Assembly: GCA_051531975.1 (NCBI GenBank)
Contig: JAOPTT010000011.1
Span: 25,419-89,418 of the forward strand
Source: Spirochaetaceae bacterium
Lineage (GTDB): Bacteria; Spirochaetota; Spirochaetia; DSM-2461
Length of the DNA stretch: 64,000 nt
Direction of reading: 5' to 3'
Made by a program: the position numbers and the translations under genes. How positions within the stretch are numbered: the stretch's first letter is position 1; every line of letters starts with the position of its first letter. Shown one piece after another: positions 1-64,000 of the stretch. The notes beneath the pieces were generated by a model that worked only from the letters and a program-made list of their open reading frames with translations, ran no database searches and was not told the origin of the DNA.

Positions 1-441
1 GATATTTAAAAGTACATCTATAACGATGTATATAAAAATAATTATCCCAGCTATAACAAAATAGTTAGTTAATTTCCTCTCTTTCATTACGTACATAATA
101 GTTGGTAGTACAATGAATGAAGCGATAAAATAACCTACATAAAACATTAAACCTGCATATGTTAACATTAGTAAAAAAACAATAAATGGAAATTTAATGA
201 ATTTTGCTTTTGAATAGGATATTTTTTTTGACGTTTTTTCTTTGAAAAATAGGTGTATAGATTGTCCTATCATAATAATACCCATTAAAAAAATTATCTT
301 CGCTACTAAGTGTGGAACAGCTTGTGGAGATACTCCAGCCAATGTTTCAGCCTTAATCTGTGTTGATGCAAGTATGTACATAGAAACACTTAGAATTATT
401 ACGATAAAACCAGTTATTAGTTTTTCAACATATAGTCTCAT
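1..441 (-). CDS. tctB: Tripartite tricarboxylate transporter small membrane subunit (TctB family), truncated by the window edge
   Basis: Not in the ORF track. Manual translation from ATG 441 (GGAG RBS upstream) gives MRLYVEKLITGFIVIILSVSMYILAS...VSPQAVPHLVAKII...YVGYFIASFIVLP..., about 4 TM helices, open to position 1. Directly downstream of tctC. Confidence 0.75.
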   Translation of the reverse strand, partial: MRLYVEKLITGFIVIILSVSMYILASTQIKAETLAGVSPQAVPHLVAKIIFLMGIIMIGQSIHLFFKEKTSKKISYSKAKFIKFPFIVFLLMLTYAGLMFYVGYFIASFIVLPTIMYVMKERKLTNYFVIAGIIIFIYIVIDVLLNI

Positions 442-495
442 TCTTACTCCTGAAAAGATCTGGCTAAATACCAGACCCTCTCTATTTAATATTGT

Positions 496-1425
496 CTAAT
501 TTCCGAAATATGTTTCAAAGAAATCAGCTTCAGATCTAACTTTTGCTTCTAGATCTTTTCTATTAGCTCCGTAGATATCTATTTTTGAGTTTTTAATAAA
601 CTCCTTAAAATCAGCATCCATTAAAAGTGTATTAAATCCTGTTGCTAATGTCTCAACAATTTCTTCTGGTGTATCCTTAGGAACATATAAACCATTATAT
701 GATTCTAATACAACGTCATATCCAAGTTCTTTTGCTGTTGGTACACCTGGTAGAAGGGCTGATCTTTCAGAACTTAAAATACATAATACTTTTAAGTCTT
801 TCATACTTCCAACAATTGTTGTTCTTGAGTCAGCAATATCAACGTGTCCACCTAATGCAGCAGTACTTGATTCATTTGAACCAGAAAATGGTACATGATC
901 TCCATTTACACCCATTTGCTCTAATAACATTCCGATTGCAGCACCTGGACCACTACTTGCTCCTGGAGAGCCGAAAGAAACTGTATCCATTTTAGCTAAA
1001 TCAGCTAATGAATTGATTCCTGAATCCTTACTTGTTACAAGAAGAGTATGTTCTAATGTAACCCCCAAAACTGGTTTAAAATCATCAATTGAATAATCAA
1101 CATCAATTTTTTGTGGAGTTAATGTAAACTGACCACCTGATGCCCACATAACTGTATAACCATCTGGTTTAGCAATTTTGGTATTCATAACACTTTTAGT
1201 ACCAGCAGCACCAGATTTATCAATAATAACAACTGATTGACCAAAAACCTCTTCAGCTTTCTCTACAAAAACCCTCGCCTGTGTATCAGAACTACCACCT
1301 GGAGGCCATGACATATTTAACTCAATTGTTTTTGATGGAAATTGTGCTTCCTCTCCAGCTCCATTTGCAAATAAAACACCACAGCTAATAATTGTTGTTA
1401 ATAATAACAATAAACATTTTTTCAT
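496..1425 (-). CDS. tctC: Tripartite tricarboxylate transporter substrate-binding protein (TctC/Bug family)
   Basis: Signal peptide; FPSKTI...WPPGGSSD, KSGAAGT, AKPDGYT, HVPFSG, LPGVPTAKELG motifs typical of Bug/TctC. Confidence 0.9.
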   Translation of the reverse strand: MKKCLLLLLTTIISCGVLFANGAGEEAQFPSKTIELNMSWPPGGSSDTQARVFVEKAEEVFGQSVVIIDKSGAAGTKSVMNTKIAKPDGYTVMWASGGQFTLTPQKIDVDYSIDDFKPVLGVTLEHTLLVTSKDSGINSLADLAKMDTVSFGSPGASSGPGAAIGMLLEQMGVNGDHVPFSGSNESSTAALGGHVDIADSRTTIVGSMKDLKVLCILSSERSALLPGVPTAKELGYDVVLESYNGLYVPKDTPEEIVETLATGFNTLLMDADFKEFIKNSKIDIYGANRKDLEAKVRSEADFFETYFGN

Positions 1426-1463
1426 TTAAATATTCTCCTTTGAACATTGTTGATAAAATTAAA

Positions 1464-1584
1464 CTTTTTAATCCAGTGAAATAAAGTACTCGCTAAGTGT
1501 TATAGGACACTAGTATTGCTAAGTCTGAAATTAGTATATGGTCGAATTTTAAGGTTGTCAACTTATTTTTATGCCTTTAATAAG
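1464..1584. promoter_or_regulatory. Two candidate ROK-repressor operators flanking the promoter
   Basis: CTTTTTAATCCAGTGAAATAAAAG (1464-1487) and CTTATTTTTATGCCTTTAATAAG (1562-1584): AT-rich dyads resembling NagC/Mlc boxes, next to a ROK gene. Confidence 0.45.
1533..1561 (-). promoter_or_regulatory. Sigma70-type promoter of the tct operon
   Basis: Minus strand TTGACA (1561-1556), 17-nt spacer, TATACT (1538-1533). Confidence 0.7.
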
Positions 1585-1601
1585 TAATTAAAAAAACAAC
1601 T

Positions 1602-2813
1602 TTAGGAGAAGTTAAGAATACTCTGTAATACGAGTGCTGCTGCACCTTTAACAGCTGCGTGGTCAATTAATTTTGATTTAAGGAACTTTATCTCTCTACT
1701 GGTTCCTTTTAGGCCATGTGTCATAAAATAGTCTTTAATTACACTAAAATAAAAATTAGAGGACATTAGTTTACCACCTAAAATGACCGCTTCAGGATTA
1801 AAAATATTTGTAATATTTGCAATGCTTATACCCAAAAGTTTACCAGCTTCAGTCAATATATCGATGCAGACTTTATCCCCATTCATTGCATATTCATCAA
1901 TTATTTTTACTGTAATCAAAGTTGGATTAGTTTTATATAATTCATATATTGAGGAAGTACTATTTTCTGTTAGATGATTTTGTAAGGTTTTAATAATACC
2001 TCTACTAGATACAAACTCTGCTAAACAATTCTTCTTCCCACACATACATAATCTCTCTTCGTAATTAATAGGTGGATTAGTATATAAGTGACCTAATTCA
2101 CCTGAGAAACCATCAAAACCTTGAAAGATTTCACCATTAATTAAAAGTCCTGCACCTAGGCCATAATCGACATTTATAAATAGAATGTCTTTCATGTCGT
2201 TGGATTCACCATAAAGATATTCATTAAGAGCTAATACCCGAGATTGATGATCAATAAAAATAGGGACATTAAAGGCATCCTGAATGGGTTCCTTAATATT
2301 TACATTATGCCATTTTTGAACAGGAGAGAATTCTATAGTACCTGTTTTTTTATTAATATAACCAGCAGCAGATATTCCAATACCTTTCAAACGATCTAGA
2401 GGGAGTTCTACCTTACTTTGTAGTTCTTTAATTAGTTCAATTACGCTTCTAATATCTTTGTCTATTTCAGTAGAAAGATTATATGGATTACTTTTTTCTA
2501 TAATTATTTCACCATTTAAATTTGCGGCTATTCCTTTTATGTGTGTTAATCCCCATTCAATACCTATTACATAACAACTTGTTGAGTCAAATTCTAAAAT
2601 AACTGGTGGTCTACCACCACTGGATGTACCTATACCAACATTTCTAACTAAACTAGAATTAATTAATGAAGATACAATTCTAGTTACTGTAGGGGCACTT
2701 ATTCCTGTTCTTTTAGTTAGATCAACACGGGATATGGGACCCTTATCTCTTATTGTATTTAATATAATACTTTTATTTTGATCAAATATTAATTGGGAGG
2801 TAGTTTTTGCCAT
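1602..2813 (-). CDS. ROK family transcriptional repressor (NagC/XylR-like)
   Basis: N-terminal wHTH (GPISRVDL...ISAPTVTRIV), SSGGRPP, GFSGELGH and CMCGKKNCL zinc motif. Confidence 0.93.
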   Translation of the reverse strand: MAKTTSQLIFDQNKSIILNTIRDKGPISRVDLTKRTGISAPTVTRIVSSLINSSLVRNVGIGTSSGGRPPVILEFDSTSCYVIGIEWGLTHIKGIAANLNGEIIIEKSNPYNLSTEIDKDIRSVIELIKELQSKVELPLDRLKGIGISAAGYINKKTGTIEFSPVQKWHNVNIKEPIQDAFNVPIFIDHQSRVLALNEYLYGESNDMKDILFINVDYGLGAGLLINGEIFQGFDGFSGELGHLYTNPPINYEERLCMCGKKNCLAEFVSSRGIIKTLQNHLTENSTSSIYELYKTNPTLITVKIIDEYAMNGDKVCIDILTEAGKLLGISIANITNIFNPEAVILGGKLMSSNFYFSVIKDYFMTHGLKGTSREIKFLKSKLIDHAAVKGAAALVLQSILNFS

Positions 2814-3041
2814 GCCTTATTCTATTCACTGTGTGAATAACTGTAAAGATACATATTTATCATTGTACTTTTAGGAGTGTTGTAGTTTGAATATTAATTA
2901 ATTCTGATAATACCGAGTAATTATCTTCAAAAGGTGAATTTTATGAATTTTTAGTTGAGTTTGTAAATTGTAATGAGTATTATTTAATAATAGCTACTGG
3001 AACAACCTTAATAATTTAGAATAAAAGTAACGGAGGAATAG

Positions 3042-4148
3042 ATGATTGAACAATCCACAATCCTAATAGTTGATGATACACCACAAAATATTGATATACT
3101 GTTTGAAACACTAGGTGACACTTATTCAATAATGGTTGCAACAAATGGATTCGATGCTTTGGAATCAGCTTCTGAACAATTACCAGATTTAATTTTATTA
3201 GATATAATGATGCCAGGGATGGATGGTTTTGAAGTATGTGAAAAGCTTAAATCCAATGTAAAAACTAAAGATATTCCAGTCGTATTTCTAACCGCTATGG
3301 GTGAATTAAAAGATAAAACAAAGGGATTTAAACTAGGTGCAGTTGATTTTATAACAAAACCTTTTGAGATATTAGAAGTAATCGCAAGGGTTGAAACTCA
3401 CCTATCATTAAAAATGGCAAAAGATCTACTAAAAAATCAAAACAGTGTTCTTGATAAGCTAGTAAAAAAAAGAACTTTAGAACTGATGAAAACCCAGGAT
3501 GTTACGATTAGAATGGCTGCATCTCTAGCTGAAACCAGGGATAATGATACTGGGAATCATATACTTAGAACTCAAAACTATGTTTCTGTAATCGCTAATA
3601 GATTATTTAAGGATTCTATATATTCAGCAGATCTGAATGAAGATAAAATTGATCTAATGGTAAAATCTGCACCCCTGCATGATATTGGTAAAATTGGTGT
3701 TGCAGATAAGATTCTGCTAAAACCTGGAAAGCTTACAGATTTAGAATTTACAGAGATGAAGAGACACGCTGAATATGGAAAGAGCGCACTTTTAAAAGCT
3801 GAAGGAGAATTAGATGGTAATTCATTTCTTCATTATGCTAAAGAGATTGCATTTTCACACCACGAAAAGTGGGATGGAAGTGGTTATCCTATGGGTTTAA
3901 GTGGTACAAACATACCTTTATCTGGTAGAATAATGGCTGTTGCTGATGTTTATGATGCTTTAATATCTAAAAGAGTATATAAACCTGCTTTTTCCCACAC
4001 TAAGGCCTGTGAACTAATTGAGTCCAATCCAAATACTCACTTTGATCCAGTTATAATTAAGTGTTTTAAAGAAGTTAAAGAGGAATTTAGGCAGATTGCA
4101 TTAGAATTTTGTGAATCAGAAGAACAAAAAAACACACTATTAAATTAG
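3042..4148 (+). CDS. Response regulator with HD-GYP c-di-GMP phosphodiesterase domain (RpfG-like)
   Basis: REC domain (IVDD, LLDIMMP, TKPF); TGNHILR, LHDIGK, HHEKWDGSGYP, VADVYDAL. Confidence 0.93.
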   Translation: MIEQSTILIVDDTPQNIDILFETLGDTYSIMVATNGFDALESASEQLPDLILLDIMMPGMDGFEVCEKLKSNVKTKDIPVVFLTAMGELKDKTKGFKLGAVDFITKPFEILEVIARVETHLSLKMAKDLLKNQNSVLDKLVKKRTLELMKTQDVTIRMAASLAETRDNDTGNHILRTQNYVSVIANRLFKDSIYSADLNEDKIDLMVKSAPLHDIGKIGVADKILLKPGKLTDLEFTEMKRHAEYGKSALLKAEGELDGNSFLHYAKEIAFSHHEKWDGSGYPMGLSGTNIPLSGRIMAVADVYDALISKRVYKPAFSHTKACELIESNPNTHFDPVIIKCFKEVKEEFRQIALEFCESEEQKNTLLN

Positions 4149-4180
4149 ATTTATTAAATTACAAATTATTAGGAGATTAG

Positions 4181-4387
4181 ATGTTTATTTTATTTGAGAA
4201 AAAAGATGGTTGTAAGATTGTTATTAATCATGAGCACATTATTTCAATTGATCAGTATGAGAGACAGGATAGGTATTCAAGGGTAACCGTTAATGCAACA
4301 CTTAAAACTGGTTCTAACGTTATGCATATTGTCAAAGGTTCTTTGGCAGATGTCTCAGACAATATTATAGAGCTTTCAAAGAAGTAG
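4181..4387 (+). CDS. Small protein, possibly FlbD/SwrD-like
   Basis: AGGAG RBS; pattern 'KKDGCKIVINHEHIISI...IVKGSLADVSDNI' resembles FlbD (G..f.lN..lIe.iE...VkES.eEv). Confidence 0.45.
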   Translation: MFILFEKKDGCKIVINHEHIISIDQYERQDRYSRVTVNATLKTGSNVMHIVKGSLADVSDNIIELSKK

Positions 4388-4400
4388 GGCATAACATAGG

Positions 4401-4441
4401 TTACCTTAAAATAAAAAAAGCTTGTTATCATTTTAAGGTAA
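4401..4441. terminator. Inverted repeat between convergent genes (bidirectional terminator candidate)
   Basis: TTACCTTAAAAT (4401-4412) and ATTTTAAGGTAA (4430-4441). Confidence 0.55.
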
Positions 4442-4489
4442 TCTATTAAATTTAAGTCTTGGAATCCTTTGATTTAATTAAAATACATT

Positions 4490-5557
4490 CTATATATCCA
4501 TAATATTTTTAATCAGATGTTTGTATTCTCCATCAGGGAAGTAATTAATATATTCTTTTAAATAATTATTGTTTTGCTCTTTATTTGATAGAAGTTCACA
4601 TACTTCCCATAAGTTAAAATCTATTGTTTTTGACCCACTATTTACAGCCTGAATGTAGTACTCTTTGGCTTTATGATACTGCTCTTTAAAAAAGTATGCA
4701 GCTCCTATTTGTTCTAAAAACTGAGCTCTATTTTTAGGGTCCTGTTCAATTAGATTTTTGTAATATGTAATTGCTTTGTTGTAGTTACCAGTCGAAATAA
4801 GTAAACCACCTTCTTCAATTTCTGAATCTACACTACCAATAGCACTGCGGCGGATAAAGTTTTGGAATACCTGGCAATAATCAGGGTTAGTTTGTTCTGT
4901 ATACCATTCATCATCATTGCCTTCTCTAAACTGTGTACCAATCTCTTTTATCATATTATTTAAGTTTTCTAAATCTAAAGTTAGAATTGATGTTTTAACA
5001 TCTGACCCTAATGGTGTAAGTTCTCGGAATTCAAACCACTCTCTAAATATATAAAACCCTAACTGATCTCCCCATTTTTTGTTGCTATCCTGAATCCATA
5101 AATATTCTGAAAGAGTTATTGGTATTAGCTGAAGTAGTGGAGCTTTTAAATCAGAGTTATACTTAATATAACAGTTTGGTTTCTTAACATATAAAGATAA
5201 ATAATAATGTTCTATATTGTTTCTAATAAGGGTAAAACACAGACCTTCGTCGTCTATATATCCATTAATATCTATAATGTCCTGGATAATAATATTCATA
5301 TCCATAATTAGACTGGTATCTTCTTGTTTGCTAATTATGATTAGATCAAAGAGGTTTTCCTTGGTGTGTATTTTTGAAAGCTTTGGCATTATTAGCCCGA
5401 GTTTATTGGTAATATATCTATAATATGGTGATCTACTATCAGGTTTAAATATAGCAACCTCCAATGGAACACATTTATGACTAATAGGACTGTTTAACTG
5501 GGACGTCACCAACTTAATTTTTGATATATTGCCAAATGGACTTAAGTGTTTATACAT
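4490..5557 (-). CDS. Hypothetical protein with SUFU-like N-terminal domain and C-terminal TPR
   Basis: LEVAIFKPDSRSPYYRYITN and LLQLIPITLSEYLW resemble the start and end of bacterial SUFU domains; GNYNKAITYYK and IGAAYFFKEQYHKAKEYY are TPR-like. Confidence 0.55.
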   Translation of the reverse strand: MYKHLSPFGNISKIKLVTSQLNSPISHKCVPLEVAIFKPDSRSPYYRYITNKLGLIMPKLSKIHTKENLFDLIIISKQEDTSLIMDMNIIIQDIIDINGYIDDEGLCFTLIRNNIEHYYLSLYVKKPNCYIKYNSDLKAPLLQLIPITLSEYLWIQDSNKKWGDQLGFYIFREWFEFRELTPLGSDVKTSILTLDLENLNNMIKEIGTQFREGNDDEWYTEQTNPDYCQVFQNFIRRSAIGSVDSEIEEGGLLISTGNYNKAITYYKNLIEQDPKNRAQFLEQIGAAYFFKEQYHKAKEYYIQAVNSGSKTIDFNLWEVCELLSNKEQNNNYLKEYINYFPDGEYKHLIKNIMDI

Positions 5558-5622
5558 TTAAAATCAATATAATATATTGGACTCTTCTGTTTCAAGCTTA
5601 CAAACAGATCTTGTAGTATTAA

Positions 5623-6624
5623 TTAACCATTTATATAAGTATCTATCTCATTATAATATTTCTGTTTTTCATCAAAAGGTAGAAAGGAAGCAGCAAATGA
5701 GTTTTTTGCAAGTAGAGTAATATCATCTTTTGATAAATTAAGGGCTTGCCATAGTTCTATAAAATTTTGGTTTATATAACCACCAAAATATGCAGGATCA
5801 TCTGAATTTACTGTTACACAAAGACCATAGTCTAACAATTCCTTTATATTATGATCCTTCATCTCTTTAAAAACACAGAGTTTAACATTTGATAATGGGC
5901 ATACAGTCAGAGGTATTTGAGATTTTTTTAAATATTCCATCAATATTTTATCTGCAGTGCATCTCACACCATGATCAATTCTTGTGACATGTAATAGTTT
6001 AATTGAATCCCATATATAATCTGCAGGACCTTCTTCTCCGGCATGGGACACAGTCGTAAATCCTTCATTTATTGCCATTTCAAAAACTTTTTTAAACTTT
6101 TCTGGAGGGTTACCTAATTCACTAGAATCAAGTCCTACACTATAAATCCATTTTTTATATGGTAAAGATTGTTTTAGGGTTTCTATAGCTTCTTCCTCAC
6201 TTAAATGTTTTAAAAAACACATAATGATACGAGAAGAGATATTATATTTCTCTTTTGCATCGTCCAGTGCTTTTTTTATTCCATTAATAACTGTTTCAAA
6301 AGGTATGTCCCGATTTGTATGGGTTTGAGGATCAAAAAATATTTCAGTATGTTTTACATTATCTCTGTTTATTTTTTTTATATATTCCCATGTTAATTCA
6401 TAGAAATCTTCTTCATTTACAAGAACCTCGGCACTTGTGTAATAGATATCAAGAAATGACTGTAGATTATTAAATGCATAAGCTTTTTTCACTTCATCTA
6501 CTGATGAATATGGTAACTTTATACTATTTCTTTTTGCCATTCTGAACATGGTTTCTGGTTCAAGAGTTCCTTCAATGTGAACGTGTAATTCTGCTTTAGG
6601 GATATTATTAATAAAATCAATCAT
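5623..6624 (-). CDS. add: Adenine/adenosine deaminase
   Basis: PKAELHVHIEGTLEPE, HAGEEG, RIDHGV, TVCPLSN, NSDDPAYFGG. Confidence 0.93.
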   Translation of the reverse strand: MIDFINNIPKAELHVHIEGTLEPETMFRMAKRNSIKLPYSSVDEVKKAYAFNNLQSFLDIYYTSAEVLVNEEDFYELTWEYIKKINRDNVKHTEIFFDPQTHTNRDIPFETVINGIKKALDDAKEKYNISSRIIMCFLKHLSEEEAIETLKQSLPYKKWIYSVGLDSSELGNPPEKFKKVFEMAINEGFTTVSHAGEEGPADYIWDSIKLLHVTRIDHGVRCTADKILMEYLKKSQIPLTVCPLSNVKLCVFKEMKDHNIKELLDYGLCVTVNSDDPAYFGGYINQNFIELWQALNLSKDDITLLAKNSFAASFLPFDEKQKYYNEIDTYING

Positions 6625-7933
6625 ACTTGGTTACTTCTCTTTTTATAAATTGTCCTTTCCTTGGATAAATCTTATTATCTTTCATTACAACTACCCCTCC
6701 AGCAATACAGGTTTCTACAAAACCTTTTCTTTTTTTACCTTTATATAGATTATAATCGCATCTTGAATGGTTTTCTACTATTTCTGAATCTTTGTTTTCA
6801 TTAAATATAAAAAAATCAGCATCGGAACCTTCAGCTAAGATGCCTTTTCTTGGAAATAGACTAAAAAGTTTTGCTGGATTTATAGTCATTTTATTAATAA
6901 TTTTCTCACCAAATAAATTGTACATTATGGAAAATGAAAACTCTATTCCACCAATTCCAAAGGGGATATCTTTTAAAAGATTTTTATTTTTTTCGTCAGA
7001 CATAAATGGACAATGGTCTGTTCCAATAGAAAAAATATTATCTATATTGTTTTTTAATAGTTTGGATTGATTTTCTGATCTTAGTGGTGGGGCAAGAATA
7101 TATTTGTATCCGTCTTCTTGTTTAAAAGTTAATTCATTAAAAATGAAATAATGAGGACAGCTTTCCATAAAAAATGATCTATTTAACAGATCAGGATGTT
7201 TTTCCTTCATGAATTGTACACTCTCCCCACAGGTTGTATGAACACAATATATTGTTCCCCCATGGATTTCATTCAATTCAGCAAGTTTTTTAATCATACT
7301 AGTCTCTGATATAGCAGGACGGTTAATCTTAAGGTCTTCAAACTTTAGATTTATATCACTGTTTATAAAATCTTCATCTTCTGAATGTATAAGAATTATG
7401 GTGCCAGTTTTATTTGAATAATCTAGTAGTTTACTTATCTCTTTTTCATAAGTCCTACGATTACTTTCAGAATATGCTGTAAATATTTTTATAGAAGGTA
7501 TTTTTAATCTAATTGCTTCCTTAGTAATGTTTTCTGTCTCATTCACTGGATTTGATGCTGTAGTATGGAAGCTAAAATCGATTAGACTTTTTTCAGCTTC
7601 TTTAAGTCTATTTTTTAAAGCTGTTTCTACATCAGAACCTTTAGATACTGGGCTTAGGAAATCTATGATTGTTGTTACTCCACCATATATTCCAGCAATA
7701 GATCCACTATAAAAATCATCAGCGGAGATATATTTACCAATATTAAGATTCAGATGAACATGTGGGTCAATAATACCTGGTATAATCTTTTTTCCAACTG
7801 CATCTATTATTTCCTCTGCATCAAAATTCTCAGGGGAAATCTTTTCAATAATTCCATTATTTACATAAATGTTTAACTTATGAAATTTTGAGTCTAAATA
7901 TATCTCTGCATTTCTAACAGCTAAATTATACAT
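6617..7933 (-). CDS. hyuA: Dihydropyrimidinase/hydantoinase-family amidohydrolase (HyuA-like)
   Basis: PGIIDPHVH, GGVTTIIDF, ESCPHY, LAPPLR, GTDHCPF, NPAKLF...KG...GSDAD; purine cluster context. Confidence 0.75.
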   Translation of the reverse strand: MYNLAVRNAEIYLDSKFHKLNIYVNNGIIEKISPENFDAEEIIDAVGKKIIPGIIDPHVHLNLNIGKYISADDFYSGSIAGIYGGVTTIIDFLSPVSKGSDVETALKNRLKEAEKSLIDFSFHTTASNPVNETENITKEAIRLKIPSIKIFTAYSESNRRTYEKEISKLLDYSNKTGTIILIHSEDEDFINSDINLKFEDLKINRPAISETSMIKKLAELNEIHGGTIYCVHTTCGESVQFMKEKHPDLLNRSFFMESCPHYFIFNELTFKQEDGYKYILAPPLRSENQSKLLKNNIDNIFSIGTDHCPFMSDEKNKNLLKDIPFGIGGIEFSFSIMYNLFGEKIINKMTINPAKLFSLFPRKGILAEGSDADFFIFNENKDSEIVENHSRCDYNLYKGKKRKGFVETCIAGGVVVMKDNKIYPRKGQFIKREVTKYD

Positions 7934-7959
7934 TATAGTAACCCTCCATTTTTATACTT

Positions 7960-8165
7960 TTATACTTCTATAATTCTATATTGTTTAAAATTAAATAAAT
8001 CTAAAATTTCTTGTAAACAGCCTTTTCTTACACAAGTAATAAGTGGAATATTTTGTTTCAAAATATTAACAATACTAGAATAAAAACATTTTTTTTGAAG
8101 TTCCATATGACCTAATTCATCAAAATAAATTGGAGCCAACTTTTCATTTATCAGAGTATAAACTC
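7960..8165 (-). pseudogene. C-terminal remnant of a nucleoside-triphosphatase (NTPase_1/THEP1-like)
   Basis: Manual translation INEKLAPIYFDELGHMELQKKCFYSSIVNILKQNIPLITCVRKGCLQEILDLFNFKQYRIIEV* has a Walker-B 'hhDEhGxhEL..xxF' signature. No Walker A; in-frame stops lie just upstream. Confidence 0.55.
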
Positions 8166-8180
8166 TTCATCATTGTCATT

Positions 8181-9389
8181 TTATTTTTCTCCATCATAAA
8201 GTCGGTATATATTTTTATTAGTAAGATCAGTTAATATTTTTGTTGGATTTTTTATTTTACTTAAAAAAATCATGGCTGCTATTATATAAGGTTTATAACT
8301 GGCTTCCTTATATAGAGGTATACGGAATTTATCAAAAACAGAAGCTTCAACTTCTCCCTGTTCGCAGCTAACACCTGTTATATCCGCAGGTAGACAATGA
8401 AGATAAAGAGCATCTGCATTTTTTGTTGTTTTCATAAGTTCTTCCGTACATTCCCATGCTTTATGTCCAGAGTTTTGTTCTAATAACTTCTTTTCAAGTT
8501 CTTTTATGGCATCAAAATCACCATTCCCATAGAGTTCTGTTCGTTCCTCCATGGCTTCATAAGGCGCCCAACTTTTAGGATAAACTATATCAGCATCTTT
8601 AAAAGCTTCTTCCATTGAATTGGTTTGTGTAAATTTACCACCAGATGAGATAGAATTTTTCTCTGCAATATCTAGAACTTCCGGCATAACTTCATATCCC
8701 TTTGGGTGGGCAAGTGTTACATCCATTCCAAAACGACTTAGTAGTCCTATAATACCCTGAGGTACAGAAAGTGGTTTTCCATAGGATGGTGAATATGCCC
8801 AGGTCATAGCAATCTTTTTTCCTTTAAGATTTTCTACTCCACCAAAATGATGAATAATATGAAGTGCATCAGACATTGATTGGGTAGGGTGGTCAATATC
8901 ACATTGTAAATTAACTAAGGTAGGACGTTGTTCTAGAACTCCATCTCTGTGTCCTTTAGAAACTGCATCTGCTACTTCTTTCATGTAGGTATGGCCTTTT
9001 CCAATGTACATATCATCTCTAATCCCAATAATATCAGCCATGAAACTGATCATATTTGCAGTTTCCCTCACAGTTTCACCGTGAGCAATTTGTGATTTAC
9101 CTTCTTCTAAATCCTGTACTTCTAGACCAAGAAGATTACATGCACTGGCAAAACTAAATCGTGTACGGGTTGAATTATCTCTAAAAAGTGATATTCCAAG
9201 ACCACTATCAAATATTTTAGAGGAAATATTGTTTTTTCTCATCCTACGAAGAATTTCTGCTGTTTTAAATACAGCTGATATTTCATCATCACTTTTATCC
9301 CATGTTAATAGAAAGTCACTTAAATACATCTCTGAAGTATTTAGTTTTGAAAGTTGTTCTATTTGTTTTAATAATATCTCTTTATTCAT
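8181..9389 (-). CDS. ygeW: Knotted carbamoyltransferase YgeW
   Basis: FRDNSTRTRFSFASA, HGETVRETANMISF, LQCDIDHPTQ, YSPSYGKPLSVPQG, HCLPADI. Confidence 0.95.
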   Translation of the reverse strand: MNKEILLKQIEQLSKLNTSEMYLSDFLLTWDKSDDEISAVFKTAEILRRMRKNNISSKIFDSGLGISLFRDNSTRTRFSFASACNLLGLEVQDLEEGKSQIAHGETVRETANMISFMADIIGIRDDMYIGKGHTYMKEVADAVSKGHRDGVLEQRPTLVNLQCDIDHPTQSMSDALHIIHHFGGVENLKGKKIAMTWAYSPSYGKPLSVPQGIIGLLSRFGMDVTLAHPKGYEVMPEVLDIAEKNSISSGGKFTQTNSMEEAFKDADIVYPKSWAPYEAMEERTELYGNGDFDAIKELEKKLLEQNSGHKAWECTEELMKTTKNADALYLHCLPADITGVSCEQGEVEASVFDKFRIPLYKEASYKPYIIAAMIFLSKIKNPTKILTDLTNKNIYRLYDGEK

Positions 9390-9398
9390 TAAAATCTC

Positions 9399-10352
9399 CT
9401 ATAGTGTTATATGTGTTCCTGTACCGTTAAAAAATGCTTCAGCTAAATTATCTGGATCTGTAATTATTACTTCTTTCCCTCCATGTTTAAGGAAATCTAA
9501 GGATGCTTCTATTTTTGGTAACATGCTTCCCTTTGCAAACTGGTTATCCTTTAGGTGTTTTTTTATTTCATCTATGTTTACATTTGATAGAGCTTTTTGT
9601 TCTGGAGTATTAAAATTTATTGCAACATTTTTAACTCCTGTTGAAACTATAAATGTATCTATATTTAAATTGGCAGCAAGAAGAGCAGAAGCTTTATCTT
9701 TATCTATAACAGCATCTATTCCTATTAGATTTCCTTCCTCTTCAATTACAGGTATACCACCACCTCCTGCAGCAATAATTACAAAATTATTACTAATTAA
9801 TGATTTTAATGCTTCAAGCTCAATTATTTTTACTGGCGTAGGGGATGCTACAACACGTCTATAACCCCGGCCTGAATCTTCTATTAAGTTCCAACTTGGA
9901 TTTGTTTTAATTAGATTTTTGTAATCCTGTTCTGAATAGAACTGCCCAATAGGTTTTGCTGGTTTTAAAAATGCTTCATCGTTTTTATCAACTAATACCT
10001 GAGTAATAATTGTTACTGCATTTTTTGTAATTTTTCTTTTTCTAAACTCATTATCTAAAGCCTGTTGTATCTGATAACCAATAGCACCTTGAGTATCTGC
10101 ATTACAGTTAACTAAAGGAACTGTATGCATGTGTTCAACCTGGTTAGCAATTTCAGAACGGTGTAGGATGAATCCTACTTGAGGTCCATTCCCATGGGTT
10201 ATAACTACATTGTGACCATCTTGTATCAGTTCTGCAATCTGATATGCTGTTTCGCATATTGCCTTATATTGATCGTCAACTAATTGATGTTTACTATCTT
10301 TAATTAGCGAGTTCCCACCTATGGCAATTAGGATTTTTTTCTTTTCCTTCAT
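9399..10352 (-). CDS. arcC: Carbamate kinase (ArcC/YqeA)
   Basis: IGGNSL, THGNGPQVG, KPIG, YRRVVASP, GGGGIPV, AVIDKD, GSMLPK. Confidence 0.95.
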   Translation of the reverse strand: MKEKKKILIAIGGNSLIKDSKHQLVDDQYKAICETAYQIAELIQDGHNVVITHGNGPQVGFILHRSEIANQVEHMHTVPLVNCNADTQGAIGYQIQQALDNEFRKRKITKNAVTIITQVLVDKNDEAFLKPAKPIGQFYSEQDYKNLIKTNPSWNLIEDSGRGYRRVVASPTPVKIIELEALKSLISNNFVIIAAGGGGIPVIEEEGNLIGIDAVIDKDKASALLAANLNIDTFIVSTGVKNVAINFNTPEQKALSNVNIDEIKKHLKDNQFAKGSMLPKIEASLDFLKHGGKEVIITDPDNLAEAFFNGTGTHITL

Positions 10353-10810
10353 TATATTTTTCCTCTATGTTTTGTTGATTGGTTTCTTAAATAAAAAATG
10401 GCTTCTAAAACTCCATCATACTTGCCATCAAATATAACCTCTCTTATAGAGGTTGAATCATCATGGTTTGTAGCTATAACTATATACGTATCTTTTTCTA
10501 TCTCTGCCTGGTTTATGGCTTTTACAAGGTCATTATCATAATAACATTTTCTTGCCATGGGGAACCGTTCCTTTGATACAAAATCCTTACGGTTTTCAAC
10601 AATCTGAATATCAAAATCAAATAAAGCCGCTGCTTTTGAGACGGCTAAATTTACATATCCTCCACCAATAGTTCCAATGATATTTCCATTTTGAAGAACT
10701 ATCATTTTAGCAGTACTTCTTGGTGATGAGCCCTTTTTTTCAGTAATAGTTGTTATAGCAAAAGGGACATTTTTTTCCTGAAGTTCAGTAGTTTCTTTAA
10801 ATATATTCAT
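10352..10810 (-). pseudogene. yqeB: Internally deleted yqeB/XdhC-family Mo-hydroxylase accessory gene (open frame, 152 aa)
   Basis: N-terminus MNIFKETTELQEKNVPFA...GTIGGG is joined directly to YVNLAV...IVIATN, then to FDG and the C-terminal GVLEAIFYL. The intervening XdhC and YqeB regions are absent. Confidence 0.7.
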
Positions 10811-13675
10811 CTATATTTTACCTAGAGCTTTTAATATATTCTCAGGAGAGAATGGCCATTTTCTTAGCCAGATTCCAATTGCATCATGTATCGCAATAGC
10901 AATTACGGCAGCAGCACCATTTGTACTGATCTCTGCGACGGATTTTGCACCATAAGGACCAAATGGGTCGACCGTGAATACCAATTCTGCTCTGAAATCA
11001 TCAGGGAGATCGTTTATCATTGGTACTTTATAATCCAATAGATTTGCATTAAGACAGTTACCTTCACTATCTAATATCATCTCTTCCCACAAAGAGTGGC
11101 CAATTGATTTTAATACACCACCATATATCTGTCCCTGGGCTAATTCTGGATTAATCGGGGTTCCACAATCCTGTAGGGCATAATATTTTTGAATATTAAG
11201 ATGTCCTGTCCTTATGTTAACCTCAATCTGACAAAAATGTGCACCGTATGGGAATGCGGCATCATCTGTTGTGTAACCTGCAGTTGCTATTAATTGCCCA
11301 ATTCCTTCTCCGCTTTGGGTTTCAGCTGCTATCTGGGCAAATGTAACACTGGAGTTTTTACCTTGAACCATATCAGGATAAACGACACTAAGCTGTGAAC
11401 TATTTTCCTTAAGCATAACCGCTGCAATTTCAAGTATCTTCTCTTTCATGACACCAGCACATTTTAAAACTGCGTTCCCTGTAAAAAAGGTTCCACTAGA
11501 TGCATATGCTCCGGTATCGAAAGGTGTTGTATCGGTATCTCCAGAAAATATAGAGACTCTGTCCATATCTGTACAAAGACACTCAGCTGCAAGTTTTACA
11601 GCTACAGTATCCAAACCTGTTCCTATATCCGCTCCACCGGTACTGACCATAAAAGTGCCGTCTCCCAGCATTTTAATAATAGCGTTAGAGGAATCAAGCC
11701 CGGGCAGGCCTGAGCCCTGTTGCACAATTACAACACCCTTACCAATGAATGTATCTGGATTTTTACTATCTACTTTCACACCCCAATTTATCATCTCTTT
11801 ACCCTGAGTTATAGCAGGTTCCAATCCGCAGCTAACTACACGTTGCGCTGTGCCTTCCCGTCCTTCGCCTAAACAGCGAAGTATTTCAAGCATATCCCCT
11901 TCATGAACTCTGTTTTTTTCAATTATATCCAACTGACCCATATTTAGTTCGTCAGCAAGTTCGGCCATAGCTGATTGCATTGCAAAAGAACCTTTAGGAG
12001 CTCCATATCCTTGGTATGCACCTGTTGGTGGTATATTGGAATAATATGTTTTAACATCAAATTTAAAGTTATCACATAAAAATAGAGGAAGTGATTTAGC
12101 ACAGGCGTTCATTGGAACAGTCAGACAATGAGAACCATAAGGACCAGTATTGGCTAAAACGCTCATATGTACAGCAGTTAGTTTACCGTCTTTTTTAGCA
12201 CCTAGTTTTACTCCAATTTTCATTGGAAAACGGGTCCTTGAAGCTATAAATTCCTCTTTTCTTGTAAATCTAAAAAAAATGGATCTACCAGTTACATATG
12301 TTAAATAAGCACAAACTTCTTCTAAAACAATATCTTGTTTTGCTCCAAAGCCCCCGCCAACTCTCTCTTTAATTACACGTATTTTATTTTCACTGATACC
12401 AAGAACATAGGCTACTATTCTTCTTAAGTGATATGGTACCTGAGTTGAAGCGTGAATTATTAGGCGTTCCCCATCCATCTTTGAATAAACAACATGAGGC
12501 TCTAAAGGAGTACACTGGATCTGAGTAGTTTCATATTCCCTTTCAAGTATTACATCTGCCTCAGCAAAACCTTTATTTATATCACCAATACCACCATCTA
12601 CACTTGCTGCAATATTTTCTCTTGGTTTTGCACCAATAGGGAATTGATAAATTATTTTACCTTCCCTTGGATCAATATTGGAATTATCAAGATCTGTAGG
12701 GGCACCATTTTCATATTGAATATAGCTGTTGTGCAGAATAGGAGCGTCTTTTTTTCTCGCTTCATCTATAGTAAATACTGGCTTTATTAACTCATACTCT
12801 ACCTTAATTTTACCAATAGCGGTTTTACAAATTTCCATAGACTCAGCTACTACTGCTGCGACTCTATCTCCAACATGAAGTACTTTATCCCCAATCATCT
12901 TCCTATCATAAGGGGATGGTTCGGGAAAACCCTGACCAGCCTGGTTATAATAGATATCAGGACAATTTTTGTGGGTCAAAATATAGACTACTCCAGGTAT
13001 CTTCTCTGCCTCGGTTACATCAATATTTTTTATATAGGCATGTGCGTGGGGACTTCTTAGCATTTTAAGGAAACAGCTTCCAGCTTCTACCATATCTTCA
13101 ACAAAAGCTTTTTCACCTTTTACTAATTTGACGCCATCCACCTTTCCTTTTGCCTTTCCAACAAATTTCAGATCTTCTCTAAACTCAGGTGCAACTTTTT
13201 CCATATAGATTGGATTTGTTCTTCTTTTTGCTGCTATAGCAACTGCTTTAAAAATCTGCTGATAACCTGTGCAGCGACAAAAATTTCCGGAAAGTGCATC
13301 TTTTATATCATTTTCTGTGGGACTCGGAATCCTATCCAGCAAGTCCCTAATAGCCAGTGCCATTGCAGGTGAACAATATCCACATTGTACAATTCCAGCA
13401 TCCACCATTGCTGATTGAATAGCTGAAAACTCCCTGTTTTTAGAAAGATATTCAACTGTCCAGATATTTTTATCCTCAATTTGACTTGGCACTAAGAGAC
13501 ATGAGTTTACAGTTTTTTTATCCATAATAATTGAACAAGCACCACAGGAACCCTGACCATTACACCCATTTCGTACAGAAAATATTCCTTCCCTCTGTAA
13601 AAGAGTTCGTACGCTATCGCCGGGTATGGCATAAAATGATTTAGGAACATCGTTTAATACAAAATTGATTTTCAT
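10811..13675 (-). CDS. xdhD: Xanthine dehydrogenase-family molybdoenzyme, fused 2Fe-2S and Mo-binding subunit (XdhD-like)
   Basis: GCNGQGSCGAC, QCGYC, NFCRCTGY, VGGGFGAK, GAYQGYGAP, PFDTGAYASSGT, DPFGPYGAKS. Confidence 0.88.
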   Translation of the reverse strand: MKINFVLNDVPKSFYAIPGDSVRTLLQREGIFSVRNGCNGQGSCGACSIIMDKKTVNSCLLVPSQIEDKNIWTVEYLSKNREFSAIQSAMVDAGIVQCGYCSPAMALAIRDLLDRIPSPTENDIKDALSGNFCRCTGYQQIFKAVAIAAKRRTNPIYMEKVAPEFREDLKFVGKAKGKVDGVKLVKGEKAFVEDMVEAGSCFLKMLRSPHAHAYIKNIDVTEAEKIPGVVYILTHKNCPDIYYNQAGQGFPEPSPYDRKMIGDKVLHVGDRVAAVVAESMEICKTAIGKIKVEYELIKPVFTIDEARKKDAPILHNSYIQYENGAPTDLDNSNIDPREGKIIYQFPIGAKPRENIAASVDGGIGDINKGFAEADVILEREYETTQIQCTPLEPHVVYSKMDGERLIIHASTQVPYHLRRIVAYVLGISENKIRVIKERVGGGFGAKQDIVLEEVCAYLTYVTGRSIFFRFTRKEEFIASRTRFPMKIGVKLGAKKDGKLTAVHMSVLANTGPYGSHCLTVPMNACAKSLPLFLCDNFKFDVKTYYSNIPPTGAYQGYGAPKGSFAMQSAMAELADELNMGQLDIIEKNRVHEGDMLEILRCLGEGREGTAQRVVSCGLEPAITQGKEMINWGVKVDSKNPDTFIGKGVVIVQQGSGLPGLDSSNAIIKMLGDGTFMVSTGGADIGTGLDTVAVKLAAECLCTDMDRVSIFSGDTDTTPFDTGAYASSGTFFTGNAVLKCAGVMKEKILEIAAVMLKENSSQLSVVYPDMVQGKNSSVTFAQIAAETQSGEGIGQLIATAGYTTDDAAFPYGAHFCQIEVNIRTGHLNIQKYYALQDCGTPINPELAQGQIYGGVLKSIGHSLWEEMILDSEGNCLNANLLDYKVPMINDLPDDFRAELVFTVDPFGPYGAKSVAEISTNGAAAVIAIAIHDAIGIWLRKWPFSPENILKALGKI

Positions 13676-14484
13676 TTTCCCTCCAGGTTATAAGCTGAAT
13701 AAAAACAATCACAAACCATAACACCTGTCAGATGAGTTTTAAATTTGGCACTTCCTCGTATGTCATCTATTGGATTTATCTGCTTTTGTATTAGTGCTTC
13801 CAGGTCTTCTTTAGATGGTAAATTATCACCATTTAATATATCTTCTAATCCCCTAAGACGTACAACATGTTTGTCTACTCCACCTACAGCCACTATGATG
13901 CCACTTAGTTTTTCTGACTTTTTGGTAAAACTAACTGCGACATTTAAAATTGCAATATCATTAGCGGTCCGGGTAAAATGATCTAGAGCTGTTAATCTCT
14001 GTTTCTGATTTGGGATTACAATAAACAATATTAATTCATCTTCTGTACTATTTATAAAATCAATAATATCTATTAATTTTTCTCCATTTGGTAAAGAGAC
14101 TTTTAATTTTGCCTTTAATGATATTAAAATAGGGATAAGATTAGAACATGATCTGTTTACACCAATATTACCACCGATAGTGGCCATATTCCTAATATTT
14201 CTATTAGTCATATATTTTGATGCGGTTTTAACAGATATTGGTACTATCTCAGAATCAATTAGTTGTTGTAAAGTTACAGCACTTCCAATTATAAGTTCTT
14301 GCTGTTTCATTTCAATTTTGTTCAGACCAAGCAGCTCTAAACTAATCGCTTGCTTCTTCTGAATATTGTGGTCCGTCGAATTTATTTCAGTACCACCTGC
14401 AAAAAAAAGAGCTGTGTCTTTAAACTTATCTTTTAGCTTTACTGCTTCAGATATTGTTGTCGCTTTAAAAAACTGTTCTATCAT
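13672..14484 (-). CDS. ygfM: Molybdoenzyme FAD-binding subunit (YgfM-like)
   Basis: MIEQFF, FAGGTE, IRNMATIGGN, DDIRGSA; 4-bp overlap with xdhD. Confidence 0.85.
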   Translation of the reverse strand: MIEQFFKATTISEAVKLKDKFKDTALFFAGGTEINSTDHNIQKKQAISLELLGLNKIEMKQQELIIGSAVTLQQLIDSEIVPISVKTASKYMTNRNIRNMATIGGNIGVNRSCSNLIPILISLKAKLKVSLPNGEKLIDIIDFINSTEDELILFIVIPNQKQRLTALDHFTRTANDIAILNVAVSFTKKSEKLSGIIVAVGGVDKHVVRLRGLEDILNGDNLPSKEDLEALIQKQINPIDDIRGSAKFKTHLTGVMVCDCFYSAYNLEGK

Positions 14485-14587
14485 TTAATCCCTCCTGATA
14501 AGAGAAAATCAGTTAATAATTTAATATCAATTAGTCCCTAATATAATTTTAATTAATATTACTAGGAATTGCACATTTTATTTATAG

Positions 14588-15955
14588 TTATAAATCTTTC
14601 ATCATTTTAGTTGCAATTTTATTAGCATTTGTAATAATTTCATCCTCATCAATACCACATAATTTACCATCCTCTACAACAATTTTTCCATTAACTATTG
14701 TATATTTAGTTTGGTGATTATTACCGGCAAATATAAGTGCAGCAAGTGGATCAGATAGTGTTCCTACATATTCTAATTTATTCAAATCAAAAATTGCCAA
14801 ATCCGCAGCCATTCCTTCTTCGATCTTTCCTATGGAATCAAAACCAAGCAGTTTCGCACCATTTTTTGTTGCTAAACCTATAGCTTCCCGGGCAGTTAGA
14901 CCATCAGCTCCATACTTAACTCTTTGCAGAAGTAGAGCAGTTCGTATTTCCCCTAAAAAGTCCGATGTATCGTTTGATGCAGAACCATCAACACCAAGGC
15001 CGACATTTATTCCAAGTTTTAACATCTCATTTACCCGGGCAATTCCAGAACCTAGACGCATATTTGAAGAAGGGCAGTGGGCAATGGATGTTTTTGTCTT
15101 TGCGAGCAGATTTAGTTCGTCATCATTAAAAAATATCCCGTGGGCATACGATACATCTTCACCGATGAAACCACATTCTTCCATTATTGCAAGTGGTCTT
15201 TTTCCTAAAGAATTAATACAATAATCATTTTCATCACTAGTTTCTGCTAAGTGGGTATGTAGTCTAACTCCATAATTACGAGCCAATTTAACAGATTGTG
15301 TCATAAGATCTTTAGTAATAGAAAAAGGACTACAAGGTGCAAGTAATATTCGTTTCATGGAGAAGTCACTACTATCATGATACTTCTCGATTACTCTTTG
15401 GCTGTCTTTAAGTATTTCATCATCTGTTTGCACAACAGAGTCTGGAGGCAATCCTCCATCCTTTTTGCTAAGGGACATTGACCCCCGTGTTGGAGAAAAT
15501 CGAATTCCTAATTTATCCGCAGCTTCAAACTGAATACCCATTAGATCACCTTTAAAACCTGCAGGATACAGATAATGATGGTCTGTTGTACATGTGCAGC
15601 CAGTTTTTAGAAGTTCTCCCATTGCTACTAAAGATGAATAATAAACAGCATCTTCATCTAGATGTTTCCAGACCTCATACAGATATATTAGCCAATCAAA
15701 AAGCTTAGCATTTTGTACTGCTGGAATGTTACGGGTCAAAGTTTGAAAAAAGTGATGATGTGTATTAACAAAACCTGGAACTACTACACATGTAGAGCAA
15801 TCTATAATTTTAACATCACTACTATTAAATTTACTAACACCAATTTCTTTAGCTATCTTTTTTATTTTGTTGCCTTCTATTAATATATCACTTCCTTTAT
15901 TTCCATCTGTATCATTTGAAGTTGATATATATAGACAGTTTTTTAGTAATATCAT
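14588..15955 (-). CDS. 8-oxoguanine deaminase-like amidohydrolase (AtzB/TRZ family)
   Basis: NTHHHFFQTLTR, TDHHY, LAPCSPFS, HTHLAET, HCPSSNMRLGSG, GVDGSASND. Confidence 0.85.
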   Translation of the reverse strand: MILLKNCLYISTSNDTDGNKGSDILIEGNKIKKIAKEIGVSKFNSSDVKIIDCSTCVVVPGFVNTHHHFFQTLTRNIPAVQNAKLFDWLIYLYEVWKHLDEDAVYYSSLVAMGELLKTGCTCTTDHHYLYPAGFKGDLMGIQFEAADKLGIRFSPTRGSMSLSKKDGGLPPDSVVQTDDEILKDSQRVIEKYHDSSDFSMKRILLAPCSPFSITKDLMTQSVKLARNYGVRLHTHLAETSDENDYCINSLGKRPLAIMEECGFIGEDVSYAHGIFFNDDELNLLAKTKTSIAHCPSSNMRLGSGIARVNEMLKLGINVGLGVDGSASNDTSDFLGEIRTALLLQRVKYGADGLTAREAIGLATKNGAKLLGFDSIGKIEEGMAADLAIFDLNKLEYVGTLSDPLAALIFAGNNHQTKYTIVNGKIVVEDGKLCGIDEDEIITNANKIATKMMKDL

Positions 15956-17412
15956 AATGCTGCTACACGTTTATTAAAATCTATGATAAGTTCATCAATT
16001 TTAGGTGTCAGTTTATAAATATCTGTCCAATAATTTCTGTCATACCATTGTGCGTTTATTTCATCATATGTTTTACCTTGCTGTTCAACCCAGGTATAAT
16101 ACTTTAGATTGTGGATACGCTTTTTATCTAAATAGGAGAGTTCAAGTAAATTATCAGTAGTTAACTGTGTTATTAGATCATAATCCCTAATGGCATCTTC
16201 TCTGGTATACTTACCTCTTTCCTCAGTTAGTTCATCTAAACGAGACTGATACATTTCACAGGAGTCTGTAAAGACTGTCATAACAACATCATCTTCTGTT
16301 AATTCATAATATTTAGCAAATTTTATAGCTGATATAAGGTTCCCGATACCTGAGACACCCATGAGTCCAAGGTTGTCTAACAGATTTTTATCAATACCCT
16401 GTTCTGCAAGATATTCCCTTCCTACACCATCGTTAAATAGTCTCAACAATCTGATAGCATGCTCATCATCTACTGCTATTACCATATCTGTATTTCGTAC
16501 ATTATGAATCCATGGGACATGTTTATCACCGATACCTTCAATCCGATGCCCACCAAAACCGTTGTTAAGTAGGGTAGGACATTGCAGAGCTTCACTTACC
16601 GCTAATTTTGCAAAAGGGAATACTGTTTTTAAATATTCACCACTGGCTAAAGTTCCTCCAGAACCTGAAGCTAGACAAGTCCCTGCAAATCTACCTTTTG
16701 GACCCATAATTTTTTTAATAACTTTTTCCATGGCATTTCCGGTAACTTCATGATGCCATAGATGATTTCCAAACTGTTCAAACTGATTATAGAAAAAAAG
16801 TGAATCTCCTCTGGTTTCTTTTAATTCCTTACATTTGTCAAATATTTCTTTTACATTACTTTCACAACCTGGTGTTGCAATAGTTTCACCTGCAATATCA
16901 GCAAGCCAATTAAACCTTTCTTTTGACATTTCTTCCGGTAGAATTGCAATTGAATCACAGCCTAATAATCTTGAAATATATGCACCACCACGACAATAAT
17001 TTCCCGTGGAAGGCCAGACTGCCTTATGTTTATCCGGATTAAATTGTCCTGTTACTAAGGTAGGGGCAATACATCCATAACTAGCACCAACTTTATGTGC
17101 TCCAGTTGGAAACCATTTACCAACCAAGGCCACAATACGTGCCTTAACACCGGTTAATTCCGATGGTAGTTCCATGTAGTTTACATCGCCATACTGACCA
17201 CCTTCTTTTTTAGGTTCATTATGCCAGTTTACTCTAAATAGATTTTTGGAATGAATATCCCAGAGACCTATACCTTTTAGTTCATCTTGTATATTTTGGG
17301 GTATGGTTTCAGGATTCTTCATCTGTTCGAATGTGGGAAGTATTATTCCCTGTTCTTTACACTGCCTTGCCGTTTTTTCAATCTGCTCTTCGTTCATAGT
17401 TAAATCAATCAT
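15952..17412 (-). CDS. Uncharacterised fold-type II (beta family) PLP-dependent enzyme
   Basis: FPTGAHKVGA (PLP lysine), WPSTGNY, GSGGT, HRIEGIGDKH; not recognisable as canonical DpaL. Confidence 0.8.
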   Translation of the reverse strand: MIDLTMNEEQIEKTARQCKEQGIILPTFEQMKNPETIPQNIQDELKGIGLWDIHSKNLFRVNWHNEPKKEGGQYGDVNYMELPSELTGVKARIVALVGKWFPTGAHKVGASYGCIAPTLVTGQFNPDKHKAVWPSTGNYCRGGAYISRLLGCDSIAILPEEMSKERFNWLADIAGETIATPGCESNVKEIFDKCKELKETRGDSLFFYNQFEQFGNHLWHHEVTGNAMEKVIKKIMGPKGRFAGTCLASGSGGTLASGEYLKTVFPFAKLAVSEALQCPTLLNNGFGGHRIEGIGDKHVPWIHNVRNTDMVIAVDDEHAIRLLRLFNDGVGREYLAEQGIDKNLLDNLGLMGVSGIGNLISAIKFAKYYELTEDDVVMTVFTDSCEMYQSRLDELTEERGKYTREDAIRDYDLITQLTTDNLLELSYLDKKRIHNLKYYTWVEQQGKTYDEINAQWYDRNYWTDIYKLTPKIDELIIDFNKRVAAL

Positions 17413-18569
17413 TTTTCCTCCAAAATATTTTGTTGTAATCCCTTTGTGGCTGCTGATATATCTTTTAATCCGTTTCCAGTTATTAACAATACAATTGTCC
17501 CAGTAACGGGAAGACTATTTCTTTCCTTTAAAAACCCTGCATATGAAGATGCTGCAGCAGGTTCTGCAAAGAGGCCTCCAAGTGATGCCATCTCTTTTTG
17601 TGCATTAAGTATCTGTTCATCTGATACTGTTATAACTTTACCGTTGTATTTTTTAAGCATTTTTAATGCATAATATCCACCTCGGGGAATATCAACGGAA
17701 ATTGAGTCTGCAATAGTTGATGAGCTTATAGGGTTATCAAAGTTTCCTGTTTTAAGGGCAGTATAGATGGCACTACTACCTTCTGCCTGAACACCATAAA
17801 CAGTAGGAACTTTTTCTATGAACCCAAGTTGTTTTAAATCTGCAAAACCCTTATAGATTCCACTTATAATTACTCCATCTCCAACAGGGACAAAAAGATA
17901 ATCTGGAGCTTTTTGTAGCTGCTTAAATATTTCCAGTGCTACTGTCTTTTTTCCCTCTATTGTCATTGGATTGAAGGCAGTATTACGATTTAATCCACCT
18001 TCTTTTTTGGAATACTCTAATGAAAGGTCAAAAGCCATGTCATAATTCCCATCGACTTTTACAACTTCAGCACCATATTGTAACGCCTGAATTATCTTGG
18101 CCTGGGGAGCGGATTTAGGTAGAAAAAGTTTTATTTTTAGCCCGGCAGCAGCTCCTACACCAGACATAGAGGAGCCTGCATTACCTGTAGAAGCTAAAAC
18201 AATTTTGCTTATTTTATGTTTAATAGCAAATGCTGCAACTAAATATGAAGCTCTATCTTTTAAGGAGCCCGTAGGATTTAGTGAATCATCTTTGATAAAA
18301 AGCCCATTAAATCCTGTCTTCTTACGTATTCGCTCCGGCTCCCATAAAGGAGTATTCCCCACTGGTATTGCTGGAAAATACTTCTTCTCAACAGGAAGTA
18401 GTTCATGAATATCTAAGCCACCTTCTATAATACCTGTTAACTTAACTTCTAAAATTCCCCGTAATGGTTCAGTATTTTTTTGAAGTAATGAACACTTTTT
18501 ACAAAGCATTATATCGGGAGTTATTTCATATTCTTTTCCACATTCACTGCAAATATAGCTAAACTTCAT
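17409..18569 (-). CDS. Threonine synthase-like PLP enzyme
   Basis: N-terminal CxxC..CxxC, GNTPL, NPTGSLKDRA, ASTGNAG, EGKKT, VPVGDG, AEPAAA, ITGNGLKD. Confidence 0.85.
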   Translation of the reverse strand: MKFSYICSECGKEYEITPDIMLCKKCSLLQKNTEPLRGILEVKLTGIIEGGLDIHELLPVEKKYFPAIPVGNTPLWEPERIRKKTGFNGLFIKDDSLNPTGSLKDRASYLVAAFAIKHKISKIVLASTGNAGSSMSGVGAAAGLKIKLFLPKSAPQAKIIQALQYGAEVVKVDGNYDMAFDLSLEYSKKEGGLNRNTAFNPMTIEGKKTVALEIFKQLQKAPDYLFVPVGDGVIISGIYKGFADLKQLGFIEKVPTVYGVQAEGSSAIYTALKTGNFDNPISSSTIADSISVDIPRGGYYALKMLKKYNGKVITVSDEQILNAQKEMASLGGLFAEPAAASSYAGFLKERNSLPVTGTIVLLITGNGLKDISAATKGLQQNILEEK

Positions 18570-18571
18570 GT

Positions 18572-19789
18572 TTACTTTTCATCCAATATATAAGGCAACA
18601 TTGCATAAAATGCTGCACAAATCTTTAAATCTTCTACTCGATTTATTTCATTTGGAGCATGAGCTTGATCCTCATCTCCTGGGCCAAATCCTACAGCTGG
18701 AATTTTATGTCTTCCTGTTGTTGCAACTAAGTTTGTAGAAAAGGTCCATTTATCAACAATGGGTTTTTTACCAAAAAGTTTTTCATAGGCTACTACTCCG
18801 GCCAAAACAAGAGGGTGGTCCTGATTAACTTTCCAGGTTGGGAAATATAACTCCTGACCATATTCTTTACCTCTATAACCTTTTTTATTAAAATCTGGCA
18901 TATAAACTTCGATCTTATCCTCATCTTCCCCGGTTGCTTCTGCCATATATTTTTTAACCTGTGAGATTGCAAGTTTATCGTCCTCTCCCCAGGTTAATCG
19001 TCTATCCATATAAATCGTGGCCTGATCAGGTACTGCGCACTGAGAAGGTCCCTTAACGTCTATTTTAGAAACAACTATTGTACCCTTTCCTAAAAAGTTA
19101 TCATCATCAGGTTTAAGATCTTCGTTTAACTTTTCTATTGCTAATACAGCTTTAGCAGCTTTATAGCCAGCATTTACACCACGTTCTGGAGCTGACCCAT
19201 GGGAAGAGACACCCTTTAATTTTGCCTCTATTTCCATTCTACCTCGATGACCTCTATACAGATTACAACTTGTAGGTTCTGTGGAAACAACTAGATCTGG
19301 TTTAAGATTTTCCTCTTCTATTAAATATTTCCAGCACATACCATCACAATCTTCTTCTAGAACAGTAAAGGTAAAATAGATAGTATAATTACCTGTATAA
19401 TCCAATTCTTTAAGGATACGACCGGCAGTAATCATTGAGGCTGCTCCACCCTTTTGATCCGAAGCTCCACGTCCATGAACAATTCCGTCTTTAATTAGGC
19501 CTGAAAATGGGTCTAGGTCCCACTGGTTTATATCACCTTTCTCAACAGTATCAATATGGGCATCAAATGCGATTGATTTAGGACCGCTGCCTATTTTAGC
19601 TATAACACTTCCTAATCCATCAATTCTAACTTCATCAAAACCTGCCTCATTACAAAGCTCTACAATTTTTTTACAAACAGCCTCTTCCTGGCCACTGTAA
19701 GAACGAATTTTGATTAAGGATGAAAGATTTTCTGCAGTATAATCACTATACTCCACCGCTTTTTTTAAAATTTCTTCATTGATTACCAT
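18572..19789 (-). CDS. ygeY: YgeY family M20 metallohydrolase
   Basis: DAHIDTV, GRGASDQKGG, EEDCDG, GHRGRME, FLGKGT, DKWTFSTN, GFGPG..AHAPNE. Confidence 0.92.
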   Translation of the reverse strand: MVINEEILKKAVEYSDYTAENLSSLIKIRSYSGQEEAVCKKIVELCNEAGFDEVRIDGLGSVIAKIGSGPKSIAFDAHIDTVEKGDINQWDLDPFSGLIKDGIVHGRGASDQKGGAASMITAGRILKELDYTGNYTIYFTFTVLEEDCDGMCWKYLIEEENLKPDLVVSTEPTSCNLYRGHRGRMEIEAKLKGVSSHGSAPERGVNAGYKAAKAVLAIEKLNEDLKPDDDNFLGKGTIVVSKIDVKGPSQCAVPDQATIYMDRRLTWGEDDKLAISQVKKYMAEATGEDEDKIEVYMPDFNKKGYRGKEYGQELYFPTWKVNQDHPLVLAGVVAYEKLFGKKPIVDKWTFSTNLVATTGRHKIPAVGFGPGDEDQAHAPNEINRVEDLKICAAFYAMLPYILDEK

Positions 19790-19804
19790 ATTAAATTGCT
19801 CCTT

Positions 19805-21133
19805 TTAATTTTTTAAATTATCCATTTTTTCCCAGAGACGCTCTGTTGCTTTTGTTGCTTTTTCATATATTTCTTTGACATCAAAGGGGAATTGTCTGTC
19901 TTCATAAACAATTTTTCCATTTATTATGACAGTTTTCACATCATGAGAAGACATTCCAAAGGCCATATGCCCTGGAATATTCTCAGCAAGTAGTGGTGTC
20001 GGGGAATTGTAATCAGAAATAACAAGGTCTGCTTTATATCCAGCTTCGATTTTCCCAAACTTCGCTTCAAAGTTTCTTTCAAGCAGTCTATTTCCGTTAT
20101 TTAGAAATTTCAGATAGCTATCTGGCCACATTGGACCTCGGTTATCTTTATGTTTAAAATATGCAAATTTAAACTCTTCAAACATATTGCTTCCAATTCC
20201 ATCTGTACCTAGTGCTAAGTTATTAATTTTATCTAATTTGTTATTGTAACCTACTGCATTATTCATATTGGAGCGGGGAGTATGTACTAAAAAACAATCT
20301 TTATCGTTTAATATCTTAATATCCTCTTCTTCAAGATGTACTCCATGAACAACAATACTTTTACTATTTAAGAGACCAAAGTCATCTAATCTACTAAGGA
20401 CATTTTTACTATATTTATCATGGGAATAAAAGTTATCATAAAGATCCTCTGCAACATGAATATGAATACCTCTACCTGTTTTTTCCATTGCTTCTGCAAG
20501 TAGGGACAGCCCTTCATCAGGAATAGTAAAAGGTGCGTGTCCACCTATAAGTGCTTCTACTAAATATGGTTTTCTTGGATCTTTTTTATCGGCATCTATA
20601 GCTTTTGCAAAGTTTATATTCTCTTCTATTCCATCTTTCATCTGCTCTAGGCCGTTTCTATCAGTTACTTCATAACAGGTTAAACCTCTAAGCCCAGTTT
20701 TTAGAAAGCCCTCTTTTAATGTATTCAGAGAACCTTGTATATAGGAGGGTGAGGAGTGGTGATCAATAACTGCAGTAGTTCCTGATTTTATTGCATCTAA
20801 TGAACAAATAAGTCCACTATATAGGAGGATTTCTTCGTCTATAGCTCTATCTAAACGCCACCATAAGTTTTGTAAAATAGAGATGAAATCTGTACTAGGT
20901 TTTATTTTTGCCATAATACCTCTGGCCAAACCTGAATAAAAATGATTATGAGAGCATACCAATCCGGGATAGATAATCTCACCTGCAAGATCTATAACTC
21001 TTTCAGCTTTATATCTGTTTTCCAAATTGATACCTACTTCTTTTATTAAAGTTTCTTCAATAGCTATATCCATACCTTTTCTTACTAAAGGTGGTTCAAA
21101 TTGTACTATTGTTGCATTTTTTAATAAAATCAT
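19805..21133 (-). CDS. ssnA: Aminohydrolase SsnA
   Basis: CSHNHFYSGLARG, WWRLDRA, DHHSSP, GHAPFT, HIHVAED, RSNMNNAVG, LGTDGIG. Confidence 0.93.
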   Translation of the reverse strand: MILLKNATIVQFEPPLVRKGMDIAIEETLIKEVGINLENRYKAERVIDLAGEIIYPGLVCSHNHFYSGLARGIMAKIKPSTDFISILQNLWWRLDRAIDEEILLYSGLICSLDAIKSGTTAVIDHHSSPSYIQGSLNTLKEGFLKTGLRGLTCYEVTDRNGLEQMKDGIEENINFAKAIDADKKDPRKPYLVEALIGGHAPFTIPDEGLSLLAEAMEKTGRGIHIHVAEDLYDNFYSHDKYSKNVLSRLDDFGLLNSKSIVVHGVHLEEEDIKILNDKDCFLVHTPRSNMNNAVGYNNKLDKINNLALGTDGIGSNMFEEFKFAYFKHKDNRGPMWPDSYLKFLNNGNRLLERNFEAKFGKIEAGYKADLVISDYNSPTPLLAENIPGHMAFGMSSHDVKTVIINGKIVYEDRQFPFDVKEIYEKATKATERLWEKMDNLKN

Positions 21134-21151
21134 ACTTACTCCTACATTCTT

Positions 21152-24100
21152 CTATGCTATAACCGGACCTAATAGATAATTATGTTTTGTAATTATTATA
21201 TCTATTACACTAATGGCATTTATTACAGACTTATCTTTACTATCAATATTTTTAATTCTGTTATCCTCTGTTAGTTCTAAGTTATATATCTTTCCAGCTA
21301 AACGAAGCTTGATTTGACGGTTATCAATTAGGAAACCGCTGTTTTCACTATTTTGAAAGTCCTCTTTTAGATTAAAAATTGTTAGTTTATCTTTGTATGG
21401 TAAACCATCATATGGGCAAAACGTTCCACAATTCCCACACTCATTACAGTAGGCATCGATGTGAACTATTTGGAAAGGATCATTAAAATTATTGGTGAAA
21501 TTTTCACCGTTGCAAGGGATGGCTATATTTGCTCTATTTGGACATACATCTACACATTTATTACAAATATAATTACATTCTAGGCATCTTGATGCTTCAT
21601 TTTTAGCAAAGGCTGTAATCTCGTCTAGGTCTAAACTGTTATTAAGTTTACCCTTTCTGCCTAGTATTGCTGTAGTATCAGTTTCAAACTTAACTGTTAC
21701 ATCAGCATGGGAATATCCATGTTCTCTATCAATTATCGTATCAGCAGTTAATCTTGCATCTGCAATACATTCAACAATGGTGGAGGGCCCAGTACGGGAA
21801 TCACCAATTAAAAACACATTGTTTATTGTTGTTTCATTTGTTTTGTTATCAATATCGGTTTTGCCCTTATTCCCAAGTGGCAGTCCTAGACTTTCTATAA
21901 CTTCTGTATCTACATGCTCTCCAATTGCAGTTATTACCGTATCAATTTTAAAGGTTTGTGTAGATACTGTTGCTATAGGGCGACGTCTACCACTAGAATC
22001 TGGTTCCCCTAATTTCATAACTGAACAAGTTAGATCTTCCTTAAATTTTATAGGATTTCTTAAGAAGTGAAACTCTACTCCATCTTCTAAAGCTTCTTCA
22101 TATTCTTCTCTATCTGCAGGCATCTCTTTTTGTGTTCTTCTATAAATCACTATAACCGATTGGGTATCTTTTAACTTTAATGCTGCCCTAGCACTATCCA
22201 TGGCAGTATTTCCTCCACCAATAACAGCAACATTTTTACCAATTTTTAGTGAATCTGGATTTTTATTAAATTGGCCTAGGAATTCTAACGATTCTAATAT
22301 GTTATTATTGTCATTTTCTATATTTAAGTAATTTCCTTTTTCGGCACCTATTCCAATACAGATATACTTAAATCCATCAGTTTTTAGAGATTTAATACTA
22401 AGACTACTATCTACTCCGTATTCAAATTTAACTCCATGTGCTTTAATAAAATTTATATCTCTTTCTACGGCATCTTTTGGTATACGAAAATTCGGTATAA
22501 TATTATTAACAACTCCACCTGCTGATTGCTCTTTTTCAAATACAGTTACTAAAAATCCATTTCTTGCTAGGAAAAAGGCAGCAGAAAGTCCTGCGGGTCC
22601 AGCACCAATAACTGCAACTTTTATATTTTTATCTAATTTAGGTTTGATCCAACCATCTTTAAACTCACTAAATCCGTTTTCAACTGCAATTTTTTTCATC
22701 TCACGAATTTGAACAGCACCTTCGTAATCTAATCTTGTACAGTTATACATACACTGATGATCACAAATATATCCAGTAATTGAGGGAAGGGCATTTTTTG
22801 TATAGATTAATTCAATTGCCTCTTTATACTTTTTTTCTCCAACTAATTTAATATATTCAGGAATATCCTGATGAATAGGACATGCATAAATACAAGGGGC
22901 GATATAACAATCAAATAGGGGAAGTGGTTTATTAACACTTATTTTATCATCACCTCGCCACTGCTTTTTTAAGTGACTTTCAGTAAGACAATCTTTTGCT
23001 AATTGTTTAAGTAGAGGTACATTGATAGACGTTCTATTCCAATCTGATGAATCAGTGGATGTCTCTAATTCCATAGCTGATTCTTTCATTCTTACATAGC
23101 CACCAGGCTTTAGTAGATCAGTTGCCATAGTTATTGGATGTATTCCGGTTTTAAAAATTTGTTTAATATTTATAGAAGAAGCACCACCTGAATAGGAGAT
23201 AGGAATATTACCATTAAATTCTTCTGCCAGCAAACTTGCAAGATTTATAGAAAGTGGATATAAAGCTCGACCGGACATGTACATTTCAGAACCTGGAAGC
23301 ATCTGTTTGTTATTAATAATTCCTAATGTATTAGTAAGTTTAACTCCAAATTTTATGTTGTTTTCCACCGCCAGTTTCATTAGACGTCTTAACATTTTAA
23401 TAGCATCATTAAACTGCAGATCATTATCAAATGATTCTTCTTTCATTTCGATATAGTTAAAACCAAGATTATCTAATATGTCTCTTACCATATTAAACCC
23501 AAGCAGTGTAGGGTTAAGTTTTACAAAGGTATTCAGTCCCTTTTGTGTTATCATATATTCACAAATTGCTTCGATCTCTTTTGGAGGACAACCATGCATA
23601 GTTGACAGAGTAAGTGATTTACATATCTGTGTCGGTATCTTCTTTGATAGACCTTTTAGTGACTCAATTTTTGACTCAATTCCAGTACCATTAAGGAAAC
23701 TTGATTCTTCGATTATCCGGTCTAAAGCTGTTAAATAGTTTTTAAAAACCACGTTAGAGGATGAATCAATCATATCCATAATGAAACGATCCATCTTAGG
23801 ACTCTTAATTCCCTTTAAATCGTATCCGACACTCATATTAAATATAAACGAACGTTCTTTACCAACTTTAAAACCGAATAAAAGTTCTATAAGGTGAAGA
23901 AGAATCCAAGCTTTTATATATTCATCATATGCTTTTTCTAAAGTGAATTCAGATGACCACTCTGTATTAAATGCTTCATCATCAGCATCTATACATGGCT
24001 TTTCAATTTCCAGGGTATCTATAATCTGAACGGTCTTTAACTCTATAAACCGTCCTCCTGTTAAATAGGAGCTAATGATATTTTGTGCTAACTGTGTATG

Positions 24101-24283
24101 AGGACCTGCTGCTGGTCCAACCGGTGTATCACAATGTTCGCCAAATACTTCACTTCTGTTTTTATTAGTTTTATGAAAGAAATTGATTTGAGAGATTTCA
24201 AATATGGAATTTGAAACTTTATATTCACTAAAGATTCTTTTTAATAGTTCCTCGAACGGAACCTGTCTCATTATATCTCCCAT
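21152..24283 (-). CDS. ygfK: YgfK flavin/Fe-S oxidoreductase (annotated putative selenate reductase subunit)
   Basis: MGDIMR start after GGAGG RBS (ATG 24283 preferred over the track start); GPAAGPHTQLAQNI, STMHGCPP, GAGPAG, GGGNTAMD, C-terminal CLECNYICNKCVDVCPNRAN and CNECGNC. Confidence 0.93.
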   Translation of the reverse strand: MGDIMRQVPFEELLKRIFSEYKVSNSIFEISQINFFHKTNKNRSEVFGEHCDTPVGPAAGPHTQLAQNIISSYLTGGRFIELKTVQIIDTLEIEKPCIDADDEAFNTEWSSEFTLEKAYDEYIKAWILLHLIELLFGFKVGKERSFIFNMSVGYDLKGIKSPKMDRFIMDMIDSSSNVVFKNYLTALDRIIEESSFLNGTGIESKIESLKGLSKKIPTQICKSLTLSTMHGCPPKEIEAICEYMITQKGLNTFVKLNPTLLGFNMVRDILDNLGFNYIEMKEESFDNDLQFNDAIKMLRRLMKLAVENNIKFGVKLTNTLGIINNKQMLPGSEMYMSGRALYPLSINLASLLAEEFNGNIPISYSGGASSINIKQIFKTGIHPITMATDLLKPGGYVRMKESAMELETSTDSSDWNRTSINVPLLKQLAKDCLTESHLKKQWRGDDKISVNKPLPLFDCYIAPCIYACPIHQDIPEYIKLVGEKKYKEAIELIYTKNALPSITGYICDHQCMYNCTRLDYEGAVQIREMKKIAVENGFSEFKDGWIKPKLDKNIKVAVIGAGPAGLSAAFFLARNGFLVTVFEKEQSAGGVVNNIIPNFRIPKDAVERDINFIKAHGVKFEYGVDSSLSIKSLKTDGFKYICIGIGAEKGNYLNIENDNNNILESLEFLGQFNKNPDSLKIGKNVAVIGGGNTAMDSARAALKLKDTQSVIVIYRRTQKEMPADREEYEEALEDGVEFHFLRNPIKFKEDLTCSVMKLGEPDSSGRRRPIATVSTQTFKIDTVITAIGEHVDTEVIESLGLPLGNKGKTDIDNKTNETTINNVFLIGDSRTGPSTIVECIADARLTADTIIDREHGYSHADVTVKFETDTTAILGRKGKLNNSLDLDEITAFAKNEASRCLECNYICNKCVDVCPNRANIAIPCNGENFTNNFNDPFQIVHIDAYCNECGNCGTFCPYDGLPYKDKLTIFNLKEDFQNSENSGFLIDNRQIKLRLAGKIYNLELTEDNRIKNIDSKDKSVINAISVIDIIITKHNYLLGPVIA

Positions 24284-24401
24284 AAAAACCTCCACCCAAA
24301 CTATTTTTGATACATGGAAACAATTATTCTTTTTGGAGTTATTCTGAAAAAAAGAATAAAAAAATCAGAAGACGTTGCCTTCTAAACTTAATATTAATTT
24401 A

Positions 24402-24430
24402 ATGATAATATTGGTTTTTTTGTTTGGCAA
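24402..24430 (-). promoter_or_regulatory. Candidate sigma70 promoter of the purine catabolism operon
   Basis: Minus strand TTGCCA, 17 nt, TATCAT. Confidence 0.5.
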
Positions 24431-24497
24431 GTACTTTTAATAAAAAATAAAGATTATGAATTTTATAAGATGTTCTACACAACAAATAAATAGATTT

Positions 24498-25070
24498 TTA
24501 TTGATTTATAAGTAAGTTTTTATAGTTTTCATCAGTATCTACATCCATGTATATTCCATCTGTATTCACAGGAACAAGACGTGTAGGGTAGATAGATAAT
24601 AATTTCTTCATGGAGCTATCGACCTTCTCTGCCAATATTGTTTCAATTATTGTTTGTGGAAGTAGAACAGGATGTCCTCTTTTATCATTAAAAACAGGGA
24701 AAACAGCTTTGTTACCTTTAAACTTTGATAGTTTTTGGTAAATACTAGGAGGAATTAGAGGTAGATCACCATGGGTAATAAAAAAATATTCAGATTTTAC
24801 AATACTTACACCTGTTTGAACCGATGTAAACATGCCTTTTTTGAACTCTTTATTTTCTATTATGATTATATTTTCCCATTGACCTAATAATTCTATTAAC
24901 TCAAAGCTTCTATATCCAACTACAACAATAACTCTTTCACAAACTGCTAAGGCATTATCTATTGTGGTTTCTATTAAACTTTTACCAGCAAATGGAAGTA
25001 ACATCTTCCATGTACTCATCCTAGAGGACATTCCTGCTGCAAGGATAATGCAATCAATATCAATCTTCAT
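24498..25070 (-). CDS. mocA: Molybdenum cofactor cytidylyltransferase (MocA/YgfJ)
   Basis: ILAAGMSSRM..WKMLL, GMFTSV, HGDLP, RGHPVL, DVDT; adjacent to the Mo hydroxylase cluster. Confidence 0.85.
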   Translation of the reverse strand: MKIDIDCIILAAGMSSRMSTWKMLLPFAGKSLIETTIDNALAVCERVIVVVGYRSFELIELLGQWENIIIIENKEFKKGMFTSVQTGVSIVKSEYFFITHGDLPLIPPSIYQKLSKFKGNKAVFPVFNDKRGHPVLLPQTIIETILAEKVDSSMKKLLSIYPTRLVPVNTDGIYMDVDTDENYKNLLINQ

Positions 25071-25204
25071 ATCAAAATATTATAGCATTATTCCAGAGAA
25101 TTTCCCAAATTTCTTATTTAAATGTAAACTAATAAATTATAGTTACATAAAAATATAATTTGACAGTTACTATAATTATTCCTATTGTAATATTGGAGAT
25201 AAAT

Positions 25205-26122
25205 ATGGCATGGGTTAAACACAATAATATAATAATAATGGACTTTATAAAAAACTACTGTAATGAAAACAGATATAACCTCAATAGTTTTGAACCCTGG
25301 AAAGAAGGAGCATCTAACTCTATATGGAAACTAGAATACGACAATAAAAAATGTGTTTTAAAAGTTGGAAAACTGGATTATTGGAGAAAACTAGATATAG
25401 AAAGTAAAATCCTAAAAATTGGACAAGGGTTATATACTCCAGAATACATTGATTCAGGAAAAGCATCTGAATCGATTCCGTGGGATTGGGCCATTATTAA
25501 AAGAATAGATGGTACTCATCCTTTTTCTATAGAAGATGAAGATTTAGAAGAATTATCAAAATTGCTTTTATATATTAGAAAAGAAATACAACCAAAGAAC
25601 CTTTCAAAAGGTGATTGGAAATCTTTTTTAAATACTAGAATAATAGAATCTATAAATATGGCAAGAAAAAACGCTCCAGAAAGAATAATGAATCGATTTG
25701 ATAATATTCTAAATCTACTTAAATCATGTGATGAAATTGGAGAAAAACTGGATAATCAACCAATGGGTATCATCCAGGGAGATTTTACACCATTAAATTT
25801 AATAAAAAAAAGGGATGGTTCATTTACCTTACTTGATTGGGAGAATCCAAGGTTAGGGAGTATAGCTTGGGACCTATCCAACATAAAGAAATCTTTTAAC
25901 CTAACTGACCGGGTTTTTAAGCATCTAGTAAATGTTTTTGATCAGGATATAGATTATAATATATTAAATTTCACCTCTTCACTTTACAATTTACATGTTG
26001 CTTCATGGAGAATAGAAATGTGGTATGGCAGAGAGAAAAAAGATTACGGGGATCTGTTTTTAATTGAGATGGGAGAAGAACTTGCAATATCAGAGTTTTA
26101 TCTCAAACTGATATTAAACTAA
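25205..26122 (+). CDS. Aminoglycoside/choline kinase-like phosphotransferase (APH family)
   Basis: GASNSIW, VLKV, QGDFTPLN, LLDWE, WDL; ATG 25205 follows GGAGA. Confidence 0.75.
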   Translation: MAWVKHNNIIIMDFIKNYCNENRYNLNSFEPWKEGASNSIWKLEYDNKKCVLKVGKLDYWRKLDIESKILKIGQGLYTPEYIDSGKASESIPWDWAIIKRIDGTHPFSIEDEDLEELSKLLLYIRKEIQPKNLSKGDWKSFLNTRIIESINMARKNAPERIMNRFDNILNLLKSCDEIGEKLDNQPMGIIQGDFTPLNLIKKRDGSFTLLDWENPRLGSIAWDLSNIKKSFNLTDRVFKHLVNVFDQDIDYNILNFTSSLYNLHVASWRIEMWYGREKKDYGDLFLIEMGEELAISEFYLKLILN

Positions 26123-26280
26123 ATAATAACTCAAGTCTTGTTGTTTTTTATTTGATGATAATATTGATGCAAAAATAAGTATTAGAGGAATTTAATTCTT
26201 TCTAACTGTCATTATGTGGAGATTCAAAGATGAGTTTTTTATATCTTTGATATGATTCGTAAAATTAGGAGTAGTTAATA

Positions 26281-27258
26281 ATGAAAAAACAAAAATCTAT
26301 CTTGGCAGTTGGCACTTTAATCGTTGATATAATTACAGAAAAATTAGACGCTATTCCTGATCCAGGTTGTTGTGTAATTGGTGAAGTATCAATTAATTTA
26401 GGTGGAAATGCATATAGTAGTTCTGTTAATCTGAAGAGACTATTAACAGAAAATGAGAGAGTTATTTGTTGTAGTATTATTGGTTCCGATTTATATGGTT
26501 TGATGTTTAGAGATAGTTTAAGAAACGAATCAATTGAGCTAAGTTTAACTGAGATATCTGGTAAAACAACATCTTCAAATTTGATAATTCAGGAAAAATA
26601 TGTGGATCGCAGGTATGTGTTTAACCCAGCTGTATGTGATATGTTCGATTTTTCGAAGATTATTACTGAGCTAAAAGTTCATAATCCTGAAATAGTTGTT
26701 TTTGGAGAGTTGCCATCTATTGATCTCGTGGGTGATAAATTTATAAAATTATTGACGGAAGTTAAGTCTAATTTTAATAATATTATTGCTCTTGATTTAT
26801 TAGTAACAGAATTTGAATCTTATTCGTGGTTATGTAATGATTGGGATAAAATTGATATACTTCATTGTAATATCGGTGAAGGTCGACATGTATCAAAGGA
26901 GGAAAATCCTTTAGAGATTGCAAATTGGTTTTCTAAGCAAGGAGTCGTTTTTTCAATTGTTACAGATGGTAAAAATGGGGCACATTGTGTATTTAATTCA
27001 ATGTATTTTCATGTCCCAGCTTTTTCTGAAAATGAAGTTGATGCTACTGGTGCTGGAGATGCAATGTTTGCGGGTTTTTGTTCTAAAATATTGAATGAAT
27101 TAGATGATTCTAACAAATTTGAAGCAATCAGCGTTGAAAAAATGATTGAATTTGTAAGGTTTGGTAATGCTTGCGGTGCTATTGCTGTCCAAGAACTCGG
27201 ATGTGTAGGAAAAATAAATGGAACAATAGTTAATAAATATTTAAAGATAAACTCGTGA
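26281..27258 (+). CDS. PfkB family carbohydrate kinase
   Basis: GGNAY, IGSDLYG, VTDGKNG, VDATGAGDAMFAG. Confidence 0.9.
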   Translation: MKKQKSILAVGTLIVDIITEKLDAIPDPGCCVIGEVSINLGGNAYSSSVNLKRLLTENERVICCSIIGSDLYGLMFRDSLRNESIELSLTEISGKTTSSNLIIQEKYVDRRYVFNPAVCDMFDFSKIITELKVHNPEIVVFGELPSIDLVGDKFIKLLTEVKSNFNNIIALDLLVTEFESYSWLCNDWDKIDILHCNIGEGRHVSKEENPLEIANWFSKQGVVFSIVTDGKNGAHCVFNSMYFHVPAFSENEVDATGAGDAMFAGFCSKILNELDDSNKFEAISVEKMIEFVRFGNACGAIAVQELGCVGKINGTIVNKYLKINS

Positions 27259-27437
27259 ATTATTCCCGCAATTTAAACAGTAGATAACATACTCTAAGAG
27301 AGGTGCATCCAGCACATCGCCTAACAACGAAATTGAATTATTAAAGGTTATATATTAATTCTCCAACCATATATTTTCTAACTGATTATAAACTGCGAGT
27401 ATAACACCGAGTATTGTAAAAAAGTAAAATTAAAAGT

Positions 27438-28421
27438 CTACTGCTTTTTTAGCCAAGATACAGTTTTGTTAACTCCATCGTTAAATGCGTATTTGGCTTT
27501 ATATCCATCATTTTTTGCTTTTGAAAGATCATAAAAATATACACTTTTAGCTATACCATCAACAATATCCATTGTTAATTGGGGTTGAAATCGAAATACC
27601 TTCCCTATAAAACCAAGAACAGATGCTATAACAAATGCAACACCGTAAGGCAGATGAACAATTTTTTTATTTGTACCAATCGAGTTCCTTAAATTCATTA
27701 AAACTTCTTCCAATGTAATTGGATCATCATCCGAGATAACATATGTAGTAATACCTGATTCATTTTTTTCAGTTAAACAAATTAATGACCAAACCAAATT
27801 CCCAACATACATTATTGGAAAATAATTTTTAGTATCACCAATAATAAACATTGTCTTAGCTTTCATCTTGGAAAAAAGAATGGATGCAGCTGTAATAGGA
27901 TTTGCCCGGGGTCCAAAGAATGGAGGGGGTCTAAAAATAACTGCAGTAATTTTATCTTTAGCTATCTCTGCAATTTTTTTCTCTGCGGCTAATTTAGATT
28001 TTCCATACATAGTTTGAGGTTTACAAGTTGAATCCTCATTCATTGGTTTTGCAACTGAGCCTAATGGACCAATTGCGGCCATGCTACTAGGAAATACAAA
28101 CTTAGCAGCCTTTTTGTTTATTGCGGCTTTTAAAACATTTTCAACTCCACCAACATTTAATGCATAGTATTGCTCTTCTGATACCTGAGCTTTACCAAGG
28201 TATGCTGCTAAATGATATACAATGTCATCTTTTTTAAGAAGCTTTTCGATACTCTCTTGGTTTAAAACATCTGCTGCTTGAAACTCAACATCCATAGTTT
28301 TTATGTAATCTAAATTACATCCTTCTCTATCTACACATAAGACTGTATATTTTTGTTCTAATAATCCCTCAATTAGATGGGATCCTAAAAAACCTGCACC
28401 ACCAATAACTACTGCTCGCAT
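27438..28421 (-). CDS. Extended SDR, NAD-dependent epimerase/dehydratase
   Basis: GGAGFLG, YHLAA, SSMAA, YGKSK. Confidence 0.88.
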   Translation of the reverse strand: MRAVVIGGAGFLGSHLIEGLLEQKYTVLCVDREGCNLDYIKTMDVEFQAADVLNQESIEKLLKKDDIVYHLAAYLGKAQVSEEQYYALNVGGVENVLKAAINKKAAKFVFPSSMAAIGPLGSVAKPMNEDSTCKPQTMYGKSKLAAEKKIAEIAKDKITAVIFRPPPFFGPRANPITAASILFSKMKAKTMFIIGDTKNYFPIMYVGNLVWSLICLTEKNESGITTYVISDDDPITLEEVLMNLRNSIGTNKKIVHLPYGVAFVIASVLGFIGKVFRFQPQLTMDIVDGIAKSVYFYDLSKAKNDGYKAKYAFNDGVNKTVSWLKKQ

Positions 28422-28423
28422 AC

Positions 28424-29443
28424 TTATATATCTCCTTTTTGAAGTCTGAATTCCTCAACACTTTTTGCCAATGTCTCTTTTAAAGTGAACTTTGGATCAA
28501 ATCCTAATGTGTTCTTTGCCTTTTCAGTACTGTAATATCTATATTTTGAACCTGGAGCAAAAACCTCATATGTTAGTTTTGGTTCAGTCGATGAAAGGGA
28601 TTCTAAAAGCGAAATAAAATGGGATAAAAAATTAACTGTTTTAAATGGAAGAACTTTTTTGGGAGGATCAACTTTTAAAAGTTCACATAGAGTATGAAAC
28701 ATCTCTTTAAAAGTATAATTACCACCTGTAAGTAGATACTGCTCTCCTATTTCCCCTTTTTCAGCCAATTCAACAAGGATCTCTGCTAAATCTCTAACAT
28801 CGATAGCAGCGAAACCACCTGGCATAATCCCAGGAACTTTTTTATTATCTAAATTAATCATCAATTTAAACAAATTTTTATCTCCAGGGCCAAAGATAGT
28901 ACTTGGATTTACAATTATTGCAGGGAATCCTTCACTAATTGCTTTTTTGATACTCTCTTCCCCTTTGAATTTAGATAACATATAAAAACACTTTTTGGCC
29001 CTAGACCAATCGAATTTAAAACTTTCAGTTGCAGGAGAATCTTTATCATTATTATAACCTAACGCTGCAGTAGAACTGATATGGATCATACGCTTAATAT
29101 CATTATCTTTGCAGAGTTTAATTATATTTTCAGTTCCAACATGGTTTACATCAAATAATAGTTTTTTATCTTTTCTCCAAAATGAGACTGCAGCTGCTAC
29201 ATGATATACAATATCAATCTCTTTAAAATGTGGCGCTAAAGTTTCAATATCAGTTAATGACGTATTGTAAATAATTTTTATCTCTTTTTGTTCACTAAAA
29301 TCTGATAAGAAAAATGGTCTTCTGTTTCTGGCTAAAATTACAATATTAACATCTTTATATTTAAGCCGTAAGCTTTGAACCAAATGTTGACCAAGAAAGC
29401 CTAAACCACCTGTGACCAAGATATTTTTAATTTTTTTTGTCAT
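28424..29443 (-). CDS. Extended SDR, dihydroflavonol-reductase/HpnA-like
   Basis: TGGLGFLG, YHVAA, ISSTAA, YMLSK, VNPSTIFGPGD, IDVRD. Confidence 0.88.
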   Translation of the reverse strand: MTKKIKNILVTGGLGFLGQHLVQSLRLKYKDVNIVILARNRRPFFLSDFSEQKEIKIIYNTSLTDIETLAPHFKEIDIVYHVAAAVSFWRKDKKLLFDVNHVGTENIIKLCKDNDIKRMIHISSTAALGYNNDKDSPATESFKFDWSRAKKCFYMLSKFKGEESIKKAISEGFPAIIVNPSTIFGPGDKNLFKLMINLDNKKVPGIMPGGFAAIDVRDLAEILVELAEKGEIGEQYLLTGGNYTFKEMFHTLCELLKVDPPKKVLPFKTVNFLSHFISLLESLSSTEPKLTYEVFAPGSKYRYYSTEKAKNTLGFDPKFTLKETLAKSVEEFRLQKGDI

Positions 29444-29539
29444 AATTAATCCTCATTATGTAATTATGCTTTAGTATTAACTGATTTACCAACTTAGTTT
29501 TTTTATAATAAAATAATTTAAATCTTTTTGAAAAATTGT

Positions 29540-29567
29540 TTGACATAGTTTTGTTTTGCTGTACTAT
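29540..29567 (+). promoter_or_regulatory. Candidate sigma70 promoter
   Basis: TTGACA, 16 nt, TACTAT upstream of the permease operon. Confidence 0.45.
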
Positions 29568-29615
29568 ATGTGTATAACAGTTTGTTTGTTAAAAATAATT
29601 TATTAAAGGATACCG

Positions 29616-30518
29616 ATGTTAAAACAAAAATTTAAAACTAGTTCTTTTCTTTTTAAAATCTTTTATAATTTTATTATTCCCATTGTTTCTATTTTACTGT
29701 TGGCATCCCTTCCTCTTGTAATTGGAAATAGTGACGGAAAAATACGTTTTAGATTTTTATATCTATTACTTACATCGGATTATATTAAAGGAATATTTGA
29801 TGGATCATCTTTTGTATTCAATGTAGCGAATTTTAGGTGGAATGCATTTATTCATCTACCAAAATACTTTTTAGTAACACTCTTTTATGTAGGTATCTCA
29901 TCATTTATAGGAATAGTTATAGGCTTCCCAATAGGTTTATTAAGATATAAAAAGCAGATATCTAAGTCACAAAACATCCTTAATTTTATAAGTTCTATTC
30001 CCGATTTTATTATTATTCTTTTTTTGCAACTTTTTGCAGTTTATTTTAAATCTATTACAGGTGTACGATTTGCAAAAATATCAGGGTTGGGATCATTGCC
30101 TCTTCTACTTCCGTTCATCGCTATGAGTTTATATCCTGTCATATATGTAATTAAACAGGTGAGCCGTGGGGCTTATGAAGTTAGTTGTCAGAATTATATT
30201 CAGTTTGCCCGGGCAAAAGGATTAAAAAGAAGTAAAATAATTTTTTCTCATATTATACCAGCACTTCTTCCTGGATTATCTGTAGATGTAACCAAAGTAA
30301 CTACGCTTGTTCTGGCAAATGTTTTTATTACAGAACGTCTGTTTAGGATAACAGGGATAACCACTTTTATGTTTAAATATTCTTTTCTGAGTGAAGGTGG
30401 ATATCAATTTGGTTTTGTTGTTTCATGTCTTTTATATATTTTTCTTATTTATTTAATAGTCAGTATTTCATTAAAATTAATTATCTACTGCATTAGGATA
30501 ATAGGAGGTGGTTTATGA
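29616..30518 (+). CDS. ABC transporter permease (OppB/DppB-like)
   Basis: Multi-TM; SIPDF, NYIQFARAKGL (EAA loop), TERLF. Confidence 0.8.
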   Translation: MLKQKFKTSSFLFKIFYNFIIPIVSILLLASLPLVIGNSDGKIRFRFLYLLLTSDYIKGIFDGSSFVFNVANFRWNAFIHLPKYFLVTLFYVGISSFIGIVIGFPIGLLRYKKQISKSQNILNFISSIPDFIIILFLQLFAVYFKSITGVRFAKISGLGSLPLLLPFIAMSLYPVIYVIKQVSRGAYEVSCQNYIQFARAKGLKRSKIIFSHIIPALLPGLSVDVTKVTTLVLANVFITERLFRITGITTFMFKYSFLSEGGYQFGFVVSCLLYIFLIYLIVSISLKLIIYCIRIIGGGL

Positions 30519-31411
30519 ATCTTGAGTTTAAAATAGGATCAATACTTCTTGGTCTTTTAATTCTCTTATCAGTAGTTGGACCTTTTTTTGCTCCTTTTGA
30601 ACCAGATCATTCTGAATCATTACGTACTGTAATAGTTAATGGAGAAAAGGATTATATCTTTGCTCCTGAGTATCCGAATAGCAGACATCCCCTTGGTACC
30701 GATAAAGATGGATATGATACTCTTACAATGTTATTATACGGAGCTAAATATACTTTAGCATCTTGTTTTCTTATTGCTCTATTTCGGATAATACCAGGAT
30801 TGATGATTGGATTATATGCAGGAATGAAAAAAAAATCTTCAAAAAAACTTGAATCAGTTGGAGCTATTCCTTCTTTTATTATCCTCTTTTTTCTATTAGC
30901 GGGATTAACATTTAATACTACAATGGGAACTGTCCAAGTCTTTTTTTTACAGGTTATTTTTATTGCATCTGTTGGTATCCCCGGGGTAATAACATCCATT
31001 CAGGATAAAACATGGTTATTGTCAAAAAGGGTTTATATAGAAGCTGCCAGATCCTGTGGAGCAGGTGATTTTAGGCTTGCATTTGTTCATATTTTTCCCA
31101 ATTTAAGAGGGACAATTTTTACTATTTTTATTACTGAGTTAATTAGTTCTCTTAATATTATTGGCCAGCTGGCTATATTCAGTATCTTTCTTGGGGGAAC
31201 CATTGCTACTAACTCTCCTCCATTACTTCATTCCGTAACAAATGAATGGATGGGAATTATAGCTCTATCAAGAAATGCACTAAGCTCCAAACCATGGATG
31301 TTATTTATTCCATTGGCTGCTTATCTACTGATTCTTATATCATTTAATATGATTTTACAGGGAATTGAAAAACATTATGGGAGAAAATATGGTAAAACAC
31401 CTTTTGTATAA
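30515..31411 (+). CDS. ABC transporter permease (OppC/DppC-like)
   Basis: HPLGTDKDGYD...LLYGAKYTL, YIEAARSCGA..HIFPN, EWMG. Confidence 0.85.
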   Translation: MNLEFKIGSILLGLLILLSVVGPFFAPFEPDHSESLRTVIVNGEKDYIFAPEYPNSRHPLGTDKDGYDTLTMLLYGAKYTLASCFLIALFRIIPGLMIGLYAGMKKKSSKKLESVGAIPSFIILFFLLAGLTFNTTMGTVQVFFLQVIFIASVGIPGVITSIQDKTWLLSKRVYIEAARSCGAGDFRLAFVHIFPNLRGTIFTIFITELISSLNIIGQLAIFSIFLGGTIATNSPPLLHSVTNEWMGIIALSRNALSSKPWMLFIPLAAYLLILISFNMILQGIEKHYGRKYGKTPFV

Positions 31412-32792
31412 ACTAATCCTACTTCTTTTACTTATTTCTCTATTTTCATGTAACAAACTAAGGCAAATAGAGAATATAGATGTTTCAAAAATCACTATCG
31501 ATTTTGAAATAGATGAATCACTTAGATTCTATAGTGGAAATATGAGTTTTGAATATGTTAATACTACTTTATCTGCAATTAATTCGGCAGGATTTTTTCT
31601 TCTTCCTAATGAAACCGGAGGATCTTTAATAATAAGTACCGTAACAGCTGATAACTGGGATATCAAATATAATACAGATAAATCTGTCTGTACTGTTTTA
31701 TTTGATAAAAAAATTCCCATCGGTGAGACTGTTATTATTAATATGGAATTTAGTGGAACCATCCCTAAGGTTCTTGAATCTCCAGGAATATTTTTCAGTG
31801 CAAATGGAGCTATAGCACTTGGATCTTTTTATCCACTTCCAATCCCTTTTAATGATGAGGGATCTTTTGACATTGTTTATGCTCCAGATAGTGGTGATGT
31901 GGTTGAATCTATTTTGAGTATTTTTCATGTAAGTTTTACAGCGACCGAAGATTTACAGTTTGCTGCCAGTGGTTTAGTAAAAAAAGGTAAATTAAGAGAT
32001 AATAAAAGAAGTTTCTCGGTTGAAACAGGACCTGTGCGTGATTTTTTTATGGTTGGATCAAAAAACTGGGGGAAAGTTTCAAAAATAATTAATGGTATAA
32101 AAATAACTTCATGGTATCCTAAAGGAAGAATGCAACAGGGGATAGATGCACTTTATAGTACAGAATATTCACTAAAAGTATTTGAAGATAAACTAAGTCC
32201 ATATCCATATAATAGTATGAACATTGTAAGTGCACCTCTTGGGCCTCTGTTTGGAGGTATGGAATATCCAGGTATTATTGTTTTGCATGATGATTATTAT
32301 ACTGATAAAAATTCTTATGGTTTGGAAGGTACTTTGGCTCATGAAATAGGTCATCAGTGGTTTTATAATCTTGTAGGAAATGATCCTGTAATGGAACCCT
32401 GGTTAGATGAGACCATGACACAATACTTAACATGGTTATATTTTGAGGCTCAATATGGATCTCGTGCAGGAAACAGTGTTTTTGCATCATTTAATAAAAG
32501 ATGGTCAAGGATTCAAAGAAAACCTAAGGCTCTTAATCTTAGTGCTGATGAATATAATGGAAAAGAATACGGAGCTATCCTATATGGTAAAGGTCCTTTG
32601 TTTCTTTTTGCATTAAAAGCAAAATTCGGCGATGAACTATTCAATCAGTTTTTAGTTGATTATATAAATGAGTTTAGGTGGAAAAGAGTAACAACTGAAA
32701 TTCTTCAGAATTATATGTTTAAATATTTTGCAGAAGAGGGTGACCTAATGTTTAGAAAATGGGTCTATGAGGAAGATAATTCCGCACTGTGA
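31389..32792 (+). CDS. M1 family zinc aminopeptidase, lipoprotein
   Basis: Lipobox LFSC after ATG 31389; GGMEYP, HEIGHQW...WLDE, YGKG. Confidence 0.88.
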   Translation: MVKHLLYKLILLLLLISLFSCNKLRQIENIDVSKITIDFEIDESLRFYSGNMSFEYVNTTLSAINSAGFFLLPNETGGSLIISTVTADNWDIKYNTDKSVCTVLFDKKIPIGETVIINMEFSGTIPKVLESPGIFFSANGAIALGSFYPLPIPFNDEGSFDIVYAPDSGDVVESILSIFHVSFTATEDLQFAASGLVKKGKLRDNKRSFSVETGPVRDFFMVGSKNWGKVSKIINGIKITSWYPKGRMQQGIDALYSTEYSLKVFEDKLSPYPYNSMNIVSAPLGPLFGGMEYPGIIVLHDDYYTDKNSYGLEGTLAHEIGHQWFYNLVGNDPVMEPWLDETMTQYLTWLYFEAQYGSRAGNSVFASFNKRWSRIQRKPKALNLSADEYNGKEYGAILYGKGPLFLFALKAKFGDELFNQFLVDYINEFRWKRVTTEILQNYMFKYFAEEGDLMFRKWVYEEDNSAL

Positions 32793-32806
32793 TAACAGGA
32801 GAAAAA

Positions 32807-33604
32807 ATGAAAAAAATATATGGCGAGTTAAAAAGTGGTGAAACAAATCCTTCACCAGAAATTGATTGCTACATTCCAAAAAGTAATCCAAAAGGCATTG
32901 GTATCATCATTTTTCCTGGAGGAGGATATGGTGATTTAGCAGAGCATGAAGGCAAAGGTTATGCTGAGTATTTTAACGATTATGGTATTGCAGCATTTGT
33001 TGTTACATATAGATTAGGTTCTAATGGTTTCCGACATCCAGCAATGTTAGAAGATGCCCTTGCCGCTATCAGTACTGTTAGATCACGAGCTTCTGAATTC
33101 GCGGTTGATCAACATAAACTAGGCATCATGGGTTCATCCGCTGGTGGACATCTTGCTGCACATACTCTTGTTGCTTGGGATAAATATAAAAGTAATATCT
33201 CTTTACGGCCAGATTTTGGTATTCTTTGTTATCCAGTTATTGTTTCAGAGGGTAAATATACCCATGAAGGTTCTATTCAGAATCTTGCTGGTATCAATCC
33301 TTCTCCGGAACTTCTACAAGAGATATCTTGTGATAAACATGTTTCAACAAATACTCCACCATGTTTTATATGGCACACAGGTGAAGACATATGTGTTCCT
33401 CTTGAAAATAGCATGTTGTTTGCTACAGCATTGAGAAATTCTGGTGTTCCTTTTGAGTTACATCTATATACAAAAGGTGGACATGGACTTGGTTTAAATG
33501 CACCTTTTACTTGGGGTTCTGATTGCATTAGATGGGTAGAGGATAATATTAAAACTGGATGTAAAGTCATAACAAGTAAACCTATAAAACCTAAAGATTT
33601 ATGA
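32807..33604 (+). CDS. Alpha/beta hydrolase (esterase, acetylxylan/feruloyl esterase-like)
   Basis: FPGGGY, GSSAGGHLA, TPPCF, D..V, GGHGLG; ATG 32807 after AGGAGA. Confidence 0.88.
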   Translation: MKKIYGELKSGETNPSPEIDCYIPKSNPKGIGIIIFPGGGYGDLAEHEGKGYAEYFNDYGIAAFVVTYRLGSNGFRHPAMLEDALAAISTVRSRASEFAVDQHKLGIMGSSAGGHLAAHTLVAWDKYKSNISLRPDFGILCYPVIVSEGKYTHEGSIQNLAGINPSPELLQEISCDKHVSTNTPPCFIWHTGEDICVPLENSMLFATALRNSGVPFELHLYTKGGHGLGLNAPFTWGSDCIRWVEDNIKTGCKVITSKPIKPKDL

Positions 33605-33716
33605 ACTCCCACTCTCATATCAAAAGGGTATAGACATTAAGAAATCAAATATAATTTGATAAACACTTGGAATTAATTTAGAATTAATAATGTAGTATAA
33701 AAATTGGAGACAAAAA

Positions 33717-34280
33717 GTGAAATTTAATATATATAGAAATATTGGGTTACTTTTATTTTTAACTCTTATTACAACAAATCTCATAGCAAAATCTAATAAT
33801 GAAACAGCTATTACAGAAGGTGAAACTCAACTAAATGATGATGGAACAAAAACAATCATTGTTAGTGGTATTACATTTACATGGAAAATTGATGGAGAGT
33901 ACCTATACGGTACTTTGGAATCTAAATATACAGGTTGGATTGCTATTGGTATTAATCCAAAGAATATGATGCAGGAAGCAGATTTTGTTATCGGATATGT
34001 TTCTGATGGAGTAGTTAATATTAGAGATGACTATGGAAATTGGTTAACATCCCATGCAGCAGACGAAGAGTTGGGTGGTACAAATGATGTTGAGGCAATT
34101 ACTGGATCAGAAAATGAAGATGGAACAAGATTTGAATTTAAAAGAAAAATTATTTCTACTGATGAGTTTGATAATACTATTACACTAGGTGTAGAAACAC
34201 CAGTTATTTTTGCTACAGGAAAAATCGATGATTATAATTCAATGCATACTGTAAAAGGTAAAGGAATTATAGTTTTTTAA
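33717..34280 (+). CDS. Secreted DOMON domain protein
   Basis: Signal peptide; GWIAIG.NP..MM.EADFVIG, RDDY, FKRK, C-terminal MH. Confidence 0.8.
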   Translation: MKFNIYRNIGLLLFLTLITTNLIAKSNNETAITEGETQLNDDGTKTIIVSGITFTWKIDGEYLYGTLESKYTGWIAIGINPKNMMQEADFVIGYVSDGVVNIRDDYGNWLTSHAADEELGGTNDVEAITGSENEDGTRFEFKRKIISTDEFDNTITLGVETPVIFATGKIDDYNSMHTVKGKGIIVF

Positions 34281-34368
34281 ATATATATTGTGAACAATCT
34301 TTAAATTTATAAAAACTATTTTATGTGACCGAGAATAGGATCATATGTAAAAAAAGTTGGAGGACAAA

Positions 34369-35115
34369 ATGACTAAGAATAATTTAATAAAAGTAAGTTT
34401 TATTTTTTTGGTATTAAGTGTGTTTTTAATTCAAGCGTGTACAACTAAACCATTAACTAAAGCTGAAGAAGTTTTATACATGACTATAGATGGTAGTCAT
34501 GCCGCAGAATGGAAATTAACGGCTACAGATCCACTATTAATTGGAGGATATGGAGATAATTTCGTTTATAATGGTGAAAAGGTTCAGGCTTTAACAGGAA
34601 ATGCAATAGTTGATGTTAATGCTGAAACAAATACTGGAAAAATGGTTGCGACATTTAAAGGAACTATAACACCTGAAGCAAATAAAACTTATACTGGTAC
34701 AATTCGTCTGGAATATACAATGTTTAAGGAAGGATCTGATTTCTTGGAAGGAGGAATTGCAGATTTTATATATCTTCATGGGGATACAGGTCAGGAAGCA
34801 CCGGTAATGCCAAAAGTGAAAACTCCATTAGCTTCATGGGGTCCCGTAAATGTCTATGTTGACGATGTTTTAATATACGAAAAATTAGTTGGTCATATGA
34901 TGTATACTGAAGCTTCACGGAATCAGGAGACTTATGCCATTTACAACTCGGATAAGTCAGGCTTTTACTCTCCTAAAGATCCGTCTAATGGATCAATAGC
35001 ACATCCAGATAAAATGGAGCTGCACTTTGTTGCTCACACTGTAGAACCTGATACAGGGAACTTCCCACCTCACACTGTTTGGATTCACTTAAACTACATA
35101 ACCGTTAGTGAATAA
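34369..35115 (+). CDS. Hypothetical lipoprotein, His-containing
   Basis: GGAGG RBS, lipobox IQAC; LHGDTG, GHMM, HFVAH, HTVWIH. Confidence 0.65.
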   Translation: MTKNNLIKVSFIFLVLSVFLIQACTTKPLTKAEEVLYMTIDGSHAAEWKLTATDPLLIGGYGDNFVYNGEKVQALTGNAIVDVNAETNTGKMVATFKGTITPEANKTYTGTIRLEYTMFKEGSDFLEGGIADFIYLHGDTGQEAPVMPKVKTPLASWGPVNVYVDDVLIYEKLVGHMMYTEASRNQETYAIYNSDKSGFYSPKDPSNGSIAHPDKMELHFVAHTVEPDTGNFPPHTVWIHLNYITVSE

Positions 35116-35121
35116 AACTAT

Positions 35122-35154
35122 AATAGATACAGAGAATACTCTGTATCTATTTTG
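35122..35154 (+). terminator. Rho-independent terminator
   Basis: AATAGATACAGAG-AATA-CTCTGTATCTATT perfect 13-bp stem followed by T residues, between convergent genes. Confidence 0.8.
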
Positions 35155-35186
35155 TTCTGGTCTATAGTATATAAAAATTAAAATAA

Positions 35187-36410
35187 TTATTTAGTGAGCT
35201 CTATTATTTTTACAATTACAGCTACACTTTTTTCCATTGAATTTATAGGAATGTATTCAAATTTACCATGAAAATTATGTCCACCTGTAAATATATTTGG
35301 AGTTGGAAGCCCCATATAAGAAAGCTTCGCTCCATCTGTACCTCCACGAACAGGTATAATAATTGGTTTAACACCAACTTCTTCCATAGCTTGTTCTGGA
35401 ATGTTTACAATATTAAAAACTGGCATTATTTTTTCTTTCATATTGTAATATGAGTCCTCTATTTTTAGTTCAATTATATTTTCATATTTTTTATTCAGAA
35501 ATTCGACAGCACTTAGTATAAGATCTTTTTTTGATGAAAACTTTTCCATATCGTGATCTCTGATTATATATTTTAATTCTGTTTTTTCAACAGTTCCATT
35601 AAAAGTATGAAGATGAAAAAAACCTTCATACATTTCTGTAAATTCAGGCTTTTGGTCAGCAGGTAAAAGTGAATTTAATTCCCCTGCAATTTCAATTGAA
35701 TTAACCATTTTATTTTTTGATGATCCAGGGTGAACATTTGTTCCACTTATAATAATATTAGCAGATGCAGCATTAAAATTTTCATATTCTAATTCACCAA
35801 TCTCTCCACCATCTACAGTATAAGCATAATCAGCAGAAAACTTTTTAATATCGAAATTATCGGCACCTCGGCCAATTTCTTCATCAGGAGTAAATCCGAT
35901 TTTAATAATACCATGTTCAATTTCAGGATGTTCTATTAAGTATTTAACTGCTGTCATTATTTCTGCAATACCAGCTTTGTCATCAGCTCCTAAAAGTGTT
36001 GTACCATCAGTAGTAATTAAAGTTTCTCCGATATAATTTCTCATTTCAGGGAATTTTTTAGGTGATAATACAATATTTAATTCATTGTTTAAAACAATAT
36101 CATTACCATCATAATTATGGGTGAATTTAGGATTTACATCTTTTCCAGACATATCAGGAGCAGTATCCATATGTGCAATAAATCCAATTGTTGGCAACTT
36201 TTTATCACTGTTAGCTGGTAGTTCAGCCATAACATAAGCATTATCATCAACTGAAACATTAGTAAGCTGAAGTTCATTTAACTCTTTTTCTAACAGATTA
36301 GCTAGATCAAATTGGTTCTTTGTAGATGGGCATGTTTCAGAATCTTCATTAGATTTTGTATCTATTTTTATATATTTTATAAATCTATTTACAACTTCAG
36401 AATATTTCAT
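35187..36410 (-). CDS. pepT: Peptidase T (tripeptide aminopeptidase)
   Basis: AHMDT, TLLGADDKAG, FTPDEEIGRGA, ENFNAA, RGGTDG, GGHNFHG. Confidence 0.95.
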   Translation of the reverse strand: MKYSEVVNRFIKYIKIDTKSNEDSETCPSTKNQFDLANLLEKELNELQLTNVSVDDNAYVMAELPANSDKKLPTIGFIAHMDTAPDMSGKDVNPKFTHNYDGNDIVLNNELNIVLSPKKFPEMRNYIGETLITTDGTTLLGADDKAGIAEIMTAVKYLIEHPEIEHGIIKIGFTPDEEIGRGADNFDIKKFSADYAYTVDGGEIGELEYENFNAASANIIISGTNVHPGSSKNKMVNSIEIAGELNSLLPADQKPEFTEMYEGFFHLHTFNGTVEKTELKYIIRDHDMEKFSSKKDLILSAVEFLNKKYENIIELKIEDSYYNMKEKIMPVFNIVNIPEQAMEEVGVKPIIIPVRGGTDGAKLSYMGLPTPNIFTGGHNFHGKFEYIPINSMEKSVAVIVKIIELTK

Positions 36411-36504
36411 AATTATCATCCTTTAAACTTTAAGTGCGGGTATTTTCTATAATATTTTAATATCCTCGAAAAGAACATACTTTAACTTTTTATTTTTTAT
36501 TACA

Positions 36505-38217
36505 TTATTCCAAAACTGAAATAGATGCATTGCCAAAAAGGTTTAAATTATTAGCATTAATTTCATCAGGTATTTGACTATTTTGAATTTGATTAAATTG
36601 ATAATAAAGAATGAGTCCATTTGTTATAGGAATAATTTTGTTTCTTATTGAGTTGTTTATCTCTGTATTGCTTCGGGTTGTATTCCATATCCTTAATTCT
36701 TTGATGTATCCATCAAAAAATATTGAGTGCCATTCAGGATTATATGATCCAACAAAATATGAACCTTTACTATTTGGCTTTGGAAAACCATTTCCATTAA
36801 TAGGATTACTACCATCATCAACCCATCTACCCTGAATCTCCTTTCCATTTACATAAAGTTTTGTTTTAGAACCATCTCCATAATTATGAGATACAGCTAT
36901 ATGATACCATTCACCTTCATCAAAATCGAATGAACCTGTATATCTACTGTCAATGGTTTCAAAAGCAAAAAATAAATCATCAGATGAAAAACCAAAAGTA
37001 TAGTTACCAGCAGTACTACCACCATGACTTTGACTTATAACAGGTTGGGAATCTGTATATCCCCAAACACCACTTCCATCCGAATTGGTTGCAATAGTAT
37101 TTATATATATCCATGATTCAATAGTGATATTTGATCTAAGATCTAATTCTGAAGAGTATTTTATTTCACCGTAATCACCAGACCCATCGAGAGCAAGCCC
37201 TTTGTGAAAATCTATATTTAATGAATCTAGGAAAAACAAATTAGTGGATACTGGATACTGAGGGAATAAGATTTTTTGTTTTTCTAAATTCCAAATTGAA
37301 TTGTCAAGATATTTAATTTTTCTATTATCAGATTCATCTCTTATAATCTCTTTGTCAAGAATGGATTCCCATCTCTCATACTTCTCTACTAGATTTGATC
37401 TATACTTTTGAAAAAATGGTGTTCCCAATAATTTATCCAGATCATTCATAAAAGGTTTTATATCAGATTTTCCCTCTATTGCTGCTAATCTTAATTCCTG
37501 ATCCACTTGATTAAATATTGGAACTTCTTTTCCAGCTATCAGAGGTAGGGGAACATCAATATTATTAATAGTCTTCTCTTCTACAACAATATTATGAACC
37601 ATTTCATATAATCCAAAAGGTCTTTCCTGAAGGACTGTTAGTTTGTGAATACCAGATGGCATTTTATCTATGGATAAAACATCTTTTGGCAATGAAACAC
37701 CATCAATAGTAAAACTGAATGGTTCACCTGTTCTGGGAGGAACAAGTACCAGAGCACCATATGTAACGTGAATACCAGAAAAACCTTCCACTGTTTGATA
37801 TGTTATTTTATCGATTGCATCAAAAGTATCAAAAATTGATTCTACAATAGTAGAACTAGAGTAGGTGATTTTATCAAGAGCTCGATCGTATGCATTCATA
37901 GTAATGATGTATGAACCATCTTCTATAGTACAAGATCCAAATAGGATATTATCATAGCCCATTGTTTCTGCTCTAGACTTTAAAATAGTAGTATCGAGAA
38001 TTTCTGATTTATTTGGTTCATCCCTAAAAACTTCAAATCTCCCAAGTAATCTTATTATCAGACTTACTCCGTTGGTTGAACTAACACAAACTGAATCCAG
38101 CCATGACTCTCCTGATAGATTTACCATAGGATCTATCTGTACAATAGGTTTGCTTTGGGAAAAAAGAGATATAGAATTAATAAATACAATATATAGAATT
38201 AACTTTCTTTTATTCAT
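36505..38217 (-). CDS. Secreted protein with C-terminal LamG/concanavalin A-like domain
   Basis: ATG 38217 after GGAGG, signal peptide; ITIESWI, WYHIAV, LYVNG, FDGYIKELRIWNTTRS. Confidence 0.75.
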   Translation of the reverse strand: MNKRKLILYIVFINSISLFSQSKPIVQIDPMVNLSGESWLDSVCVSSTNGVSLIIRLLGRFEVFRDEPNKSEILDTTILKSRAETMGYDNILFGSCTIEDGSYIITMNAYDRALDKITYSSSTIVESIFDTFDAIDKITYQTVEGFSGIHVTYGALVLVPPRTGEPFSFTIDGVSLPKDVLSIDKMPSGIHKLTVLQERPFGLYEMVHNIVVEEKTINNIDVPLPLIAGKEVPIFNQVDQELRLAAIEGKSDIKPFMNDLDKLLGTPFFQKYRSNLVEKYERWESILDKEIIRDESDNRKIKYLDNSIWNLEKQKILFPQYPVSTNLFFLDSLNIDFHKGLALDGSGDYGEIKYSSELDLRSNITIESWIYINTIATNSDGSGVWGYTDSQPVISQSHGGSTAGNYTFGFSSDDLFFAFETIDSRYTGSFDFDEGEWYHIAVSHNYGDGSKTKLYVNGKEIQGRWVDDGSNPINGNGFPKPNSKGSYFVGSYNPEWHSIFFDGYIKELRIWNTTRSNTEINNSIRNKIIPITNGLILYYQFNQIQNSQIPDEINANNLNLFGNASISVLE

Positions 38218-39196
38218 TGTTCCCTCCAATAAAAAGAAGATTATAATCAAGAAGGTCTTGAATTTCAGGTTTCTCAAGAAGTATTTTGGGATTTTCATTT
38301 TCTTTAATGGTATTTTGAATTAGATAAAGACAATATGTTACTTCGTTAAATTTAAAGACTGTATATAACTTTGATCTTGATTTATCATTTATTTGACCAT
38401 ATACAGTAAAATTAGTTAACTTGTTTTGAACTATTAAAGTATGAATAAATGGTTCTATATCAAAGTTAGTATTAGTTTGTAATTGACTTACTTCTTCAGG
38501 ATTCAAAGTACAAAGACCGGCAATTATATCTTCTTTGTATTCTTTTCCTTTTTTAGTAATATAGTAACCATTTTTAAAATCATCATACCAGAACCATGTG
38601 TTATTTATACTTGTAAACAGTGGTGCGTCAACCTTTTTACGTATAGAAACCCAATTACGTTCATCTTTTTTATATGTTTCGAGGATTTGTAGAGCTTCCT
38701 CTTGGGTAAAAATTGTATCGACGTTATTGGAGAAATGTAAAAAAGTTACATTATTTCCATCGGCTACAAAAAGACTTTTTAATATACGATCGTCATCAAT
38801 ACCATTAAAAATAGCAATAGTTCCAAAACGTTCATGTTCTATTAATTCAGTTTTTATTTTTTTATCAGAATGAAATACAAAATCCTCATAAAAATCGACT
38901 AGTTTACTGAATTTAATATCATATTTGAAATCAATTATCTCTAGACCGCCTTCTATACCTTCTTGTGAACGAAAATTGAATAAAGTTCCTTTTTCTGAGG
39001 GGTTTTGAATAAAAGCCCATCCTTCTGGGAGCATCAATGTTTCACCTAATAAAGTCAATCGATTATTGATTACAGCACCATTAAACATTTCCCTGTTTGG
39101 ATCAATATCTGGAGAGCTTGAACATCCAATTAGAAAATAGACTTCTGCTAGAATTATAATAAACACTAGTTTTGTAGTTAGTCGCTTTATTTTCAT
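38210..39196 (-). CDS. Hypothetical lipoprotein
   Basis: 328-aa ORF with GAGG RBS and lipobox LIGC; overlaps the start of the LamG gene. Confidence 0.65.
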   Translation of the reverse strand: MKIKRLTTKLVFIIILAEVYFLIGCSSSPDIDPNREMFNGAVINNRLTLLGETLMLPEGWAFIQNPSEKGTLFNFRSQEGIEGGLEIIDFKYDIKFSKLVDFYEDFVFHSDKKIKTELIEHERFGTIAIFNGIDDDRILKSLFVADGNNVTFLHFSNNVDTIFTQEEALQILETYKKDERNWVSIRKKVDAPLFTSINNTWFWYDDFKNGYYITKKGKEYKEDIIAGLCTLNPEEVSQLQTNTNFDIEPFIHTLIVQNKLTNFTVYGQINDKSRSKLYTVFKFNEVTYCLYLIQNTIKENENPKILLEKPEIQDLLDYNLLFIGGNNE

Positions 39197-39273
39197 AATT
39201 TAAATACCTCTTCATTGATTAAATTTTTGGAGTTAAATAATTAATTGTGTCAATATTCATTCATTTCCGTTTC

Positions 39274-39303
39274 TTTCACTTTCACTTTAACTTTAACTTT
39301 AGC
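39274..39303. repeat. Degenerate hexamer tandem repeat x5
   Basis: TTTCAC TTTCAC TTTAAC TTTAAC TTTAGC. Confidence 0.7.
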
Positions 39304-39412
39304 AGTTTAATAGTTAAAAAGTACTAAAAAAATTACTAGAGTTCTTGATTATGTTAATTACATAGCCTAAATTTAAAGAATTATAGAAATAATTAGAAAA
39401 GTGAGGATTCTT

Positions 39413-40438
39413 ATGAAAAATATTGTTTTGATTTCATTCATAATATTATCTTTTTTTATAAAACCCAATATATTATTTTCACAAGAGCTTCCAAGATTAA
39501 TCATATTAGAAACAATGACTCTTCCAATATTACAGGAAAGAACTAAAGGATTAATATCACACCTAGCTGAAGAGGGATATATAGATGGAGAAACTGTACA
39601 AATAGAAATATATAATGCAGAAAAGGATAGAACAAGAGCAAGAAGGCTTTTGACCACCGCACTTCAAAAAGGCGACCCAACGCTTGTATTAACCGTTGCG
39701 ACTCTAGCATCCCAAGAGGCTCATGCTATATTAAAAGGAACAGATATTCCCCATGTTTTTTATTCCGTAAGTGACCCTGTCAAAGCCGGTTTAATAAATG
39801 AGATGGATAAAGCCACAGGTAAAAAAATTACAGGTTTAGTTCATGTATTACCAGATGAGAAAATTATTAATATTGCTCTTAGAACTTTATCTTCAGGATA
39901 TAATAAAAAGATATTTAATATCGGATTTTTTCACTCTTCGTATTCTTCTTCAGTTGCGGACTATTCTAGTATTAAGAAGTTAGAAAATAGTAGAGATGAT
40001 ATAAATATTGTCCCTCTATTTATTGAACAATTGGATATGGTAGATGGGCTAGAGGATATGTTAGCTAGTAGTAAAAAAGTTTTAGAGGAAAATAGAGATG
40101 AATATGATTTTATCTGGATAGGTAGAGGACCTCTTGGAATATCCAAAACTTTTATAGATAGATTTGTTAAATTAGTTGATGTTCCTATAATAATGGGTTC
40201 TGATATGTATAGTGTTAAAAAAGGTGCATTATTAACACTTATGTCTTCTCCATCAAAGGATGGATATGATACAGGCGAAATTATTATAGATATATTGGAA
40301 GGTAGACCAATAGAGGACATTCCAGTAACAAGATCCAAACACTTCCAAGTGGGAATTAATTTAACCACGGCAAATGAAATTGGAATTATTGTTCCCTCTG
40401 ATATATTAGATCTAGCTAGGAATAATCTTGTATATTAG
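39413..40438 (+). CDS. ABC-type substrate-binding protein (ABC_sub_bind family), orphan
   Basis: GYIDGE, NAEKD, IPHVFYSVSDPVKAGL, ITG, INLTTANEIGI; no permease adjacent. Confidence 0.8.
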   Translation: MKNIVLISFIILSFFIKPNILFSQELPRLIILETMTLPILQERTKGLISHLAEEGYIDGETVQIEIYNAEKDRTRARRLLTTALQKGDPTLVLTVATLASQEAHAILKGTDIPHVFYSVSDPVKAGLINEMDKATGKKITGLVHVLPDEKIINIALRTLSSGYNKKIFNIGFFHSSYSSSVADYSSIKKLENSRDDINIVPLFIEQLDMVDGLEDMLASSKKVLEENRDEYDFIWIGRGPLGISKTFIDRFVKLVDVPIIMGSDMYSVKKGALLTLMSSPSKDGYDTGEIIIDILEGRPIEDIPVTRSKHFQVGINLTTANEIGIIVPSDILDLARNNLVY

Positions 40439-40556
40439 AGGTGTAAAATAAAATTATAAACAGTTCTAATATTAGACTGTAGGATTAAAGGTACTAACAG
40501 AAGGACTGATGATATTTATAGCGCGTTTAAGTTAACTGTGTTATATTTTCATAAAT

Positions 40557-42296
40557 ATGTACAAAGCAATAAGGGAAAGAATATTAAAAAATAGTATAAG
40601 TGGTAGAATTCTCTTCTTTTTTAGTGCTTTACTGGTTTTATCTCTAATTTTTAGTGGTGTTTTTTATCAGAAGATTTATTCCTCTATTATGATTAAACAA
40701 GTAACTGAGGCTTCATTTCAAACCTTAAATTCAATCAGTACAAACATTAAAACTATATTAAAAAATACTAATAACTCTTCCAAAATTATATTATCAAATA
40801 TTGATGTTCAAAAACTACTAACTTCAGAAGATGGTTACTCTGAAATTATATTACAAAGTGGGGTTAATAGAACGATATCATCTATGATGAGTAACTATGA
40901 TAATATTCACTCAATCTACTTGATAGATACTAAAGGTCATAGATATTATGCAGATTATACAGTAAAAAATGTAATCAATTTTGATGCTGAATTTTACCAT
41001 AATGCTTGGAGTAGGGCCAGGTCTTTAAAAGGGAAGTCATATCTAGTTCAAAACGGTGGCGATATTTTTACAGGTGTTACAGATAGTTACTTTGTTTCAA
41101 ATATAAGAGTTATAAATGATATAGAATCTCAGAAACCTATAGGTGGGTTACTAATTAATATTTCTAGAGATGAGATAAAGCAATCTTTAGATGTCACTAC
41201 AAGATATGATACAAATGTATATATCTTCGATGAAAATGATACACTAGTTACTTCTACCCTTGGTATTTTAGAGGATAACTTTAGATTTATACAGAATATT
41301 GAAGTAGAAGATATTCTATATAAAATAGATAAAAAAGATAATCTTATATACTCATTCAAAGCAATAGAACCATACGGATGGAAAGTTGTATCTATTATGC
41401 CTCTTGGAGGAGAAAAGACACTGGTAACAATGATGTTTGTATCTTTTGTTATATTTTTAACCCTGTCTGTTCTTGTTTTAATTGGTTCAATTATAATTGC
41501 AAAAATGATAACTAAACCAATAAAAACTCTGGTTGATTCTATGATTGAAGTGGGTAAAGGGGACTTAAAAAAAGTTCATTTTAATACCACTATACAAGAA
41601 TTTAACTCTCTAAGAGATGGTTATAACAGTATGACAGATGAGATACAAACCCTGTTAAAAAGTACAGTTGATCAAGAAAAATTAAAGAGAAAAGCTGAAC
41701 TGAATACGCTGCAGGCTCAGATAAAACCTCACTTTTTATATAATACATTTGATTCTATATGTTCATTAGCCCTTATGGGTGAAAATGAAAAGGTATATAA
41801 AATGGTCTCTTCTCTTGGAAGTTTTTACCGAATAAGTCTGAGTAAAGGACGTGAAATTATACCCCTTTCTAGTGAAATAGAAGCTTTGAAGAACTACTTA
41901 GATATCCTCTCTTTTAGGTATGAGAATTTCTCTGTTCATTACAGCTTAATAGAAAAACTGTCGGATATCTCAATATTAAAACTTATACTTCAACCTTTTA
42001 TTGAAAACTCTATATATCATGGAATTAAACCTAAGGGTGAGCATGGGAATATTTGGATCTCTGTAGAACAGATCGATATGTATTGTATTATTACATTACA
42101 AGATGACGGTATAGGAATGGACAATGAAATTTTAGAATCTCTGTTTGATGGAAGTGATAGTTTTGGCGTAAAAGGAACCATTCATAGAATTAATCTATAT
42201 TATGAACGGTCTGATCTTGTTGAGATCAAGAGTAAAAAGAATTACGGAACTACTGTAAAAATTAAAATCCCTAAAGAAGGAAATTTCGATGGATAA
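40557..42296 (+). CDS. YesM-type sensor histidine kinase
   Basis: 2 TM, Cache, HAMP; LQAQIKPHFLYNT, LQPFIENSIYHG, DDGIGM. Confidence 0.92.
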   Translation: MYKAIRERILKNSISGRILFFFSALLVLSLIFSGVFYQKIYSSIMIKQVTEASFQTLNSISTNIKTILKNTNNSSKIILSNIDVQKLLTSEDGYSEIILQSGVNRTISSMMSNYDNIHSIYLIDTKGHRYYADYTVKNVINFDAEFYHNAWSRARSLKGKSYLVQNGGDIFTGVTDSYFVSNIRVINDIESQKPIGGLLINISRDEIKQSLDVTTRYDTNVYIFDENDTLVTSTLGILEDNFRFIQNIEVEDILYKIDKKDNLIYSFKAIEPYGWKVVSIMPLGGEKTLVTMMFVSFVIFLTLSVLVLIGSIIIAKMITKPIKTLVDSMIEVGKGDLKKVHFNTTIQEFNSLRDGYNSMTDEIQTLLKSTVDQEKLKRKAELNTLQAQIKPHFLYNTFDSICSLALMGENEKVYKMVSSLGSFYRISLSKGREIIPLSSEIEALKNYLDILSFRYENFSVHYSLIEKLSDISILKLILQPFIENSIYHGIKPKGEHGNIWISVEQIDMYCIITLQDDGIGMDNEILESLFDGSDSFGVKGTIHRINLYYERSDLVEIKSKKNYGTTVKIKIPKEGNFDG

Positions 42297-43854
42297 TTTA
42301 AAAGTTGTTATAGTAGACGACGAATATTTAGTTCGAGAATTAATTAAACGATCAATTAGTTGGGATCAGTTAGGTTTAACTGTTAGTGGTGAGGCATCTG
42401 GTGCTATGGAAGCGCTAGATTTAATTAATGAAAAACAACCTGATATTGTTATTACAGATATTTGTATGCCCATTATTGATGGAATAAAACTCAGTTCATT
42501 AATATTAGAGAAGTATCCTCAAATCAACATTATAGTTTTAACAGGACATGATGAATTTTATTATGCCAAGGAGTCTATCTCTTTAGGCATTAAAGAGTAC
42601 CTATTAAAACCTATTAATGCAGATGAGTTAAAACAATGTTTAATAAAATTAACAAAAGATATAAGAGAAGAGAAGGTAAACAAAGATAGAATAAATACTT
42701 TGCTACCATACCTGAAGGATAAAACTTTAAATGATCTTATGTTCCCTGGAGGATTAGGAGAAGATATTTTAGAAAATATTTCAAGGAACAATATTGAATT
42801 CAAAACATCAAAATTCAGTGTCGCTTTAGTTCAAGCATTCTCTTCTAAATATGATCTGCATACTAATAGGTTAAAAGTCTATAATACTATAAAGGATTAT
42901 TTTACAGATGGATTAGATCTATATTGTTTTTTAGGAAGTCGAGGATATATCGTTTTATTAAACCATACTGATGAAGTAGTTTTAGAAGATGTTTGTGAAA
43001 GGATATTAAATAATATACTAAATAGATTAGAGATTTCTATATCAATAGGCGTTGGAAATGAAGTCTTTAATTATATAGATATATGTAATTCATATGATCA
43101 AGCTTCAAAGGCCTTAGATTATAGGGTTATAGAGGGCAAGAATTCTGTAATAACTTTTAATAATATAGACTTAGCTCAAGGATATGACTCTAATAAACAT
43201 AACAAGCTAATAAAAGAACTAACATTTTCTATAAAAACAACCTTAGAAGCAAGATTCAGAGATAATATGGATGATTTGTTTCGTTTACAAATTAAGGGAT
43301 CTGGTGGTGATCTGAACTCTATTAGAGTTATGGCAGCAAATATAGTCTCAGTTATATTATCTCTAATTTCTGAATTAGCTCTTGAAGTAGATGATATTTT
43401 CACTTCAGGCAGTCAACCATATGAAAATGTATTTAAACTAACAGATTTACTAGATATTAAAGATTATCTATTTAAGTTGGGAGTATCTGTTATTGCAAAA
43501 ATACGGTTAAAAAATAGTAACAATACAAGTAAATTAATAGATGGTGTAAAAATATATGTAGAAAATAACCTCTCTGATACTGATTTACAGTTGAGTAGTG
43601 TTGCATTGAAGTTTAATGTTAATTCAAGTTATCTAAGTCGTAAGTTTAAGCAGGAAACAGATGAGACTTTTAAAGAGTTTTTAGCATTTTTAAGAATTGA
43701 AAAAGCTATTCTGTTACTTAAAACAACAGATAAAAGAAGTTATGAGATTGCCGAAGATATTGGAATAAGTGATCCTCACTATTTTAGTATATTTTTTAAA
43801 AAACAGATGAATATGTCAATAAGTGATTATAAAAAGGAACTAAAGGTCAAATAA
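42289..43854 (+). CDS. YesN-type AraC response regulator
   Basis: VDDE, TDICMP, YLLKP; C-terminal SYLSRKFK...YEIAEDIG.SDPHYFS. Confidence 0.92.
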   Translation: MDNLKVVIVDDEYLVRELIKRSISWDQLGLTVSGEASGAMEALDLINEKQPDIVITDICMPIIDGIKLSSLILEKYPQINIIVLTGHDEFYYAKESISLGIKEYLLKPINADELKQCLIKLTKDIREEKVNKDRINTLLPYLKDKTLNDLMFPGGLGEDILENISRNNIEFKTSKFSVALVQAFSSKYDLHTNRLKVYNTIKDYFTDGLDLYCFLGSRGYIVLLNHTDEVVLEDVCERILNNILNRLEISISIGVGNEVFNYIDICNSYDQASKALDYRVIEGKNSVITFNNIDLAQGYDSNKHNKLIKELTFSIKTTLEARFRDNMDDLFRLQIKGSGGDLNSIRVMAANIVSVILSLISELALEVDDIFTSGSQPYENVFKLTDLLDIKDYLFKLGVSVIAKIRLKNSNNTSKLIDGVKIYVENNLSDTDLQLSSVALKFNVNSSYLSRKFKQETDETFKEFLAFLRIEKAILLLKTTDKRSYEIAEDIGISDPHYFSIFFKKQMNMSISDYKKELKVK

Positions 43855-43940
43855 TATACATATTTAGTAAAAATATTAAATTGTTTTATAGGTTTCTTAT
43901 AGCTATTATTAACTAGTTTTAACGTAAAAAGGAGATTTTA

Positions 43941-45206
43941 ATGAAAAAACTGATGTTAACTTTACTATTTATGCTAGTTGCTAGCTTTATTTTTGCTGGT
44001 AAGAATTCAGAAACCGTATCTGCAGAGCCTGAGGTGAAAACCCTTAATCTATGGGACATAATGGTTACGGAAGAAGAGTCTAGGGTAATTAGACCTGTGA
44101 TAGAAAAATGGAATGCTGCTAACCCTGATGTTCAGATAGTAAGGGATTCTTTAGATGATGATTCATACAAAACAAAAATAAAAACAGCTATAGCTGCTAA
44201 CGAAGCTCCAGACCTGTTTTTCACATGGGGTGGTGGATTTTCACAGCCATTTGTTGATTCTGGAAAAGTCTTAAACTTAGATGACTACGTAACAGACGAT
44301 TTAAAAAACCGAGCATTAGCTGGTTCATTAGATTACTGTACTTATGATGATAGCCTATATGGACTTCCATATGGAATGTGGGTAGGTGTTTTATACTGTA
44401 ACCAAGAGATGTTTGATGCCAGGGGTTTAGATATCCCAGAAACTTTTGAGGATCTATTAACTGCAGCAGCTGTGTTTAAAGAAAACGGAGTTGGAGCAAT
44501 TGGTGTTGGTGCTGCAGAAAAATGGGTAGGAATGTTCTATCATAATATCTTAGCACAAAGAACTGCTGGTGCAAAACTTGCAAACAAAGCATTAAATGGT
44601 GATGCTGCTTATGACTCAGCTGAATTTTTAGAAGCTGCTACATTATTAGAAAAGTTAGTACAAGCAGAAGCTTTTAACAATGGTTACATGGGAATGGACT
44701 ACGAGGGAGCACAAAATATGTTCCTAGAAGGTCAGATTCCAATGTTCTTCCAGGGTGACTGGGTTTCTGGTGACTGTGAGTTAGATGATTCAGCTGTTAA
44801 AGGTAAAATTGTTGCTACACATTTCCCATATGTAAAAGGTCATGAAGATTTAAAATATGATTTCTTAGGTGGATCTGTAGACAGTTTTATGATTAGTGCA
44901 AATACAAAGTACCCTAAAGACGCTGCAAGATTCCTAGAGTTCTTAGCTGTTGAGTTATCTACTCAAGGTGCTCAGGAGGGTGTAAACCTTCCTGTATACT
45001 CAGGTGATATTGATCTTGCAAACTTAAATCGACTTACTAAACAAATTATCGAATTAACTAAAGATGCAACTGGTTTTACTTTAGCATGGGATACATTCCT
45101 TGTTGGTGAAGATACAGAGTTACATTTAGATCTAGTTCAAGAGATGTTTGCTGGAATGAAAACTCCAGAAGAGTTCTCTGCTGCAATGCAAACTATAAAC
45201 GAATAA
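43941..45206 (+). CDS. Carbohydrate ABC transporter substrate-binding protein (CUT1)
   Basis: Signal peptide; YKTKIKTAIAANEAPDLFFTWGG, YGLP, YCNQEMF, PETFEDL. Confidence 0.9.
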   Translation: MKKLMLTLLFMLVASFIFAGKNSETVSAEPEVKTLNLWDIMVTEEESRVIRPVIEKWNAANPDVQIVRDSLDDDSYKTKIKTAIAANEAPDLFFTWGGGFSQPFVDSGKVLNLDDYVTDDLKNRALAGSLDYCTYDDSLYGLPYGMWVGVLYCNQEMFDARGLDIPETFEDLLTAAAVFKENGVGAIGVGAAEKWVGMFYHNILAQRTAGAKLANKALNGDAAYDSAEFLEAATLLEKLVQAEAFNNGYMGMDYEGAQNMFLEGQIPMFFQGDWVSGDCELDDSAVKGKIVATHFPYVKGHEDLKYDFLGGSVDSFMISANTKYPKDAARFLEFLAVELSTQGAQEGVNLPVYSGDIDLANLNRLTKQIIELTKDATGFTLAWDTFLVGEDTELHLDLVQEMFAGMKTPEEFSAAMQTINE

Positions 45207-45220
45207 AGTAATAATAATAT

Positions 45221-45246
45221 GGCGGTGGAACTATTCACCGCCTTTT
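45221..45246 (+). terminator. Intercistronic stem-loop after the SBP gene (mRNA stabiliser or partial terminator)
   Basis: GGCGGTG-GAACTATT-CACCGCC followed by TTTT. Confidence 0.65.
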
Positions 45247-45257
45247 AGGAGAATCCG

Positions 45258-46145
45258 ATGGATAAGGTTTTAAGAGATAAAAAAGCCATACTAATATTTG
45301 TATTACCAGGATTAGTTTTATATTTAAGTATTGTAATTGTACCTATGTTTACTTCTATGTACTACAGTCTACTTGATTGGAACGGTTTTGGAGAAAAAAC
45401 CTTTATAGGATTAAAAAATTATGCTGAGTTGTTTACTGGTCAAGAACCGGGATTTACTAAGTCAGTACAAAATGCATTCTATCTTACAACATTAACACTA
45501 CTACTACAGTTGCCAATGGCACTTATTTTAGCACTCATACTCTCAAGTGGAGTAAAAGGTGAAAGTTTTTTTAGAACAGTATATTTTATACCTGTTATGT
45601 TATCTGCGGTTGTTATCGCAATGTTATTTCAAAGAATATATGACCCCAATTATGGTCTTTTACATATGATATTACTCAAGCTAGGTCTTGATGACTGGGC
45701 TAAAGTTACACTATTAGGGAATACAAAGACAGCAATGACAGCAGCAAGTTTTCCAATACTTTGGCAATGGGTTGGTTACCATATGTTATTACTCTATGCT
45801 GGAGCAAAATCAGTTCCTACAGAACTTAGAGAAGCTGCTAAAATTGATGGTGCGGGTCCAATTACTACATCCTTAAAAATTGTATTACCACTTATGGCTC
45901 CAGTACTAAAGGTGTGTATTGTAATGTTAGTAATAGGATCAATAAGAGAGTTTGATGTAATCTATACTATGACTAAGGGTGGACCTGTTAACTCTAGTCA
46001 AATGCCAAGTTTAGTTATGATAAGTACTATTTTTTCTAAGTATAAATATGGTATGGGAAGTGCTATGGCTATGGTTATTGTACTAATATGTCTTTTAGTT
46101 ACAGGTGTTCTACAAAAGGCTTTTAAAGGGAGTACCAATGAATAA
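45258..46145 (+). CDS. Carbohydrate ABC permease
   Basis: FIGLKNY, RTVYFIP, ELREAAKIDGA, MTKGGP. Confidence 0.92.
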   Translation: MDKVLRDKKAILIFVLPGLVLYLSIVIVPMFTSMYYSLLDWNGFGEKTFIGLKNYAELFTGQEPGFTKSVQNAFYLTTLTLLLQLPMALILALILSSGVKGESFFRTVYFIPVMLSAVVIAMLFQRIYDPNYGLLHMILLKLGLDDWAKVTLLGNTKTAMTAASFPILWQWVGYHMLLLYAGAKSVPTELREAAKIDGAGPITTSLKIVLPLMAPVLKVCIVMLVIGSIREFDVIYTMTKGGPVNSSQMPSLVMISTIFSKYKYGMGSAMAMVIVLICLLVTGVLQKAFKGSTNE

Positions 46146-46962
46146 ATTACTAAAACCGCTACTTTATACATTTTTAATTATAGTTGCACTATTTCAGATA
46201 TATCCTTTAGTCTATCTATTTTTCTTTTCATTAAAAGATAATGGTGAAATCTTTGGTGGAAATGTTGCAGGTCTTCCCCAGAACTGGTTGTGGAGTAACT
46301 ATTCAAATGTTTTTAATAACAGCGATATGCCTATTTTTTACTTTAACAGTGCACTAATTACAACTATTAGTATTGCTGCTGTAATAGTATTAGGTGGTAC
46401 TGCTGCATATGCTATTCAAAGAATGAAATGGAAGTATAGTGGTCTAATATTAACTATATTTTTATTAGGTATTATGATCCCAACACAGTCTAGTCTATTA
46501 CCACTATTTACTAATTTATCGGCTCTTAAAATGACAAATTCCTATCAGGCATTAATACTACCATATGTTGCATTTGGTTTGCCTATAGCTATCTATATTT
46601 TTACAGGTTTCTATCACTCTATTCCTTACGAGATGGAAGAATCTGGCTGTTTAGAAGGTTGTAATATATTTCAAATATATTTTCATTTAATCTTACCTCT
46701 TGTTAAACCAGCTATAGCTACTATTGCTATTTTCACATATAGAAATGTCTGGAATGAATTACTTTTTGCAGTAACATTCATAACTAATAAAGCATATAAA
46801 ACAGTACCTGTTGGACTTATGTCTTTAAGAGGGCGTTATTCCACAAAGTGGGGACCAATAGGCGCAGCTCTACTAATTGCTGTTTTGCCTAGTCTTATAA
46901 TTTATTTTGTTTTAAGTCGCCAAGTTCAGGAGAGTTTAGCTTCTGGTGCTGTAAAAGGGTAG
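46138..46962 (+). CDS. Carbohydrate ABC permease
   Basis: ATG 46138; SLK, NY, IPYEMEESGCLEG, WNEL, GAVKG. Confidence 0.92.
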   Translation: MNKLLKPLLYTFLIIVALFQIYPLVYLFFFSLKDNGEIFGGNVAGLPQNWLWSNYSNVFNNSDMPIFYFNSALITTISIAAVIVLGGTAAYAIQRMKWKYSGLILTIFLLGIMIPTQSSLLPLFTNLSALKMTNSYQALILPYVAFGLPIAIYIFTGFYHSIPYEMEESGCLEGCNIFQIYFHLILPLVKPAIATIAIFTYRNVWNELLFAVTFITNKAYKTVPVGLMSLRGRYSTKWGPIGAALLIAVLPSLIIYFVLSRQVQESLASGAVKG

Positions 46963-47037
46963 AAAAAATTTAAAATCCTGGTCGGAATGGCAGATGTATG
47001 CACATTGCCTGCTCGGATATGCAACCAAGGAGAAACT

Positions 47038-48294
47038 ATGTATTTAGATAATGTTCTAACGAATAACGAGAAAATGTTAGATTTTATAATTGACCTTCAC
47101 CAAAAAGGGGAGATTCCTGTTAACTCTTGGGTCATTAATTTAGATCAGATTGCAGAAAATGCAAAACAACTATCAGCTGCAGCAAATAAAAATGGACTCT
47201 CTATATATTTGATGTCTAAACAACACAATAGAAATCCATATATTAATGCGTTGGCTATAAAAATGGGACTTAATAAAATGGTTGCAGTGGATTTCCAAGG
47301 GGCATTAGCTTGTAGAGAGTTTAACATTCCCCTTGGACATGTTGGGCATTTAAATCAAATTCCTAAACATTTAACCAGTGAGGTTATAAAGCTAAAACCA
47401 GATGTTTTTACTGTATATAACTATGAACACGCACTTTGGATAGACCAAGCTTGTAAGGAATTAAACTGTAAGCAAGATATTATGATAAGAGTGTATAATG
47501 ATGATTACGTTTTTGAAGGCCAAGAAGGTGGTTTTCACATATCTGAAATTGATAGTTTTATAGACCAGATTAAAGAACTAAAAAACATAGAGTTAGTTGG
47601 TGTTACAGCCTTTCCATGCTTGAAATATAATGAAAGTAAAGATGAAAAAATCATTCCAACTAAAAATGTAGAAGCAATAAATAGAGCTATCCAAATATTA
47701 AAAGGTCGCGGAATAGAAATAAAACAGGTTAATATGCCAGGGAATACCTCGTCTTTGGAGATGCCTCTATTAAAAGAGTTGGGAGCTACCCATGTTGAAC
47801 CTGGAAATGCTCTATTAGGAACATCTCCATGTCACGCATTTAGTCAAGATCTAGCCGAATCTACTGCTATAGCGTATCTGTCTGAAATATCTCATAAGTA
47901 TGACGATAGAGCATATGCATATGGAGGGGGATGTTATCATACTAATTATAGTGATAAAATGTACGCCTTTATAGGTTCAAAATGGAGTGAAGCAAAAAGA
48001 CAGGGTAAAGTCTTTTATAGACATGAAATTGTTCAGGATATTGACTACCATGCTCAGTTTATTCCTACTAAAGAACAGAAAGTAAATATAGGTGATAGTG
48101 TTGTTGGTGTTTATAGAACTCAAATGCATATGACAAGGAGCTATCAAGTTGCAATCTCAGGTATTTCTGGAGATAGGCCACTGAAAGTTCATTATATTTT
48201 ATCAAATGGCAGAGAGCCTTTAGATAATAGACTTAATCCTGTAAATTATAAAGATTTACTAAATGATATAGATGAATTACTAAAGCTCTACTAA
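47038..48294 (+). CDS. YhfX-family alanine-racemase-fold PLP enzyme
   Basis: ATG 47038 after AAGGAG; YLMSKQHNRNP, GHVGHLNQIP, GQEGGF, VTAFPC, THVEPGNAL, EISH, RTQMHMTRS. Confidence 0.8.
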   Translation: MYLDNVLTNNEKMLDFIIDLHQKGEIPVNSWVINLDQIAENAKQLSAAANKNGLSIYLMSKQHNRNPYINALAIKMGLNKMVAVDFQGALACREFNIPLGHVGHLNQIPKHLTSEVIKLKPDVFTVYNYEHALWIDQACKELNCKQDIMIRVYNDDYVFEGQEGGFHISEIDSFIDQIKELKNIELVGVTAFPCLKYNESKDEKIIPTKNVEAINRAIQILKGRGIEIKQVNMPGNTSSLEMPLLKELGATHVEPGNALLGTSPCHAFSQDLAESTAIAYLSEISHKYDDRAYAYGGGCYHTNYSDKMYAFIGSKWSEAKRQGKVFYRHEIVQDIDYHAQFIPTKEQKVNIGDSVVGVYRTQMHMTRSYQVAISGISGDRPLKVHYILSNGREPLDNRLNPVNYKDLLNDIDELLKLY

Positions 48295-48325
48295 GATAAT
48301 AGTAAATGATACAGCTATAAAATTT

Positions 48326-48353
48326 TACTCCAGTAACAGTTGTTACTGGAGTA
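48326..48353. terminator. Terminator-like inverted repeat
   Basis: TACTCCAGTAACA-GT-TGTTACTGGAGTA. Confidence 0.7.
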
Positions 48354-48519
48354 TTGAACTCTATCTACTATATTCAGATAAATGGATTTGTATCTATGAA
48401 AAAGAGACCTTTTTATTGGTTTGAAATTTGATCTCATTATTCCTTATTTTAAAGTTACACATCTCTGGCACATATGCTTACTACCTATAGTAGAATAAAT
48501 CCTGTAATTGCTGTTTTAG

Positions 48520-48816
48520 TTAAATCTTAGTAGAATTATATCGTTTTGGATTAGCCTTTGACCAGCCTTTTGCTACCCGTACAACCTGTTCATGAATTTC
48601 TTTAATACTCCAGAGAGAGGTGAACCCAAGAACACCCAATATGCCAGATAAAATTACATTTTCAAAAAGAATAGATAAAAATAAAAAGAATAATCCGCAA
48701 ACTAAAAATAATGGCCAACATTTAGATCCCCAATAATACTCAGCTTTAACTACTATTGGATGAAAAACTCCAATTATTATGAATGTTACAGCCCCAATTA
48801 TGATTCCAATAAACAT
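48520..48816 (-). CDS. DUF4491 family membrane protein
   Basis: IIIGVFHPIVVKAEYY, WSIKEIHEQ..RVAKGW..ANPKR. Confidence 0.8.
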   Translation of the reverse strand: MFIGIIIGAVTFIIIGVFHPIVVKAEYYWGSKCWPLFLVCGLFFLFLSILFENVILSGILGVLGFTSLWSIKEIHEQVVRVAKGWSKANPKRYNSTKI

Positions 48817-49023
48817 ATGAATACCTCTAGTTAATATAATCTTAATAATTAAATATTTACAATCAAAATTTATTCTCGTGCATTAGCTCTCATATTCTAA
48901 TAAACGGGAAAATAATGAAAAGATTAAAATATTTAGATGTACTTAATTATATTCCATTGAAATCTAAAGAAAATGAATTATGATTAGAGGTGTCGTCAAT
49001 ATAATCAAGATAGGAGATTTATA

Positions 49024-49800
49024 ATGAAAATCCTTATTATACTATTATTTCTTTCCACTCAGATTTTAAGTGAAGAACATAAACTTCTTCTTACAGTTGG
49101 GGATGAATGGTTTCCATATTATTATATGGATGAAAATAGATCCTTTACTGGTCTAGATATTGAACTAGCAGATCTAATTCTTATTGAAGCAGATATCGAA
49201 TATACTGTGAAATCATATCCCTCTATCCGTGGTCTTGCAATGATTAAAAATGGAGAATCTAACATGATCACAGGTGCCTCCTTTACAGAAGAGCGTAGTA
49301 AATATGCTTATTACTCGCTACCTTACCGGGATGAAACCATCGCCCTTCTGGTAAGAAAAGGAACAGGTAATGAATATCCTTTATCAACATTATCCGATAT
49401 GATAGATCTTTCTATAAAATTGAGTGGGCAATATGGATCATGGTATGGTGATGAATATGAAAAGTTATTAAGTGATCCAACTTTTATTAAAAACTTGTAC
49501 CTCAACAACAGTCTAAAAAATCGACTGATGATGCTTACATCAGGAAGAATTGATATGATAATCGATGATAAATATGCACTTCTTTTTACTGCAAAACAAC
49601 TTGGTGTTCAGGACTTAGTTGAATTGCACACTTATATACCATACGAGGACCTAGTACATTTTATATTCAGTAAAGAAAGTGTAGATAAATCTGTTGTAGA
49701 TAAGGTTAATAATGCTATTGAAAATAAAACTAAAGACGGCTCAATGAAACGAGTATTTGATAGATATATTAAATCTGAAACATCAAAAAATACAAAGTAG
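49024..49800 (+). CDS. Family 3 solute-binding protein, orphan
   Basis: WFPYY, GLDIELA, SFTEERS.YAYYS.PY, GRID. Confidence 0.8.
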   Translation: MKILIILLFLSTQILSEEHKLLLTVGDEWFPYYYMDENRSFTGLDIELADLILIEADIEYTVKSYPSIRGLAMIKNGESNMITGASFTEERSKYAYYSLPYRDETIALLVRKGTGNEYPLSTLSDMIDLSIKLSGQYGSWYGDEYEKLLSDPTFIKNLYLNNSLKNRLMMLTSGRIDMIIDDKYALLFTAKQLGVQDLVELHTYIPYEDLVHFIFSKESVDKSVVDKVNNAIENKTKDGSMKRVFDRYIKSETSKNTK

Positions 49801-50022
49801 TTTTATTTATTTGTTAGCTGTTTTGTATTTTATTTATCTTATAGAAGAATGTAATAAATATGTTAAATCCACGTAAAATTTATTCGTGACCATTTAGGTT
49901 AAACTGTGTAATCTTAAGAAAATTAAAACGTCGTATATTTGCGAAAAGTAAGCACCTAATAGCTAATTGGACATGAATTATTAAAATATATAATGCCAGT
50001 AAATGGTCATGGAGGGTACAGC

Positions 50023-50586
50023 ATGAATGTTAAATATATGATCACAACCTGTAAAGAAGCTAGTGAACTAATTAAAGAGTTGAAGATCTGCACTATTTTT
50101 GAGAACTCGAAAATGGCGCTGCCTTCACTATGGGAATATGTCGACTTACTTGACAAGCAGGAAGGTGAGAAAGGGTGGGGGCAAAAAGTCACCGCTGTGT
50201 GGGATTGGAAAAATCGTCTACCGGCAGAATTCCCTAGTGAAATATTCTATGGTAAAATCAAAGGTGGAGTCGCAGTTTTAATGACTATAGAGTATTTAAG
50301 TGATGTTCATTTTGTATCAGCTTACAGGAATGTCGAGACTCTCAATTCTTTGTCACAGTTCATTTGTGAGATGATTCGGAATGAACCTTTTGATACGACT
50401 ACCCTTAGACACGAGGTAATGGACGAGTTTGGGTGCACAAAAAGTCAGTTTGATACTGCATTAAAAAATCTCCAGATATCACTTAATATTGTACGTTCAA
50501 ACGATCCTGGAATCGAACGAGATACATGGTTGGCATTTCGAGAACAATATTCAGAAATTTGGGATACTCATGTCCCAGAGGAGTAA
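50023..50586 (+). CDS. Hypothetical protein, possibly AlkZ-related winged-helix family
   Basis: ATG 50023 after GGAGG; PSLWE, WDWKNRLP, FYGK, C-terminal HTH-like T..LR...FDTALKNLQ. Confidence 0.5.
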   Translation: MNVKYMITTCKEASELIKELKICTIFENSKMALPSLWEYVDLLDKQEGEKGWGQKVTAVWDWKNRLPAEFPSEIFYGKIKGGVAVLMTIEYLSDVHFVSAYRNVETLNSLSQFICEMIRNEPFDTTTLRHEVMDEFGCTKSQFDTALKNLQISLNIVRSNDPGIERDTWLAFREQYSEIWDTHVPEE

Positions 50587-50818
50587 AACATTAGTTGAAG
50601 AAGATGGTAAATTTTATACGATGTTTATTCAAAAAGGTCTAGAAGATTTCTTTCCAAAATCAATAGAGACAACAATAAGGTATTATTCCATAGGATATAA
50701 AAATGAATTATATCTTACACTAGTCACTTGAACTAACTTCTAAATAGGCTGATAAAAACCCAATATTTATTGTTTCATATGTGTACAGAAGTACTTACAA
50801 ATTAAAATAGATTAATTG

Positions 50819-50860
50819 AAATAAGACTAATCTCCTTAGCTAGAGATTAGTCTTATTTTC
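50819..50860. terminator. Bidirectional terminator candidate
   Basis: AAATAAGACTAATCTC-N8-GAGATTAGTCTTATTT, 16-bp stem. Confidence 0.75.
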
Positions 50861-50929
50861 ATTTTGAGCATTAGGTTTCATTCTTTCTCAAAATGTATAT
50901 TGTTTCAAAATTATTAAATAAAGTTCTAA

Positions 50930-51328
50930 TTAGTCAGTTTTACTCCCTTCTTTTGCCCAGAAGGTTGCATTAAAGTCACCAACAATTGATTTTGCTTTCA
51001 TGGTCAATGTAAGACCATCGTAACATAGAGTAAAATGAAAAACCTCTCCAGTCCAGCTTTTCATATCATTTTCCATTTCTGGCATTGTTAGCTCAAAGAA
51101 ACCAGTATATAGATCTTTATCATTATCGTACCAGGCATAACCAACCCATCCATTGTTAGAGTCCAGGGTAATTATGTGAGGTGTAACAGATTTAATCTCC
51201 ATAGCCACATTTTCGCCATCTCCTGCTGTACTCGCTGTTTGAGCCCACCATCCATCACTTATTGAATCTGCAAATGTCCCAAATACTGTGCATAGGGTTA
51301 AAATTGTTAAAATAATTGTACGTTTCAT
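50930..51328 (-). CDS. Hypothetical secreted protein
   Basis: GAGG RBS, signal peptide MKRTIILTILTLCTVFGTFA. Confidence 0.65.
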   Translation of the reverse strand: MKRTIILTILTLCTVFGTFADSISDGWWAQTASTAGDGENVAMEIKSVTPHIITLDSNNGWVGYAWYDNDKDLYTGFFELTMPEMENDMKSWTGEVFHFTLCYDGLTLTMKAKSIVGDFNATFWAKEGSKTD

Positions 51329-51462
51329 AATAGCCTCACTACAGATATTGTAGGTCAGTGAATAGAATATTTCAAGAAAGTTAATTAACTAATTATATTG
51401 GGGATACTGTTAAATAACTGAATCCATTCCAATACAGTCTCGTTCTATTTTAATAATAGACA

Positions 51463-51846
51463 CTAATCATAAACAAACTTCCATGATCCATCTTCTTGTC
51501 TCTTCCAAATAGTGCAGTATTGTCCCTTTGTTATCTCTATATTATTTTCATGCATTGTATATGATCCATAGGTATACCCAATGTCTCCAGATGTTGCAAC
51601 ATCAACATAGTCCGGAGTCCATATAAGATCTATGTTATCGGTAGTTGCATTTGTAAAGTATTGTAATAACCCATCTTGCCCTTTATATATTTTAGAGTCT
51701 CTATTAATAACCCCATTATCAGCAATAAACAATAAAAACGCTTTATCGATTCCAATTTCCTTAGCTTTTTTACAGAAAGCGTTCTCTACTGCCTTTAATT
51801 CATTTTTAAGATCTAACTTTTTAACTTCCATTTCAACATTCTCCAT
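51463..51846 (-). CDS. NTF2/SnoaL-like protein (DUF4440/YybH)
   Basis: L.W.PDYVDVATSGDIGYTYG.Y, GQY.TIWKRQEDGSWK. Confidence 0.8.
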   Translation of the reverse strand: MENVEMEVKKLDLKNELKAVENAFCKKAKEIGIDKAFLLFIADNGVINRDSKIYKGQDGLLQYFTNATTDNIDLIWTPDYVDVATSGDIGYTYGSYTMHENNIEITKGQYCTIWKRQEDGSWKFVYD

Positions 51847-52095
51847 ATTTGAAACAATTAATTACGACAATAATATCATTAATTGTCTTATATAATACGA
51901 TTTTATTTTATAAGTGATTTACATCTTCATTATGATACTGTTGTAACTAAATTGCATAAGTATTAATTCTTGGGATTCTATTCTTATTCAAGTTTTATTA
52001 ACACTATTGTCAGAGATGCAAACAGTATTATCCAATAATGAAACCGTCGATAGTTCTAATATCTAATAATAATTACAAATTATCTCTATTCAACA

Positions 52096-52123
52096 TTGAC
52101 AATTATCAAAACAGTCATATACT
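52096..52123 (+). promoter_or_regulatory. Sigma70 promoter of the padR operon
   Basis: TTGACA, 16 nt, TATACT. Confidence 0.65.
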
Positions 52124-52193
52124 AAAGATAGTACTATTTAATAAACAGTAGTGGTTAATCATCACTACTGCTCAATGAATAATTGGAGGAAAG

Positions 52194-52517
52194 ATGAATG
52201 TACAATTCAAAAAAGGAGTCTTAGAGATTTGTGTTTTATCTCTAGTAAATTCTAAGGATTATTATGGATACGAATTGGTTAAAGATATATCAGAAAATAT
52301 AGATATTTCAGAGGGATCGGTTTATCCACTGTTAAGAAGACTTTCAAAAGATGGTTTTTTTGAAACCTATTTAAAAGAGTCCCCAGGTGGACCGCCAAGA
52401 AAGTATTACAAGATTACTGAAACAGGTAATAGGAGAGCTATAGAACTACAAATAGAGTGGTTAGAATTTAATAAACAGGTAGAAATACTACTTAATAAGG
52501 AGTTGCAAAATGGATGA
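52194..52517 (+). CDS. PadR family transcriptional regulator
   Basis: QFKKGVLE, YGYEL, SEGSVYPLLRRL, GPPRKYY.IT..G. Confidence 0.93.
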   Translation: MNVQFKKGVLEICVLSLVNSKDYYGYELVKDISENIDISEGSVYPLLRRLSKDGFFETYLKESPGGPPRKYYKITETGNRRAIELQIEWLEFNKQVEILLNKELQNG

Positions 52518-53100
52518 AAAAGATTTTTTACATATATTAAAAAAGAATTTAGTTGGTCTCTCAGTAGAGGATAAAAACGAAATTATGGAGGATCATAAAG
52601 ATCATTTTAGAAATGGAAGAAAGAATGGTAAAAGCGACCAGGACATAATCGACTCACTTGGAAATCCCGTTCAGATAGGAAAAACAAGTAGCAGCGAATT
52701 AACTTTAGACACCATAGATAGTAATGCATCAAACGCTTTTAAAACTGTTATTGCTTCAATTAGTCTATTGTTTTTTAATCTAGTATTTGTTGTTGGACCA
52801 TTTTTTGGAGTTGTTGGTGGATTTATAGGAATATGGGCAGGTGCTGTATCCATGGTAATATCAGGTGTTGTAACAGTATTAGCAGTTATTTTCAGACCAC
52901 TTTTATCATTATTCTTCTCAGATATTATGGATTTTCCTACTGCATTTGTACCAACAATTGCACTGTTTTTTGCTGGAATTGCAGTTTTCTCCCTGGGAAT
53001 GTTAGCTGTTCTAGGATTAATTAAAGTATCAAAACTATTTTACAAAGTAGTAGTAAAATATATCAAGTCAAATCTAAAAATTATATTAAGGAGATCATAA
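52510..53100 (+). CDS. DUF1700 (HAAS) membrane protein
   Basis: FL..L...L..L...EI..D..DHF..G...GKS..II.SLGNP followed by TM helices. Confidence 0.85.
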   Translation: MDEKDFLHILKKNLVGLSVEDKNEIMEDHKDHFRNGRKNGKSDQDIIDSLGNPVQIGKTSSSELTLDTIDSNASNAFKTVIASISLLFFNLVFVVGPFFGVVGGFIGIWAGAVSMVISGVVTVLAVIFRPLLSLFFSDIMDFPTAFVPTIALFFAGIAVFSLGMLAVLGLIKVSKLFYKVVVKYIKSNLKIILRRS

Positions 53101-54146
53101 TGACTCAAGTTAAATTTATAAAAATATTATTAATTGCTGCTGTTGTATCACTTACAATGGTAGGCCTAATTTCATGGATTGGTAACATACCGTCATACTT
53201 TAATGGGGAAAAATCTATAACTAACCTAAGTAGTAAATATGCTTATAGTGTAGATGAGGAAATGAAGTATAATTCAGAAGGTATTGATATGATTGATATT
53301 GATCTAACATTTACCAATATCAGAATAGAGGCTACAGATTCAAATACAATTAGTTTTAATTACAGTGGTACACTAAATATAAAACCGAAACCAGATAATA
53401 AAATATTAGAATTTGAACTTGTAAACGATAGAATTATTGTAACAACAACTGTAAGGGGAAAGTATAGTATATCCCAGGATAATTCTCTTTTAACAGTTAA
53501 AATACCTAGAAAGGTTATCTCAACTCTCTCAGTATCTACTTCCTCAGGAGAAATAAATGTTTTAGATATCGAAATAGAACATATAACACTGATTTCTAGT
53601 TCGGGAGACATAATAACAAACCGGATAAATAGTGATGACTTTATTGTAAAATCAAGTTCAGGTGATAGTAAACACGAAATAATAAAGTCAGTAAAATACT
53701 CTGTCCAAGCTAGTTCTGGTGATATTAATTTAAATGATATTGTTGCAGACGATTCCAACATAAGAACTTCTTCTGGAGAAATTCAAGTCACAAACATGAA
53801 GAACAGCAGCGCTAACTTCTCCTCTACTAGTGGGGATATAGATATTAAGGGTTATACAGGAAATTTAATTACTGATAGTAGTTCAGGGGCAGTAAATATA
53901 GAGTTTAATAAAGTCTTATCTAATGTTGGTATAACAACATCTTCTGGGGATGTAAAACTGTATATTCCAGAGGATTCGAGTTTTAAGCTCAACGTGAATA
54001 CATCATCAGGGGATATTGAATCTGCTCTTCCAATTACAATTAGTGGTAGTTATCGTGACAATAGATTAGTTGGTACAGTAGGGGATGGTAATGGGAACTT
54101 TAGTGTTGTAACAAGTTCAGGAGATATCAAGATTTTCAAGAAATAG
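53100..54146 (+). CDS. DUF4097 beta-strand repeat protein
   Basis: N-terminal TM and many (T/S)SSG(D/E)I repeats. Confidence 0.88.
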   Translation: MTQVKFIKILLIAAVVSLTMVGLISWIGNIPSYFNGEKSITNLSSKYAYSVDEEMKYNSEGIDMIDIDLTFTNIRIEATDSNTISFNYSGTLNIKPKPDNKILEFELVNDRIIVTTTVRGKYSISQDNSLLTVKIPRKVISTLSVSTSSGEINVLDIEIEHITLISSSGDIITNRINSDDFIVKSSSGDSKHEIIKSVKYSVQASSGDINLNDIVADDSNIRTSSGEIQVTNMKNSSANFSSTSGDIDIKGYTGNLITDSSSGAVNIEFNKVLSNVGITTSSGDVKLYIPEDSSFKLNVNTSSGDIESALPITISGSYRDNRLVGTVGDGNGNFSVVTSSGDIKIFKK

Positions 54147-54149
54147 AGA

Positions 54150-54173
54150 AAGGCAGCCCTAGAGCTGTTTTTT
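54150..54173 (+). terminator. Rho-independent terminator candidate
   Basis: GGCAGC-CCTAGA-GCTGTT followed by a T run after the DUF4097 stop. Confidence 0.55.
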
Positions 54174-54294
54174 ATCCCGGCTGCAGGGGCATTGTGTTAA
54201 CAGCAATCTACCACCAGTACAATAAAGCTTAACTGTTTATGCAACTGTTTAGTCCTAAAAAATTGGTGGGGCTTATCTAATTCTGTGATGAGAC

Positions 54295-55026
54295 TTACTT
54301 CAAGAATCTATCTCGAACCATTTTTTCAATATCTTGTAATTCACCAGAATCTTTCATTTTTTGCAGTTCCATTTTGATTTTTGGAATGAGTTGCTCGTGT
54401 TTCTTATGGAGATACATGTAAATCTCTTGAAATTGAAATTTTCCGGTCATAGAGAGATTATACTTCTTCACATAGTCTGCTCCAACAATAGGCTTCCCCA
54501 CCACGATATCTACCCTGTTATGTTCGAGCATAGTAAATGCTTGTTTATATGAGCCTACAACGGCCTGTCTCTCAGGAGGCACAAATTCGTCCACTTGGGT
54601 TTCCATTGTTTTGTTTCCTCGAATTACAGTCACTCGATAATTCGTTAAATCCTCCCATCCGGTAATTTTAATACCCTTATCTTTTACAAAAGCGGTAAAG
54701 TATATGGATATGTATGGCACATCAACACGGATCAAATTAGGGTATTGACCTCCCGTTTTTTCATAGAGGTCATATACTCTGTATGCATCTCCATCCACCT
54801 GACCGGAATTGGCAGTTAGCAATGCTCGTTTTGAGGGATACGTCTTAAGGCTGAATTTAATATTGTATTTACCAAAAGCTCTGGTTCCAACTTCCTGTAC
54901 AACGCTATTTAAAAAACTGAGATCCGAATCGGCTAAAACGATCTCTTTGGGAAGCTCTAGAGCACTTAAGCTTGAAAAAGGAATGAGCATCATGACAAAT
55001 GGTAAGAGTTGTTTTATTTTTTTCAT
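54295..55026 (-). CDS. Family 3 solute-binding protein, orphan
   Basis: ATG 55026 after GGGAGA; PSKRAL..ANSGQVDG, YPNLIRV, WEDL, YLHKKH. Confidence 0.8.
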   Translation of the reverse strand: MKKIKQLLPFVMMLIPFSSLSALELPKEIVLADSDLSFLNSVVQEVGTRAFGKYNIKFSLKTYPSKRALLTANSGQVDGDAYRVYDLYEKTGGQYPNLIRVDVPYISIYFTAFVKDKGIKITGWEDLTNYRVTVIRGNKTMETQVDEFVPPERQAVVGSYKQAFTMLEHNRVDIVVGKPIVGADYVKKYNLSMTGKFQFQEIYMYLHKKHEQLIPKIKMELQKMKDSGELQDIEKMVRDRFLK

Positions 55027-55527
55027 CTGTTCTCTCCCATATGCTGTGAGATTTGATTTATCATTACTAATTATACTATAATTCGAAAGAGAAAGCCAAA
55101 CTCTGACTTTAAATTTATTTTGAACCAATCAATCATAGAAACAAACTCACTCCTTTGAATTGTCTCCTCTTAAATCTCGATTGTAGAGAAGATTTTGAAT
55201 TAAATCCCACAAAAAGAACAGTTGGTTATTTTTGTGGATACAAAATAAAAATTGAAATTAAAATAGACGAGACAGTAAATATTGAATAATCATTATCATG
55301 GTGATATCAAATACTTATATATTTAATTATTTAATTATTTCATTTAGAGTTGGAAATGGTAATCTAAAACACTGGGGTACAAACTGTAAATATTAAATGT
55401 ACAGACAATAAATATTGATACTTTCACCGGAACATAATGATACTGGATAGATAGTATATTTATATATTAATTAGAGCCATTGAACATATCTGGGACAAAT
55501 GCACATTCACAATAAATAAGATTTCTA

Positions 55528-56133
55528 TCAAATATTAGGAAGGTGTGAGATGTTTAAACAGCTCATTGCTAATTTTTGGATCTCTTCAAAAGCTTTAGGA
55601 TTAACTTCTAGATATTTTTTAAAGGAAGGACTGTTTATCATTCCCATTCCAACTATATCAAAAAAAACAGTAAAAGATTCATTTGAAATCTCTGAAGATA
55701 TGTATCCATCATTCCTACCTTCGTTTAATAATTGATTAGATAATGCAATGATTGATTCTCTTCTTAAAGTCATTAGTTCATCAACAAACTTTGGTGTTAT
55801 CTGTTCAAGTTCGTGTAGGAGATCACCACTAAAACTTTGAAAAATATCTATTTTACTTTTTATAAGAAGCTCTAGCTTTTTCTCAAACAAAATGTTTGAA
55901 GTTATTATTTTTTTTAATTCATCAGCTTTACTTGTAAACATTGTTTTAAGAGAAGTATGAACCAGTGATTCTTTGTTTGTAAAGTATTTATAAATTGTTA
56001 CTTTTGAAACCTTTGACTCAGCTGCAATCTTTTCAATACTTACACTTTTGAAACCATATGTTTTAAAGAGGTGCATAGCAGTTCTCATTATTCTATTTTC
56101 AATATTATTACGTCTTATTTGATGACCATCCAC
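55528..56133 (-). CDS. TetR/AcrR family regulator
   Basis: LF..YGF..VSIEKIA..SKVSKVTIYKYF.NKE.L. Confidence 0.9.
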   Translation of the reverse strand: MDGHQIRRNNIENRIMRTAMHLFKTYGFKSVSIEKIAAESKVSKVTIYKYFTNKESLVHTSLKTMFTSKADELKKIITSNILFEKKLELLIKSKIDIFQSFSGDLLHELEQITPKFVDELMTLRRESIIALSNQLLNEGRNDGYISSEISNESFTVFFDIVGMGMINSPSFKKYLEVNPKAFEEIQKLAMSCLNISHLPNI

Positions 56134-56150
56134 ATTAAATCCTTATATAT

Positions 56151-56247
56151 ATAAACTTTATATCCCATTATCGTTCATAAATAATTGACAAGTCAATTAA
56201 ATAGGGTTAAATTATTATTATGTACGTTTTATTGTTATAACGTTCAT
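56151..56247. promoter_or_regulatory. Divergent promoter with two TetR operator candidates
   Basis: ATAAACTTT-N10-ATCGTTCAT (56151-56178) and ATGTACGTT-N10-AACGTTCAT (56220-56247); AATTGACAAGTCAATT (56183-56198) gives a -35-like hexamer on each strand. Confidence 0.6.
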
Positions 56248-56279
56248 TTAGTCTAGATTATACAAATGGGAGTATTAGA

Positions 56280-57065
56280 ATGAAGAAAATGATAACACTA
56301 TACTATTTTTCAGGTACTGGTAATTCACTATCAATAGTTAAAGATCTAAAATTAAAGTTGGAAGATATCAAAATTATTTCAATTGAAAAAATAATGAGAA
56401 CTACTAAAGATAATATAATTACTGGTGATATTATTGGTTTCGTATTTCCAGTATATTTTGGACGTGTTCCTTGTATAATTGAGGAGTTCTTAGATTGTGT
56501 AGATTTTAAGGTGACAAACTATATATTTGCAATAGCAAATGGTGGTGGTGCATTTTGTCGAACTTTAAAAATATTTAATAGATACTTACATAAAAAGAAT
56601 AGGTATTTAAATGCTGGTTTCACTATTAGTATGCCAGGAGTACATCCTAAGGTCTCAAAATATATAAAAAAAAGTAATGAAGAATTTTATTTAGAAAAGA
56701 ATGATAAAATCAATTATATAAGCTCTATAATTAGCAATAAAATTGATCATCCCATAGAGACAAACTTTGGAGTAATGGGTTTTGTTTTTTCGTACTTTCT
56801 ATTTAAAAAGCCATATAACGACTCTAGGAGACATAAACTAGATAATATCTTCTGGACTAATAGTTCATGTAAACAATGTAATACATGTATAAAAATGTGT
56901 CCTGTAGAAAATATTGAGATGACATCTTCTGGACCAAAGTGGCTTGGTAAATGTGTTAATTGTTGCAGATGTTATCACTTGTGTCCAAATGAAGCCATTG
57001 AATTAGGTAAGGATTCTATGAAACGATATATTAACCCTGATATACTACCTAAGGAATTAAAATGA
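56280..57065 (+). CDS. EFR1 family flavodoxin-ferredoxin fusion
   Basis: YFSGTGNS, GFVFPVY, CKQCNTC...CP, CVNCCRC...CP. Confidence 0.9.
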   Translation: MKKMITLYYFSGTGNSLSIVKDLKLKLEDIKIISIEKIMRTTKDNIITGDIIGFVFPVYFGRVPCIIEEFLDCVDFKVTNYIFAIANGGGAFCRTLKIFNRYLHKKNRYLNAGFTISMPGVHPKVSKYIKKSNEEFYLEKNDKINYISSIISNKIDHPIETNFGVMGFVFSYFLFKKPYNDSRRHKLDNIFWTNSSCKQCNTCIKMCPVENIEMTSSGPKWLGKCVNCCRCYHLCPNEAIELGKDSMKRYINPDILPKELK

Positions 57066-57217
57066 AAACATTATTTATATGGCAATGCAGATAAGAGGTC
57101 AAAAGAATAAACCATAAAAGAACTGTGAGAACTTATATCGAGCTTTCTATTAGGTGTGTTAATTTGAATATTGATAACAAACTATCTCTAAATATTAACT
57201 TGATTTATACAGTTATC

Positions 57218-57985
57218 TTATTGATCACCTAAGTTATTTACCCGATATTTATTTAAAATTACTTTTATTTTGTTTTTAACTTTATCACTCTCAAATACTT
57301 CATTCAAATGATTTATTTCATCTAATGTAAATGTTTTTTTGCTAAAACCAAAATATACTGGATTATTATGAATAACAAAAGTGTGTTCCTTTAAATCTCT
57401 ATAGCTTTCATCTACTCTACTATTATAATAAAAATCATAACGTTCTCCAATATAACCAATTAAACGTTTCTTTTTTACTAAACTATTAAATTCATTATTA
57501 TTAGGCAGAGTAGTAAACTTATCAGCAAAATCTTTATCAGTTTTGTACTTTTTATCAAACTCATTACCATAAAAATAACCCAAATGAATGCCTATATTAC
57601 CTGGAAGTTTTTTTATGTCATTTAAACTATTTATTATATAATCCGATTCTTCTGGAAAAAACAGAGACATAGTTTCATACATCTGTGGTCCTATAAAATA
57701 AATATATTCATTTCGCTCTTCTTTAAGTGATAAATTAGTCATGATGTCTAAATCTCCATGTTTTAATTGAACAAGAGATCTGGTAAAGGGCAGATTTACA
57801 TGTTTGTATGTATAACCTGCTTCTAAAAGTAGTGCATTTATTAGTTCTATAGAAAGACCTTGCCATCTATTATTTTCGAAGTAGTAATGTGGAGGATAAT
57901 TATAAACTCTATAGGTTCGTTCAGTTTGAGAAAAACAAACTGAAAACATATTAAGTAGTACAAAAAATATAAAATATCTTTTCAT
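57218..57985 (-). CDS. Family 3 solute-binding protein, orphan
   Basis: YPPHY, GLSIEL, PFTRSL, ERN.YI.F, GYFYG.EF, FGFSKK. Confidence 0.8.
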   Translation of the reverse strand: MKRYFIFFVLLNMFSVCFSQTERTYRVYNYPPHYYFENNRWQGLSIELINALLLEAGYTYKHVNLPFTRSLVQLKHGDLDIMTNLSLKEERNEYIYFIGPQMYETMSLFFPEESDYIINSLNDIKKLPGNIGIHLGYFYGNEFDKKYKTDKDFADKFTTLPNNNEFNSLVKKKRLIGYIGERYDFYYNSRVDESYRDLKEHTFVIHNNPVYFGFSKKTFTLDEINHLNEVFESDKVKNKIKVILNKYRVNNLGDQ

Positions 57986-58222
57986 TAAATAACTCCATGT
58001 TATTAATACTAAACAATTTAGAACTGATTTAACACCCTATCTGATAGGAATATTAAAATACACATTTTTTTTACAAATAAAAAAAAACAAATCAATTATA
58101 CAGATAAAAACTATAAAACAAAAAATGATTATGTTAAAATAATTGGTGAAACAGCTTTCATAACAACATAAGGATTTCTTTTTTAGCAAAAAGATCTTTT
58201 AAATCTATAAAAGAGGGAAAAT

Positions 58223-58948
58223 ATGACTAAACATATAAAATTAATTTTATTATTACTAGTTGGCAGTTTTTTGACAATGAATCTTTTAGCTCAAGAAGAG
58301 ACAAACCTGCGTTACACTACATTAGATGGTGGATTACCACTTAAATCTAGTCCTTCGATGATGTCAAAAACAATAGATCTAATACCAGCAGGGGATATAG
58401 TTCAGATTATTAGTATAAAAAAACAGGCAGAAACAATAGATAGCTTAAATGGATATTGGTCTCAGGTAGATTGGGATAGTACCATAGGCTGGGTTTTTGA
58501 TCCATTTTTATCCTTTGATCCGGTTGAACCAGAGGAAAATGGATTATATTTACTTAATAATTTTCCTTCTGCCTGGACGGTTCTAACATTGATTAATGAA
58601 CAACTGGTAATATTGAGTTCAAGGTACGTTGAAACATCAAATATTCAAATCGATAAAACAGAGCCACTTTATCCTGATCTTCGTTTTAATTTGGGGCAGG
58701 AAACAGAAATGTTCACCATCAAAGAAGTTCTTCGTTATGGATTAAACAGTTACGGTTTTACAATATATAACATGTCTACAGGACAAAAATATGAAGCACA
58801 TTTTAAGTTACTTAACCAAAAATTTAGTGCAGAATGGACTAATTTAAGAGGACAGGGCATGAAAGTTATTACAGTTAACAGTGAACACACACAAGAATAT
58901 GATCAATATGAAGAAGATTATGATGATGAATATGAAGATGAATATTAG
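58223..58948 (+). CDS. Secreted SH3 domain protein with acidic tail
   Basis: Signal peptide; GL.LKSSPS...IP.G..V, G.W.QV.W...GWVF; tail EYDQYEEDYDDEYEDEY. Confidence 0.7.
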   Translation: MTKHIKLILLLLVGSFLTMNLLAQEETNLRYTTLDGGLPLKSSPSMMSKTIDLIPAGDIVQIISIKKQAETIDSLNGYWSQVDWDSTIGWVFDPFLSFDPVEPEENGLYLLNNFPSAWTVLTLINEQLVILSSRYVETSNIQIDKTEPLYPDLRFNLGQETEMFTIKEVLRYGLNSYGFTIYNMSTGQKYEAHFKLLNQKFSAEWTNLRGQGMKVITVNSEHTQEYDQYEEDYDDEYEDEY

Positions 58949-59128
58949 TAAATTTCCTGTTCGATGTTATCTTTTTTAATGGCCTATAAAATAATATAAG
59001 AATTAATACTTCAGTTGAAAATATAATAGAACCACTATTTTATCATCAGAAAAATGACTTTTATATTAAGTTCTAAATAGATATACTCAAATTATTATAA
59101 AAATTAGATAATTATCGGAAAAGTAAAA

Positions 59129-60226
59129 ATGAATAAAAAGAATGTGATAATTTTCACAATTATAATGGTTATTATACTAAATACATGTACAGTTTCAAAA
59201 AAAGGGAATAATTCTAACGATCTAAAAAATGTGGTGCTAACTAATACCAAAACTTATACTGGAAAGATATATTTATATGGTGAAACTCATGGGGACAAAC
59301 GAATTTTGGAAAAAGAATTTGATATCTGGTATGACTTTTATCAAAAAGGTTTTAGGGATTTGTTTATAGAATTATCTTACTTTACGGGAGAATATTTGAA
59401 TCTGTGGATGCAAACTGATAATGATAGCATATTAAATGTCCTTTATTCTGATTGGGAAGGTTCTGCTAGTCATAATCCTTACTCATTAGAGTTTTATCAA
59501 AAGATAAAAGAGAACTGTCCAGAAACAGTTTTTCACGGAACTGATGTTGGGCATCAGCATGATTCAACAGGACAAAGATATTTAAAATACTTAAAAGCGA
59601 ATAATTTAGAATATTCCAAGAAGTATAAACTGACCAAAGAAGCGATTCTTCAAGGCATTCGATATAATGGTTCTGGAAATGATGTATATAGAGAAAATAC
59701 AATGGTAGAAAATTTTATACGCGAGTTAGAAAAACTTAGTAATAAAGATATTATGGGAATATATGGAGCAGCTCATACAGGTCTAAATGACATGGACTTT
59801 ACAGGAAAAGTTTCTAATATGACCTCTCAGTTAAAATCCGAATATGGTGATCTAATTAATTCTGAGAATTTGTTCTTGTGGTCTATTATAGAGCCTATCA
59901 GAGTAGATACAATCATCGTTGAAGATAATGAATATAATGCATCTTACTAAGGAAAGAAAGATTTGCATGGATTCATTGAATATAAGTATCGTGAATTTTG
60001 GCGATTGGAAGAAGCTTATGAAATCTTCAAAAAAAATGAAATTAATGCAGACTATTTACCTTATGATAATTATCCTATGCTTATAGAAAAAGGAGAAATT
60101 TTTGTAATAGATTATACAAAAACTGATGGAACAAAAACTAGAATGTTTTATCGTTCAGATGGTAATAAATGGGAAGACCAGTTAACAACAGAAAATTTTA
60201 TAATTAGTGATGTGAATTTAGATTAA
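59129..60226 (+). pseudogene. Conserved-looking hypothetical lipoprotein interrupted by an in-frame TAA (59948-59950)
   Basis: ORFs 59129..59950 and 59963..60226 share one frame: NASY-TAA-GKKDLHGFIEYKYREFW. The second part has no RBS. N-terminal LYGETHG resembles ChaN/erythromycin-esterase-like folds. Confidence 0.7.
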
Positions 60227-60347
60227 ATTGACTGCATATGTTAGATATTGTTGAATGATCTCCTACATTATCTTTATCAAAGATGAAGAATGACCGATAA
60301 TAATCAATGTAAATACAATAAGTTAAAAATAAATAGAGGATAAGTTA

Positions 60348-60656
60348 ATGCTCGAGAAAAGAAAATATCAAAGATTCCCTGTTATCTGCAAAGCTGAATG
60401 TACTAGTGCCGAAATGTTAGTTCTTAATATGAGCAGAGAAGGTATGAACATAGAAACTTCCTATTACTTTAAAAATAAAGATGATATTTCCTTTACTCTA
60501 ATATTTCCTAGCTTTGATATAATTAAAATTACAAGTGATATTATCTGGGAGAAAAAGGATGAAAACGATAAATTCAATTATGGTATTAAAATTAATAAAC
60601 TATCATCTGAACATGAAAAAGTATATCTATCATTTATAAATGAATTAGACATCTGA
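60348..60656 (+). CDS. PilZ domain protein
   Basis: RKYQR (RxxxR) and NMSREG (D/NxSxxG). Confidence 0.85.
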   Translation: MLEKRKYQRFPVICKAECTSAEMLVLNMSREGMNIETSYYFKNKDDISFTLIFPSFDIIKITSDIIWEKKDENDKFNYGIKINKLSSEHEKVYLSFINELDI

Positions 60657-60723
60657 TCATCAACTGTGGGAGTGTCCGAGAATCCAAGATTAAACATGAA
60701 CTAATAATTAATAGAGGTATCTT

Positions 60724-61245
60724 ATGAATAACATTAAATTAGTAACACCATCAATAAAGTTTAAAACACAAATATTAGATTATAAAAAAGAATTTGAAGA
60801 TAACAATGAAAGTATGGATGGAACTGCTAATCTAGCAAATTATAACAATATAGAAGACTGGCTTGATTCATTGAAAGATAACTCAAAAGAAGAAACAGTC
60901 AGAACTGGTTTGGTTCCAGCATCTACATATTTAGCATTAATAGAAGACGAAGACATAATTATTGGAATGATTGATATACGCCATAGATTAAATGATTTTC
61001 TATTTAATTTTGGAGGTCATATTGGATATAGTGTAAAAAAATCAGAACGATTGAAAGGTTATGCCAAAGAAATATTACATCATGGACTAAAAGAATGTAA
61101 AAAAATTAATATAGATAATGTTTTAATAACATGCGACAAAGAAAATATCGGTTCATTAAAAACAATAGTAAAAAATGGTGGAAAATTAGAAAATGAAGTA
61201 TCAGAAAATGGTAAAACAACTCAGAGATATTGGATAACAGTATAA
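60724..61245 (+). CDS. GNAT family acetyltransferase
   Basis: GMIDIRH.LN..L...GGHIGYSV..SER.KGYA, TCD..N.GS.K.I..NGG, RYWI. Confidence 0.9.
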   Translation: MNNIKLVTPSIKFKTQILDYKKEFEDNNESMDGTANLANYNNIEDWLDSLKDNSKEETVRTGLVPASTYLALIEDEDIIIGMIDIRHRLNDFLFNFGGHIGYSVKKSERLKGYAKEILHHGLKECKKINIDNVLITCDKENIGSLKTIVKNGGKLENEVSENGKTTQRYWITV

Positions 61246-61276
61246 ATAATATATTGGAAAATAGGAGAAGGTTCAT

Positions 61277-61990
61277 TTGAAAATATCAATAATTTCAGAC
61301 GTTCATGGAAATATACATGCTCTAGAGGCTATTTATAAAGATCTAAGGAAAGAATCTGTAGATTCTGTAGCATTTTTAGGAGACTTAGTAATGTCTGGTC
61401 CACATCCTGTTGAAGTCTACGACTTTATGGATAGTATTTCTCCAGACATTTGGATAAAAGGAAATTCTGATGATTGCTTTTTAGATATGGATAGCTTTAT
61501 ACCTAAAAATGACTCCCAACATATTTTAAAGTTGATGAGACTCTGGGCTATTGATAAATTTCCAACATTAAAAAGAGATAAACTTCTAAGCCAACCAATT
61601 ATGCAGGAAATTAATTATGGGAATTTCTTAGTAAATTATTGTCATGGTACACCAAATTCTTATTCATCAGCATTCATGCCAGATAGCGACATAAACTTTT
61701 TGAATAAAGAACTAGGAAATCAATCAGCACAAATAATCTTGTGTGGTCATTCTCATTTACGGTTTTCTATGTATTGGAATAACTTTATCATTAAAAATTT
61801 TGGTTCTGTGAGTCTTCCCAATAATGATTTATCAAGAACTGCAAAGTATGGAATTATGCATATTGATAAAACAGTAAGTTTTATTGATAAAGATATTGAA
61901 TATAATTTCACTGGTTACATTAATGATATGAAATCCTTAAAGTTTCCAGGTATACCAAATATATTTCCAAAATATGGGCTGAATGTATAA
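61277..61990 (+). CDS. Metallophosphoesterase
   Basis: SDVHGN, LGDLV, KGNSD, HGTP, GHSH, N.GSV. Confidence 0.9.
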   Translation: MKISIISDVHGNIHALEAIYKDLRKESVDSVAFLGDLVMSGPHPVEVYDFMDSISPDIWIKGNSDDCFLDMDSFIPKNDSQHILKLMRLWAIDKFPTLKRDKLLSQPIMQEINYGNFLVNYCHGTPNSYSSAFMPDSDINFLNKELGNQSAQIILCGHSHLRFSMYWNNFIIKNFGSVSLPNNDLSRTAKYGIMHIDKTVSFIDKDIEYNFTGYINDMKSLKFPGIPNIFPKYGLNV

Positions 61991-62198
61991 ACTCTGAAGA
62001 TTTACTTCCTCTCACAATGTATATTAATAAGACCTACAGGACTTAAATAAAGACCTAATGGAGTAAAAAAATCTGAAACAGAGTTAATCCGTATGTTTGC
62101 AGGATTATGATAAATAATAGTTTTTACGATAACCTTTTTCCACGATTGATCAAAGAAGTTCAACATATAGGTAATCTCACACGTTATGTGACTTACGA

Positions 62199-62639
62199 TT
62201 ATTTAATCTGTATAACACCCTTCATCTTTTTATGACCTGAACCACAAAAAATGTTGCAATTAAATTCATATGATCCTTGAAGAATTCCTTTAAAATCAAA
62301 AGATATTGATTCTCCAACAGTTAGATTTTTTGAACTCATTTTAAGTTTTGGAATTGCAACTCCATGATGACCGATTTTTGTAATAAAAGTTAACCTGTAG
62401 TTTTTATCTTTATCTAGAATGATTTTATCCATTGAGAAACTCCAGTTTTTCATTTCTATTACAATTTCTGAAAACTCATCATTTTCTTCAAATATAATAA
62501 ATTGTGACCTTTTATCTCTGTCATTATCATGGTCTTCTTCTCTATCTTCTTTATGGGATTCTTCTTTTTCCTCTTCATGGGAAATAATATAATTATTAAC
62601 CATTAATACTATAAAAATAAATAAAATAATTTTTTTCAT
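62199..62639 (-). CDS. Secreted cupredoxin (CuA / cytochrome c oxidase subunit II-like) protein
   Basis: GGAG RBS, signal peptide, HHG, CNIFCGSGHKKM. Confidence 0.8.
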   Translation of the reverse strand: MKKIILFIFIVLMVNNYIISHEEEKEESHKEDREEDHDNDRDKRSQFIIFEENDEFSEIVIEMKNWSFSMDKIILDKDKNYRLTFITKIGHHGVAIPKLKMSSKNLTVGESISFDFKGILQGSYEFNCNIFCGSGHKKMKGVIQIK

Positions 62640-62756
62640 AATAACTCCTCTGAAATTATTTTTCCATGTAATATTATTATGCTTCTTGAGGCAACTATAA
62701 TTGAATTAGCATAGTGTATAACTATAATTATAGTATGTCCCTAACTGTTTAGCTGT

Positions 62757-62900
62757 CTAAATAGGTCTAATATTTATTCTTTTTGCTCTAATATCTAAAT
62801 ATCCTGTTGGTTCATCTGTAAATACTATATTAATTTCGTTAGCAAGGGCTCTCACTATTCCAGCTCTTTGTTTTTGACCATTAGAGATATTCAAGAAGCA
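62757..62900 (-). pseudogene. Remnant of an ABC transporter ATP-binding gene
   Basis: Manual translation ISNGQKQRAGIVRALANEINIVFTDEPTGYLD: decayed LSGGQ signature, Walker B and D-loop, bounded by stops. Confidence 0.75.
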
Positions 62901-63154
62901 CTATCCAATTCTCGTTGAACCAAAACAATAGCCATTGGGATAAAATTTTCTAAAGATTATTCATCTATATTTAAATAGATTAAATTTGTTGTATGTAGAT
63001 ATATCTCAGAAAATAAGTCAAAGTAAAAAATATTATTCCATTTACAAAAAGTGTTAGATTCATTATTGGTAACAAAGTAAATTGAGAGAGTAATAACGCC
63101 ACTATGATGTTATTGTTATATGAAATTATCTTTAAATTTATATTAGGATAGAAA

Positions 63155-63520
63155 ATGAAAAATGAAGTTATAAACATTAAAGAGAAACTTAATTTATTCC
63201 AAGATCAATGGTCTCCAAAAATAGTAGCACAGATGAATGATTATCATTTCAAATTGGTAAAAATAAAAGGTCATTTTACATGGCATGATCATAAGGAAAC
63301 AGATGAAGTTTTTTTGGTAATTAATGGATCTATGAGAATTGACTTTAGAGAAAAAAGTGTTGAACTTAAGGCAGGTGAAATGTTTGTTGTCCCTAAGGGA
63401 ATTGAACATAAACCATATTCAGATAATGATTGTGATATATTAATTATTGAACCAGCTGAAACAATAAATACAGGAGATGTCGGAGGAGAACAAACAGCAC
63501 CCTCTAATACTTGGATTTAA
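63155..63520 (+). CDS. Cupin domain protein
   Basis: WSPKIV, G.F.WH.H..TDE.F, GE.FVVPKG.EH.P. Confidence 0.88.
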
Positions 63521-63741
63521 TATAGAAAATCATGTGACACAGCCAAAACGTATCTCTTCCCTCAGTCTTGGATCAAATTGTTAATGAATTAATTATAAGT
63601 TTTAATAAAAAATTGAACCTTAAGTTTGAATGATATGGTGTAATTAAAATATTTACTTGAGAAAATAATATTATTCATCTAATCTTTATTTAAACAGGGT
63701 AACTCTAGTAATAATTGAAGAGAACCCATGAAAGGAATTAT

Positions 63742-64000
63742 ATGTATAAATTTAAAAAAGAAAAAATATTATTAGTATGTGGAATATCTGCCTGGCTTGT
63801 TTATCTGTTAAATCTTATTTTGTCCGCAGCCTTAAATCCAGATTACAGCCATTTAAGTAACTTAGTCAGTGACTTAGGTAGAGTTGAAAACACATATAGT
63901 GGATTATTTAATGTTGGCTTTTTCCTATTTGCTACTTTGTATCTATTCTCAGCACTTGGTTTTTATTATTCAATCAAGAGGATCACAGGGAAAAAAATAA
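63742..64000 (+). CDS. DUF998 family membrane protein, truncated by the window edge
   Basis: Not in the ORF track. ATG 63742 after AAAGGA gives MYKFKKEKILLVCGISAW...PDYSHLSNLVSDLGR...FNVGF, open to the end. Confidence 0.65.
   Translation, partial: MYKFKKEKILLVCGISAWLVYLLNLILSAALNPDYSHLSNLVSDLGRVENTYSGLFNVGFFLFATLYLFSALGFYYSIKRITGKKI

Follow-up and report, generated by a model that had tools for sequence, protein, structure and literature searches.

Two fold-type II PLP enzymes occupy the place of ygeX in a reductive urate operon of a Spirochaetaceae bacterium

Genomic locus

The DNA analysed here is a 64,000-nt window from a Spirochaetaceae bacterium (assembly GCA_051531975.1, contig JAOPTT010000011.1, positions 25,419–89,418 of the forward strand). 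The window contains a single operon with all the cluster genes of the reductive (2,8-dioxopurine) urate pathway, xdhD, ygfK, ssnA, hydantoinase, ygeW, carbamate kinase and ygeY, as that pathway was resolved in 2025 (Liu et al., 10.1101/2025.04.24.650524; Li et al., 10.1101/2025.05.19.654654). The operon is complete apart from ygeX, and inside it sit two genes for PLP enzymes, which we call PLP1 (the 386-aa ThrC-like protein) and PLP2 (the 486-aa CysK/CBS-fold protein). The features are as follows, with profile scores in brackets.

24498..25070, minus strand: mocA/ygfJ-like molybdenum cofactor cytidylyltransferase (TIGR03310, 183.6 bits, slightly below the cut-off of 186.45; PF12804)
21152..24295, minus strand: ygfK, Fe-S flavoenzyme for 2,8-dioxopurine reduction (TIGR03315, 1481.2 bits, cut-off 835.3)
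19805..21133, minus strand: ssnA, amidohydrolase for pyrimidine ring opening (NF005540, 625.1 bits, cut-off 444)
18572..19789, minus strand: ygeY, M20 hydrolase (NF009555, 493.5 bits, cut-off 321)
17409..18569, minus strand: PLP1, ThrC-derived fold-type II PLP enzyme of 386 aa with an N-terminal four-Cys zinc ribbon (PF00291, TIGR00260, ThrC alignments)
15952..17412, minus strand: PLP2, CysK/CBS-fold PLP enzyme of 486 aa with extra helical parts at the N-terminus (~85 aa) and C-terminus (~100 aa) (PF00291, AF2/Foldseek)
14588..15955, minus strand: 8-oxoguanine-deaminase-like amidohydrolase (NF006055, 596.4 bits, cut-off 532)
13672..14484, minus strand: ygfM-like FAD subunit of a Mo hydroxylase (TIGR03312, 189.9 bits, cut-off 241.5; PF00941, PF03450)
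10811..13675, minus strand: xdhD, Mo/Fe-S subunit, urate to 2,8-dioxopurine (TIGR03313, 1274.3 bits, cut-off 1101.9)
10352..10810, minus strand: short XdhC-like maturation factor, 152 aa (PF02625, 45.6 bits; NF045664, 78.9 bits, cut-off 350)
9399..10352, minus strand: yqeA-type carbamate kinase (NF009007, 429.7 bits, cut-off 266)
8181..9389, minus strand: ygeW knotted carbamoyltransferase (TIGR03316, 761.8 bits, cut-off 500)
6617..7933, minus strand: hydantoinase-like amidohydrolase, probable hyuA counterpart (TIGR02033, 249.2 bits, below the cut-off of 393.25; PF01979)
5623..6624, minus strand: adenosine deaminase, purine feed-in (NF006850, 541.4 bits, cut-off 419)

Judged by these profiles, the other enzymes of the published pathway are all present as orthologues, over or near their curated cut-offs; six of the seven urate-cluster marker genes exceed them, and the exception is the hydantoinase-like gene (249.2 against 393.25 bits).

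A preliminary description of this DNA had placed two PLP genes, coupled by ATGA overlaps, right after ygeY, and we recovered the open reading frames, coordinates, lengths and PLP1/PLP2 overlap as claimed. The ATG of PLP1 lies 2 nt beyond the ygeY stop, ATGA overlaps join PLP1 to PLP2 and PLP2 to the 8-oxoguanine-deaminase-like gene, and a GGAGG stands 5 nt upstream of the PLP2 start. The 8-oxoguanine-deaminase-like gene is a constant neighbour of PLP2 in relatives (loci L100–L103, L109 and L111). Full-length homologues of 60–87% identity in many phyla establish that PLP1 and PLP2 are real genes and not chance open reading frames.

The same description had held that ygeX is missing and that neither PLP gene looks like DpaL. 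Both points were borne out by a profile search of the host genome (98.48% complete) with TIGR03528, in which no ygeX/DpaL was detectable: the best match reached 60.6 bits where 532.25 are required, PLP1 scored 28.3 bits, PLP2 gave no match, and TIGR03528 was likewise absent from the NCBIfam matches of both proteins. We also checked whether PLP1 might be the sole housekeeping threonine synthase, which it is not; on TIGR00260, PLP1 reaches 175.7 bits, and two genes elsewhere in the genome do better, with 282.8 and 252 bits. An ordinary CysK-like gene, 28% identical to PLP2, is also found elsewhere (C20).

Sequence and structural features of PLP1 and PLP2

Both proteins exceed the gathering score of 35 for PF00291 and are fold-type II PLP enzymes, PLP1 with 258.2 bits and PLP2 with 43 bits. 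PLP1 scores 175.4–175.7 bits on the threonine synthase profile TIGR00260, narrowly above the curated cut-off of 167.1. Its residues 55–380 align with the solved ThrCs 2zsj, 2d1f, 6cgq and 1uim (E-values 4e-53 to 2e-42), with K104 falling at the PLP lysine, and it retains the PLP lysine, EGxKT and TGNGLKD motifs. PLP1 differs from ThrC, however, in carrying the additional zinc ribbon, in its linkage to PLP2 and SsnA and not to threonine genes, and in three motifs, which read STGNA, NTAFNPMT and GDGVI in PLP1 itself. Across the PLP1 family, STGNT of the four solved ThrCs becomes STGNA (within ASTGNA), NSxNPxR becomes NTAxNPxT with loss of the Arg, and GNAGN becomes GDG(V/C/N)x with an invariant Asp, each in 72 of 72 sequences. 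We take the three ThrC motifs to be the contacts of the substrate phosphate. Residues C7, C10, C23, C26, K104 and D231 are invariant in the family. Motifs that are invariant in the four solved ThrCs are thus changed in each of the 72 members examined, and judged by its active-site signature PLP1 is not a threonine synthase.

The FPTGAHKVGA motif ascribed earlier to the 486-aa enzyme was found at residues 101–110 of PLP2, and Lys107 within it falls at the position of the PLP lysine in an alignment with solved cysteine synthases. PLP2 falls short of the cysteine synthase A profile TIGR01139, with 98 bits against a cut-off of 350.95. The best Foldseek matches of its AF2 model (pLDDT 85.6) are nevertheless CysK/CBS structures, with a probability of 1.00, TMt of 0.74–0.80, TMq of 0.50–0.56 and 19–28% identity. 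Enzymes of the CysK/CBS fold carry out β-replacement on β-substituted alanines. Besides Lys107, PLP2 shares with them the S-T-G-N loop, the G-S-G-G-T loop and the GVSGIG stretch; it differs in ~185 added terminal residues that have no solved counterpart (TMq 0.50–0.56), in four invariant cysteines, and in an invariant Tyr-Cys-Arg right behind the Asn loop. The protein is present in at least 599 species genomes and is very highly conserved, 156 of its 486 positions being at least 97% conserved among 215 sequences, including Cys114, Cys140, Cys152 and Cys278. Mean column identity in comparable sets is 76% for PLP2 and 64% for PLP1. Homologues of PLP1 are named ‘threonine synthase’ in databases, those of PLP2 ‘cysteine synthase’.

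Distribution and genomic context

We sampled 201 genomes of the window’s own class, where SsnA was counted above cut-off in 74 and a gene was called DpaL-like at 300 bits or more. PLP2 occurs in 101 of the 201 and a PLP1-like gene in 100, with both present in 96 and one only in 9; PLP1 and PLP2 are an obligate pair. PLP2 is found in 73 of the 74 SsnA genomes, in 56 of them on the same contig within 15 kb of ssnA. DpaL-like genes occur in 20 of the 74, never near ssnA (2 on the ssnA contig at 56–67 kb, 18 on other contigs). Since 23 of the 24 DpaL-like genomes in this class also carry PLP2, those cells could run the last step by DpaL, leaving the pair to do something else.

Among 14 PLP2 loci retrieved from the class, 13 lie within a urate-pathway gene cluster and at one (L110) no pathway gene was seen, and six DpaL loci from the same own-class genomes contain no ygfK-type cluster genes. 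One genome, G168, has two clusters, a ygfK-type with PLP1 and PLP2 (L106) and a UacX/UacY-type with DpaL (L113). At locus L118 (genome G014, 84% complete) a DpaL-like gene (36% identical, 360.5 bits) adjoins PLP2 and no PLP1 was found, an arrangement that argues against plain redundancy between PLP2 and a lyase of the DpaL type. Ten of the 101 PLP2 genomes have no SsnA at E ≤ 1e-60, which counts against a role in urate breakdown.

In a second class, 16 of the 200 genomes scored have SsnA or an SsnA-like gene: 10 with DpaL only, 4 with PLP2 only, none with both and 2 with neither. DpaL lies within 12 kb of ssnA in 9 of the 10 DpaL-only genomes, and L122 is a canonical ygeY-ygeW-yqeA-dpaL-ssnA cluster. 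All four PLP2 genomes of this class have SsnA or an SsnA-like gene. Mutual exclusion between ygeX and the pair, which the preliminary description had proposed as a check, stands in part. It holds in the second class (10 DpaL, 4 PLP2, 0 both) and, in the own class, at the level of the cluster, with the pair inside and DpaL elsewhere; it does not hold genome-wide, as 20 of the 74 own-class SsnA genomes hold both and L118 combines a DpaL-like gene with PLP2.

Of 80 PLP2 loci from other phyla, 50 have a PLP1-like gene and none a DpaL-like gene; a search for DpaL at E ≤ 1e-30 in five PLP2 genomes of these phyla likewise found none. At least one pathway-type gene is present at 37 of the 49 loci with 5 kb or more on both sides, whereas 10 of the 49 have no pathway gene nearby, which again speaks against a urate role. 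Of five genomes with a stand-alone PLP2, three carry PLP1 and SsnA elsewhere, near each other in two, and the other two have neither, a further point against that role. In G406 and G407, PLP1 is beside ssnA and PLP2 apart from the cluster.

Discussion

We propose, with a probability of roughly 0.55, that PLP1 and PLP2 form a terminal PLP module standing in for YgeX/DpaL and acting on 2,3-diaminopropionate or its ureido precursor. The earlier suggestion of a non-orthologous YgeX replacement, or of enzymes for ureido-alanine or opposite-enantiomer substrates, is supported as a reading of genomes, which favours none of these alternatives over the others. By orthology, XdhD/YgfM, YgfK, SsnA, the hydantoinase, YgeW with carbamate kinase, and YgeY would deliver 2,3-diaminopropionate along a route through 3-ureidoalanine (albizziin), YgeY having been assigned the cleavage of the 3-ureido group in the pathway account of Li et al. 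(10.1101/2025.05.19.654654). As translationally coupled members of this operon, PLP1 and PLP2 would then convert the C3 diamino acid, or the ureido precursor, to pyruvate and ammonia. We prefer PLP1, with its three changed ThrC motifs and the invariant Asp in one of them, as the putative eliminating lyase; PLP2 may perform a β-elimination or β-replacement on a β-N-substituted alanine, or prepare the right stereoisomer.

The pair resembles the YgeX/DpaL of E. coli and Clostridium urate clusters in its operon place after ygeY/ygeW, in its fold type (PF00291) and in its presumed task, the conversion of the last C3 fragment to pyruvate and ammonia, and it alternates with YgeX/DpaL among second-class SsnA genomes. 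It differs in being two proteins and not one, in falling outside the TIGR03528 family, and in its descent from the ThrC and CysK/CBS branches. A parallel is offered by the UacX/UacY-type clusters of C. difficile, where single steps are taken by non-orthologous enzymes, although the variants presented by Li et al. (10.1101/2025.05.19.654654) affect the reductase and the step that cleaves the 2-ureido group, not the terminal PLP step. A further point goes against a stand-in for YgeX: one PLP enzyme suffices in the published eight-enzyme reconstitution, so that a requirement for two is not accounted for.

It is also conceivable, if rather unlikely, that PLP1 alone replaces YgeX as the lyase, while PLP2 catalyses a separate extra step absent from the E. 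coli/Clostridium pathway: β-elimination of the 3-ureido group of albizziin, exchange of the β-substituent for water to give serine, or inversion of the α-carbon of a D-intermediate. Such a division would suit the β-replacement chemistry generally known for the CysK/CBS fold, the much higher conservation of PLP2 (76% against 64%, with 156 of 486 positions at or above 97%), its position off the cluster in G406 and G407 with PLP1 beside ssnA, and the L118 locus, where PLP2 joins a DpaL-like gene without PLP1. L118 is one case from an 84%-complete draft, however; PLP2 together with a cluster-borne DpaL occurs in 0 of 16 second-class genomes, which fits replacement better than addition; and the same operon has ygeY, whose product already takes off the 3-ureido group. 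An assimilatory branch, in which the pair captures aminoacrylate or diaminopropionate for cysteine, selenocysteine, serine or another β-substituted alanine in place of pyruvate, appears improbable. The nearest solved relatives are biosynthetic (cysteine synthase/CBS and threonine synthase), and the cluster’s database names tie it to selenium metabolism, yet a fermenter lacking DpaL would thereby forfeit the conversion of the C3 unit to acetate and ATP described for the pathway by Liu et al. (10.1101/2025.04.24.650524). The CysK-like gene and two ThrCs elsewhere in the genome weaken it further, and the coupling to SsnA (73 of 74) suits a core pathway step.

We give an equally small chance to a lyase module of general use on amino acids such as serine, threonine or cysteine, helpful to many anaerobes and only loosely tied to purine gene clusters. 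PLP2 does lie among housekeeping genes at L056, L062, L029 and L055, and no SsnA reaches E ≤ 1e-60 in 10 of the 101 PLP2 genomes; against this, three of the five stand-alone cases have PLP1 and SsnA elsewhere, mutually near in two, and SsnA or an SsnA-like gene accompanies PLP2 in 4 of 4 second-class genomes, compared with 16 of 200 overall. That the database names are correct, and that a surplus threonine synthase and a cysteine synthase lie in the operon by chance, is very improbable. The names themselves and the PLP1 score on TIGR00260 (175.4 against 167.1 bits) favour it, but it is contradicted by the PLP2 score on the cysK profile (98 against 350.95 bits), the motif changes in 72 of 72 PLP1 sequences relative to four solved ThrCs, the two better ThrCs of the host, and the co-occurrence of PLP1 and PLP2 with each other (96 against 9) and with SsnA, the latter seen in two classes and across several phyla. 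The two large protein families to which PLP1 and PLP2 belong, at present called ‘threonine synthase’ and ‘cysteine synthase’, probably carry wrong annotations.

Beyond the terminal module that we favour, we tentatively consider it possible, though doubtful, that the two PLP enzymes form a new two-enzyme exit from the urate pathway and have reaction specificities so far not known for either fold. The ThrC descendant would have its phosphate pocket swapped for an Asp binding an ammonium or ureido group, and serve as a diaminopropionate or serine lyase. The CysK/CBS descendant, which has two extra domains and four cysteines that never vary, would take as substrates alanines that are D-configured or bear a ureido group. 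Its reaction might be the release of urea or carbamate from albizziin or the conversion of diaminopropionate to serine, and its cysteines could be a metal or redox site.

A literature search found no paper on the PLP1/PLP2 pair, which, in its operon, is a variant of an already published pathway. The anaerobic urate pathway of 2025 is under consideration for urate-lowering probiotics, and surveys of urate degraders that require ygeX, as does the survey of Kasahara et al., would overlook pair-bearing organisms. PF00291 is unable to separate YgeX from the pair, so that surveys based on it lump both; in the mapping given by Li et al. (10.1101/2025.05.19.654654), the terminal PLP step is assigned by PF00291 only. 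The distribution found here indicates that large groups of anaerobes do not commonly finish the pathway with YgeX, the last step as published. PLP1 and PLP2 are a well-defined target for enzymology and, if the new two-enzyme route is true, anaerobic purine breakdown in many phyla would end via intermediates missing from the E. coli scheme.

An operon for reductive urate breakdown without YgeX

The function of this type of gene cluster was settled by two 2025 studies (Liu et al., 10.1101/2025.04.24.650524; Li et al., 10.1101/2025.05.19.654654 = PMC12507026). As set out in the parts of both reports available to us, XdhD reduces urate to 2,8-dioxopurine and YgfK performs a further reduction, after which SsnA and HyuA open the two rings to give 2,3-diureidopropionate. 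The ureido groups are then taken off by YgeW (with carbamate kinase and a yield of ATP) and YgeY, and in the last step the diaminopropionate ammonia-lyase YgeX (DpaL) forms pyruvate and ammonia (10.1101/2025.04.24.650524, 10.1101/2025.05.19.654654). The window carries one long minus-strand operon, from a mocA-like gene through adenosine deaminase, with all published pathway parts except YgeX and with two genes for PLP enzymes, here PLP1 and PLP2.

Genes of the operon, in operon order ("above cut-off" refers to the curated NCBIfam cut-off)
24498-25070, minus strand, mocA-like, first in operon order
21152-24295, minus strand, ygfK, above cut-off
19805-21133, minus strand, ssnA, above cut-off
18572-19789, minus strand, ygeY, above cut-off
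17409-18569, minus strand, PLP1, 386-aa threonine synthase (ThrC)-like
15952-17412, minus strand, PLP2, 486-aa CysK-like
14588-15955, minus strand, 8-oxoguanine-deaminase-like amidohydrolase, 596.4 bits against a curated cut-off of 532
13672-14484, minus strand, ygfM-like
10811-13675, minus strand, xdhD, above cut-off
10352-10810, minus strand, short xdhC-like, 152 aa
9399-10352, minus strand, carbamate kinase, above cut-off
8181-9389, minus strand, ygeW, above cut-off
6617-7933, minus strand, hydantoinase-like
5623-6624, minus strand, adenosine deaminase, last in operon order

Two nucleotides separate the ygeY stop from the PLP1 start, and ATGA overlaps join PLP1 to PLP2 and PLP2 to the deaminase gene; the coordinates and overlaps checked all agree with the gene order and coupling of the preliminary description. 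That description had also proposed that one or both PLP enzymes stand in for a missing ygeX, or else act on ureido-alanine intermediates or on opposite enantiomers; a ygeX elsewhere in the genome, combined with a lack of lyase activity, would have told against this. No YgeX was found in the genome (98.48% complete, 29 contigs), where the model TIGR03528 (cut-off 532.25 bits) gave four weak matches, none above 60.6 bits. Nor is PLP1 the sole housekeeping threonine synthase, since two other genes, encoding long-form enzymes of 434 and 464 aa, reach 282.8 and 252 bits on the threonine synthase model TIGR00260, where PLP1 has 175.7.

Some features of the operon deserve separate mention. The deaminase gene is a constant neighbour downstream of PLP2 in relatives, and through its product oxidised guanine may enter the urate pathway. 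The xdhC-like protein covers just the first ~60 of the 346 positions of the XdhC_rel_AOR profile and may be a short form or a remnant. Many relatives of the same class (loci L100-L104 and L109) carry a second, distant Mo-hydroxylase gene between PLP1 and PLP2, 21-26% identical to xdhD and sometimes accompanied by an FAD subunit; the window is without this gene, and PLP1 and PLP2 are coupled directly.

Of the words sampled from the window, a fraction of 0.99 occurs in a DNA run that is possibly its own source, and 0.41 in a run made from an RNA library of that sample. Contigs assembled from the RNA run include 26 pieces, at ≥99% identity, of parts of ygeW, xdhD, the deaminase gene, PLP2, ygeY, ssnA and ygfK. 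As all of these contigs derive from a single sample and may reflect DNA carry-over, they give no more than a hint of transcription, and gaps in cover carry no meaning.

Sequence features of PLP1 and PLP2

PLP1 aligns with four solved threonine synthases (E 4e-53 to 2e-42) and departs from them at three motifs identical in all four, with STGNA in place of STGNT, NTAFNPMT in place of NSxNPxR (the Arg being gone) and GDGVI in place of GNAGN. The threonine synthase signature, sought directly in PLP1, was absent. All 72 proteins of a family set, comprising 62 PLP1-like proteins from fetched loci, nine database homologues and PLP1 itself, have the Ala and the Asp and lack the Arg, with identity to PLP1 down to 39%. 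We take the changed threonine synthase residues to be those that hold the substrate phosphate. The N-terminal four-Cys ribbon of PLP1 is invariant.

The core of PLP2 is of the CysK/CBS type, with Lys107 aligned to the PLP lysine, and the protein, at 98 bits, falls below the cysK model's cut-off of 350.95. Its AF2 model (pLDDT 85.6) superposes on CysK and CBS with a TMt of 0.74-0.80 and a TMq of only 0.50-0.56, so that ~185 terminal residues, at both ends, are without a solved counterpart. The family is strikingly conserved, with 156 of 486 positions conserved at ≥97% across 215 sequences from many phyla. These positions include Cys114, Cys140, Cys152 and Cys278, which are invariant or nearly so; a metal, redox or catalytic role for these cysteines is possible. 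Cys140 directly follows the substrate-binding Asn loop.

Identity of PLP2 with OrtB (2-amino-4-oxopentanoate thiolase), which we take to be a ~470-aa fold-type II protein, was set aside on neighbours and family names rather than on sequence comparison, because the annotated loci are without ornithine-fermentation neighbours and the family is named only generically. A protein atlas returned only the family's own clusters, under generic names. Prediction of a PLP1-PLP2 complex, with both entered as alignments, scored 0.00 against a mark of 0.32, a value with no bearing on binding either way.

Distribution of the pair and of DpaL

Among 201 genomes of the same class, PLP2 is present at full length in 101 (55-76% identical) and a PLP1-like gene in 100. 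The two occur together in 96, and the nine genomes with one alone are all drafts of 160-710 contigs. SsnA exceeds its cut-off in 74 genomes, 73 of which hold PLP2: 56 have it ≤15 kb from ssnA within one contig, one has it at a distance of 27 kb, and 16 have it on a different contig. All 18 further genomes with an SsnA-like protein below cut-off also hold PLP2. Ten PLP2 genomes are without SsnA at E≤1e-60. DpaL is rarer, passing its curated cut-off in only two of the 201. DpaL-like proteins of ≥300 bits occur in 24 genomes, of which 23 hold PLP2 and 20 fall within the 74 SsnA genomes; in none of these 20 does the gene lie ≤15 kb from ssnA, two having it 56-67 kb away on the ssnA contig and the rest on other contigs.

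Fetched loci give the same class in finer detail. Thirteen of 14 PLP2 loci lie within clusters with ygfK, ssnA, ygeY, xdhD or ygeW, L110 being without any such gene. Six DpaL loci were also fetched. The neighbours are unrelated in L112, L114, L115 and L116, and in L117 (genome G110) a stand-alone DpaL gene adjoins a RidA-type gene and a sigma-54 activator, which looks like a separate diaminopropionate-utilisation unit. In L113 (genome G168), DpaL sits inside a second, C. difficile-type (UacX/UacY-type) cluster with an M20 hydrolase, an Amidohydro_3 protein, a DHO_dh/Fe-S protein and a Mo hydroxylase. The ygfK/ygeW-type urate cluster of the same genome (L106) carries the PLP pair, so that either type of cluster comes with one or more terminal PLP enzymes of its own.

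A second class, that of the genome holding L065 (an Anaerotignum sp. by record title), was scored in 200 genomes, one more being left out. SsnA exceeds the cut-off in ten and an SsnA-like protein (E≤1e-90) occurs in six more; PLP2 is found in four of the 200 and DpaL (E≤1e-80) in 24. Within the 16 SsnA or SsnA-like genomes, ten hold DpaL only, four PLP2 only, none both and two neither, and DpaL lies ≤12 kb from ssnA in nine of the ten DpaL-only genomes. Both arrangements appear here, as a canonical ygeY-ygeW-yqeA-dpaL-ssnA cluster (L122) and as a ygeW-PLP1-PLP2-ygeY-ygfK-ssnA cluster (L120). We give counts and no probability because related genomes are not independent. The mutual exclusion suggested for profiling holds in this second class (0 of 16 with both DpaL and PLP2) and is not strict genome-wide in the window's own class, where 23 genomes hold PLP2 and a DpaL-like gene.

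With each species represented by a single genome, a scan gave at least 600 matching stretches, at least 599 of them confirmed. By record title, the best 80 PLP2 loci of these belong to Chloroflexota, Spirochaetota, Halanaerobiales, Synergistaceae, SAR324, Acidobacteriota, Desulfuromonadales and others; 50 of the 80 have a PLP1-like gene and none a DpaL-like one. Where at least 5 kb was available on both sides (49 of the best 80), a PLP1-like gene was present in 35, at least one pathway-type gene in 37 and none in 10. A second PALP gene in place of PLP1 was looked for in the 30 loci without it and not found. DpaL at E≤1e-30 was absent from five genomes of these other phyla. Among five genomes with a stand-alone PLP2, two are without SsnA and without a PLP1-like gene; the other three have both at sites away from PLP2, and in two of these three the genes lie near one another. 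L043 and similar Chloroflexota loci form a 'lower-half' module of an OTC-like carbamoyltransferase, carbamate kinase, a nucleoside-type ABC importer, a PLP1-like gene, a 310-aa GT2-like gene, PLP2, a 215-aa unknown and an amidohydrolase, with no ssnA, ygfK or xdhD within 10 kb.

Proposed role of the pair

In the parts of the urate-pathway literature available to us, including Haft and Self 2008, the pair is undescribed, and the supplementary neighbourhood tables of both 2025 preprints might already list these genes. Our literature search returned nothing relevant linking ssnA with threonine synthase, or on a non-orthologous diaminopropionate ammonia-lyase. Li et al., in the text available to us, mapped 'YgeX' around SsnA by PF00291 (10.1101/2025.05.19.654654), a marker that PLP1 and PLP2 match too.

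The main rival to a simple replacement of YgeX by the pair, a reading we consider rather unlikely, is that PLP1 is the true lyase stand-in and PLP2 an added step. It draws on the genome-wide coexistence of PLP2 with DpaL-like genes in the 23 genomes of the window's class, on the sufficiency of a single PLP enzyme in the published reconstitution, and on L118 (genome G014, 84% complete, 710 contigs). There ygeW-like, ygfK-like, DpaL-like, xdh-like, ssnA-like, PLP2 and hydantoinase-like genes follow one another in this order, the DpaL-like protein scores 360.5 bits, below cut-off, and no PLP1 was found in the genome. Taken together, these observations speak against equivalence of the two enzymes. 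L118 is a divergent cluster, with no ygeY detected in its 20-kb stretch.

That PLP1 and PLP2 jointly do the job of YgeX, on diaminopropionate or albizziin (3-ureidoalanine), is the reading we favour by a modest degree. Since the upstream pathway enzymes are D-selective and YgeX is equally active on D and L isomers, according to the available text of Li et al. (10.1101/2025.05.19.654654), two enzymes could split stereo-handling and elimination between them; alternatively, the division could be between beta-substitution and elimination. The pair very probably belongs to the urate pathway (probability about 0.85), and we take it to be the terminal module.
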